From contig CM035357.1 in the NCBI GenBank assembly GCA_020137815.1, positions 6,758,001-6,822,000 of the forward strand: DNA of 64,000 bases, given 5' to 3'. The translations under genes and the position numbers were made by a program. Source of the DNA: Hormiphora californensis (lineage: Eukaryota; Animalia; Ctenophora). Shown here in pieces: positions 1-64,000 of this stretch; the stretch's first letter is position 1, and each line of letters opens with the position of its first letter. The notes below the pieces were generated by a model. It was given only the letters and a program-made list of their open reading frames with translations, did no database searches and had not been told where the DNA came from.

Positions 1-190
1 GATCAGCATGTTATGAGTACGTGCCATGTACTCGTAGTGGGTACGTGGGTGTGTGATCAGCATGTTATGTGTACGTGCCATGTACTCGTAGTGGGTACGT
101 GGGTGTGTGATCAGTGTTATATGTACGTGCCATGTACTCGTAGTGGGTACGTGCATGTGTGATCGGTGTTTGTTTGTTTGTTTGTTTGTG
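1..190. repeat. 54-bp tandem repeat (about 3 copies) followed by (GTTT)n
   Basis: Unit GATCAGCATGTTATGAGTACGTGCCATGTACTCGTAGTGGGTACGTGGGTGTGT restarts at 1, 55 and 109. Confidence 0.9.
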
Positions 191-411
191 ATTGCTGCGT
201 CCGGAGGATGACCTGCCCGAAAGTAGTAGATAAAGTATAAGTAGTATAGATTATACGTAGTATAGATTTTAGATCAGTTTTATGATACAATATATCTTGG
301 TTAGGTGTAAACCTCCCTCCTTCTTTATTTACATGAAACCTCTCGCCTCCTACATACTAATTTTAATCTACTCTACATCTCTACATCTCGGTGTCATAAA
401 CAATATATTAC

Positions 412-1134
412 CCTGTCTTATAATGATGTAGACTTCTTGAAGGTTCATGACGAAAATCCCATCGGTTGGCTCCTTTTCGTCGTCATAAAGGTAAACAGCA
501 AGGGCCGGCTCTATTCTATCCGGACAAGACAGTGTGTAGGTTTGGGCTTCTTGAGAATACCGATCAGGGTTGAGAGAGTTGATCGTCCCACATATTGTGG
601 TGGTTGTCGCTCCGATAAGAGACACTTGTGTACCCAATAGTCGATTTGTGGCGTACCAATAACCGTAGTACCTATAATGATATTATATTAATACATATAC
701 AGTCGGACCCCGATTTACCGCGGGATGATTAACTTCCCCCGAACTATTTTTGTTTTTGAACTCGTACATATCACACATCAATAGGGGTGAGGAGTCAGTA
801 GGGCGTGAGAGGAGTCAGTAGGGCGTGAGAGGAGTCAATAGGGCGTGAGAGGAGTCAATAGGGGGTGAGAGGAGTCAATAGGGCGTGAGAGGAGTCAATA
901 GAGGGTGAAATGCGTCAATGGGGGGGGGAGTCAGTAAGGGGTGATAGGAGTTAACAGTAGGGAGAGGAGTCAATAGGGGTGAGGGGTAGGGAGTCAATAG
1001 GGCGTGAGAGGAGTCAATAGGGGTGAGGGGTAGGGAGTCAATAGGGGGTGGGATGATTGGCAATCAGTAGGGGGTGAGGGAAGTCAATCTAGGTATAAGG
1101 AGAGTCAACAGGAGGAAGATGGGTCCATTCAATA

Positions 1135-1186
<52 letters not shown>

Positions 1187-1555
1187 GGGGGGCCGGGGGG
1201 ATGAGAACTGACAAGAGGAGGTCAATGAGATTGTAGCTACAAACCCCTCCTAGGGTTGAGAGGAGTTTTTTGGCATGGGCTCTCTCTTGTAATACATGGT
1301 GTGGTTCACATACCTATTCATAACAACTACTTTGTCCACTCTCGACTGATGCCTGGCAAGTGTCAAATTCAGCCATTGCGGTTGATGTTGAAGGCTTGAA
1401 TGGTACGTTGAACTAGGATTGCCATCAATAGCTCTTGATGGTACGGCACCGCCATACACGCTTCTTGAAGTTGCCCCACTGAATGCACTTGATCCTCCAG
1501 ATTTCCAGATCTCCCCATTGGAAAGGGGCAGAATAAGGAAAAGAAGAACAAACAT
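412..1555 (-). CDS. Secreted F-type lectin/discoidin (F5/8C-like) domain protein, antisense in a presumed dynein intron; 3' end uncertain
   Basis: Exon 1 1555-1314: signal peptide MFVLLFLILPLSNG, then PSRAIDGNPSSTYHS..QPQWLNLTL..VDKVVVMNR. Exon 2 671-412: YYGYWYATNRLLGTQVSL..ICGTI..TYTLSC..VMNLQEVYI. GT-AG junction is in phase. Confidence 0.75.
781..1090. repeat. 20-bp minisatellite inside the lectin intron
   Basis: Repeated GGGCGTGAGAGGAGTCAATA; a poly-G run follows at 1136-1200. Confidence 0.9.
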
Positions 1556-1946
1556 CTGCTAAATAGAGGTTAAATTATGTAATGGTTTCTGGTTGTTAAC
1601 CGGACCATGCTGCTCCTCAGTGAAAGCAAAATGTTTATCACAACACTATCTTAAGCTATAGAAACAAATCTTTCCCAAAGACAGACATCTCTCACAAGTG
1701 TTCTAGAGATGATCTGTCTGTTGTAATGGCGATTGTTTCTTGTTTAGAGAGAAGCTGTGTGCTGCAGTAATGGCGATTGTTTCTTGCCTTCAACTACCAG
1801 TATAGAAAACTATATAAAAGTGAAGCTACGAGCTAGAGCTATCTAGCCCATCATGGTGAAGCTGTGTGTAACGGTGATTGTTCAGAAAGTGCTAATAATA
1901 GCAGGCTTAGAATCCCATTAGCTCTAGAGCCCTTTCTCTACGGAGG

Positions 1947-2080
<134 letters not shown>

Positions 2081-2433
2081 TGTATCTCCCTCAATGTCTA
2101 ACACGTAGAGGATGCTTCCGCCCTCAATCGGCTGATAATAACGGTTGCAATACAGACTGGTTCGATGAAGTACTGTAAAACGACTGGGAATGGAACAGTT
2201 TTAACAAATTTACATAACCCTACCACAGACTCTACTGATTTGAGAACTCACTAAAATTGTGGTGATCAGTGTGATGTGAGTGTGAGTGTGATATGAATAG
2301 TAACGTGTGATGTGAATTTGTCTTATGTAGGTAGGATTTGTTTTGCCTGGTTTGTGTTACTATACACCTCATTCAAATGGGCTATCCAGGTGTGTTTGTT
2401 GTTAGTAACCCCCCCCCCCCCTCTACTATCCAG

Positions 2434-5400
2434 GTACAAGCCGGTTGCTAAACACTCTGCAATCCTCTTCTTCTGTCTCTCCGATCTGGCTAATATTGAA
2501 CCCATGTACCAGTACTCCCTTGTTTGGTTCATGCACCTCTTTGTTACCTCCATTGAACAGAGCGCAAAGACTGATGTTCTGGAGGATCGGTTGGCCAATC
2601 TGAATGAACATTTCCTGAAAAATATCTTCCGGAATGTTTGCAGGTATGTTTTATTTGCTGTCTCCTCCCCGGGGATTAAATTGAGTGGGTGAACTTCCCC
2701 TGACAAAATGGTGTTATCAATGTTTGATGACCCACTGTGCTATTTGTCCATTAATTTAACCCCAAGTGACCCGGTAAAAGTATATTTGTCACTAATTACA
2801 CTAATTAATTAATTACACTAATTACATGATTTCAGATCTTTGTTTGAAAAGGATAAATTGCTCTTCTCCGTTCTCCTTACGATCACCATCGCCATACACA
2901 AGGGAGAGATAGACAATGCTGTCTGGAGGTATGCAAATTATTATATTTATGGGCCATTATTTGGGTCTTTCCAATTAATCCCCATCTGTCGATACCTGAA
3001 TCGATATCGAATCCAGTTTACAATAACCCATTAATTCCAGGTTCCTTCTGACGGGTGGAGTTGGTATAGCTGACACAACGACTCCCAACCCCTACCCCGA
3101 GTGGCTAACTGACAAGTCCTGGCAGGAACTTCTCTTTGCAAGCCAGCTTCCCTCCCTTGCGGGTCTCACCTCACCACTAGACCCTGGTTTTGAAGCTCCC
3201 TATAACAGTCCCGAGCCGTTCCTGTGTGATCTACCGGGGAAATGGAATTATCTTGGCGGATTGGATAGGCTGGTAGTTTTAAGGTGTCTGAGACCTGATA
3301 AGGTATGTGTCTGTCATGTGTTTTTCTCGTGTTTTTAGTTCTATGCAGCTGTCAAATTAAAAGGACATTTCCTCTAAATTATAGAAGCAGTTCAACAAAT
3401 CTCATATTCCCTCTCTAGATGGTTCCAGCAATGCAGAACTACGTAACAGAGAAGCTAGGCCAATACTTCGTTGAGCCCCCCACATTCGACCTCGCATCCT
3501 GCTATGAGGACTCCTCCTGCATTACTCCCCTTATCTTTGTCCTGTCCCCTGGTGCAGATCCCATGGCAAATCTCCTGAAACTAGCCAGTGAACATGAAAT
3601 GGTGGGGGACACGGCACCCCAGGCCATCTCCCTGGGCCAAGGACAGGGCCCCATTGCCGAGAAGATGATACAAAATGCTATCATAGCGGGCACCTGGGTG
3701 ATCCTACAGAATTGCCATCTTGCTACATCGTGGATGCCAACTCTAGAGAAGATTTGTGAGGAAACCCTGATCCCAGATAAACCACACCCAACGTTCAGAA
3801 TGTGGCTCACTAGTTACCCCTCGGATACTTTCCCAGTTGCGATCCTTCAGAATGGTATTAAAATGACGAACGAACCACCGAAGGGGCTGCGAGCTAATCT
3901 CCTAAGAAGTTACCTGAATGATCCGATCACTAATGTTGATTTCTATACCGGGTGTTCCAAACCGTCCCCCTGGCAGAAACTCCTCTTCTCCCTGTGTTTC
4001 TTCCATGCTAACGTGCAGGAAAGAAGGAAGTTTGGGCCTCTCGGATGGAATATTCCTTATGAGTTCAATGACTCTGATCTGCACATCAGCATGCAACAGG
4101 TAATTATATAATAGGGGGGGGGGGCAATTATAGATTGGTTATTGTGTCACTGTGTCAATTAGATAGCTAGGATTTGGTAATGAATTTTCACTTCAACGCG
4201 ATCGTAATAGGGGTGACTTCGTAACGTAAAACTAGGATACAGTGAAACATATTGTTATGGGGGACTATACAGATAACTAGCACACTGCTATAATTATGTC
4301 CCCTTTTAGTTACGAATGTTCCTGGATGACTACGATGAAATGCCGTTTGATGCTCTCCAATACCTAATCGGGGAATGTAACTACGGAGGGAGAGTAACGG
4401 ATGATCACGATAGACGGCTTCTGATTGCCATTCTTCTCAACTACCTAAACGGGAACACCATTGCTCAGGAGAACTACCCCCTGGCTCCGGGATCTGAGTA
4501 TTTTGTTCCCGCTGATGCTCATCAACTTGATGACTATATTGGTTACATCAGGTGCGTAATGATCGTCAATGTCAAGAATTCTGGAAGATCTCTGATGATC
4601 CCTATACCTCCTTTCCCCAAGGTCCCTACCCATTATTCCTAAACCCCGTTCCCCCAGGTCCCTACCCATGATTCCTAAACCCCTTTCCCCCAGGTCCCTA
4701 CCCATGATTCCTAAACCGGCAGTATTTGGCCTCCACGAGAATGCTGATATTACTAAGGACCAACAGGAGACCCTGAACCTCTTCTCCAATATTCTTCTTA
4801 CCCTACCAAAACAAAGTGCTGCAGGTAAGAGTCACTAAATCATGGCCACAAATTAGGGGATTAGCAGGTTAGAGTTTAGACTCACTAAATCAGCAGGTTA
4901 GAAATTATGGGGGGGGGGGCAAGGCCAAAAAAAGCCAAACCCGCCCTGAAATCCGGGTCTGATCTGGCTTTTTTTGGCTTTTTTTGATCTGGCTTTTTTT
5001 GGCTTTTTTTGATCTGGCTTTTTTTGGCTTTTTTTGATCTGGCCTTTTTTGATCTGGCTTTTTTTGGCTTTTATTGGCCTTTTTTGGCTTTTTTTGGCTT
5101 TTTTTGATCTGGCTTTTTTTAATTTAGCAGTTTTGATCTGGCTTTTATTGGCTTTTTTTGATCTGGCTTTTTTTGATCTGGCTTTTTTTGGCTTTTTTTG
5201 ATCTGGCTTTTTTTGGCTTTTTTTGATCTGGCTTTTTTTGGCTTTTTTTGATCTGGCTTTTTTATATCAAACTTTTTTCGGTATGAAAATTTTTTCCCTA
5301 TCGATATAAAATGGTAAAACTAGATCAAAGAAGCCATTTTAAAGTGTTTTTAATGTCAAACAGACCATATAATGTCAGAATTACATGCCAAAATGACCAA

Positions 5401-8400
5401 AAAAGTAGGGCCAAAAAAAGCCAAAAAAAGCCAGACCCGCCCTAAAATCCGGGATTGATCTGGCTTTTTTTGGCCTTGGCCCCCCCCCATTATCTAAATC
5501 AATTGCTTTATTAGAGACTAAATCAGCAGTAGACAATAAGTCGATATAACCCCATTGCACTGGAAAGTGGAACTGAGGGCTAACAAACTCTTACCATTAC
5601 ACACATCTTACAGGTGGGATGAGTGCTGAAGACACCGTTAATGATCTAGCAGGTCGGATCCTGGGTGGGATGCCACCCCAATTTGATCTGGCCGCGGTTT
5701 ACGAGGCATTCCCTATCCTATACGAGGACAGTATGAACACATGCCTCAGACAGGAGTGTATCAGGTAAAAAGAGGTGTTATAACTCTGAAAACTAGGTTC
5801 CACCAGATAACAGATACCATGGGTCACAGCTAATTGGAAACTTACCCAGTTTTAACAACTCAGGGGCTCTTCGACGAAACTTTAAGCACACTTAAAAACG
5901 TTGCGTAACTCTCCTTTCACACCTTCTAATTGATTTTCACACCCCTTAAGCATGGTTTGTGTCGACGAAACTTTTTAGGAATCTTGCTTAGTGAAAATTG
6001 AGGGGTAGTAAGTGAAGTTTTACACAAGCTCTCCAAACCTTGCGTAACTCCCTAATCACGTGGTAAAATCACGTGATTTGGGTCAAATTGAAGCGACAAT
6101 GACGTCATAGTTCACGCAATATCTCACTCAAATATCGAGTAAAGTGAGGTTTGTTAAGTCTCCTCGAGAGGAGACTTAATGGTAGACAAGACAGCGCTGG
6201 CAAGTAAAAGATGCTACAAAACAGTGTATATTTTGCTTCTCGCATGTAGATAAAAGACAAAATGGCACTCCTTGTCCCCCAGTTAGCTATCTCTACTCAA
6301 CCACAATATTGAGGCACTAGTTTGGGGTTTCAGCCAAGCCCATGCTGCATACACATTACACCATCTGTATTAGACTCTCACAGTCACAGATAAGATGTGG
6401 ATGAACTCAGTTGTTTTCCTTCTGGCAGGACAAGATGAACAGTGAACTACTACTATACTTATACTGTTTATCTCTTCATTTAGCAGCCTATCTATTCATC
6501 TCACCCGGCCTAAATAATATTGCAAGTTATGAGTGTATAGGTTTATTGATTTTTCATAATGATTAATGAACAATCAATGTTAGATCTCTATTTGTCCGCT
6601 ATAACATGCATTGCCAGCTACTGTAAGATTACACAGAGCTTTGAAGATTTGAAATTTCTTGAATCTTGAGAAATGGAAGTCAAACTTCTTCTTCACCCCC
6701 AATCTGGTGTGATATCTCGCTAACACTATTGGCTGGTGAACCCTACACGTGACCAAATTGACGCCTGTGTAAACCCATGTAATGGAAATCCTATCACGTG
6801 TCCAGTTTCGATCCCCTGATTGGTTTTCTACACCCATACACGAGGGGTGATCCGGGGCTTCACGTGGTATACACGTGGTTCACACCAAGGACCTAAAGTG
6901 AGGTTTTGGAAAGCGTTCGACGACACCCCTCTCGAGACAAGTCTGAAAAATTTTCCTTGTGTAACTCTAAAGAGAGCTTATTTATTAAGTGTGCTTAAGG
7001 GTACACCTGGCGTTTTTCATCATCGAGTGCCCAACCAAATGACTTCACCAGGGTTTAGGCCATACAAAATGGACCTCAAATATGCAATTTTAGCCCTAAA
7101 GTTGAATTCATATTTTTGCTACAGCCTATTTTCAAAGTGGCGTTTTTTCAATTTTTGGTGGAATTTTTAACCTCAGGACCACTTTTTTTGAGATAGAAAC
7201 ATTAAATTCTTGGAATTTGAAGAGAATATAAAGGTAAATAAGCCCAAAGAAGGATTTTTGAAATGGAGCTAATTTATGGCCATGAGAACGGTTTACTTTT
7301 TTGCTTCTTTGACACGCTGGCTGAGAATGTTCCCATGCTTCATTAGAGATGAAAATCTGGAAATAGTTGCTCAAAACGATTATCTATGTGGCCCAAAAAT
7401 TTTGGAACTTTCCCGTCAAAGATGTGGTGTACAGAGCTTGTTTTGTGAAACCCATCTTTTTGAAAAAGAGGGAGATTCCCTGTATCTCAAAAACGGATGA
7501 TCGTAGAGACCTGCGACCAAGCTTAATCGATTCAGAAGGTCCGATTTTGGGGGGGTCTTCTGAGAGACATTTTGCTCCTACTCCAACCGTTTTTGCTGTA
7601 CTTGCAAAAAACCAATTCTATGAAAAGGGGGAACAACTAAATTCCAGTAGCCTGCTTCGGGCTGATTTCCCCCTTACTTGCTGATAGCTTTTTCGCAATT
7701 ACAGCAAAAACGGTTGGAGTAGGAGCAAAATGTCTCTCAGAAGACCCCCCCAAAATCGGACCTTCTGAATCGATTAAGCTTGGTCGCAGGTCTCTACGAT
7801 CATCCGTTTTTGAGATACAGGGAATTTCCCTCTTTTTCAAAAAGATGGGTTTCACAAAACAAGCTCTGTACACCACATCTTTGACGGGAAAGTTCCAAAA
7901 TTTTTGGGCCACATAGATAATCGTTTTGAGCAACTATTTCCCGATTTTCATCTCTAATGAAGCATGGGAACATTCTCAGCCAGCGTGTCAAAGAAGCAAA
8001 AAAGTAAACCGTTCTCATGGCCATAAATTAGCTCCATTTCAAAAATCCTTCTTTGGGCTTATTTACCTTTATATTCTCTTCAAATTCCAAGAATTTAATG
8101 TTTCTATCTCAAAAAAAGTGGTCCTGAGGTTAAAAATTCCACCAAAAATTGAAAAAACGCCACTTTGAAAATAGGCTGTAGCAAAAATATGAATTCGACT
8201 TTAGGGCTAAAATTGCATATTTGAGGTCCATTTTGTATGGCCTAAACCCTGGTGAAGTCATTTGGTTGGGCACTCGATGATGAAAAACGCCAGGTGTACC
8301 CTTAAAGTTTCGTCGAAGAGCCCCAGCAATATGATTCATATTAGTCTAACATCTCTCTCCCATTCTAGGTACAACCGGCTAACAGCAGTTATCAAAGCGA

Positions 8401-9579
8401 GCCTGGAGAACCTCATGAAAGCCGTGAAGGGTCTAGTAGTAATGAACGGAGAGCTAGAGGAAGTATTCTCATGTATGCTGATTGGCAAGGTGCCAAATTC
8501 CTGGCTCAGCCAGTCATACCCCTCTCTGAAGCCACTGGGCAGCTACACTGCTGATCTAGTGGAGAGACTGGATGGGTTTTACGAGTGGATAAACAGCGGG
8601 AAAGCACCGGAGATATTCTGGATAAGTGGTTTCTACTTCACTCAATCATTCCTGACAGCCACGTCTCAGAACTTTGCTAGACGGTGGAAGATCCCCATTG
8701 ATCTACTTGGTTTTCAGTTTGAGGTGTGTACTCCACCATTCCATTAGTCTTCGTACAGTACACAGTTTCCTAGGGGGTTACAAACTGTCGGCCACTCCAG
8801 GTTATTGAGTAAGGAGTGGCACATTATTTCCCTACTAAATTGTATCACTTCTTCAGGTTATGGCTGATGAGAATTGTCCAGTTCCTGAGGACGGTGTCCT
8901 GGTCAGGGGACTCTTCTTAGAGGGGTGCAGATGGTGTTCTACTGAACACCGCCTTACTGAGTCACACTCCAAGGTATGTGTACCTCCCGTCTTCAATTTT
9001 TCATACTTTATTTTTATTCTATAAAGAGCACGAACACAGGCGACTCAACCCCTGTCATTCCTACCGCCTAGCTGCTCTGACAAGGGTCGGCAGCTCTATT
9101 TGATCACGTCACTCTTTGTCGTTATTCAACAACTAACAACCCACCCCAAGGTGCTTTACAGCAAGTTGCCGGTATTGTGGTTAAAACCTGAGGAGAGGAG
9201 CAAGTTTGTTGAGGCTAAGACCTATACTTGTCCAGTATACAAGACCAGTGCAAGACGAGGAACACTTTCTACCACAGGTTAATGAGCTGTCTGTCAGGCC
9301 AATGCTCTGAATGAGCTGATATAGTTGAGTTGTAGAGGTGCTGCAGTAATTGTAGCGTTGTAGTGTTTTAGTTGTATCACTTTTTAATTTAGTGATAGGA
9401 TCGATATTTTCATTATCATTACCACTAGTTTCTTGTCTCTCTCTAGTTATCTGACCCCCCCCCCCTCGCTACCAGGTCACAGTACGAACTATGTGTTGAG
9501 TGTGGAACTGCCAACACATGAACCTCAGGAGCATTGGATTAACAGGGGTGTCGCACTACTCTGTCAGCTAGATGATTAA
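2434..9579 (+). CDS. DNAH3: Axonemal inner-arm dynein heavy chain, 3' part (AAA6 and C-terminal region), DNAH3-like; 5' exons lie upstream of the window
   Basis: Exons about 2434-2643, 2836-2928, 3041-3302, 3419-4099, 4310-4551, 4694-4824, 5614-5764, 8369-8723, 8857-8973, 9151-9277, 9476-9579. Motifs [63 protein letters not shown]; C-terminus [44 protein letters not shown]. Family is certain; paralogue (DNAH3 vs DNAH7/12) less so. Confidence 0.9.
4909..5488. mobile_element. Non-autonomous TIR element with poly-G/poly-C ends and an internal GATCTGGCTTTTTTTGGCTTTTTTT array
   Basis: G11-CAAGGCCAAAAAAAGCCA ... TGGCTTTTTTTGGCCTTGG-C9, flanked by ATTAT/ATTAT. Confidence 0.8.
5864..8323. mobile_element. 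PIF/Harbinger-like non-autonomous element, interrupted in its right TIR by a palindromic MITE
   Basis: TIR GGGCTCTTCGACGAAACTTTAAGCACACTTAA; removing 6999-8301 and one TTAA restores the right TIR. 3-bp CAG/CAG TSD; CWG TSDs are known from Harbinger elements. Confidence 0.75.
6999..8301. mobile_element. 1.3-kb palindromic MITE, Kolobok/T2-type (TTAA TSD, GG termini), copy 1
   Basis: About 600-bp near-perfect inverted arms beginning GGGTACACCTGGCG, about 100-bp spacer, TTAA on both sides. Confidence 0.9.
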
Positions 9580-9690
9580 CAGAGGTGTTGCACTACTTTG
9601 TCAGTTAGATGATTAACAGGGGTGTTGCACTACTCTGTCAGTTAGATGACTAACAGGGGTGTTGCACTACTCTGTCAGCTGGATGACTAG
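9541..9690 (+). repeat. 37-bp tandem repeat (4 copies) of the dynein terminal codons and stop
   Basis: AACAGGGGTGTTGCACTACTCTGTCAGTTAGATGATT repeated; each copy can be read as [12 protein letters not shown]. Confidence 0.95.
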
Positions 9691-10386
9691 ATGAATTTGA
9701 TTAGCAATAGCAGGGCTACCCCCCGGTTACCTGTAAACGATTACTAATGCAATGGGATTAGTTATTTGACTAGAATGATGACACTAGGTGATTGGAGTAC
9801 CAAAACGGACAGTATTTATTGTGTTTATAGGTGATATGATAGACAATTTGTATAAACATTTCTACTGAATATTTAATAATGAAGTTAATGAGATAAAGAT
9901 ATTTGTAACTTACTCTTAGTAAGTGCATCAGTTTGTATTTGTAAATTTCTAAGCTTGTAGTTATCATTTAACTTTTTCCTCAAGTAAATAATTTATGTCT
10001 TTGGTATGAAAAGTTGCCATGCTACGCAGTCTGTTCGGCTCGCGTAAGCTCACACCGGACCCTCTGCCCGGTGTGAGAGCCGACAGACTGGGAACATGTC
10101 AAATGAAAAGGCGACAAATTTGGATCTATACGTTCTTGACTTTATGTTGGAATGTAGCGCGCGGAGGAAACACTTTAAATGTGCCATTTATGATGCGCGC
10201 TAAGCGCGTATTAGAAAATTGATATTGAAATATCCCTGAAAATCCAAACAAACCAAAAACTCGTTTTTGTTCATTTTTTTCTCATTTTCCGTTTTTGATT
10301 TTCAAACTATCAATTTCAAGCTATATTTCCAAATTTTGAAATGTATTTCACCTATTTTATCTCTACAAACCGTTACCCCAATAGGA

Positions 10387-11127
10387 ATGCTTCTATTGGA
10401 GCCGTTTTGGGTGTTTGCGTCGGTGTCATTCTGCGTCGCCTGCTGCCGAAACAAGATCCTGCTGTGCTCGGACATTTGGTCAAATCGTTACTTCACTACC
10501 CTAATCCTCCTAACCACTATCTTCTTTACTCCTTTCGAAAACTGGATCCTTATAAAACACATCGAGTGGGAGACGACCTTTCTCGTGGAGGACGGTCCCG
10601 GGAAATCAGTGATCGGTTTCGCGGCCGTCCTTCATATTGCGACCCTTCTCATTGGATACCGGTTTAGCATCTTTATGTTGCAGTGGTTTGGACCTCACGC
10701 CCTGGTACGAGCATCCATCTTCTCCTACACAATCTTCTTCTCTTCCCAGGGGGTGTTTTGTGACACCCTCCTGTATTCGGGAACATATGCCGAGTATCAT
10801 GCGGGAGTCCACAAAGATATGACGTCATTCTTTTTCACCCAGAGATTCGTCGATGCATATGTGCTCTTTTTTCTGACCTTCGGGCCACCGTTTTTCTACA
10901 CTGCCTATGTCTGGCACAAAGAATGCAGTGAGGCAGATAGGAAGTGGTTTGGTGATCTGGTCGTTAGGGAATCCATAGTACAGGGGTGTGCGTTGTGTGG
11001 AATATATTTTCTCTTGGCGTTGTTTGGGGTTTTACCCGCGAATCACACATGTGCGCGTACCTTCATTGTGGCGTTCATGAACTTTTCACCGTTAGCTATT
11101 CTAGTGTATCCGTTTAAAAAGTTTTGA
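10387..11127 (+). CDS. Intronless multi-pass membrane protein (246 aa), unknown function
   Basis: Uninterrupted ORF with about 7 hydrophobic segments; ATG directly after an acceptor-like CCAATAG|GA; AATAAA repeats near 11190-11220. Confidence 0.7.
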   Translation: MLLLEPFWVFASVSFCVACCRNKILLCSDIWSNRYFTTLILLTTIFFTPFENWILIKHIEWETTFLVEDGPGKSVIGFAAVLHIATLLIGYRFSIFMLQWFGPHALVRASIFSYTIFFSSQGVFCDTLLYSGTYAEYHAGVHKDMTSFFFTQRFVDAYVLFFLTFGPPFFYTAYVWHKECSEADRKWFGDLVVRESIVQGCALCGIYFLLALFGVLPANHTCARTFIVAFMNFSPLAILVYPFKKF

Positions 11128-11480
11128 AAACTCTGAGCTCCGCTGTTTAAACTTTCAGTGTTGCTGTAGTTTATTTCGTGTTACATGTAAAATAAAAATA
11201 AAATAAAAATAAAATAAAAATTACATTTATGTTCACTTTACTTCCGTATCTATACAATTAATTAAATTTTAATCGTTTGCTGCTAGCTGAAATCTTCGTT
11301 GTTATTATTTATTTGCGGTTATTTTACTTTTTGTTATGCATTTTATTTTTGTTCATGAATTATTTGTTTTTAAAATCGAACATCCGTTTTGTTATTCCCT
11401 ACCGAAGGCCCGCTACGCTATATTCTCCCTATTCCCATGATATAACACAACTAATAACTCTCTCACCAATAGGTCGCACA

Positions 11481-12713
11481 ATGCTGGCCACAATGCTTAT
11501 CTCCTGGTTCCTCCGGCTATCCCAGTTCTTCCTGAATCTCATCTTCCGACCTCCCAGTAAAACCAACCAAGTGGTGTGCTATGACGTGCTATACCATAGC
11601 AAAGCCATGCAATTCGGGAATAACAACCCAGCCCACTTTCTCCGCAAGTACACCACAACTCGTGATGTGTCCTGGTTGAATCAGGAGGATGTCCACTTGT
11701 TTTGTGTCACAGAAAAGAGCTTCGTCTTCGCCCGGACCACCCCTGGAGTTGATATCCATAATATTTCGGAGCATCCCTTCCTGTACAATGCGAAAATCCA
11801 GCCATACTGTGGAGCTGGGTGTGATCTCAACCTGACCTTGCTCTAGATCTTGTGCGAGATAGGAACGGATGATGGATCTAATATTGGATACCTTCACAAT
11901 TTGGGACGGTGCGGGTCAACCCTAGTGTGTAATATGGTCTTCAAAACTGGCCAATGTCAGGTGCTTATCAGAGCCGGGTGCTTTGTTTGATATCACTGCG
12001 GAAACAGTCCAGAAGCCGGAACTAATGGACTGATCCTCTTACCGTAGAACGGGTCAGGGCTGTTCTACTTTTCCTGGCTAAAAACCCGGAACGAAAATAT
12101 TTCATTCAAGATTCATTCCTTCCTGATGTATATTCTCCCGCTCATTCACAAGGCCCTGCCAGGGGTTAGGGAAGCCTTCATGTACAGATCTTTGAAGCCC
12201 ATGTTTATATCCGCTAAACGGGCATTCAATCTTGGCAACATGCCATTTTATATCTTCAAGAGGTTTGCTGTTAGTGCTGGGTTCAACACAAGCGAAGGTT
12301 TTACAGAGTTGGAGCGAGAAGGTGCCGATAGTATTGATAAAGTGTCGCTGTATGGATATGTCAGGGATACCCGCACATACATGGATGAGGCTCTTACTCG
12401 GTCCGATCTAGTAGCGTATAGTTACGAGTCTCTCATTGCCAATCCAGAGGGGTTTGTAGCCCATTTCTTGGATCAAATTGGGGTGGGCTCGGAGTGGGCG
12501 GATCTTGCTGTAACAGCTATGAACGAGGATAGTCAGAAGAATTCCTGGCTGAGTAAGAAAGATGTGGAGGAACGAGTAAAGAAGGTGGAGGTTATCTTGG
12601 AGAAGGAAGCAGAGGAGTTTGTAAAGAGGTTGGCAGGGGAGAAGTTTATGATTGAGTTGGAAGGAGATAAATTAGAGATGACAAACATTGCTAACCAGTG
12701 GAATAAAAACTAA
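11481..12713 (+). CDS. Sulfotransferase-like P-loop protein, apparently intronless, with several frameshifts at about 11790-12125 (sequencing errors or pseudogenisation)
   Basis: N-terminal ORF to HPFLYNA; frame-shifted YLHNLGRCGSTLVCNM and LSEPGAL; C-terminal ORF 12126-12713 with AYSYESLIANPE and MNEDSQKNSWLS. Confidence 0.65.
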
Positions 12714-12986
12714 TATGTACCATAATTGGACTCAAGTCATTCAATAATCAACAAGTTGGTATTGCTTAGTTAGTTGTTAGTTTTCAAATATGTTTTGCAC
12801 AATAGCGATATTTTAGATTTTAGTAAAATCCCAGATTGACGTTTTTAAATTTTCTCTTTCTTTTTTTGCATGTTTTTAATGTTCTTTTTACGTGATTGGG
12901 TGGGGCTCCATATCATAATTTTACAAGTGCATGATTGCGTGTAATTTAGTAGTGTCTGACTTATACATATGTTAAAAACTCTGTAT

Positions 12987-13075
<89 letters not shown>

Positions 13076-13193
13076 CCCCCACTCTCTCTCTCCCCACTCT
13101 CTCTCTCTCTCCCCACTCTCTCTCCCCACTCTCTCTCTCTCTCTCCCCACTCTCTCACTAATCCCCCACATGTTATTATATCTAGCACATAAA

Positions 13194-14601
13194 ATGAGGC
13201 TGGTAAGGTTCTTGTTGAGGTACTACCCCCCTGGCATCATCCTGGAATACGAACAGGCCTCACAGGTAACTGGGATATATCTGAATTGTCTTGGATACCC
13301 ATTTAGATTTCCTCTTCACCGCCTCCGGGATGTCTTGCGGGGGCTCAACGCTCACAAGTTCGGCTAACAAATACTCCTTATCTATTGAAGTTCACTCCTA
13401 CCCTGCTACCAGGTCCGTACTAAAACGATAGATCTGCTGGACCTAACAGAGCGTACCAATGTGTTTGAGTTGGTTGCACAACTACAGCAGTCTGAACCTC
13501 TTATAACTGCCAACAAAGTCGACCAGGTAATTTAAATGTCATCTTCTTTTAACAATCTTCTAGAAAATTCCATCAAAGCGTTTTGAACTTTGAAATTCTT
13601 GGTAAATTAATTAAACTGGTGCCATTTATTTTTCTTTGAAATTCGACGCTATTTCCAATCCATTCGATAGAAGATCAATGCTATGACATAATGCTAAACT
13701 GTCTCTAGTTCTGAGATGCAGTTTCATAGAGTGTAACCCGTTTAGTTTATAATATCTTTGAGAATAATGGCACCAGTTTAGTTAAACGGTTTAACCACTA
13801 GGCACTACCAGCTTCCTAGCTGTCAATCTAGCTCCACCCTTCTCTAAAATTATATATTCTCTCACTCTCACATCAACCCTTTTCTACAAGACGACAGTTC
13901 TCTATAACACCTACTACTCAAACCTACTCTCTGTCCCAGGTTTCTAAGCTGTTACTAAAGCTCCAATCAAAGTTATGCTCTCTTGATAAGCACAAGTATG
14001 TGCACTACAAGACCCTTCGGACACATGTCCTACCGGTGACTAATGTGTGTTTTAACAAGAGTGGCTCAAAGTTTATATCTGGTGAGTGTCACGGGCACAG
14101 TTAGAATCAAACAGCCGTTGCTTGTCAACCCAATCTCTAAGGAATATAATGTCGTTTTTAGTTTTTAGCTGCTTTTAGCAAACTTATATCACTCACTTGA
14201 TTTTATAAACTGTATAGAAACTTTTATAATTTTCTCTAAACCTCTTGATCCCTCTATTTTTCAGGGAGCTATGACAGAACCTGTAAAGTTTGGGACACAC
14301 ACAAAGCCACTGAGTTGCACGTGTTGGACGGACATAAAAACGTGGTTTACGCAGTTGCATTCAACAACCCTTTTGGTGATAAAATTGTTACTGGATCGTT
14401 CGATAGGTACTAACTAAATTAATTGGTATCGAAGTTATCCCTCCCTTGCGTATTTATACAACTCTATGTTGGTTGTTTTTTCTTGTTTTATCGCCTTAAA
14501 AAGCATAATGATAATAAACGGTCATTGTTCATCTTGTTCGTGTGCGGTGTGAGAACAACTTCAATTTACTCCCCCCCCTCTCTCTCTCTCTCTCTCTCTC
14601 C

Positions 14602-14665
<64 letters not shown>

Positions 14666-15768
14666 ATCCCTCTCCCTTTCTCCCCCTGTCCCAACTCATC
14701 TAGCTATCACAATAACTCGTTCATCTTGCACTACTCAACCCTATCTTACAGAATTCTCATTTAATTGTCTCGTCTAACTATCTCCATGAAATACCTGTCC
14801 AGACTAGACCACCCACCACGCCATTCTCTGAGTTCACTGAGTTCACCCCCTCACTCATTATCCCACCCACCACGCCAGTATTCTCTGAGTTCACCCGTTA
14901 TCCCACCCACCACGCCAGTATTTATGCTCTGAGTTCATTATCCCATCCCCAGGACAGCCAAATTGTGGAGTACAGAAACAGGAAAGTGCTATCACACCTT
15001 CAAGGGTCATACAGCGGAGATAGTCTGTGTGGCGTTCAACCCATCTAGTACCTTGGTAGCTACTGGTAGTATGGACACCATGGGCAAGATTTGGGATGTG
15101 GAGAGTGGCTCTGAGATGGCATGTCTACAGGTATTGTTGTTGTTGTTGCCAAACTTGGTAACCGTCTTCCAAACTGATGAGTTGGTAAGGGGCTACCAAG
15201 TTACCAAGGATTTCCAAATCATATATTTTTCAAAAGAGAGAAAGGTGAAAGAAAGGCTAAGAATAGTGACATTACGTTTTGAGCGTGTTAAATGGTTACA
15301 CCTTTCCCACTGCTGTGGCTAAGTTTTGATTGCAAAAAGGAAGGGAAGTAAACTACTAGTAAACTACTCTCAAATTGAGTTTCGAAATTTTACCAAATCG
15401 TCTTTCAAAATCCAATGTGTTACACTATAGGCCAATTTCATGTAAAGTAGTAGTAATATACGCGGATTCGCGGAAAGCTTCGTGCCAATCGCGGATAACC
15501 AATCGCGGACAAGTGTATATCAATCGCGAAAACGATACGAGGATACGTGGATACGTGGATACTTATCCCAGATTTGTTATTTTTGTAGCTTTTTATTCTG
15601 TAAATTAGTAGGTTCTATGTACTTGGGTGAGCAAATCAGTAAAAGTGAGAGCAACAAGATTCATTGTTATAGCTCTCAGCTAGTAGGAGACGGAGTCATT
15701 CATTGAACAGGGTGTTCTATTGTTACTAGTCTTGTACATGCCTCTCTCTATCTCCTCTCTCTCTCTCT

Positions 15769-15820
<52 letters not shown>

Positions 15821-18617
15821 ATCTATCTATCTTCCTTTCTCTCTCTGGAGTTCCTTTTCACTGGCTCCGATCATCAGTCATGACCTTCCTCTTACTCTCC
15901 CTCTCGATTCTTAAAGACACACATTTCAAGAGTATGCTTCGCTTTGTCGTGACCCTCTGTTTAGCTCTGCTAGCCGGTAAGAAAACGATTTGATTTCCGC
16001 TAGACTGACCAAGAAAAGTCAACCAATTGTTTATGCTACCTTACTGTCTACTCAATGAGTAGTACTCATCCAGCGCTGACACACTCTTTTACAGACGGCT
16101 TTCAAAGCTCTCTAAAGTTTCCTGGTGAGAGTTCTATTGCCAACTATGGGATCCAGAAAACATTCTACGACACAGAGAAGGAGCCAATAACCGAGTTAAC
16201 TATTTCTCTCTGGATCTTGTATGATGACCTTCCCAACAGTAAAAAAAATGAAATGCCTTTCTCCTATGCTATATCAAATTATGTTGATTCGATTATAGTG
16301 TGTAAATTTAAAGGGACGGAAAACAACATGGTATATGTCAATTTCGGGCTTTTCCGTGGAAATGGATGGCCTGAAACAAGTAAGTCGCGTGATTTATCTT
16401 CGTTAATGCCATGTAAATTAAGTTTTCTCATCACGATACTTCCCTCCCAGAGATTGCTTTTGTCCCAAACCAATGGCTACACACTGTGTTTGTCTACGAT
16501 GGGACCACTGCATCTCTCTTTATTAATGGGGAGTTGGTAAATGAAGTCAAGAAGTCAAAGGCTGGCAGGGTTATTGAAAGAGATGGAATACTTGTTCTAG
16601 GACAGGTCAGTAGTTATACTCCTAGTTCATCTGAGAACTGTGACATTTAGTACTGAGATACCTCTACAGAGAATTTTGAAACAGTTTGCAAAGATGGTAT
16701 TAATTCAATGTCCCATTTTAAATCACTGTTTTTCTAAACTTTAGGACCAAGATCAACTTGGAGGAGGGTTTGATGTTCGCAACGCTTTCTCGGGTCTAGA
16801 GATTTCACGTCCGGTTTGGTTGGATAGGGCGATTGATAGCAGCGAAGTGACAACACTATACCAGTCAGATAGCTACAGCGGAGTTAACAGAATTGAATGG
16901 GGGAGAATGGAGTTACACGGAAATGTTTCATTGGTTACCAAACAACGTAGGAAGGGGGTCGGTGGAACGAGGGAGATTTTGTAGTGGTGTTTAAAATAGG
17001 GATTTTATCGGGGAAACTTGGGTGAAATTCTTTGGAAAGTTAGGGCACTTTCCAAAGCAATTTAATACTTAACTTCTTCCCTTTTATTCCCTTATTGTTG
17101 TTAATTTCTCTCCTTCTTTTATGTTACAACAATTAATCCTTCTCTTCCCTTTCAGTAAGTGTTTGATTCTGCACAGAAATTGTTAATCCACGAACCATCG
17201 TTTCCACGATTGATATCCACTTATCTGCGACTGATATCCGCGACTGATATCCGCCATTCAATTTGCTATCTTATCCGCGATCAAGCAGTTCCGCGATTGA
17301 TATAGCCAGAATTTTGGATAGAGTGGCTCACATGAGTCATGACCAAAATTGGATTTTGAATTATCCCCCTCCTAAAGCCACGGCACATCTCTCATCCTGC
17401 CTCTCTCTCCCTTCCAGGGTCACACATCCGAGATAATATCAATCCAGTTCAGTAACTTAGGAGACAAAGTTGTTACGGGTAGCTTTGATAATAGCGTCAG
17501 CATTTGGGATGTGGAATCGGGCCACAAAATATTATCACTACTAGGTGTGTATGTGATACCCTGGATTTATGTACTAAATCAAACAATCTTGTGTTTTACA
17601 ATAACCTAACACATCCTTCCTCTCTCTCTTGCAGGTCACCGGGGGGAGATATCCAATGCGGTAATTAGTTATGATGACTCTCTAATAGCATCTGGATCAA
17701 TGGATAAAACCTGCAAATTATGGGACACCAGGTTAGCTTTTTACAAATGTAAATACACATAGTTAATTGGTCGATGTAGTTGATTAATTACATTCAACAC
17801 CAAAATACTAGTTTCTCCCTTACCTTTACATCTTCGCAGATCTGGTACATGTGTGGAGACACTGTATGGTCATACAGATGAGGTTCTAGATATCGCATTT
17901 GATCATCGGGGTCGACAACTTCTATCTGCTTCGGCTGATACAACAGGTTTATACTAGTCCCCTGTTAATTAATTTTAGTACCATTCTTTCTTCTTCTTCT
18001 TGGAGGCCGTCTCCATTGGTTGAGATTAAGGGTTGGAACCATAGAGTTTCCTTTCCCCGGCCTGGTTTTATTCACATTCAATAGTACTTTTATTATGTAT
18101 CAATATGCCCATATTTATCAAATTATCTGTTTTCCATCACAGCTCGAGTGTTCGACGTTGCCACATTTAAATGTCTGTCCACCTTTGTGGGACATGAGCG
18201 GGAGATCAGCAAGGCGACGTTTAACCCTAGCGGAAAGAGGGTAGCAACTGCTAGCAGTGATAGCACTGTGCGTATCTGGGATATTGCATCTAGCAACTGT
18301 CTTCAGGTAATTAGTCCATAATCAGTGGTGGATTCACCCTTTGAATGATCCCTACTCGGCTTTAGTGAGATACCCTGTCTTAAACTCCCATCTCTCTCCT
18401 CCCCCGAATGATATTGAATCCCATTTCTTTCTATCTTATCTCACTCCAACTGTAGTAATACTGACTCCATATATCTCTCCAGGTATTAGAAGGGCACACT
18501 GACGAAGTATTCAGCTGTCAATTCAACTATTCAGGGGACATGTTAATCAGTGGAAGCAAGGACAATACATGTAGATTGTGGAGGGATGAGAACGCTGAGC
18601 GGATGGCAGCAGCATAA
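13194..18617 (+). CDS. DAW1: Dynein assembly factor with WD repeats 1 (WDR69/ODA16)
   Basis: N-terminus [29 protein letters not shown], followed by WD40 repeats. Exons about 13194-13265, 13413-13526, 13940-14081, 14265-14406, 14953-15130, 17418-17544, 17635-17731, 17840-17946, 18143-18306, 18483-18617. Confidence 0.95.
13612..13780. mobile_element. Small MITE-like inverted repeat in DAW1 intron 2
   Basis: TAAACTGGTGCCATT ... AATGGCACCAGTTTA. Confidence 0.55.
15404..17360. mobile_element. Degenerate long-inverted-repeat element enclosing the pentraxin gene
   Basis: Ends TTCAAAATCCAAT / ATTGGATTTTGAA; subterminal AATCGCGGATA-like repeats on the left are mirrored as TATCCGCGAT-like repeats on the right. 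No clear TSD. Confidence 0.6.
15934..16984 (+). CDS. Secreted pentraxin-domain protein nested in DAW1 intron 5, same strand
   Basis: Exons 15934-15976 (signal peptide [14 protein letters not shown]), 16095-16379, 16451-16605, 16745-16984, all in phase. Motifs [49 protein letters not shown]. Confidence 0.9.
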
Positions 18618-19357
18618 CAATAGTGTTGCTGCAGTCTCGGGGGTCTCCCTCTCTCTCTCTCGTGGTGTGAGAAAGGGGGCTGAGATTTAGTTTGGTAATT
18701 TATTTAGTTGGGTTTGTGTGTACAGTAGTAGAAGGGTGCAGGTCACTCTGATATCTCCCTCTCTGGATAGTGGCAACTGGCACCTGATATATGTGAACCG
18801 ACTGAACTTTGTTGTATCGGTTCGATCGCTGCTAATCGATTGCTGCATCTTGTTTGATGTCAGGAACGCGCGGATATCTCTGTGTAGGGAGTCTAGCGCG
18901 CACATCGCAACCTGTTTGAAGAAGTGAACACTAGCAACGCGGGGTCGTCAACATTCAACTCAGTCATAATCAACTCATGCAGCCATAATCAACTCATGAA
19001 TTGAAGTTTATTTTCGTCATCTGCAGAGCAGATAGATATGGTCGGTTTTAGGTGGCACCTAAACGGTGTAAAATATGTGTTAGTTTCAGATCAGTGTGTG
19101 TTATAATTTGTTTTTTCAAGTTTTTACTCTCTCTGTATACATGTGCATCTCTCTGTACAACTCTATGTAGATTTATCTTTACTTGTGTAAAATTGGGGTG
19201 TTTTAACTCGAGTTCATTCCCAGCCCTACCCAGGCTACCCTCTCAGAAGCTCCCCTGACCCCTCCACCAAATTACAAGTTGACACCAAACTCCCTCCCCA
19301 AATTACAAGTTGGCTCCATCTCCCCAAATCATCCCATATAACCTGTCTCATTTTAGG

Positions 19358-22300
19358 ATGAATTGGATATTCCTCCTCCTCCTATCCTTGTTCACTCCAG
19401 GATTTAATACAGCACACACCAATAACTGGGCTGTAATAGTCGATGCGAGCCGGTACTGGTTCAACTATCGACATGTAGCTAATGCTCTATCTATCTATTA
19501 CTCTGTTAAACGACTGGGTAAGGTTTGACATGTAGATCATTTTATACAAAAAGAGAGGAAGAGATTCGAGAATTTGTTATTTCGCAATATTATTTCAAGA
19601 ATCCTGTGACGCGTCCTGATAGCTGCGCTTTTTCAAAATTGTTCATCCAGCCCTCTTGGAAAGACTAATTTCCTTGTTTCAGGTATCCCTGATAGTCACA
19701 TAATCCTGATGTTATCAGACGACATGGCGTGTAACCCTCGTAACCCCACGTCCGCTCAGGTAAGTACACAGGTCACGCTATCCCTTGGTTATGAAATTAC
19801 CCCTCATCGCGAGCCTAGCTCCCGGAGCGTAATAGGGGTGACTTCGTAACCCCGTGTAGGTCAAACCATCCCTGTCAAGTGTCAAAAATAGGGCCCCAAT
19901 TGTTAGTTGAGATAGTCCCGTCTTGGTAAAAGAAAGATAGCGACCTTTCCAGATTGTATCATTCGAGTCTCACAAGTTGTCCCTACTCAGAGCTGCTAGT
20001 GTTACCGATGTAGAAAAGTCAACCCGAGTCTTGACAAACTTCCTAAAGCTGCTCATTCTTGCAAAATATATCATCGGGTTTACTGCCGCATTGATTGCCA
20101 CTAAATACACACTTCCCACACAGAGAAAAGTTCCAGTAAGGCGTACAAGCTTCACCCCGAATAGGATCTCTATATCGTAGTTAGTCATGAAGAGATAATG
20201 AGGTACATTGCATGTAAAGAAGAGGAGGATCATCAGAAATACCGTGTTAGCTGCCCGTTCCCTGTTCCTTACCTCCCGCTCCAGGCCCGGTGTAGGGGGT
20301 TGGGCAGAGCGTCGTTTCAGGAGGCAGAACGCTAGAAGTGAGCTGACTATAGTGGTTACCATGGGGATGGTATACATGGTAGAATACAGGAAGTGGTATG
20401 GAACCATTATACTCTCATCTAGACTTGTAACTGTCCAATCACACGTTCCTGTATATGAGGTATACACCCTCACCCCACTCCAATCGGGACTACTCTCATA
20501 CAGGATGAGGTAGGCCAAGACCGCCCCTAGGGATGCCCAAACTGCCCTAGGGGGAATGTGGCGGAAGGGATCGTAGACGGATATTAGGCGAGCTATGGAC
20601 AGGATGCATGTCGTGAAGATACTGAGACGAGAGAGAATATTCCACATCCAGCTGTAGGTGATACATGTGAAGGTCACGGAGGCTGTCTTGATGTCGTAAT
20701 CTGAAGGAATATTCATCAATTTAATAGCTGAAGGGTTTATCTGCTACTGATTTATTGACATGAACTACATAGGTGAATGGTGAATGACAACTGAGAAGTA
20801 CCTCTTACCCAGGATAATAAGAATGGCAGTATGAAGCATTAGAGCACACAACACAGAATCAGTCGCACTCAGCAACAAACAAATCTTATCTGAAAATAGT
20901 GGGTCATACAGATTAGGTAATACTAAAGAATACTGCCCGAACCGGTCTGAAGGCACTGTAACTTGTTCGAAAATGTATTCATAAGAACGGGGAGGGTGGT
21001 GTTGTATTCAACAAACCTGAGACAGTACTCTTGTATCTCCTGGTAAAGTAGGCCAGTGCCACCAAGTTGGCTGGTAGTCCAAACAGGAAACAGGAAAGAG
21101 CAACCAAACAGAGAACTGTTCGAATGATTGGAGACTCGCTAATTGCTGGTCCTCCTGCTGGGGCTTCAGGAGGAAACAAAATCATGATGGTGGCTAATGA
21201 AGTCGTTAATTAGGAGAAATGGTACTTATCAAATAGCTGCTTCTGGTAACTCTGACAGCTGAGAGTTACAGACAAAAGATTTAGTACTAAAATCAAGAAT
21301 GAAACAACGATAATAATACACCCGTTGCCGTTATTAGGAGAATTGATACATACCATAACACACAACGGACGCATGGTCCCTGTGAAATGGTTGCGAGAGA
21401 GCTGAAAGAAAAAAAAAGACAAAGGATGTAGCAGTAAAATCAAGAATGAAATTTTGACGTAGCATAATCGCTTTAACTCTTATAGTGTCTCCTGCCGTCT
21501 ATCCACCTGTCCCAAGGGTAGCGATGCGAGGTAGAGAAATATAGGGCCTACATAACATTTATCTTTCAGATTTAAAATCGAGAAATATATTTTCAGATTT
21601 TCAACAACAGAGATCGGCATGTTCAGATATACCCTGACGATGTAGAGGTAAAACTAAGCACATAGCAGTTAGCACCCCTTCCCTGGCACCTGTTACCATA
21701 TAACATATCAAGTTCAAGAGATAAAGATGAAAATGGCAGCTATATATAGCTGCCATTTTCATCTTTATCTCTTCAACTCATCTCAATCTCTTCCATTTCG
21801 ATTTCCCCCGTTCTTATCAAATCAAATCAATCTCAGTCTATCCCTAACTCTGCAATCATAAGAAATACCTCCTCCCGACCTCCCTCCTCTCAGATAAGTT
21901 TGAACCCTCCCTAGGTCGACTATCGAGATAGTGAGGTTACAGTTGAGAACTTCTTCCGAGTTCTAACAGACAGACTCCCCGAGGGTACACCACGGTCTAA
22001 GAGGCTAATGAGTGATGAAAACAGCAACATCCTAGTCTATCTGACAGGTATTATAGTCACTGGGATTTGTTGGTATGTTCTAGCCCTCCTTTACATTTGG
22101 AGCACACGGAAAGGGGTCGAGCTAGGCAAGGGATTTCATAATCAGGGAACAGCTGGTATGTTAGGAAATAATGCGTTGTTGGTCGAGATCTATGGGATAA
22201 CGGATAAATTTTATCAAAATATAAACCACCCCCCCTGCTGATATTTCCCGCAGTCTACTGTGGTATATCAAATAATTCCCTCCCTCTGTTTTCACACCTT

Positions 22301-24688
22301 TCATAATTCCCGGGGTCGTTTTATAAGAAATAACCACGGCTAGTAAAGTGATGAAATTTGATAATCCCCTACGGGGATTATCACACGATATTCCCCTCGT
22401 CACTCCGTTCCTCGTGGATATCGTATTGATATACCAGCCTAATAGGCTGGTATATCAGATTTCATCCCTCTACTAACCGGGTTTTTTTTTTTTTTTTTTT
22501 TTTTTCGTATCTTCTCCGCATCCATAGTTTTGCAAGGAGTTAACCTTTGTTTCTGTATCTCAAGGGCTGCCTTACAAAACATGAATTCACCGCGCCCCAT
22601 CTTGCCCTCTGTCTTTTCGACACGAACGCTGCACAGCCCTGCTCTCTCCGTCACATGAGTATAGACTGCTAATTGAATATCAACATTGATGGTTGCTCTT
22701 CAATCAAGAGTCGCACGAGAGAGCAGCATGGTTGTACAGCTAGACAACATGGTTTGGGATGGCATTAGTTCCGACGGCACAACCTTATACAGCGCTTGGC
22801 CAGCGCGGGGTGAACCTGCCAGGGCCGTCCCGACCACTCTCTTTTTTCAGAAAGAGCCTAAAATTTACGAGCTACAATTGGTAATTTGGGTCGGGGGCAG
22901 GTCGGTAGAACTTCGACAGAATTTAGGGTAGGTCAATTTAGGGTAGGTCAGAATTTAGGGTAGGTCAATTTAGGGTAGGTCTGAATTTAGGGTAGGTCAA
23001 TTTAGGGTAGGTCTGAATTTAGGCTAGGTCTGAATTTAGGGTAGGTCAATTTAGGGTAGGTCTGAATTTAGGGTAGGTCCGTAATGTATCAAAGCATTGC
23101 AATTCGACATTAGGTTCTGATTAGGTCGCTGAACCGCGTCCCGTATCTCATATCAACTCATTTCAATTCGATCTTAGTCACCGATTAGGTCGCTGAACCA
23201 CGTCCCGTATCTCGTGTCAACTCATTTCAATTCGAGGTTAGACACAAATTAGGTCCCTGAAACACGTCCCGTATCTCGTATCAACTCATTTCAATTCGAT
23301 CTTAGTCACCGATTGGGTCGCTGAACAGCGTCCCGTATCTCGTATCAACTCATTGAAATTCGAGGTTAGACACAGATTAGGTCACTGAACCACGTCCCGT
23401 ATCTTGTATCAAATCATTACAATTCGAGGTTAGACACAAATTAGATGGCAAACGAATTGTTTTTTTTTCTTAAACAGGTTTCAACTCAGGATGGAACTCT
23501 AAAAGTCTACGTACATTTATAAACTAATCAGTGAACAGTCAAACAGTCCTAATTTCATTTGATGCGATACGGAACACAGTCTACCGACCTAACTCAGTTC
23601 ACCTACTTTAAGTAGTACTTAGTGTCGATGGAATTGCAATGAGTTGATACGAGATACGGGACGTGGTTCAGCGACCTAATCAGAACCTAATCTCGAATTG
23701 CAATGATTTGATAAACGATACGTTACGGACCGGGGGGGGGGGGGGGTTCAGGATAAATGGTTCGGACGTATATGCCACTTAAGGGGGTGGGTGTTTTTTC
23801 AAAATTGCCACTTAGTGTTTTTGGCTAAATGGTCATTTTTTGGCCAAATTTGGTCAATTTTCGGCCAAATTTGGTCAATTTTCGGTAAAAATTGAGATTC
23901 TTCGAGGTGGACCTGAAAAATTTTCAATTTTTAAAATTCAAATTTCAATTTTATCGCGCCCGAAAATTTTTTCTGGAAATTTTTTGGTTTTGTTCCCAGA
24001 AAACAGCCTAAATTTTGCCTTTTTTGGGGCAAAAAAGCTAGTTTTTCGGTAAATTTTGGGGGTTTAGGGGTCTATTTGGGGTTTGACCACTAAAAGAAAC
24101 TGATTAAGTGGTCAATTTTAGGGGGTGGGGGGGTCCTTTTGGATTTTGACCACTTAAGCAATTTTTAGGCATATACGTCCGACCACTTAATCCTGAACCC
24201 CCCCCCCCCCCCCCCCCCCCCCGTACGGACCTACCTTAAATTCAGACCTACCCTAAATTCAGACCTACCCTAAATTCAGACCTACCCTAAATTCAGACCT
24301 GCCCTAAATTCAGACCTACCCTAAATTCAGACCTACCCTAAATTCAGACCTACCCTAAATTCAGACCTACCCTAAATTCTGTCGAAGTTCTACCGACCTG
24401 CCGGGTCGGGACTGCACCCTAGCAAGTGTAGTTGATAGAAGTAGGGGGAGAGAGAGAGAGAGAGTGAGAGAGAGAGAGAAAGAGGGAGAACGGATAAAAT
24501 CAGTATACACAATGTATAAAGGCAAGATCCGATCCCGGCTGGCTCCTACTGACATATATTAACAATATTATAAAATTCTTTGCTTCGGAGAAAAGAATTG
24601 AAATAGAAGAAAGAGGAGAGAGGGGGAAGAGGAGATAGAGAGGATAAAGGGGGGAAATTTTTTGGGAATTTTTTCGGGAAATTTTTTG

Positions 24689-24723
<35 letters not shown>

Positions 24724-24766
24724 CCCCCCCCCCCTTTTTTTTTTGGCCCCCCCTTTTTTTTTGGGG

Positions 24767-24799
<33 letters not shown>

Positions 24800-26751
24800 G
24801 GGGGTTTTTTTTTTCCCCCTTTTTTTTTCCCCCCCTTTTTTTTTAAAAATTTTTTTTTGGGGTTTTTTTTTCCCCCCCCCGGGGGTTTTTTTTTGGGGGG
24901 GGCCCCTACCAAAAATTCCTAAATTCCCAAAACTTTGAAAAATAACCTAGACAACGGGAAATTAGTTATGAAAGGGTTCATTCCCCCTGGACCAGGAAAA
25001 ACTTGGGAAACAGAGGACCTTTGGCTGTTAAGATGGTACTCCCTGTCCTGAAATTTAGGTTAAGGGAGGGGCCGGGGAGGGATTGAAAACGGAAAAGAAG
25101 GGGGAGGTCCCAATGCACCGTAGGCAAAGAAAGAGGGGGAAAGAAGAATGAGGAAGGGATGAACACAGCCGAAAGGAAGAAGATAAAAGAAGGTGAGTAA
25201 GTGTATAGAAAAGATACGGGAACAAAAGAGATCAGGGGGAAGAATAACGGGAAAGAAGGGGATAAAGTGCATCCAAAAAATAAGGGGAAGGAAAAATGAG
25301 ATTTGAAGATAAAAAGAAGTAACTGAAAAAGAAGGTGTGGCTGAATAGAATTCTTGCTGGAACATGAAATGATCTGGAACAGTTGAATGCTGAATTTGTG
25401 ATTTTCTCCAAATTTGCCCAACCCAACATACAGATTTATTCACATCAATTGATCAGACACAGAACGTGATCTGAGCGTGGTATGATATGCTGAGCAATGC
25501 CTCGGTGAGCTAGTGAGTGGACGGGAGGCTGCTGAATTATAGGCCCCATGACACTCTCCGCTTAATGACAGTTTCCATGGGGGGCCTATCTAGTGACTTC
25601 ACTGTGGATGTGAAGGTGGCTGAGAAATGAAGGTGGCCGGGAGCTGCTCACCAACAGTAACATGCGATAAACGTGCTAAGTCAGCGACACAAAACCATAT
25701 AATTATGGACGCAACACTATAATGTACTACTCAGTTCTACTCTCTCGCAATCTCTTAATCAACCAAGGATTTGAATTTTGAACATTATGTACAACTGCAA
25801 ATTCATTATGAGTCATTTGTAGTGCGTTTATCAGTTGCATTGATTATAGTTAAACAATAAACATAGAGTTCTTATCCTGTTCAATTGTGTAGATTTGTAG
25901 TTGGTTGGGTGGTTCAAACACAAAGACAAGGGAGGGATGGTGCGAGGATGGTTTAGGGAGGGTATACGATTACAAAGATAAGGGACGATCAGACGATCAA
26001 CTTTTTCTACAATGCAAAGAGGGAAGTGAACTAACCGGGGTTATCTATATTATAAACCACCCCCCCTGTTGATATTTCCCGCACTCTACTGTGGTATATC
26101 AGATAATTTCTCCTTCACACTGTCGCTGTGAATTTCCCCCTTCATAATTCCCTTCCTTTTTTCCCGCCGTCTACAGTTCAAATGAATTTATACAGTTCAA
26201 ATTACATGAATACAGTTCAAATTACAGTTCAAATGTGAATAATAATAAAGAAACATAATCAATCTTTTGGGGGTGGTTTATAATAAATAACCCCACTGTG
26301 TGTCGGGATGAAATATGCGATATTCCCTTGCCTTCGGCTGCGGGAATATCAGCAGTTATTCCCTGCTCGCTCCGCGAGCAGTGGAATAACTGAACGATAT
26401 ACCACCCTGACAGGGTGGTATATCAGATTTCATCCCGACACACAGTGGGGTTATCTATATTATAAAATACAAATTACACATCACTAAGTTCACTAATAAT
26501 ATACCAGAACAAAAGGAACAACCCTTCTGGGGGTCACTATAACATGAACACCCTGTACACACATCTAATGAGGTGCAAAGGACGTGTCATGTATAATGAT
26601 AGCTAGACATAATGCATTTCTCGAGGAGTTGGACGACCAGCGTCATATGGAGAACCACCTGGAACACCTGGTCTAAACGTCCGCTCTATTTTATATCGCA
26701 TATAATACGGGGATCGCTTTCTCTCTCTCTCTCTCTCTCTCTCGCTCTCTC

Positions 26752-26821
<70 letters not shown>

Positions 26822-29489
26822 TCTCCCCCTCTCTCTCTCATCACATATATCACGTCCTGATACCATTGTTACGTGACGTGGGAGACGAAATCATCACCTG
26901 TGACCCATATTCAAAATGGAATAACATCCAGGGATGATCCTGAAATGAAACTGATACTACCGGCGAAACTGGGGTTACCCTGCTGCCATGGTACTATCGG
27001 TACAGAATAAGATATCCCTCACTTAATGGTATATTGATCTTTCACCTCATGAGGGTTGGGCCCTGGTGTTGCTCTATACTGATTATCCTCACTCCCCTAG
27101 TATAATAGCTCTGCCTGTTACTCCCACCTTCCATTAATCTATTCTATCTATTCTATATCACTGATTTACCCTTGCAGGTCACGGTGGGGATGGATTCCTC
27201 AAGTTCCAAGATACAGAGGAGATGAATGCCATGGAGCTATCTGATGTATTTCAACAGATGCACGAAAAGAAACGGTAATACCATGTAGTGTAATACCATG
27301 TGTCATGAAGCTTGAACTTTGGTGACACAGAGTACTACGTTGGTAACTTATCACTCCCCCCCCCCCCCCCCCCCCCGCTTTTGTTGTGTCTCTAATATCG
27401 CCAAGTTTTACCTATCCTGAATCCATTACTTGCGTAATCCCTGCGTATCCCTTGCGTATTCTATGCGGAACCATAGCGTATTCCTTGCGTATTCCTTGCG
27501 TATACCTTGCGTTTTCCTTGCGTAATCCTTGGGGGGGGGGGCGACATGTTAATTGTTAATAAATCACCTCTTTTTTCCGATTTTGTTAATTAACGTTAAT
27601 TAACAAAATTAACAAAGTTAACAAATCAGCAAAAACTGTTCTTATTGGTTGATAATACGACTTTAACTGGTTTAATTTTATAGTTTAATGACTTTTCTAA
27701 CACATATATACCCAAACAAGGCCTCTTCCGATAACCAAAGTCCGACATACATGTTTTTTGGCTCAAAATCGATAAAATCCAAAAGTTAAAAATATTTCAA
27801 TTTAGCGTATAAAATCTCACTTTAACGTGATTTTTTCATCGATAATCGATTCTTTGAACGAATGAAGATGATGTACAACGTTTCTGTCGGAAAAATAAAC
27901 AAAATATTTCCAAAATCAATTTTTTGGTCAAAAATTGAAAATTTGCTTCGCTACAAATCCTTGTGTTTTTTTAGAAAAATTGATTTTTGGGATATTTTTG
28001 TTTTATGGTAAATTCATGAGTCTCAATTAGTTTTTAGGGTTTAAAAAAGGTGGATTAGGGTCAATTGACTTCAATTGCGGTTTAGTTTGGCTAGTTTTTA
28101 TTAAAATTTACACAATGGAACAAATCGCTGTAGAAAAGCCGTAGTAGAGGTTAGTAGGAGTGTGCAAATCGTGCAAGAGGAACAACTTTGCTCGCAGAAC
28201 AAGTGTTAAATACCAAAAACACGCGCTTAAGGTGATTTAGATGGCATAAATGGCATTTGTTAACGTTTGTTAACTTTTTGTTAATTTTGTTAATAAATCA
28301 CCTGTTTTCTCGATGTTAATATTAACAAAGTTAACAAAATTAACATGTCGCACCCCCCAATCCTTGCGCTTTTTAGAAAATGGAGAACCCCGTGAGTACC
28401 CCATTTTATCCCAGGTATAACGAGTTATTGTTCATGATAGACACGTGTCAAGCTGGGTCCATGGTCCTACCCATCAAATCACCCAATATCATTGGGGTGG
28501 GGTCCAGTACAGTAGGACAGGACTCCCTCTCTCACCATGGTGACCATGAAATAGGTATTATTGGGTTTGGTTACAGCAACCTTTTCATAAAACTAATCGA
28601 CTGAAATTTCATCTCTGAAGGATTTTGACTTTTAGAAATATACCATGGAAATCAGAAATATTTCTGTTGAACCAATGTATCAACATTTCCTAGGTGTGTA
28701 TGTGATAGACAGGTGGACTTATTACACCCTGGATTTTCTGGAGAAGATCCGACCTAACAGCCAGGCCAAACTGAAGGAACTATTCAGGTGAGTCCTGGAA
28801 ATTTGCCAGTAATACCAGGACTCTAATAGCGTTTTTTGTCGGAATGTTTTGACTTGCCTCTTATGTCTGGTTTAGCGAGTGTGGGTGTGGGTAATCCTCT
28901 AACCAAGTTGTTGCTTGCGTGCGAAAAATATTTTGTTACACATTGCCAGCTTGTCTGAAGAGGTCTTCTTTTGTTCTTTCATCCAAGCTGGACTCCTTGT
29001 TTGGCTACAGTTTTATTTACATCGCAAGGAAGCTTATTTTTTCTTTTCCTTGTATGTACTGCCAGGCCAATGCTCTGACAGTCCTAGTGGCCAATCAGAC
29101 AGCAGCTCCCTCAAACTACACCCTCTTTCACCCCCAGCTCCCTCAAACTACACCCTCTTTCACCCCCAGCTCCCTCAAACTACACCCTCTTTCACCCCCA
29201 GCTCCCTCAAACTACACCCTCTTTCACCCCCAGCTCAAACTCCACTCTCTTTTTCAGGGTCTACTCTACGGCGGATATCCGATCAACACCCCAATATTCC
29301 AACCTGAAACTCTTCAACTCCCGGCCTATTGACAAAATTCTCATCACTGACTTCTTCGGGAGTGTTCGGCAGACGGTTCTGTTTAACGAAGGGACGGTGG
29401 AAGAGGCGTTAGCACAACGGACAGTGGGGGAAGAGGCGCTGTTTTTGGTACCGAACAATCTGGAATTAGTATCACAACTTCCCTTTTAA
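19358..29489 (+). CDS. PIGK: GPI-anchor transamidase catalytic subunit (GPI8, peptidase C13)
   Basis: [68 protein letters not shown]. Exons about 19358-19517, 19683-19759, 21597-21647, 21915-22047, 27178-27274, 28415-28554, 28694-28787, 29258-29489. Confidence 0.95.
19970..21185 (-). CDS. Orphan rhodopsin-class (class A) GPCR nested antisense in PIGK intron 2
   Basis: Exons 21185-21017, 20889-20809, 20727-19970. TM motifs FGLPAN (TM1), LSATD (TM2), SIARL (DRY position), CNVP (TM6), NAAVNPMIY (TM7). Confidence 0.9.
21716..21773. repeat. Perfect 58-bp palindrome in PIGK intron 3
   Basis: AAGAGATAAAGATGAAAATGGCAGCTATA|TATAGCTGCCATTTTCATCTTTATCTCTT. Confidence 0.95.
22200..22481. mobile_element. 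Multi-hairpin non-autonomous element (Crypton-like), copy 1
   Basis: TATAAACCACCCCCC inverted-repeat module, then an outer stem enclosing three hairpins; homologous to 26030-26465. Confidence 0.55.
22820..24421. mobile_element. Fold-back-like element with inverted subterminal arrays
   Basis: Imperfect ends CAGGGCCGTCCCGACC / GGTCGGGACTGCACCCTA; AATTTAGGGTAGGTC(TG) arrays mirrored at both ends; about six internal copies of a 62-bp unit at 23100-23450, with an inverted copy near 23630-23700. Confidence 0.75.
23731..24223. mobile_element. Poly-G/poly-C-capped TIR element nested in the fold-back element
   Basis: C-G15-TTCAGGATAAATGGTTCGGACGTATATGCC ... GGCATATACGTCCGACCACTTAATCCTGAA-C25-G; TSD TACGGAC. 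Confidence 0.85.
26030..26465. mobile_element. Multi-hairpin non-autonomous element (Crypton-like), copy 2
   Basis: Sites GGGGTTATCTATATTATAAACC, GGTTTATAATAAATAACCCC and GGGGTTATCTATATTATAA; outer stem 26278-26314 / 26427-26465 enclosing three hairpins. Confidence 0.6.
27531..28358. mobile_element. Poly-G/poly-C-capped TIR element inserted in a CCTTGCGTATT array
   Basis: G11-CGACATGTTAATT ... AATTAACATGTCGCA-C6; TSD AATCCTT(G). Confidence 0.85.
29103..29250 (+). repeat. 32-bp tandem repeat abutting the last PIGK acceptor
   Basis: CAGCTCCCTCAAACTACACCCTCTTTCACCCC, four copies plus a partial copy. Confidence 0.9.
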
Positions 29490-29789
29490 ATAATACAGGG
29501 CGACTGATTTCTTGTCGTTTAGATATTGCTTGTTATTCGCTTTTTCAACATGCTTAGGTAGGGAGTAACATGTAATTATGGCGGATGTGACGGATTATTA
29601 TATTTTAATACTACATATGTTGTGTGAGGGTATGTGACGTTGTATTTTGAACTTATTTGACAACTTCGTTAACTGGTTGTATAATGTATTCAATTTATAT
29701 ATTAGCCTTACTAACGCGTTAAACATCACGCGTTACACATCACGCAGATATCACGCAACAACAACAACAATAACAGAGATAACATAAGA

Positions 29790-32097
29790 TCACATCAGTT
29801 CGACTTGGTCACACAGACCACATGACTTTTTACACTTTTTTTTCATAAACTTCGTTTTACAGGCTTCACTGTCTTCCTCAATCTTCTGAGCACAAAAATC
29901 CTTCTTTTTGGCCTTGTCACGGCAATCTGAAACAGATAACATATTTAACAGACATTCCTATCAGGATGATATAATGGTATAGCCGGGCCTGTCATGGATC
30001 ACCACCCCCGTCTTGATTTCTTCAAAAGACATCTGGCAGTTCAAATTGGTTCGGCGGTGCCCGACAATTATAGATGTCGTGACAAAGAAGACTTACTTGG
30101 CTGTAATTTGACACATGTTGGGGGATCAACAAACGCTCTATTCTGGCAGGTAATATCACTGTTACCCTGTAACTCGTACCCCTCCCCACACTCCACAGTT
30201 ATAGTTTCACCGGGAAGAAGGGGTAGCCGCCATTCCATGGGCACTAGGTTGGGATCCGGTAACTCCCTACATAACTCTGAAAATATGGTTTTGTAGTCGC
30301 CTGATACTGTGAAATACACAGGAACAATTCGACATGGCGTTAACTTTTATTCCTCCATCAGGTTTTTTCCCGTCAAAGTTGGATGGAAGAGGCCAATCTT
30401 AACATATAACCGGAAGTAACTACACCATTCTAAGGAGCCTGAAATGGGGCCATATTATACAGTAAGTTTATACCTGCACAGATGTTGCATGTCTTCATAC
30501 AGTATACCCTCTCCCTTTCATTATCACACACAGACACATCACACTTGAGGTAGTCGTCCTTTACCTCACCCTCACAAAGCTCTGAAATAGAGATAGCTTG
30601 ATAGCAATAAAGTAGAGATGAGTACTTGATGGTTGGTCATGGGGGGGGGGGGGGGTTCAAACCAGGTGCGGGGATAGAGGGTACAAAGCTCTGAAATGTA
30701 GAGAGGGAGTATAAGAGACGAGCTGTATATTGATGGTTGGTCATGGGGGAGGAGGTATCATGGTATAATACCCCAGTTTTGGCTGAATCCCATTTCATCA
30801 TCATGATGGGGTTGAAACTCACCGCAAACTTTGCAAGTCCGGGGACACTGTTTCTGAGCTGCTTCGTCGGCACAGTTCACTCCGTTTGTTTTCCCATATG
30901 ATTCAGCACACGCTCGTTCTGTATCCGCACATTGGGAGTCCCTTACTAGAGAGAAAGTTAAATTTTAGTAGACTCTATCTAACCGACGCCAAATTATCAG
31001 TCTAATCGAAGTTTTTATTTATAAAAGTGGTTAGAACTAGAAGCAAAAAGAATGAGACTCCGAGTTCAGAATCTAGTAATTAGTTTGTCTCCTTACTCCT
31101 AATATTTACATGGGTAAAGCTGCTGAAGAGCCTTCATATCAAATTGAGATAGTTTCAGCTCCTGATGTTTCCTCATTCCACCAAAATTCCAGTACATAAC
31201 CGAATCTTTATCGTCAAGATGACTGAAATGGTCATTACTAGTTGTTACCCTCATCTATCCAATATCTGGGCGTGTTGCAAAGCACATCTGAGCACACTAT
31301 CAAAATGGTACAGGAACCGACCGACACAAGTAAACAACCAATCAGAACTCGTTATTTAGGTCACGTGACTGGTTATCAGCCAATCAGGGACCAGTATTTC
31401 CTGATTCGGTCGGTTCCTGAAATGGTACATACTCTAATCCAAGTGAATGGCCCAGTTCATGAAGCACAATGGTGTAAAAGTAGGGTTGAACAAAGGATCC
31501 AGTTTGGCGCTTATCGAACTGTTCGTCTGTCCATGTCATTAGGGTGTTCAAATGGACGTCACCTGCAGTGATTAGCATGTTGGGCTCATTTTGGGCAAGG
31601 AGCTCCCCTCTGGAGCCAAGGTTTCATGCAAGTTGTGGGGAAAAGAGCGTCCGTGTCCAAAAAGCCAGTTATCGCCGCGCTGGGGGATACTAATTTTCTC
31701 CATGAGGTATGTACCTACCGAACTTGAAGGCATGCCCAAATATGGCTCCACAATACTGTACACTCTCCCCGAACCCATGTCCATCAAGGTAGTCAGGGTC
31801 CTCATCTAACCTCCCAGCGGGGTGGACACATCCTGCAAACCTGATCCTAATATCCTCCCTGATTGTAGATTCTGTTTGAGCCTCAATATCCTCTACATTC
31901 TGTAATCTAGGGGTGGTGTTTTGGCAGGCATTGACAGCTGTGTTACTGTTACTATTATTATGCCAAAAACTAACAGAAATTAGTTGGCTGGAAAGGTGAC
32001 CACTTTTGTTGTCAAACTGACACCTTTGCCGTCTCCGGGTTTTTTCATCATCATTATATCCCTCTCTGATCACTCTCTCTCTCTCACTCTCTCTCTC

Positions 32098-32162
<65 letters not shown>

Positions 32163-33979
32163 TTCCCTCTCTTTCCGTAACCCGGGCCGGGCAAAGGTGT
32201 CAGTTTGACAACAAAAGTGGTCACCTTTCCAGCCAACTAATTTCTGTTAGTTTTTGGCATAATTTAGGTTCATTTTTGGTATTTTCTGATGTAAAATACG
32301 ATGTAAGACATGTCTGGACGTAGCAGAACTTGTAAAGACCGTCAGGAATCGCTAAAATACGAAAATTTCAATTTTGACGTCATTGTGACGTCATGGCGTG
32401 ACGTCACGACGTTATAACGTCATGCTAGTGAAAAATTAGTATCAGGCTCATCTAGATAAAGATGCTGACCAAGTTTGAGATCGATTGGACAAGATTTGAG
32501 GTCGCTATGGCGAAAAACACACTATCGTCATATCTATTTTCATACAGTCTTAACACTTCAGACGCGATTTAGGACCCTTGAAAATAGAGTTTCACAAATT
32601 CGCCTTATAGTTTCTGAAAGTTTAGACGATTATCTTTCATAAGTGTGGTCTCCATTTTTCAATCAGAAGCCGTCTTCAGGGTGTAAATTGAGCTCAAAGA
32701 TATTTGGTCGATTTGAAAAATGTCTTATCTTTATGACAGTTTTTAAGGACGTTCTGGTTGGACCTAGAACATGAAAACCGTCCAATAACACAATTCAAAC
32801 GATTATCTTTTGAATGATTCAAACGAGAAGTGTCTATCTCTTGTAGTTTTTCCAGAAAATTGTCTGCAAATTGTGTAAAAAAGCGTCTATATGTATGTAT
32901 ATATATAGACCAGGGACATTTATTGCTTTTTTCACCATGTCTTAACTCTGAAACTAAAAGAGATAGAGACTTGCCCTTTTAAACTCCAGTAGATCTAGTC
33001 TACGTGACACTGTATACCAAATTTCAGACCGATTGGTGCAGTGGGGGCCTCGCTATGGGCGTCGCAAAATGCCATTTTTGGCTAAAAACTGAAAAAACTT
33101 ATTACTGCTTTCTGGCACGCGCGGCTGGGGGGAGGTGGTGGTCACCTTTGCGCTTGCCAGCGCAGTGATAATCGAGTATCAGGTGATTGGATCAAAGTTT
33201 AAATCACAAGAGGTGTGGTTTTGTGTCCTTGTATTGATACACTGTCAGAGCATTGGCCTGACAGTTGATACAATAATCTTGGCCCACTATCATCTTGCAA
33301 GGCTACTCGACCTACAGCTTGGACTACTCACAGTATGTTGGCCTCTGCTACAGTATTCCACATTCCTGCTGCCCTATCCACTTCCTCTCTCATCTTAGTG
33401 GTGGACATGGCAGAACATATTGGGCCTGAATCACTCATAAACCTGTAGGTTATCACCTGCAGAACAGTGGACAATGGTAGATGGGTTGGTAACAACGGTA
33501 CCTCTCGCGAATCGAGTCCTACGTTACCAAGTAGATGGCTGGCGGAAAAGATGCAGCGGAATCATTTTAGTCGAGAAGGTGTATTGAGCCTTGTTTTTTT
33601 TCAAACCCATGTCGCGAAAAGGGGGTCGAGCTAGGCAAATTGAGCCAAGAATCATCACTATAAGTACCTCTTACCTTTCCATACCAGTTCCCTCGGTTTC
33701 CTCTTTCATCAGGATTAGTATAAATGGTATCGGTATAATCCTCTTCGACATCATCCGCCGTTACTACCCTCTCCTCTATCCAAGGATCGTTCTGGAAAAG
33801 CAACTTTTAGGGAAAAGTTTGGGGGAGGGGTTATTAGACGAACATTCCCCAAAACTGTATAAAATAACAGCTGCCAATTGAAACATTTTACTCACTTGGA
33901 TACACTCATCTGACGCTCGAATGTTACTACACTGTTCGTAGGATGATAGAACGGGAAGGAGCAAAAATAGACACAGCAT
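29790..33979 (-). CDS. Secreted matrixin-type (M10) metzincin with ShK-ShK-Sushi-ShK C-terminal domains
   Basis: Exons about 33979-33896, 33791-33675, 33456-33332, 31906-31719, 31562-31433, 31222-31110, 30945-30823, 30581-30474, 30276-30097, 29926-29790. Spliced HELGHSLGLDH, Met-turn SVMY, GHAF, GDVHL, ALQQLY; ShK ends CPRTCKVC, CMKTCNIC, CKKSCGLC; Sushi VECGEGYELQG..ITC. Confidence 0.85.
31311..31419. mobile_element. 109-bp hAT-type MITE
   Basis: TIR CAGGAACCGACCGA / TCGGTCGGTTCCTG with a perfect 8-bp TSD AAATGGTA. Confidence 0.9.
32040..33171 (+). mobile_element. Helentron/DINE-1-like non-autonomous element
   Basis: 5' (CT)n, subterminal IR GCAAAGGTGTC with a nearby short IR GTCACCTTTCC; 3' GTCACCTTTGC overlapping stem-loop TGCGC-TTGCCA-GCGCA then GTGATAAT. 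No TSD. The 5' boundary is approximate. Confidence 0.55.
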
Positions 33980-35865
33980 CTAAAGGAGCAAAATTGCCGA
34001 TAGATTTCTTGATAAAGGAGCAAGTTGAACCAAGAGCAGGGGATGATGGAATGAAAGACTATAATTATGCTACTGATCAAATGCAGCTGCTGTGTATGAA
34101 TGTTACTAATGAAAGGGATGGAAAAACTACAGTCAGAAAGACGCTGATATTACGCACACATTATATTGCAATGCACAAGAATAATCCATTGAGATATAAC
34201 AATGCAAGGACCTACTGCTACTCAGTGAATTTATTGGGGACGTTGGTAAGGGCAAGAGTATCGCGGCTAATAATAAATAGGGCGGGTCGCCAGTAGCAAA
34301 GCCACCCATGTATCAAGAGATGAAGTGGGACCATGTTAGATCAAGGTTTTCACCTAACGGTAATGTTGCTGTTTTACCCTAAATCTGCTCATTGCCCATG
34401 CATTCACCATCTAGATGATTAATGCATGGGCATTGTGTGTGAGGACAACTGCTGTTGCTTTGAAACAAATGTAGAAGGGTTGAGTAACAAAGAGACGACG
34501 GTCGGATTTAAATCCTGAGCGTCGTCTCTTTGTTACCCAACCCCTTTGTTTCAACCACATCCGGAATAATGGACGACCAGAGTTATACTCGGTTCAGGCA
34601 TTTCAGGAGTATGGTATCCTTGCATATTCAGAACGTCTTATGGGGTCCTTGGTCCACAACTAGTCCACAATGGCGGGATGAAATCACGTGGAACTTGCTT
34701 TTCCTGCTAGCTGGGCGCCTAAAACCACCGGTAGCGAAGTGGACCGCCACTTCTAAGGAGACTGAGTAGTGAGTATAATAATATCACAAATATATTACAC
34801 AAAGTCTGCGTCTTCTTACCGTATTTCAAATACGGTATCTCCACTACAAACGGCACTGTAACTACTACATACCTTACTATCCTAGTACAGTCTACACACA
34901 AAGAAAGTACTATAATAACCACTTGCCTTTCATATTCGGGATATTCCTGGATAGTGGATACATTTCTCTGTGTGATATTCCTGCAGATAGTGTTCTTGTA
35001 GTTGCTCAACATATACATTTCCATGTGTGTTTCACCATGCCCCGTTCTCCTTCTTCTTTGGTAGAGAACACTCTCCCTAAAAACCCTTTCATGCCAGCCC
35101 TTCTCCTCCACTCATGAGATAATTAAGACGAATATTAGTGAACAATTGTTTACCCTACCACGGACAGTGGGCAGATTTAACTACAGCCCCGTCACACCAT
35201 ACCCCACAGTGGGCAGCTCCATCACACCAAGATTCGAATCAGAAAACCACCACCATACATAAATTCCGATTCTCTCTCCTCTCTTACCTCCACTTACCTT
35301 ACCAATACGATGGATCATAGAACCCGAAATGAAATTCTAGAGTACACGATGTGCTCTAAGCTGTCCAATGACCAACATCCGGCAATTCTCAGTATCCTTC
35401 CAATACCCCTCTATCCCTCTCTCTTTCTCTCTCTCCCTCTCTCTCTCTCCCTCTCCCTCTCTGTTTTTAACCACATCCTTGAGCTAAGAGCTGGGTTTGA
35501 GAAATAAAAGTTTGGAAAGGGAGATACAGAAAGGGAGAGTGAGAGGGAGCGAGAGAGGGAGAGAAAGGTAATGGGAAAGCCGTTCTAGTAGAGTGGTCTA
35601 ATAGTGTTGTTTCCTAGTTTTTAAGTTCGCGTTCTCTACTCGACAGTCATTCACATTGGTGCGTCCCTTTACTTTGCCCTCAGCACGACCCAGGTTCGAT
35701 CTAGAGAGACGGGGTGACAGAGAGAGGGGGGAAGAGAGAGACAGAGAGAGAGAGAAGGAAAGATAGAGAGACGGAAAGAAAGAGAGGAGATTGCTGACAG
35801 GGTGCAACATGCGGCAGGTGCACTCATACACAAAACCTCTTCATCATTTTCCCTCACTATCCTTC

Positions 35866-35905
<40 letters not shown>

Positions 35906-35969
35906 CATTTCTCTCCGCTCTCTCAATTTTTGTCCCCTTTAGCAGTTTTCGCTCCTCTCCCCTCTCTCT

Positions 35970-36036
<67 letters not shown>

Positions 36037-37104
36037 AGTCTCATCATCATACAGTGTTTATAATCCCAATGTTGCACCCTCTCATCGGTTCCCCCAAGGC
36101 TCGGGCCTGAGATTGTCTCACAACAGCTGTTATACTAACAACCTTTAATTCTTAAAGTTGCAGCTGTGTTTGGTAAATTAGTAAATCTCGCTCTCCTTGA
36201 CGTCATCTTTCATTCACTTTCAGTTTTCTAGTCATGCCTGAGTCTTCTGATACATCCTGAATGAACTATCTACGACATCAACTGTGAACTTTTGATGATA
36301 GTGGTACTTTTGAATCTGGTTGGAATTTGTATGCCTTGACTCGATGCTCGAAATGATCAATGATTCAGTTTGAGACTTATATCGGAGCTGCTGGATGTAC
36401 TGAAGGCTGTGTGTACTTCTCTTTGTGTTGTAGTTGATATGCACATTTGAGTGGTGACTGCATAAGGTAAAAGTGAATGGATCTGGTACTAATTAATGTA
36501 CAACAATGTCATTGTTCCTCATCCGCATGTGTGTGTCGAAAGTAGGCTAGCTTCTTCCTGTGTGGACTGCAGTTATTAATGTTGTATTGGTTCATTTTCA
36601 GATTTTGATGATGTCAATTGCCATGGGTCTATCATTACCATTGGTACAGGAAAACAAAAACTTTTTCACTTGCCGATCAATTCGATCTCACCAACTCTTT
36701 GGTGTTGGTATGATATAGAGCGTATTTTGTATTCCGAATCGACTGACAGCAGGTGCAGTTATTTTTTCCCTCGGCGTTTTTATGCCCCTAAGGTTTTTGT
36801 TTTTGAAATGATATGCTGTCTTAGTGGTGTCATAAGGTATTCGAGAGAGAGAGAGAGAGAGGAGAGAAGAGATACGAGAGCGCGTAGAGCGCGATACGTC
36901 TATATAGAGAGAGAGAGGAGAGAGAGATAGAGAGAGAAGACGAGATCTAGAGGCGCCGTATAGAGCATGATGGGAGGGGTGCTCTATGTACTCCTTAACT
37001 TACTGAGAGTACCAAAATCGCCCTATCTCCCTTCCTTTATTATCCCTCTCCTCTTCCTCTCCTCTCTCACTCTCTCGTCTCTCTCTCTCTCACACACACT
37101 CTCC

Positions 37105-37184
<80 letters not shown>

Positions 37185-37595
37185 TCTCTCTCTGCTAACT
37201 TTCTCTCTAATCCCGATCCATCTTGATCTCTTCTCTGCATGCAGTAGATTCTTCAAATGTTAATTAATCTTGTAACACACTGCAAGGGTTGATGTGAGAT
37301 ATCCACCCTGATCAGAGATATCCACCCAGGATAGTATCATGAACTCCCTTCATAGTATCACAACCTGCATCAGTCTTATGTTCTGTTGTGCTTGGCAGTG
37401 AAACAATGGAACAACGTTGTCTAGAATGAAGACTATTTCTAACTCAGTTTTGCTTTTGGCTGGTATTGTTGGTAGGACATTCGGTTGGAGTTGGAATCTA
37501 CTACTTCTATCTTGTCTGGTTTGCATGTGCGGCATATTGTCTTGCACTGTCTCACTCCCTGTCTCTCTTTCTCTCTCTCTTTCTCTCCATCACAG

Positions 37596-37632
<37 letters not shown>

Positions 37633-38954
37633 CCTCCCTCCGATTGTCTTGTGTGAACAACAGCTCTCCGCAGCTTGAAAATTCACACAGATGTGTGTGT
37701 GAAACATCTGAATTGTATGGGAAACATCAAACAGCTGTATTACTGTAAATCTGTGGTTTAATTTCAGTTTCCATGGCAGTCCTATTATAATTCTTCTCCA
37801 ATTGTGCCCATTCTTCCCCAATTATTTTACACATGCTACTAAATCCTTCATATAATGTTCATGTCACTGCATTTCGTGGCATCTGGTGGCGCCAGACCCC
37901 TTTTTCAGTGTGCTTAGATCAGGGTTTGTGGCGACTGGTGACCAATCATAACTTTCCCATATATGGTTTATCAATATGGCGATGTAAACATGTTTCCATA
38001 TTCAAATGTTGTACCTAGCAACATGTTGCTACATACTTGTATAACCGTTTATCTCGTTGTGATAAACGTCCGTTTAACGTGCTCTTTCCGTTTTAACGAC
38101 AACTCTTCTATAACACATTCCTCCCTTTTTAGTTGTTAGCTGTTGACACACTGAGCTGCGTCTAGACTTGTTGGAGAAGCCGGTACAACAGTAAGCTGGT
38201 AAACTGTTAGTACCAAGTAGTAGTTACCTACACAGCGTGAAGCGAGGAGCTGAACATGAGTTTCAAGACACGACTCCTTGTGTAAGTATTGGGGGAACGT
38301 AAGTAGTTTTTCGCTGTATTTGTTTCAAAGTTTGGTGTACTTTATTAAAATTACAAAGCTAAATTTTAGATTAGTTTGTCATCGGCTCCGCCTTGATTTA
38401 AAAAATTTACTGAGAGCTTCAAACCTTTGAAACGTGTGACCAGGAATGTCCTATTTTCAGCCTGATAGGTCTTGGAATGAACACACCTTTTTACTTTTCT
38501 TTGAGAAAGAAGAAGTCATAGTTCTTCTAAGAGAGAGAAAGATAGAGAGCTATTTGGAGACTCTCTATATTTCTCAATCTCTAGTAAGAGAGGCCTCTCT
38601 CTAGATCAGGGAATGAAACTAGACAGTGATATACATTAGATAGATTCTGCTTGACGATAGTAATTACAGTAATTGTTTGGAGAATCTCACTTTAGCTTTG
38701 TAACGCTAAATTCTCAACTTTCCATTTCTCTCGTTTTATACATCAAGTCTGGTTGTTCTACACAACTCTGCTTGTTTCAAGTGTCGTAATGTCAGAGAGA
38801 AATGTAGCTTGGATATCGCCTAGTGGTCCCATCAGGTGAATAATAAAACAAACTTTGCAAATCTGGCGCTTTCCAGCGCAGAAATTAACTCGTCTCGTAA
38901 TTTTGTATCGCTAAGAGTTGTGAATATATTTCCTCTGATTGCGGATTTGTCAGC

Positions 38955-39028
38955 GCCTTCTTGGCTCAGTTGGTTAGAGCGTCAGTCTCATAATCTGAAG
39001 GTCGTGAGTTCGAGCCTCACAGAGGGCA
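38955..39028 (+). tRNA. tRNA-Met (CAT), elongator type
   Basis: Acceptor stem GCCTTCT/AGAGGGC, anticodon arm TCAGT-CTCATAA-TCTGA, T-loop GTTCGAGC, downstream TTTT terminator. Confidence 0.95.
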
Positions 39029-39279
39029 TGATATTTTGGAAAAATTTAGAGTTTTTATTTTGTTAGTTAACTAACAAAATAAAAACTTTTATAGGATTGT
39101 ATATTGTTTGTGCTCAGCATTAATTAACTATATCCTGTTATATCGCCAATTAACAGTATCTATCTATTTCCAGGTACGAGGACAAAACAGCCCTGGAATG
39201 TGAGTAAAATCTAAACATATTTTACCATCATCCAAAACTTTGACACTTTTTAGTCCTCCACATATACTGATAAAGTTAA

Positions 39280-39500
39280 CAATACCATAGATAATGTATA
39301 CCATAGTTAACAGTTAACACCCCCCCCCCCCGTTAACATGATACCATAGTTAACAGTTAAAACCCCCCCCCTCCGTTAACATACCATAGTTAACAGTTAA
39401 CACCCCCCCCCCCCCCGTTAACATACCATAGTAAACACCCCCATTAACATACCATAGTTAACAATTAACACCCCCCCCCCCCCGTTAACATACCACGATA
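39280..39500. repeat. About 40-bp minisatellite
   Basis: ATACCATAGTTAACAGTTAACA-Cn-GTTAAC repeated about 5 times. Confidence 0.85.
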
Positions 39501-42431
39501 GACATGTTCAGATCGGTAGGGTCTCATATTTATATAATCGAGTCTTGAAGTCATGGCTATAACCCTGGACATAGCTACACGAACACCTATCAAGTTTCAC
39601 TAGGTAGAGAGTCATCACAGTAAAATACCTCCAGTCTCAGCTTTTGATCAGTTCATTCGTAAATTATCTGACCATCGATCAGCTTGATCCCGGAGTTTGC
39701 TAGAATCGTGAAAATAAATGAAATTTAGTGAAATAATAGGAAACATTAAAAAGATAGAAGGATACTGGATAAAGGGAGAGAGGGAGAGGGTAGATGAAAA
39801 CTTTAAACATATTGTTACCAGTTATATTACACACTACACCTGTGGTCCCTATACTGACTGTTAGATGTCACACTTTCTAGTTTACTCATAGTGAATTCTA
39901 AGCAGTGGCTATAATAATTCAATCATACTGAAACTAATCTCGAATTCTTGAATTGTGGCCGTTAAAACCGCTGCAAGTGCCTCTATAGTAGATAACATAT
40001 TATTTGAATTTATTCAGATAGAAATAACAAAAATTCATACTGTTTAATCATCACCACTTTGTCCCGTCTCTCTATTTTGAAAAGGGAGACAAGGGGGTTA
40101 GAGAGTTGATTCGTAGCATAAATTTTAGTCTTCATTAATTTTTCGGCGTATAACTACTTGAATTACGGTGTCTAGCTAAGTAGCCATAACTCAATAGCCC
40201 ATAATATGTTCTTCTTCTAGATTGTGCTGTCTATAGAGCTGGGTTAAAGGTTTAGAAACCTTCCCAGGCGGCCTTTTCAATTTTTAGGGTTGCTTTCTAA
40301 TTTCTGTTTTGCATTTTTGATGTGTTCAAATACATCTGGTCTCTCAAAGATTTAAAACCTGGAGATTTTCTGGAAGTTTTTCACTTTGACCGGTACTGCA
40401 ATTGTAAACGACTTCCCCACAGCAGCTCCCTTTTAACGGAATATATATACATAGTTTAAATTCCCCACAGCAGTATGATGTAATGTAACTGTGAAACATG
40501 TTTAACCACTAGCTGTACCATTACCACCATTCACTTCGAGCTCGATCTCAGTCGCTGTGTCTATGTCACCAATTTTAAAATCATGCTTATAATAATCTTG
40601 CTTAATGATCTATGTTGTAGTTTAGTAGTTTGCATCTAGAATGAACTTTCCTTCCCCAATGAGTGAATATAAATGCTAGTTCCCAGGAAAATTATTGTTC
40701 ACTCCGACAGAAAGTCACCCCCCACCCAAGTTACCCCATTAAGAATAGCTCTGGTTGGTCTCTATTTAAATTCTCAAACCATGCTATTCTAAGAATTTGG
40801 GGTGAATTTTCTTCGTACCTGTATAACGGGGGTCTGATCGAGAGAAATACCATATTGGGGGATATTGTGCAGATTTCTGTTCATGGGGCAGCTGCATCGG
40901 TGGTATATTGTAATTGCACCAATCAGCCTGAAATTGAATACGGCGTGGGTGGTCATAGATTCGCGTGAACTGTCAAGCTAAGAATAGGCGAAGAATAGTA
41001 TTTTATTCACTCAATTTTCTCTCAGCACTCAGCAGCGTCCCCATTTGCCAATCTCTGTCCCAGTAATAATAAGTATATTTAATGACTTGCTTGACCCATT
41101 TGATGGAGTGTGAACTACTTGCGTGATATTATTTCTTGTGCTCCTGAGAAACAAGATCGGACTTGCTGTATCTTCTCTGATATATCGCTTTCTGAGCTAG
41201 TAAACTGAGTGACAGATGAAAATACACAGTAGTTTCAAGTGTTGTGAGTCGTGTTTGAGTTGTCGGCTACTCATTTTCTATATTTGTTTGAACTTGAAAG
41301 AGGTGATCCTAACCCAAATGAAGGTTTGATGTTTCTTGGAATTGGGACATTGGGCCGGATTTCGTGGAAAGCCTTGCTAAAGTGGGTATTACAAACTCTT
41401 TATATTTACGGAGCGGAAAGTTACAAATAAAAAGGGGTAGGAAAGGAGCTCGCTGTGTCTCAATTTAGTAGTATATACCCTGGGCGGTGGGGAAACAGGA
41501 GGAGCGTAGTTAAATGGGTCAAAGGGAGCTGGGGGAATGTTGGAATAATTTGGAAAAAGCGGTTGGAGCCTGAGAAGTAATATAGATCTTGATTGTAAAA
41601 CGGGGGGAGGGGGGTTTGATTGGATTGCCTTTTACAACCCGCATGCAGTATTGATTTACATGCAGCCCCGATTAGTACCTTCCGAACTCGAAGCCTTGTC
41701 CTCTCCCGTCTCTACACTATAAACTTCTTCCCGCTCTCTGCCTCTCTCTCCTCGCCAAAACTGACTCGCGTTTTCTTCCCGACCCCCAAAACAGAAAGGG
41801 AAACGTTCTCATAGCAGGACAGCCATCCATCAGAGAAATGCCGCTTCTAAAAGCTCTTTCTTCTCTTACCCCCCTATTGCTCTCTCCTCTCTTTCTCATT
41901 ATTTGCCCCTCTCTTGTTCCCCTCCCATCAGTTATGATCTTGTTTTAATCCTTTCTTTTTAGCCGCATCAGATTCCTCACAACAGCAAATACGTGCGCCC
42001 CTTTTCTCACATATCATATTGTGGGGTTGCTCCATTTTTAAAGTATTAATGGTTCCTATGTCAATTAAGATTGAAACGGTTAACCTTTTGTTCCCCGTAC
42101 TCACAAGGGCTTACCATTGCTAGCCGTATAAGATGCCATTAGCACCCTGATTTTGGCCGATGGCCTGACCTTTTTGTTTTAGTTTTCATATGTTTTGATC
42201 CAGTTATTTCTACTGCAGATCCCTATGAATCATGACGGCTAGTAGAATAGAGCTAAAGAGGAATGCAGGTTACCATGGTAACCAGAGTATGGTCATCAGG
42301 AATCTGTGCTGCTAATTTTCTTTTATGTTGTAAAAGTGTTACCCGTAGCCATTTCCTATATACCTCAAAAAAAAGGGGCCCCAGGCCTTAAAACCCCAGG
42401 GGGGGGGGGCCCGGGGGGGGAAGGGGGGGGG

Positions 42432-42467
<36 letters not shown>

Positions 42468-43004
42468 AAAATTTTACCCCCCCCCCCCAAAAAAGTTTTT
42501 GAAAATTTTTTTTTTTAAGGGAAAAGAGAAAAAGGAAATCGGGGGTTTTTTAGAATCTTAAGGGGGGGCCCAGAAAAAAAGTAAAGTTTTTGGAATTGGT
42601 TTTCAAGTAGAAAAACCGGTTTATTTTTGTTTTTTCTTTAACCCAAGGGCTTACCCCCCCTATAAAGCCCACCCTGTTTTTCCCCCCCTTTTTACTTTTT
42701 GTTTTAGTTTTCTATGTTTTGATCCAGTATTTTGGAAATGAACATGACGGCTAGTAGAATGAGTAAAGAGGAAGCGGGTTCCTTTGGTAACCAGAGTAGG
42801 GGGTTTCTGGGTTTTCCCTTAATTTATATGTTGTAAATTTTAAAACCTTTCCCCTGACCATAATAATAATGGGCATGTCGATCTGACGGATATTTGTAAG
42901 TTTTAAAAAACACTCATCCGGTGCTGTCAAGTAGATTATATCCTTGCCATACCCAGATGAATGTGTGTACTACATAATTTCTAGTTTAAAACGAATATCA
43001 TCAT

Positions 43005-43159
43005 TAAAGTCGGATTTTTTGAAGTTGTCACCCCAAAATGACCGCGCATGTGAAATTTATCAATTTTGACGCGCACACCACACGTTAACATGTGATGTGA
43101 CGCGCAAGAACATTCCGCGCACGAAAAGGGGGGTGACAACTTCAAAAAATCCGACTTTA
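43005..43159. mobile_element. 155-bp MITE
   Basis: 30-bp TIR TAAAGTCGGATTTTTTGAAGTTGTCACCCC with an exact reverse complement; CAT on both flanks. Confidence 0.8.
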
Positions 43160-43272
43160 CATCAGTTTATAAAATCACCGAAATTTTGTTGAATTTTTTT
43201 CCCTACTTCATTAGTGCAAGAAATACTAATAGAGACGAGAGTCAGAGACTGTCTCTCTGAGAGAGAGTGAGA

Positions 43273-43314
<42 letters not shown>

Positions 43315-43701
43315 TGGTCCACCTGCCACCACCTCCAATCGGTTTCCCCCGGGCAACGGGGTCACACGGAGTACCTTTTTCCCCATCCCCTTTTCCCCCT
43401 GTTCGATTTCCAGGTCCGTGTGGCCGCGGCTGAGCGTGGCTGTGTATCAGAAATACGGAAAAAATCAGAAAATACAAAATACAAAAACATCTTGGCAAGG
43501 CGGCCCACAGTGTATTATCGCCAACTATTATGTTCCTACCCCGCCTTCTCCGGCTCAGGGTTACCAGTGGAACAGGCATCTTCCAGCCAACTGTGGACCC
43601 CCAACGCCCCTTTATCCGCTAACCAATACTGTTTTTGTTCTACTAGCCCCCCTAACCCACTTCTTCCATTTTTGATAGGGTTCTACATCGGAGATGATTT
43701 T

Positions 43702-44322
43702 TTGGAACGGGGTGGCTGTCCTCTCTGGAGCGGGGTCAGCTGTCTTTACTGGAACGGGGTCAGCTGTCCTTACTGGAGCGGGGTCAGCCGTCCTCTCTGG
43801 AACGGGGTGGCTGTCCTCTCTGGAGCGGGGTCAGCTGTCTTTACTGGAGCGGGGTCAGCTGTCCTTACTGGAGCGGGGTCAGCTGTCTTCTCTGGAGCGG
43901 GGTGGCTGTCTTCTCTGGAACGGGGTCAGCTGTCCCTACTGGAGCGGGGCCAGCTGTCTTTACTGGAGCGGGGTCAGCTGTCCTTACTGGAACGGGGTCA
44001 GCTGTCCTCTCTGGAGCGAGGTGGCTGTCCTCTCTGGAACGGGGTCACCTGTCTTTACTGGAGCGGGGTCAGCTGTCTTTACTGGAGCGGGGTCAGCTGT
44101 CCTTGCTGGAACGGGGTCAGCTGTCTTCTCTGGAACGGGGTGGCTGTCTTCTCTGGATCGGGGTCAGCTGGCTTCTCTGGAGCGGGGTCAGCTGGCTTTT
44201 CTGGGGCGGGGTCAGCTGGCTTCTCTGGAGCGGGGCCAGCTGGCTTCTCTGGAGCGGGGTCGGCTGTCTTCTCTGGGGCGGGGTCAGCTGGCTTCTCTGG
44301 GGCGGGCTGGCTGTCCTCTCTG
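43702..44322. repeat. GC-rich 23-25-bp minisatellite
   Basis: CTGGAGCGGGGTCAGCTGTCTTTA-like unit, about 25 copies; accounts for the overlapping long ORFs. Confidence 0.9.
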
Positions 44323-44592
44323 GCTCGACTTGTGGTCATCATCCATTTGTGTTATTTTATTTTTTTTTTCGCTCGAACCCGTTCCTGCTTGTTTTAGGCT
44401 GCCTTAGATTCAGACGGTTTGCTTCTTCAGTTCCTGATAAGTTGTCTCTTCTTAGAATTCATTGTAGCAGATTGGGCTTCTTTGCAGATAGTTTAGGAGG
44501 TCTTGTGCTCCGTCACCATGAGCTTTAATCCCCCTTTCCTTAACCCATATGTACATTGTTCAATTTACCCGTATGTACATTGTTCTACCTAC

Positions 44593-45539
44593 TAGTAGAG
44601 TCGATAAGAACACTCACCTCCTCCGATTTCAGTGAAACTTCTCACATGCTAACATATGATAATGGAGGTACAAATACCGCTTATTTTAGGTCCGAAAAAC
44701 TTTTGGTTCGTTAATTATCGCTAATTGAAAAACGCCAAAAATGGGCTAAAATGGCCCTTAAGGTGGATTTGAAATTTTGGAGTTGGAACTCCAGACTTCG
44801 TACAGGTGTCCGCTAGGATGCCAATATGCACCACAGGCGGGCTCAGGCCTAAATTCGTCCGAATTTTTGCGTAAGGCCGGATGGCGTGAATTTTGGTCAC
44901 GTGATTTGGGCAAAAAATCAGTTTTTTGCTATTTGTGCCTTTCCTGCACGCCGGAGATGAAAAATAAGGCCATTTCCTCTCATTTATTTTTCTTTCTGCA
45001 TCGATTAAGCAGGCTATGAACCTCCCTTACTTCAACGGTTCAGAAGTTAGAGTTTTGCAAAAAAAGAGCGGGAGACTAGATGGCGTCAATTTTGTAAGGC
45101 GATTTGTGTCTTTCCTGTGCGTCTGGGATGAAAAATGATGTCAAAACGTGTCATTTTCATCATATTCTGCATCGATTAAGCAGGTTATAAACATCCCTTA
45201 CTTGAGCGGTTCAGAAGTTAGCCGAGGTCACGTGACCAAGATTTACGCCATCCGGTCTTACGCAAAAATTCGGACGAATTTAGGCCTGAGCCCGCCTGTG
45301 GTGCATATTGGCATCCTAGCGGACACCTGTACGAAGTCTGGAGTTCCAACTCCAAAATTTCAAATCCACCTTAAGGGCCATTTTAGCCCATTTTTGGCGT
45401 TTTTCAATTAGCGATAATTAACGAACCAAAAACTTTTTGGACCTAAAATAAGCGGTATTTGTACCTCCATTATCATATTTTAGCATGTGAGAAGTTTTAC
45501 TGAAATCGGAGGAGGTGAGTGTTCTTATCGACTCTACTA
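44593..45539. mobile_element. Palindromic hAT-like MITE (TAG termini)
   Basis: Inverted arms of more than 300 bp starting TAGTAGAGTCGATAAGAACACTCACC; flanks TACC-TAC / TACCCTAC (8-bp TSD with one indel). Confidence 0.85.
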
Positions 45540-45698
45540 TACCCTACCTTTACTCCGCAGGCCCTCCGGGCCCTCAGATCCAACAGGATCCGGGTCCGGG
45601 GGATTTAACCCTGCTCTCGCATGGGGCCTCACGGCCCCATGTGGGAGTGGTGCGTGTAGTGGACCGAGAGAGAGAGAGAGAGAGGAGAGAGGAGAGAT

Positions 45699-45788
<90 letters not shown>

Positions 45789-46294
45789 GATAGAGAGAGA
45801 TCAGAGAGGGTGGGATTAGAGATGACATCTGTCACTCCATAACGTTGACAAGTAATAAAGCTCAAGTAATGAATTTTTAAGCAACTTACTGATCTCATTT
45901 TGATTGGTAATATTAAAATCTCTCTGTATAGGCAAGTGTGAATCCTCAATGTATTAATAATTGTAGTTGGTTGTCAGTTTTACTATCATCATTACATCAC
46001 CCTATCAAGAATCCAACACCTCACGAATTACTCCCTCTCCAGCTCACACCCAGGTTCCCCCCGCCATCATAACTCTTCTCACCTACCTGAGGGGGAATAC
46101 CCCCTGCTATCCAGTTTGGAATTTGTGTTCTTTCCACACTTGTTCGAGCCTCTCTCTCCCCTGGGTTTAAAAAAGACAACTCCACCCCTACAGATCCCGA
46201 TTTATTCCTAAACCTCTCAGGTCCCTATGTTATTCCTAACCCCCCACTCACTCAGGACCTGCCCAGTTCCTAACAACCCCCTCCACTCCCTCAG

Positions 46295-47413
46295 GTCCGG
46301 ATATCCCTGAAGCAGAAGCCGCGGCTGTCATGGGACGAGGAAGCGGTAACTGAATCCTCACAACAAAACTTCAGCGAGTTTGCTGCCGTTGTCTACCGTC
46401 GGTTAAAGGTCTACCGAGGGATTTACATCTTTTACTCCATCACCAGTTTCATGCTGGGTCTTCCTGTGACTGTTACGGGCTTCAAAAAACAATTCTTCCC
46501 ACTTGACGAAACAGAAGATGTTGATGTCCTGTACTGTCCACACTATCTTGGGATTGTCTCACTTCTCTCTTGTTTCATATCCCTCTGGACAGCACTAAAG
46601 AACCAGATTATTCTCTGTGTGCTGACCCTCCTTAGTGGGCTGATCACTGTTATAGCTGCCATGATAGTGCTGGTAACTACAGCTCTACAACTAACCAACC
46701 TTGCTCAGTTGAACACAATGGAGAAACACACTAACCAGCAGACTCACGTGATTTTCATATTTAGTATCGGCCTCCTAATTGGGTCGTTAGCCATCGTTAT
46801 TACAACTTTGTCGCATTTGTCAGGAAGAAGGGGTAAGAGGAGTATCAGGAACAAGTTGACGGATTCAGTGCCGTCTAGTGGTAATTTGTGTTTGGGTGGT
46901 TTTGTCCCCGGAGGAGAGGGAGGAGGGAGGGGTGAGTACACCTTACCCGACACCAAGGTCGCTTCTTGTAAAAGTGACATGGAGTCACTGAAGGTGAAAG
47001 TTTCAAATGCTCACCGGAACTCTTTTGCAACCACAATTTCAAATTTGGTGAGGCATGAACTCAGGGCGAGTGTCAGGGGTTCATCTCCCAGAGACACAAG
47101 ACCGGAACGGGTCAAAAAGACCCAATCTTGTCCAAATGAGCGACGACAAAAAGCAGGATCCATGGACTTTTTACACGTGAAACCTGTTACTCGTTCCAGT
47201 ACCCGGTCCCTTCCTGCCTCCGGGGCGATATCTGTTCCAGAGATAGACATAGAGGGAGCGAGTACAGAGGAGGATAGTATATCTTCAACCAAGTGCACAA
47301 TGGACCATATTATTGAGTGTGTGAGAGCGGATGGGGAGGAGGTTTTGTCCAAGTCACCCCCGGAGTCTGTTGTCGCGATTATTGATTGTCATGCAAAGGA
47401 GAGTGTTGTATGA
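46295..47413 (+). CDS. Terminal exon of a membrane protein with about 4 TM segments and a long Ser-rich tail; upstream exons unresolved
   Basis: Open frame from acceptor TCAG|GTC at 46295 to TGA at 47413; four hydrophobic segments. Confidence 0.6.
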   Translation, partial: VRISLKQKPRLSWDEEAVTESSQQNFSEFAAVVYRRLKVYRGIYIFYSITSFMLGLPVTVTGFKKQFFPLDETEDVDVLYCPHYLGIVSLLSCFISLWTALKNQIILCVLTLLSGLITVIAAMIVLVTTALQLTNLAQLNTMEKHTNQQTHVIFIFSIGLLIGSLAIVITTLSHLSGRRGKRSIRNKLTDSVPSSGNLCLGGFVPGGEGGGRGEYTLPDTKVASCKSDMESLKVKVSNAHRNSFATTISNLVRHELRASVRGSSPRDTRPERVKKTQSCPNERRQKAGSMDFLHVKPVTRSSTRSLPASGAISVPEIDIEGASTEEDSISSTKCTMDHIIECVRADGEEVLSKSPPESVVAIIDCHAKESVV

Positions 47414-47479
47414 ATTGGTTTATTTTCAAATTTAGTTTTTACCAATTGAGATATGCATTTTCCACTTGTTCCTGGTGTT

Positions 47480-47850
47480 TGGTCACGTGAGTCTTGAGGT
47501 GACGTCATTTTGTCACGCGCAAATATAAAGCCGCGCATTGTAATACTATCAAGAAAAAGCGCCGCGCAACTTCATGAAGCTCAAATTCTTGAAATTTACG
47601 TGCAAAATTTTCAGTTTTTTTCACTCCAAAATATTTTTGGCAAAAGTCGAAAAATGTCCTCCTGTCACTCGGTTGACGGTTCTCGTTATTATTTTACATT
47701 CCTATACTCCATTTTTTTCAACTGTTCACCCCCCCAAAGTCGTGCGCGGAATTGTTTTGCGCGTTTATCACATGTTAACGTATAGCGCGCGCGACCCAAA
47801 TTCTAATTTTTATTAAATTTCAGTTTTTGGGTGAACAGTTGAAAAAAAAT
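47480..47850 (+). promoter_or_regulatory. Putative BAG6 promoter region
   Basis: GTCACGTGA (E-box) and TGACGTCA (CRE) at about 47482-47507, several CGCG/GCGCGC motifs, and a short IR TTTTTCAACTGTTCACCC / GGGTGAACAGTTGAAAAA. Confidence 0.4.
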
Positions 47851-47889
47851 AGACTTTAACCTTGGATCAATTATCTAGGAGATAGCTAG

Positions 47890-50800
47890 ATGAAGTTCAC
47901 CGTCAAAACTATCAACTCTAATCGCTATGAGTTTGAGGTTGACGAGGACGAGACGGTGGAGAGCTTAAAACAAAAACTGCAAGAGAAAACAAACATTGAT
48001 CCCGCTCGACAGAAACTCATATTCCTGGGGAAGGTGCTGCAAAATCAGAAGAAACTAGCTGAATACAATGTCGATGGGAAGGTGTTACATTTAGTTGAGA
48101 GTGCATCAGGGGCTGGTGGTCCCTCTGGAGGGGCTGCTCCTCAACGAACCAACTCCACAACAACGTCTAGTACCCAACACAGCCATGGGACAACAACAAG
48201 GGTAAACCAGGAAGCAACAAGAGAAGCAAACCGTATGATGGACCAGATTATGTCGAGTTTGGGTGTTGATGTTAACCAGGCTAGGTATGCAACTTGTTTG
48301 TGTTAGTCATATCCACATATTATTCTGAATCTTCCTATACTATGATCCGATTATCTTTCGATATCACCAAGTTCTCTTGTTATGATATAGTGATGATATT
48401 ATTTTCTCCCTAGTGTAACTCGACACAATCTGGGAAATGGAAGTGTTGCTTTGAATATGAGTGTAGCGAGTGGTACTAACGAAGAAGTTGACATACAGAT
48501 AATAAACAGTACAACTACCCAAGGTACAGCCATGTAGAGAAAGTTCGTTTTTTACATGACTTGAAAATTGTCTGATTTCTGTTTTTGTTAACCCACTAAA
48601 ACCCTTTCAGAAGTTCCCACTACTACCACGACAGAAGGGGGATCCCAGCAAAACTCCACTACCTCTACCAGCAGTACAACTAGCAGTACAACTAATACCT
48701 CCCAACCAGGGGGCAGCACTGGTAGGAGAGGTCCACCCCCAAACCTAGAACGAGTCATTGGCCACCTCCGATCAGTTCGAGACTTGATGCAACATATCAA
48801 CTGCACCACCCCAGCCGCACAAGATGTCGTCAGCTCCGTCCTGATGCAGCCGTGTATCAGGGGTCAGCACACAACAGGCCCCAGTGTGGAACAGGGAGCC
48901 ACACCGGAGGAGGTTCAACAGAGAGCTAATAGCAGGGAAACTATTGAAACATATGCCCACATAATGATAGACATGGCTGATATAATGCAGGAACTGGTGC
49001 GATACATGAACCAGTACGCTAAGCTACTACACAGGGATCCCCCGCTTACTGGAGGAGACTTGGTCCATTGCCAGAATTTAGTTGACAGGCTGGGTATGGT
49101 GTTTCACGAGATATCCCATGCCTTCCACTCCCTATCTGACTATAGTATCACACTTGACTCACCCCTCCCTCGGAGGCTATGGATGGCCCAAATTGCGGGA
49201 GCTCACCAGATTGTAGTTGAGGCCCGGGATGCGAATGGGCAACCCCAACAGATGAGACAAGAACTAAACATGTTGCAACAACAGTTGAGGAATCTAGGTG
49301 GTGGGGTGGGTGGAGCTGCTAGGATGACTGGTAACTTCGGAGCTAATACACCGCAATTCAGGATCGGACCGGAGGGTCAGCGTCTTGGTTTTGGGAGGGG
49401 TACAGCAAGAGCCCCAGGAGGTCCAGGAGCTGCCCCAGGGGGTCCAGGAGCTGCCCCAGGTTCGGGGGCTCCTAGTGCACCTGGTGCCCCTAGTGCACCC
49501 GGTTTTGGGAGAGCCAGACCTGCCCCACCATCCTCCCAACCCCAGCAACCTGGAAGGGGTCCAGCTGCAGCTGCACCACCATCCTCCCAGCAGGGTGCCA
49601 CTCCAAACCAACCCGGTACAACTCCAAACCAACCTGGCACCACTCCAAACCAACCCCAGCCTGGTAACAATGGATGGGGAACACAATACTCCGTGTCCCT
49701 GGAGATGCCTGTAATGTCCCTGGGACGAGGTGGTCCAATTGGGGGAGTTGGGCAGCCCAATATCAGGGTCCAGACCACCCGGGGAGGGATACCTGGCCGG
49801 GGTCCAACAGGTAACATGACTCCCTCCACATCTCTAATCTGCCACTCCCGCCACAGCATCCCCTTTAATGCCCGGTGTCCAGTCCATCAGCAGGGTGGGA
49901 ACAATGCAGCTCCCCAACACGGGCATGTCCATCACGTTCATGGGCGGACCAGGCATGCCCACAGCCACAACCGTCCACCCCGGCCCCCGACAACGGGAGG
50001 TGCTACAACTGGAGGCCCCCAACAACAACCCCCAACCAGGCCCCCTCCTGCTGCCCCTACAATGGGAAACAACTTGATGCAACAAATGATGGCTACCCTA
50101 ACAGGGGATCAAGATCCAGAACGGGTTGGGAGGTACACAGCTCTCGCTGAACGGATGATGCGCCAACCCGACCAACCCATCGCCTCATTTTGGCCTCAAA
50201 TGAGAGAGGTTTGGGCGAGTGATATTGAAATACCTGATCCAAGTCGAGTTAGTGAGATGATGGAAATAGTTGGATCTCGATACACAGCTATGGAGCTGTT
50301 GAATGCCCTCCAAAATACTGCCATGTTTGATATCATCTACCAGCCTTTAAGATCTCATTTCACGGCGGCCATTTTCAATGATGCCGCACCTTCTGATCGC
50401 GAGATAGAGGAGGTCGTTGAGGGAATAACTACCCGAGAAAGGGAGCTAATTCTCGCTGCATTTGATTATAGATCAACAGCCGGTGGAAATATTGATGAAG
50501 GAGCAACCATTATCGTCATGGTGAGAGAGTTTCTGTGCAGTGTCTTCAGAAGTCTGTACAACACTACCAGGGGTGATATTGCTGCAGGGTTTGGGGGAGA
50601 GTTTGGGAGGGCTCTCATCAGGTTGATGAGTCTCTCGATGGCACTGAACAGGGAGGTAACAGATCCTAACTCAGACCAAGGCAGGATGATGGGTAGCCTC
50701 ATGCAGGCCATGAGGTACCTCCTCCCCATCCAGAATATCTCGTCAAGTGATCTGAACACCCGGTATATTGTCAGGAAGATCAGAACCCACCGCTCCTCAG

Positions 50801-51468
50801 CCCCCTCCTCCCACAGCACCAGAGGAGACCACCACCCCTCCTGCATGCTCCATCCCAGGATGACCCAGAGGAAGAGGAAGAGGAGTTTGTGGATGCATGA
50901 GGATGGTGGACCTCCACCTCTAGCGGATAGTAGTGTGGAGGAGGCCATGGAGGGTGTTACAAATGGAGATCTACCTGATGATGTCATACCAAGAAACACA
51001 GTTCCAGAGGTTCCAAGAAATGCAGTTCCAGCAGTTTCGAGGAACACAACTAGGAACAATGCAGCAGCTCCAGCAGTAGCAAGAGAGAGTGTTGTGCGAG
51101 GAGCAGCAGCAGCTGCAGCCCCTAAAACCACCCCAATCCCAGAGGAATGGAAGGCAGTGCTGGAAAAGGATGCCCAAGTGATCAGATCGACCAAGTACGG
51201 TGACCTATCAGATGGTTATGTTGGCAGTTTGCCAGCGAAACGGCGCCGAACAACCAAACGAAGCTCCGATAAACCTGACGAGATATTGGAGGAGCTGTTG
51301 GGTGCCAGTGGGGCTGGAACATCCGCAACCCCAGATCCAGAGTTACAGGCCATGTTTAGGGATAGGCTAAAGGAGGATCTGAGAAGGAAGATTAGAGATC
51401 ATAAGGGAGATATAGATGAGGGGAAGTTTCCTGCAGCAAGTGCTCTGGAGAAGGGTGAGAAGAAGTGA
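47890..51468 (+). CDS. BAG6: Large proline-rich protein BAG6 (UBL, proline-rich region, C-terminal BAG-similar domain)
   Basis: Exons 47890-48284 (UBL with QKLIFLGKVL and KVLHLVE), 48414-48523, 48611-51468. C-terminus IPEEWKAVLEKD..LSDGYVGSLPAKRRR..DLRRKI..KFPAA matches the BAG6 tail. Confidence 0.9.
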
Positions 51469-52428
51469 TATGACTGCCTCGACTGTGCTCGGGGGGACTG
51501 TGTTTGGACTACTAGATCTGGAATGGTAGATACATTGTTTTCTTGCAACTATAACTTGGAGTGAGTGATGGGCGTGAGAGGAATGGGTTTATTGATTTTG
51601 TGTGTTGATTCTTTATATATCTTTAGTAGGTTAATTAGGTTACTAATTCTGAGACAACACTGATCTATGGACTATGGGCAGTAGTAATTCTACCTAATAA
51701 TAATAAGTAGTAATTCCTCCTAATAATAATAATATTCTTTATATTCCCATATATTATTTATCTTGTTTTGTGAATATATTGCGGTCTTATCTCCCCCCCC
51801 CCCACATCGCTCCAACGGCCAACTCCCTATTTACGCAATATAATTTGTGTATCCCGCATTTCAAAACACATGACTCTCATATAACGTGTCACGTGACTCT
51901 ATTCAATTGTAGATAAATTCTTTGCATGAGTACACTTTTGATACACTTCTGAGAATCTCGCCTCATTTTCCTGTATTTCTCTCCTTTCGTTGATCTAATC
52001 CTCTTGCTTGCAGTGATATCCTTTCTATAGAACATCCCCATTCTTCATAATCATTGTTGAGTCTCACCCCTTACTCAACAACATTCCACATGATCGCATT
52101 TTGAGAAGACACACCGTCTTCCCCTTTGATTATACCCCCTCCCCCTGATCTGTGTATTTCTACTTCACCCCACGCACCCCGCTTTATCCTCTGTTCATCC
52201 CTATATAGCTACCATATCATACCCCTGGCTCCTTTCATCCCTTTCTCCCTTAACATATATCCATCTATTGAAGCTCCTCTGTTCACCCTGCTATATATCC
52301 CATCTCCCTCTCTTGCTATAGCTGATAGCTCCGATGTTCAGTCCCTTACTGTATAATCACCCCCCTCTCCATTGTATTATAGCTGATATGTGTCAGGTTA
52401 GAATGCCTTAGTTAGCCCTGAGAGAGAG

Positions 52429-63050
<10,622 letters not shown>

Positions 63051-63097
63051 GTGAGTAGTTACCATGACAACTTTAGTTAGTTACCATGGCAACTTAA

Positions 63098-64000
63098 GGG
63101 TACGCTAACCAAAAATTTTTTTCGAGTGCAGGGTAATCTCTCACCGTAGGGTTGTAGGCCATGCCAAGGAGACCTCAAATACGCAATTTGAGCTCTCAAG
63201 TCGAATTCATATTTTTGCTACAGCTGCTTGAAAAATGAACTGAAAATAAGTTTTTGGCACCTCAAAAAAATTTTTTTAAAGATAGGAGCATGAAAATTTG
63301 GGGATTTGAAGAGGACATAAAGGTGAATAACCACAAAAAATTTTTATGCAATCCGAGCTGATTTCCGGTCCTGAGATGGATTTCTTTTTTTCCACTTTAA
63401 CGCCCTATTTGGCAAAGTTCCGAAAACATGTGAAAGCTGTAAATTGGTGAAAAGTTGCGTCTAACGATTATCTAAGTGGCCATAAATTTTGGGCGCGTCC
63501 TTATTTGAGATAAGCTGTACAGAGTTTTTTTTGTGAAAGCCGTCATTTCAGAAATAAATAAATTCTCTGTATCTCAAAAACGGCTGATCGTAGAGACCTG
63601 AGACTATGCTTAAACGACTCAGAAGGTCCGATTTTGGGGGGGTCTTCTGAGAGACATTTTGCTCCTACTTCAACCGTTTTTGCTGTAATTGCGAAAAACA
63701 AATTCTGTGAAAAGGGCAAAAGCTAAACTCCAATATCCTGCAATTAGGGAATTTTAGCTAAGAAAGGACCGAAACTATGGAAAAATGTGTAACAAGCTAA
63801 TTCCTTCACTATTTGGTCCATATGGGTCCTTATAATCACCAAAAACAAAATCACAAAAAATCCACGATGGCGAAGATGGGTTTTTGTTTTTCGCAATTAC
63901 AGCAAAAACGGTTGAAGTAGGAGCAAAATGTCTCTCAGAAGACCCCCCCAAAATCGGACCTTCTGAATCGTTTAAGCATAGTCTCAGGTCTCTACGATCA
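63098..64000. mobile_element. Diverged subfamily of the Kolobok/T2-type palindromic MITE, truncated by the window end
   Basis: TTAA-GGGTACGC start; inner arm CAGAAGGTCCGATTTTGGGGGGGTCTTCTGAGAGAC shared with copies 1 and 2; right arm begins near 63885. Confidence 0.85.

What the first reader, a model, noticed from the sequence alone, without database searches (positions are those of the whole stretch)
15404..17360. Complete pentraxin gene enclosed by inverted arms inside a same-strand DAW1 intron
Seen: an intact 4-exon secreted pentraxin lies in DAW1 intron 5, bracketed by about 150-bp degenerate inverted arms (left CAATCGCGGATAACCAATCGCGGACAAGTGTATATCAATCGCGAAAACGAT; right, reverse-complemented, CAGTCGCGGATATCAGTCGCAGATAAGTGGATATCAATCGTGGAAACGAT) with 13-bp matching ends. 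Inference: either a Pack-type transposon carried a whole intron-containing gene into the intron, or the arms are retained as an RNA staple that loops the nested gene's splice sites out of the host pre-mRNA. The two are not exclusive.
Basis: partly seen in the sequence, partly recalled or inferred. Interest (0 to 1): 0.8.

Follow-up and report, generated by a model that had tools for sequence, protein, structure and literature searches.

The report
Whole gene inside intronic transposon ends
In a comb-jelly genome, an intact four-exon pentraxin-like gene lies inside an intron of a cilia-assembly gene on the same strand, between two inverted sequence arms that are likely the ends of an old transposon and are predicted to pair in the host's RNA, which could hide the inner gene from the host's splicing (untested).

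Summary
DAW1 (10 exons, 17 of 17 listed variants synonymous) has a 2,287-nt intron 5 holding a same-strand, four-exon, signal-peptide pentraxin-like gene (240 aa). Inverted arms (15404-15552, 17186-17360) score 72 against at most 41 in 200 shuffles. The genome is a ctenophore close to Pleurobrachia bachei. The arms look like the two ends of one non-autonomous Foldback/Mutator-like element: matched 13-nt termini, a 13-nt unit repeated in both, no termini of their own. Gene-free elements of the same build fill four other introns here, so the staple geometry is what such insertions give anyway. No target-site duplication, parent gene, empty allele or second copy was found, so capture-and-jump is not shown. 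The arms are predicted to pair in the whole-intron fold (about 68 pairs) and shrink the intron to 330 nt, but mismatches do not favour the transcribed strand and the polymorphism test is inconclusive. Best reading: a Pack-TIR-like relic whose pairing is a by-product that may help splicing. It makes a stated open question, how ctenophores splice their many same-strand nested genes, directly testable.

The parts
13194..18617 (+). DAW1 (ODA16/WDR69) host gene, 10 exons, 425 aa
   Evidence: 17 of 17 listed coding variants synonymous
14953..15130 (+). DAW1 exon 5 (donor at 15131, phase 0)
15131..17417 (+). DAW1 intron 5, 2287 nt; 330 nt remain if 15404-17360 is taken out
15404..15552 (+). left arm: 13-nt terminus (15404-15416), spacer, CpG-rich core with 4 copies of a 13-nt unit
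15553..15933 (+). upstream region of the nested gene with a CT microsatellite (about 15740-15848); promoter or trans-splice acceptor role is inferred only
   Evidence: sequence; a similar CT tract precedes the DAW1 start
15934..15976 (+). pentraxin-like exon 1 (predicted signal peptide)
16095..16379 (+). pentraxin-like exon 2; two alleles differ at 18 of 209 nt
16451..16605 (+). pentraxin-like exon 3 (Laminin_G_3 match)
16745..16984 (+). pentraxin-like exon 4 with stop; tail shared with a homologue
17186..17360 (-). right arm: 6 copies of the 13-nt unit and the matching 13-nt terminus (17348-17360); ends 57 nt before the DAW1 acceptor
17418..17544 (+). DAW1 exon 6; its acceptor is the best-scoring one in the intron (19.2)

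Best explanation
An intact pentraxin-like gene sits between inverted arms that are likely the left and right ends of one old, non-autonomous DNA transposon in DAW1 intron 5, and the arms are predicted to pair in the DAW1 pre-mRNA as a by-product of that origin. Inferred history: a Foldback/Mutator-like element with long modular ends inserted into a short intron of about 330 nt; the gene with its upstream region came to lie between the ends, most likely copied into the resident element by gap repair, less likely carried in by transposition. Inferred working: pairing of the arms (about 68 base pairs) closes a 1.6-kb loop over the six splice sites of the nested gene and brings the DAW1 donor near its acceptor, which would ease exon 5-6 splicing; that DAW1 depends on this is not shown.
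For: Shown: matched 13-nt outer ends, a 13-nt unit at 4 places in the left and 6 in the right arm in mirror orientation (7 of the 12 window-wide matches at 10 of 13 or better), and no inverted termini within either arm (scores 30 and 44 against shuffle maxima 52 and 60). Gene-free elements with equally imperfect arms (56-68% alike, against 60% here) lie nearby, one with an 8-nt target duplication. Of 8 long introns tabulated, 7 hold an element with inverted ends and 5, DAW1 intron 5 included, shrink to 330 nt or less without it; three such elements end 44-57 nt before the acceptor. Both genes are under constraint (17 of 17 and 8 of 16 listed coding variants synonymous, 22% expected; no stop). 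Predicted: 69 arm-arm pairs in the minimum-energy fold of the whole intron, 58 of 149 left-arm bases paired at P>0.9, duplex -111.7 kcal/mol against -58.6 +/- 5.0 for shuffles. Published: single-copy Pack-TIRs in animals arise mostly by gap filling (PMC8277862, passages); 176 of 2357 nested genes of Hormiphora have transposons on both sides (PMC8527503, passages).
Against: No target-site duplication (best 2 nt). No second copy of either arm in the window and no excess contig depth on them, so no element family is shown; copies as diverged as the two arms are from each other would have been missed (searches report 0 cross-fits). No parent gene in the window. No transposase or known terminal motif assigns a superfamily. 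The inner cores hold 0 of the 40 listed substitutions in run X5, a hint of constraint that a pure by-product does not predict.
Confidence: 0.6

Rival explanations
1. Whatever their origin, the arms are now kept by selection as an RNA staple that DAW1 needs: they loop the nested gene's splice sites and 3' end out of the host pre-mRNA.
For: Stable predicted pairing. Nested splice sites score as well as host ones (donors 9.7-10.8 against 9.3 for the DAW1 donor) and nested exon 4 and intron 3 are in phase with DAW1, so mis-splicing is a real risk. Cores show 0 listed substitutions in 211 nt against 27 in 1244 nt of other non-coding sequence in run X5. One X5 left-arm allele keeps the sense duplex (-2.0 kcal/mol) while weakening the antisense one (+8.4). 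The one fully visible antisense nested gene (a GPCR in PIG-K intron 2) has no arms (95 of 200 shuffles reach its score). Same-strand intron-containing nested genes are selected against in flies (PMC3814207, passages); paired regions that loop out exons promote skipping in human genes (PMC8052449, passages).
Against: Mismatches do not favour the transcribed strand: 8 give G-U on it, 11 give G-U on the other strand, whose duplex is more stable (-127.8 against -111.7). Seven X5 substitutions were not listed; depending on where they lie P runs from 0.005 to 0.9, and for whole arms P = 0.25; the allele test gives P 0.12-0.2. Contigs drop variants. Gene-free elements give the same geometry. The strand comparison is 1 case against 1.
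Confidence: 0.25
2. The arms are two separate insertions of one repeat family that happen to face each other on either side of a gene that arrived by other means.
For: The window is dense in repeats; 3 of 500 random window pairs reach the arm score; no target duplication around the pair; in Hormiphora 1109 nested genes have a transposon on at least one side.
Against: Neither arm has its own termini; both start with the same 13 nt pointing outward; no other copy in 64 kb; contig depth on the arms is like that of the flanks (X1 35-45, X4 51-67) whereas a true common repeat in DAW1 intron 8 shows 441-24,855 and many loose ends (depth of contigs is only a rough guide).
Confidence: 0.1
3. The arms are a local inverted duplication made during the repair event that inserted the gene, with no transposon involved.
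For: Single copy as far as seen, no target duplication, no superfamily motif.
Against: CpG-rich modular units (CpG observed/expected 2.1 and 1.4 against 0.59 in the window) and unequal unit numbers resemble the neighbouring elements, not intron sequence.
Confidence: 0.05

Closest known systems
Pack-TIRs of animals, above all Ssk-FB4 of Drosophila melanogaster (PMC8277862; passages read)
   Same: Host-type coding gene with introns and upstream region between long inverted ends of a non-autonomous element.
   Different: Ssk-FB4 is young, multicopy, polymorphic, has 9-10-nt target duplications and a known parent. Here one copy is seen, present in both studies sampled, with no duplication and no parent; and it lies in a same-strand intron of a conserved gene.
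Nested intronic genes of Hormiphora californensis (PMC8527503; passages read; supplement not readable)
   Same: Ctenophore nested gene flanked by transposon-like DNA on both sides (176 of 2357 there), parallel to its host, a case the paper says needs a special transcription or splicing system.
   Different: The passages seen do not say that flanking elements are inverted ends of one element or could pair in RNA; this locus may be among their lists, which I could not see.
Long-range intronic pairings that loop out exons (PCCRs, RNA bridges; PMC8052449; passages read)
   Same: Complementary intronic blocks enclosing exons and a 3' end, predicted to promote skipping and to protect against premature cleavage.
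   Different: Those are defined by cross-species conservation and enclose exons of the same gene; here an entire second gene is enclosed and conservation could not be tested.
Short pentraxins (CRP/SAP-like) and pentraxin domains
   Same: Signal peptide plus one full domain, with the acidic loop of exon 4 aligned to neuronal pentraxin-1, SAP-like and CRP chains.
   Different: 27-32% identity only, below the Pfam cut-off, signature cysteine absent; ligand and oligomer unknown.

Membership tests
Pack-TIR / Pack-MULE | Paired terminal inverted repeats enclosing the cargo | tested here: met
Pack-TIR / Pack-MULE | Internal sequence is host-type, non-transposon DNA | tested here: met
   intact pentraxin-like gene with three introns
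Pack-TIR / Pack-MULE | Target-site duplication | tested here: not met
   best 2 nt with ends shifted up to 3 nt, as by chance; flanks are polymorphic, so it may have decayed
Pack-TIR / Pack-MULE | Ends belong to a TIR family with other copies | tested here: inconclusive
   none in the window, none near-identical in contigs; no genome held
Pack-TIR / Pack-MULE | Identifiable parent copy of the cargo | tested here: inconclusive
   none in 64 kb; a 64%-identical fragment exists in an unnamed metagenome record without context
Pack-TIR / Pack-MULE | Empty site in another allele or species | tested here: inconclusive
   no joint across the insert in runs X1, X4, X5, X6; no relative's intron available
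Functional long-range splicing structure (RNA bridge / loop-out) | Stable predicted pairing in full context | tested here: met
Functional long-range splicing structure (RNA bridge / loop-out) | Strand-specific or compensatory substitution pattern | tested here: inconclusive
   arm mismatches show no sense bias; one allele leans to sense, P 0.12-0.2
Functional long-range splicing structure (RNA bridge / loop-out) | Conservation across species | not testable with these tools
   no eukaryote genomes held; metagenome scans empty
Functional long-range splicing structure (RNA bridge / loop-out) | Splicing changes when pairing is broken and returns when restored | not testable with these tools
   bench test
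Pentraxin family (PF00354) | Domain score above the curated cut-off | tested here: inconclusive
   single exons only: 17.7 bits against 25 for exon 4; the spliced model aligns along whole pentraxin domains
Pentraxin family (PF00354) | His-x-Cys-x-Ser/Thr-Trp signature (recalled) | tested here: not met
   no match; the His is there, the Cys is not
DAW1/ODA16 | N-terminal domain plus WD40 propeller collinear with DAW1 | tested here: met

The most novel reading that the evidence does not exclude
Ctenophore transposon ends are self-stapling intron inserts: their inverted arms pair in the host pre-mRNA, restore a short effective intron, and so license whole multi-exon genes to nest on the same strand; where a gene lies inside, selection keeps the arms long after the element has died.
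Probability: 0.2. Interest if true: 0.8.

Novelty: new variant of a known kind. Interest (0 to 1): 0.5.

Why it matters
Same-strand nested genes with introns are rare in flies because they disturb host splicing (PMC3814207), yet a ctenophore has many and the genome paper leaves open how they are processed (PMC8527503). This locus offers one concrete mechanism and a cheap genome-wide test. Even without the staple it is a rare animal example of a complete, constrained, intron-containing gene between transposon-like ends. Without that test it remains one locus in a genome where such elements and nested genes are both common.

Tried and rejected
No genome held, so no genome-wide arm search. No RNA holder listed. 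The one guessed RNA run, X7, laid a single contig: 50 nt on DAW1 exon 5 at 90%, with synonymous differences upstream and a loose end that reads on into exon 6; it comes from a diverged organism and says nothing about this insert. Run X6 has holes over the insert but no joint across it: no evidence. An 8-letter loose end at 17367 is too short to read as an empty allele. A fifth pentraxin exon (donor 16947, acceptor 17155) was considered; the donor scores -2.6 and a homologue shares the four-exon tail, so it was dropped, although one X6 contig deletes 16976-17015 with the stop. A likeness of 15376-15419 to the ctenophore spliced leader is chance: 39 of 40 shuffled leaders score as well in the window. 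No Rfam match in the intron. Arm pattern and exon 4 find nothing in JGI metagenomes. Exon 2 finds no homologue by word search or in the PDB; the Atlas gave no answer. No ctenophore DAW1 among 120 listed of 183 hits, none listed as fused to a pentraxin (Pfam lists are cut). BAG6 is not nested in the LNX-like gene, which starts at 52433, so no second same-strand case was found in the window. No gene detected inside the element at 5863-8324. No earlier findings. PMC4174434 (passages) had nothing on nested genes.

Full report
Observation. A ten-exon DAW1 model with GT-AG introns gives an open 425-aa protein collinear with 5 of 5 DAW1 proteins tested, and exon 5 hits DAW1 structures first. Intron 5 (15131-17417) is 2287 nt; the other eight are 90-546 nt. 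Inside it, on the same strand, four exons give a 240-aa protein with an N-terminal hydrophobic stretch. It is pentraxin-like: Laminin_G_3 on exon 3 and a sub-threshold Pentaxin hit on exon 4, 5 of 5 PDB hits of exon 4 are pentraxins, and the spliced model aligns along whole pentraxin domains among the 17 hits. An unnamed metagenome fragment is 64% identical over residues 185-238 and shares the tail, which backs the four-exon model. The recalled His-x-Cys signature is missing.

Organism. A BAG6 exon in the window is 84% identical to a protein of Pleurobrachia bachei, so the window comes from a close ctenophore relative; the species was not determined. No genome is held.

Both genes are alive. 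Among the variants that searches listed (40 rows each, of 216 and 47), 17 of 17 in DAW1 coding sequence are synonymous; in the nested gene 8 of 16 are (22% expected, P 0.013), none makes a stop, and the listed insertions and deletions fall outside its coding sequence. Two alleles of exon 2 differ at 18 of 209 nt at about half depth each, so both haplotypes of sample S1 carry the gene. S1 may be the source of the window; run X5 of a second study covers 30 of 30 bins, both arms included. No contig joins across the insert.

The arms. They run 15404-15552 and 17186-17360, 60% alike over 183 columns, with an 82% core of 51 nt and a perfect 13-nt outer end. The score of 72 is reached by 0 of 200 shuffles and by 3 of 500 random window pairs. 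A 13-nt CpG-rich unit occurs 4 times on the left and 6 times on the right, mirrored; neither arm has inverted termini of its own. This is the build of long modular transposon ends (Foldback or Mutator-like; label recalled), and of two ends of one element rather than two elements. There is no target-site duplication. Contig depth on the arms is like that of the flanks, unlike a real common repeat in DAW1 intron 8, but copies as diverged as the arms are from each other would have gone unseen.

Context changes the weight of the finding. The window is full of elements with inverted ends. Of 15 examined, four gene-free ones have arms as imperfect as these (56-68%), one of them with an 8-nt target duplication, a length that 2 of 2000 random positions reach. 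Of 8 long introns tabulated (hand-picked from genes I could model; two other long introns left out; three boundaries off by a base or two), 7 hold such an element and 5 shrink to 330 nt or less without it. So an element that spans almost a whole intron and ends some 50 nt before the acceptor is ordinary here; what is special is the gene inside. For animals, PMC8277862 (passages) reports that single-copy Pack-TIRs arise mostly by gap filling into a resident element and describes Ssk-FB4, a nearly whole gene in a Foldback element. No parent lies in the window.

The staple. The arms are predicted to pair in the full intron: 69 pairs in the minimum-energy fold, 68 expected pairs in the ensemble, leaving 330 nt between DAW1 donor and acceptor. 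The need is plausible, since nested splice sites score like host ones under a matrix trained on 18 introns of the window, these included, and flies select against same-strand intron-containing nested genes (PMC3814207, passages). Against: arm mismatches give G-U on the transcribed strand 8 times and on the other strand 11 times, and the other strand pairs better. The cores hold 0 of 40 listed X5 substitutions, but 7 were not shown and P spans 0.005 to 0.9; whole arms give P 0.25; one left-arm allele spares the sense duplex, P 0.12-0.2. The antisense GPCR nested in PIG-K has no arms, which fits, but is one case. No RNA of this organism was available.

Verdict. Most likely a Pack-TIR-like relic (0.6) whose arms pair as a by-product; a selected staple gets 0.25, independent insertions 0.1, a local duplication 0.05. 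It works like a Pack-TIR but is not filed as one: the target duplication was tested and not found, and family and parent are unknown. The Hormiphora paper (PMC8527503, passages) already reports 176 nested genes with transposons on both sides and names the processing of parallel nested genes as a problem; its supplement could not be read and may list this kind of locus. Eight searches (listings and abstract starts, plus passages of five papers) showed no paper on transposon ends stapling out a same-strand nested gene. Interest 0.5: one locus, mechanism unproven, but it turns a stated open question into a direct test.

Noticed in passing
window 6995-8305 and 56338-57651: Two 98%-identical copies of a 1.3-kb near-perfect palindromic element with TTAA at its ends, each inserted into another inverted-ended element (5863-8324; 55868-58184); a related, non-palindromic copy at 63141-64000.
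   Followed up: partly
window 4909-5489, 22872-24431, 26030-26466, 27534-28358, 31957-32263, 44593-45539, 60122-61079: Many non-autonomous elements with inverted, often modular ends, several nested in each other, filling host introns; 27534-28358 keeps an 8-nt target duplication.
   Followed up: partly
window 19973-21194 (-): Rhodopsin-family GPCR gene nested antisense in PIG-K (GPI8) intron 2, without inverted arms.
   Followed up: partly
window 371-1558 (-): F5/8-type lectin-like gene, apparently nested antisense in a dynein heavy chain intron that starts outside the window.
   Followed up: no
window 38955-39028 (+): tRNA-Met gene on the same strand inside the first intron of a gene that starts at about 38257.
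   Followed up: no
window 17988-18068: An 80-nt high-copy mini-repeat in DAW1 intron 8 (contig depth up to 24,855, many loose ends), single in this window.
   Followed up: no
window 10240-12710 (+): Three long single-exon open frames between the dynein gene and DAW1 without a significant Pfam match.
   Followed up: partly
window 16106-16314: The two alleles of pentraxin-like exon 2 differ at 8.6% of bases, high for an exon and suggestive of an immune gene.
   Followed up: no
window 52433-63071 (+): LNX-like RING and PDZ gene whose second exon is preceded by a tandem array that copies the acceptor region (54566-55165).
   Followed up: no
window 24600-25400 and 42340-42830: Homopolymer-rich stretches that look like low-quality assembly.
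   Followed up: no

What the first reader, a model, noticed from the sequence alone, without database searches (positions are those of the whole stretch)
22200..26465. Covarying cloverleaf element with GNA triloops and recombinase-like sites, present twice in tandem
Seen: 22321-22481 and 26278-26465 share one fold (outer stem plus three hairpins) with different sequence, e.g. ACCAGCCT-aat-AGGCTGGT vs ACCACCCT-gac-AGGGTGGT, and different outer stems. Loops TAC, TTC and TCC read c-GTA-g, c-GAA-g and c-GGA-g on the minus strand. Modules are separated by near-palindromic sites GGGGTTAT-spacer-TATAAACC in alternating orientation, in an A-B-A-B arrangement. Established: cGNAg triloops are exceptionally stable in ssDNA, and tyrosine recombinases use folded ssDNA sites (integron attC, CTXphi attP). 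Inference: a non-autonomous Crypton-like element mobilised through folded ssDNA that reinserts at its own sites.
Basis: partly seen in the sequence, partly recalled or inferred. Interest (0 to 1): 0.75.

Follow-up and report, generated by a model that had tools for sequence, protein, structure and literature searches.

The report
Comb-jelly transposon with fold-back recombination site
Two short mobile DNA elements sit head to tail in an intron of what is likely a comb jelly and are missing from that spot in another individual; their shape suggests that they are likely moved by a Crypton-type recombinase acting on one folded DNA strand, a route known from a cholera phage but not found for animal transposons in my searches.

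Summary
The unit is module A plus cloverleaf B (273 and 410 nt), with TATAA at both ends. A public run holds the empty allele with one TATAAA, so the pair is a segregating insertion without terminal inverted repeats. The two units were adjacent until a 3.5-kb insert with a 10-bp duplication split them. B1 versus B2: 8 of 9 doubly changed pairs stay Watson-Crick; 4 of 6 hairpin tips are cGNAg and 8 of 9 mismatches favour the minus strand. An internal inverted copy of the end junction pairs with both ends (7-nt against 5-nt spacer); host targets tend to read TTAT-N6-ATAA; the crossover sits at one edge of the dyad. This is the layout of CTXphi attP(+) and of the DIRS ICR. Best reading: non-autonomous Crypton-type element using a folded strand (0.5). 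Not shown: the partner recombinase, circles, covariation beyond two copies. The scan already noted the same idea on three other genomes; new here are the empty site, target pattern and splint.

The parts
22048..27177 (+). Host intron (GT..AG) of a Peptidase_C13-family gene that holds the whole insertion; exons join in frame as ..[21 protein letters not shown] (GPI8/PIGK-like: name recalled)
22211..22224 (+). Host target kept at the left junction: TTAT, 6-nt spacer, ATAA
   Evidence: empty allele
22220..22225 (+). Left copy of the shared word TATAAA (TATAA in all readable copies)
22226..22311 (+). Module A1 (short, commoner type by loose ends); first 58 nt 95% identical to A2
22312..22337 (-). 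Internal inverted site S'1, 5-nt spacer between TTAT and ATAA; A-side arm imperfect
22330..22481 (-). Cloverleaf B1: outer stem (continues at 26040-26044), hairpin 1 22359-22383 (cGTAg), hairpin 2 22385-22424 (tandem G.A, cGGAg), hairpin 3 22427-22457 (tATTa)
22472..22481 (+). First copy of the 10-bp duplication around the later insert
22482..26029 (-). Later 3548-bp insert: starts with poly-T, holds a nested foldback with 17-bp and 64-bp arrays, ends at a repeat end shared by other copies; likely a non-LTR retro-insertion; not part of the element
26030..26039 (+). Second copy of the 10-bp duplication
26037..26064 (+). Tandem junction site S (B1 end joined to A2 start; 7-nt spacer); equals the junction a circle would have
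26057..26268 (+). Module A2 (long type with a short internal tandem repeat at 26172-26234)
26269..26294 (-). Internal inverted site S'2, 5-nt spacer; predicted to pair with both the left end (26048-26064) and the right end (26447-26454)
26287..26454 (-). Cloverleaf B2: perfect 28-pair outer stem, hairpin 1 26319-26350 (cGAAg), hairpin 2 26353-26392 (A bulge, cGGAg), hairpin 3 26396-26424 (tGTCa)
26447..26466 (+). Right junction: element arm and 7-nt spacer, identical over 20 nt to the end of unit 1, ending in the right copy of TATAAA (26461-26466)

Best explanation
These are two copies, from two subfamilies, of a short non-coding mobile DNA element that inserted head to tail at a TATAA word, and the element is likely a non-autonomous Crypton-type transposon whose recombinase, made elsewhere, likely acts on the folded minus strand. 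Shown: the unit is A + internal inverted site S' + cloverleaf B; both ends lie in TATAA; the empty allele has one copy of the word; the second unit sits in the junction that the first regenerates. Inferred: on one strand S' pairs with both ends at once. In the integrated copy this would bring the two junctions together so that one strand exchange at TATAA releases a single-stranded circle; in the circle S pairs with S' to build one dyad site with a 7-nt/5-nt bulged spacer on a three-hairpin stem; one strand exchange with a host TTAT-N6-ATAA site on the A side, finished by replication, would integrate it and leave the host spacer at the left junction and the element's own spacer at the right, as seen. 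The GNA-capped, G.A-rich hairpins would stabilise the fold and present the repeated GATA(T/A)..CC motif. An extruded cruciform would serve as well as free single strand.
For: Empty allele: in run X4 a contig of 453 nt, depth 57.1, minus strand, lies on 22049-22225 with its letters 277-453 and a contig of the same length, depth and strand lies on 26461-26560 with letters 183-282; the 6 shared letters are TATAAA. Run X1 holds both filled junctions at about half the flank depth (167 and 135 against 331-342). Loose ends of other copies fall at 26048-26051 and 26465-26466. No terminal inverted repeat in any of 5 readings of the ends (1 to 6 of 15). Covariation B1/B2 over 50 ungapped pairs: 38 unchanged, 8 changed on both sides and Watson-Crick in both, 1 changed on both sides with a G.T on the minus strand, 3 changed on one side (8 of 9, binomial p 0.001). 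Six of the 8 lie in a 10-pair stretch of the outer stem whose left arm is internal to the unit, not at a terminus. Strand bias: 4 of 6 tips cGNAg on minus, none on plus; 8 of 9 non-Watson-Crick pairs in B1 are G.T or G.A on minus (p 0.02, pairs not independent); circles fold lower on minus in both units (-50.6 vs -44.9; -95.8 vs -91.0). S' pairs with both ends at probability 0.74-1.0. Dyad: 8-nt arms match 6 of 8 around a 7-nt or a 5-nt centre but 1 of 8 around the shared word, so the crossover is at the dyad's edge. Targets: TTAT-N6-ATAA in 2 of 5 and T(T/G)A(T/C)-N6-ATAA in 4 of 5 readable left flanks (this locus plus 4 single-contig rows, read by eye) against 0 and 2 of 190 TATAA words elsewhere in the window. 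CTXphi has the same layout: two inverted sites that fold back on a branched hairpin, homology on one side only, one strand exchange, tandem copies (PMC3442271, PMC5357621 passages).
Against: No recombinase is linked to these ends: none in 170 window ORFs scanned with Pfam, no genome held, no relatives in viral, metagenome or prokaryote collections. Covariation rests on two copies; arms of inverted repeats can be kept alike by template switching without any function. Hairpin-3 tips are not GNA, one B1 mismatch favours the plus strand, and the A-side arm of S'1 pairs poorly with its partner. The energy gap between strands is small and also appears in the shuffles. The target sample is 5 flanks, one from a second organism; 4 blended rows were dropped, 55 loose-end rows were not shown, and the 6-nt spacer was chosen after looking. 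Kojima and Jurka found no terminal repeats in animal Cryptons (PMC3212892, section 8), whereas this element has one. GNA hairpins and short terminal direct repeats are equally typical of HUH elements. No circle was observed.
Confidence: 0.5

Rival explanations
1. Standard Crypton model: a non-autonomous tyrosine-recombinase element that leaves as a double-stranded circle and recombines over the 5-bp TATAA; S' and the hairpins are double-stranded binding sites, and their symmetry is kept by conversion between arms.
For: Ends match the published Crypton pattern (no TIR, 4-6-bp direct repeat, one copy from the target). Each stem begins with a related GATA(T/A)..CC motif, as inverted binding sites would. 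Starships and bacterial SE elements use double-stranded circles.
Against: The variable outer stem changes sequence but not pairing; the dyad is not centred on TATAA (1 of 8); tandem G.A pairs and cGNAg tips are confined to one strand; S' has a 5-nt spacer, below the 6-8 bp quoted for tyrosine recombinase sites.
Confidence: 0.2
2. A rolling-circle (HUH) element of the Replitron, IS200/IS605 or Helitron kind: the enzyme nicks one strand at TATAA and reads the hairpins.
For: HUH enzymes act on single strands and hairpins; Replitrons have short terminal direct repeats (PMC10288648 passages). GNA mini-hairpins occur at phage single-strand origins (PMC13037366 section 12). Strand bias and tandem copies fit as well.
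Against: In Replitron-1 both repeats belong to the element, the target is RG, and duplications and right ends vary; here one word comes from the target and the two readable right ends of other copies are sharp. Replitrons were reported in plants, algae and protists. Helitrons insert between AT or TT without a shared word. Targets imitate both arms of a dyad, which HUH nicking does not need.
Confidence: 0.13
3. A non-autonomous DIRS-like retroelement: an RNA copy is reverse-transcribed, S' acts as the internal complementary region that splints the cDNA ends into a circle, and a DIRS tyrosine recombinase integrates it.
For: S' is complementary to the start of the left end and the end of the right end, the definition of the DIRS ICR (PMC6681497 passage). 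A cDNA is a single strand of one polarity.
Against: DIRS-like elements have inverted terminal repeats; these ends are not. A1/A2 and B1/B2 are not identical, so split direct repeats do not apply. No reverse-transcriptase remnant.
Confidence: 0.1
4. B is an ordinary MITE of a DDE superfamily that sits next to an unrelated repeat A; the long stem is its terminal inverted repeat.
For: B is bounded by a 28-pair inverted repeat, and TA-rich words lie at its ends. The window is rich in foldback elements.
Against: The empty allele removes A and B together and joins at TATAAA; a 341-nt contig runs across A2, S' and into B2 at 14 times flank depth; a third variant also joins A to S' (table 5); none of the 24 loose-end rows shown marks the left end of B.
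Confidence: 0.05
5. A structured non-coding RNA gene or an intronic splicing element of the host gene.
For: The cloverleaf folds as RNA too and lies in an intron.
Against: The whole pair is absent in another individual; no Rfam match over either cloverleaf down to E 1; the favoured strand is antisense to the host gene; cGNAg triloops are a DNA motif (PMC13037366 abstract).
Confidence: 0.02

Closest known systems
Non-autonomous Crypton elements (CryptonA-1N1_OL, CryptonA-1N2_OL, CryptonI-1N1_RPro, CryptonS-N families; PMC3212892 passages, section 8 and Additional file 1) and salmon Crypton-N1_SSa / CryptonA-N2_SSa with Eulor5/6 (PMC5753468 passages)
   Same: Size 0.3-0.7 kb, no coding capacity, no TIR, short word at both ends with one copy from the target (TATAA here, TATGG in CryptonS). 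From memory, untested: fish and cnidarian non-autonomous Cryptons have the same long internal stem with GAA-tipped hairpins next to a TTATAAA site.
   Different: No terminal repeat was reported for animal Cryptons; the published model is a double-stranded circle and is stated to be undemonstrated (PMC13565253 passage); no passage I saw describes an internal inverted site, a cloverleaf, strand bias or a TTAT-N6-ATAA target. No sequence comparison could be run.
CTXphi attP(+) and related IMEX phages (PMC3442271, PMC5357621 passages)
   Same: Two inverted recombinase-type sites about 90-160 nt apart that fold back onto a branched hairpin; homology with the target on one side only; both sites stay at one end after integration; tandem copies at the regenerated site.
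   Different: Animal transposon, many degenerate targets instead of dif, no XerC/D, three hairpins instead of two; a route out of the chromosome must exist, whereas CTXphi integration is irreversible.
DIRS-like retrotransposon internal complementary region (PMC6681497 passage)
   Same: An internal segment complementary to the outer edge of both ends; tyrosine-recombinase-type junctions.
   Different: No inverted terminal repeats, no ORFs, 0.3-0.4 kb.
[quoted passage not shown]
   Same: Tyrosine recombinases that circularise one strand only, which would supply the copy-out step.
   Different: Bacterial, four core genes, double-stranded nicked circles, no fold-back site described in what I read.
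Replitrons (PMC10288648 passages)
   Same: Short direct repeats at the ends, a terminal hairpin, inferred single-strand chemistry.
   Different: Both repeats belong to the element, RG target, fuzzy right ends; not reported in animals.

Membership tests
Crypton (non-autonomous) | Shares its ends with an autonomous element that encodes only a tyrosine recombinase | not testable with these tools
   No genome held; no recombinase family among 170 window ORFs; no relatives with flanks recovered
Crypton (non-autonomous) | No terminal inverted repeats | tested here: met
   1 to 6 of 15 matches for five readings of the ends
Crypton (non-autonomous) | 4-6-bp direct repeat at the ends, one copy from the target | tested here: met
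   Empty allele holds one TATAAA, filled allele two; TATAA in both readable right ends of other copies
Crypton (non-autonomous) | Sequence likeness to described animal Crypton or Eulor5/6 termini | not testable with these tools
   No Repbase or Dfam library; Fig. 1c of PMC5753468 not viewable; likeness is recalled only
Crypton (non-autonomous) | Circular intermediate | tested here: inconclusive
   The tandem junction equals the predicted circle junction; one search listed no end-to-start joint, and contigs drop rare forms
CTXphi-type folded attP (works like) | Two inverted sites that fold back into one site on a branched hairpin | tested here: met
   S and S' pair with a 2-nt excess on S in both units; prediction only
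CTXphi-type folded attP (works like) | Homology with the target on one side of the spacer only | tested here: met
   Left junction keeps the host spacer, right junction the element's; shared letters are TATAA at the A-side edge
CTXphi-type folded attP (works like) | One strand is the substrate | tested here: inconclusive
   Tips and mismatches favour minus; energy gap small; no biochemistry
CTXphi-type folded attP (member) | Phage element that uses host XerC/D at dif | tested here: not met
   Animal intron; no match to 50,697 phage records
DIRS-like retrotransposon | Internal complementary region pairing with both outer ends | tested here: met
DIRS-like retrotransposon | Inverted terminal repeats | tested here: not met
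   A and B are not inverted copies
Ngaro / PAT split direct repeats | Identical A1/A2 and B1/B2 around a coding region | tested here: not met
   A1 and B1 are adjacent; B1/B2 79% and A1/A2 69% column identity
Replitron | [quoted passage not shown] | tested here: met
Replitron | Both repeats element-borne, RG target, variable duplication and fuzzy right end (Replitron-1) | tested here: not met
   One word is the target's; right ends at 26465 and 26466; n small
Helitron | Insertion between AT or TT with no shared word; TC..CTRR ends (end motifs recalled) | tested here: not met
   Ends read ACCACC.. and ..CTATAT with a shared TATAA
DDE MITE | TIRs at the insertion boundaries plus TSD | tested here: not met
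   The long inverted repeat has one arm inside the unit; true ends carry no TIR

The most novel reading that the evidence does not exclude
Animal Crypton-type transposons move by integron/CTXphi-like chemistry: one strand folds so that an internal complement splints both ends, a single strand exchange copies out a circle, and the same fold builds a bulged site that integrates one-sidedly into TTAT-N6-ATAA. The internal complement would be the DNA-transposon counterpart, and possibly the ancestor, of the DIRS ICR, and the pathway would be running now in a comb jelly population.
Probability: 0.4. Interest if true: 0.85.

Novelty: new variant of a known kind. Interest (0 to 1): 0.62.

Why it matters
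A 2026 review states that Crypton transposition has not been demonstrated and assumes a double-stranded circle (PMC13565253 passage), and animal Crypton ends were left undefined. This locus gives exact ends, an empty allele, a target pattern, two natural stem variants and a young family that differs between individuals, so the single-strand question becomes testable with short oligonucleotides and outward PCR. If true, folded-strand recombination would extend from bacteria to animal transposons, would link Crypton ends to the DIRS ICR, and would suggest a reading for the Crypton-derived Eulor5/6 repeats of vertebrates. The scan has raised the idea on three other genomes, so the idea itself is not new to the scan.

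Tried and rejected
Own genome: none held, so the planned census of copies and R-scape test could not be run. Relatives: viral scans with four element patterns gave 88, 1, 10 and 0 loci, none with the cloverleaf or the sites; the one metagenome scan gave 3 loci, none resembling the element; two prokaryote-genome scans gave 0; no phage match; no look-alike in earlier scan windows. Expression: no RNA holder listed; this says nothing either way. Rfam: no match over the element. An apparent 70-codon frame running into the left junction was rejected: it crosses the splice donor of the host gene. Split-direct-repeat retroelement, Helitron, MITE and ncRNA readings were weighed and set low. The hairpin-2 tip pattern in phages was followed up for a shared neighbour: flanking ORFs of 18 of 28 chosen loci were scanned (10 loci were too short) and gave mixed hits (terminase or portal 4 loci, integrase 2, viral Rep 1, others), so no function can be borrowed. 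Run X5 stops short of the left junction and run X3 was laid on one side only, so their alleles are unproven. The paper asked for is not held. Literature: searches found no paper proposing folded single-strand recombination for Cryptons; Repbase Reports, Dfam notes and subscription journals (Goodwin 2003, later Kojima reviews) are outside the library, and the supplements of the Starship preprint were closed.
Full report
Setting. The window is animal DNA (dynein heavy chain, WD40, 7tm_1, ubiquitin/BAG6 exons). Earlier AI notes on the same genome call it a comb jelly; I did not test that. No whole genome is held. The finding lies in an intron, 22048-27177, of a Peptidase_C13-family gene on the plus strand.

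Observation. Both cloverleaves fold far below shuffles. The quoted stems, loops and alternating sites are present. The two units are separated by 22482-26029, which begins with poly-T and is flanked by a 10-bp duplication found only at these two places in the window. The duplicated bases are the end of B1, and the bases after the second copy continue B1's right arm into A2, so the units were adjacent before this insert. Other copies of a repeat end at 26025-26031 in all four runs laid, so the insert is itself a mobile sequence.

Boundaries. Seventeen public runs were listed, six from the organism that holds half or nearly half of the words. Laid on 25960-26560, summed contig depth rises from the flank level (57 in X4, 136 in X5, 342 in X1) to hundreds of times that at 26065-26085 and at 26401-26442, and loose ends of other copies cluster at 26048-26051 and 26465-26466. 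A 341-nt contig with no substitutions runs across A2, S' and B2 at 14 times flank depth in X4; the long A2 contigs stand at about 9 times in X5 and 5 times in X1. Depth is not copy number, but it points to several near-identical young copies and a much larger family. A second organism (X7) matches the A start but not B2.

Empty allele. In X4 one contig (453 nt, depth 57.1, minus) covers 22049-22225 with letters 277-453; a contig with the same length, depth and strand covers 26461-26560 with letters 183-282. Records are numbered per call, so identity is inferred from these three matches and from the fit of the ranges. The overlap is six letters, TATAAA, the word at 22220-22225 and 26461-26466. 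Everything between is absent. X1 holds both filled junctions at about half flank depth, as a heterozygote would. Right ends of two other copies share TATAA but differ at the next base, so the common word is 5 bp. The true ends have no inverted repeat. This matches the published Crypton signature: no TIRs, 4-6-bp direct repeats (PMC3212892 passages and Additional file 1), one being the target (PMC13565253 passage). It rejects B as a MITE. Whether the empty allele is ancestral or a precise excision cannot be told.

Covariation. Over 50 ungapped pairs (outer stem 28, hairpin 3 13, hairpin 1 base 9) B1 and B2 share 38; 8 changed on both sides and stayed Watson-Crick; 1 changed on both sides to a minus-strand G.T; 3 changed on one side. 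Hairpin 2 and the top of hairpin 1 were left out of this count because they do not align without gaps. Eight of nine gives p 0.001 if the partner base were free. This is two copies, not a family test, and template switching between arms can give the same pattern. What it shows is that a stem with one arm inside the unit keeps pairing while its sequence changes.

Strand. Four of six tips are cGNAg on the minus strand, none on plus; background is 2 of 138. GCGNAGC-type mini-hairpins with a sheared G.A pair are unusually stable in DNA (PMC13037366 abstract and section 12; PMC3201870 search listing). B1 hairpin 2 on the minus strand has two tandem G.A pairs, a further G.A and a bulged A. Eight of nine non-Watson-Crick pairs in B1 favour minus. 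As an outside check, a 19-letter pattern made from that tip hit at least 122 viral stretches (126 matches, 58 clusters by flank identity); its two degenerate positions were complementary in 53 of 58 clusters (Fisher p 6e-7), against 15 of 23 (p 0.59) for a control with the loop letters swapped. So the tip is a real pairing module in unrelated mobile DNA; none of those loci shows this element's layout. Against: hairpin-3 tips are not GNA, one mismatch favours plus, and the minus-plus energy gap (1-6 kcal/mol) also appears in shuffles.

Sites. Between TTAT and ATAA the end junction S has 7 nt (both units, identical over 20 nt), the internal inverted site S' has 5 nt (both units), and the host target has 6 nt. 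Arms match 6 of 8 around a 7-nt or a 5-nt centre (a tie) but 1 of 8 around TATAA, so in either register the crossover lies at the A-side edge of the dyad. The left junction keeps the host spacer, the right junction the element's. Of 8 left-end rows, 4 are single contigs and readable; with this locus, 2 of 5 read TTAT-N6-ATAA and 4 of 5 T(T/G)A(T/C)-N6-ATAA, against 0 and 2 of 190 TATAA words in the window. The sample is small and the spacing was chosen after looking. Folded as one strand in place, S' pairs with both ends; folded as a circle, S pairs with S' with two extra bases on S.

Mechanism. Shown: ends, empty site, self-insertion, pairing pattern. Inferred: enzyme class, single-strand substrate, circle. 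The layout is that of CTXphi, whose replicative DNA has two inverted sites that fold back in the plus strand, exchange one strand pair with dif because homology is one-sided, and form tandem arrays (PMC3442271, PMC5357621 passages). It also meets the definition of the DIRS ICR (PMC6681497 passage) without the DIRS inverted termini. One-strand circularisation by tyrosine recombinases is known in bacterial SE elements. I put a tyrosine recombinase of some kind at about 0.8 and the folded-strand Crypton route at 0.5; rivals are the double-stranded circle (0.2), HUH (0.13), DIRS-like cDNA (0.1), MITE (0.05) and RNA gene (0.02).

Membership and novelty. It works like a Crypton at its ends and like attP(+) in layout. 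Membership of Crypton is likely but unproven, since the partner gene and sequence likeness to named families could not be tested; the likeness to fish and cnidarian non-autonomous Cryptons is recalled. Eight Crypton- or DIRS-directed searches found no paper with this model; the Starship circle preprint has no occurrence of 'single-stranded' or 'hairpin' in its main text. Repbase Reports and subscription papers were not searchable and may describe the structure. Three earlier AI notes propose the same idea for other genomes; they are leads, not support. Verdict: a real, young, segregating element; new variant of a known kind; interest 0.62.

Noticed in passing
L103-L224 (viral contigs; e.g. L107, L111, L176, L179, L204): A 19-nt hairpin with two tandem G.A pairs and a cGNAg loop recurs in 58 unrelated clusters of viral contigs, with a covarying inner pair (53 of 58; 28 of 28 outside long ORFs) and an excess of pairing just outside it (26 of 58). 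Neighbours are mixed: terminase, portal, integrase, viral Rep. It may be an undescribed general single-strand DNA signal of phages and plasmids.
   Followed up: partly
window 22065-22105: A stretch of about 40 bp just inside the same intron has summed contig depth near a thousand times the flank in all four runs, with many loose ends on both sides: a very high-copy short repeat, not identified.
   Followed up: no
window 22482-26029: The later insert hit the element 10 bp before its junction site; it has a poly-T start, no Pfam hit of note, a nested foldback (17-bp arrays at 22917-23079 and 24228-24379 in inverted order, 64-bp arrays at 23086-23444) and a run of poly-T/poly-C blocks at 24690-24900 that may be an assembly artefact.
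   Followed up: partly
window 22226-26466: An allele that still segregates carries at least four insertion events (two units, the insert, the nested foldback). In run X1 the insert-to-A2 junction has depth 259 against 135-167 for the outer junctions, a weak hint that the composite exists elsewhere and may have moved as one piece.
   Followed up: no
window 22235-22253 and 26338-26355: The conserved start of module A matches the reverse complement of the 3' arm of B2 hairpin 1 at 18 of 19 letters, suggesting a shared binding motif or an alternative pairing.
   Followed up: no
window 6995-8307, 56336-57651, 63141-64000: A 1.3-kb near-perfect palindromic element in two copies (95-98% alike) and a diverged third; the second is nested in a 443-bp inverted repeat (55901-56343 / 57720-58161).
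   Followed up: no
window 21711-21778: A 68-bp palindrome that draws many sub-threshold microRNA matches in Rfam; likely a small foldback repeat.
   Followed up: no
window 47890-51468: Ubiquitin-like and BAG6 domains in two long open frames, a BAG6-like gene with few introns.
   Followed up: no
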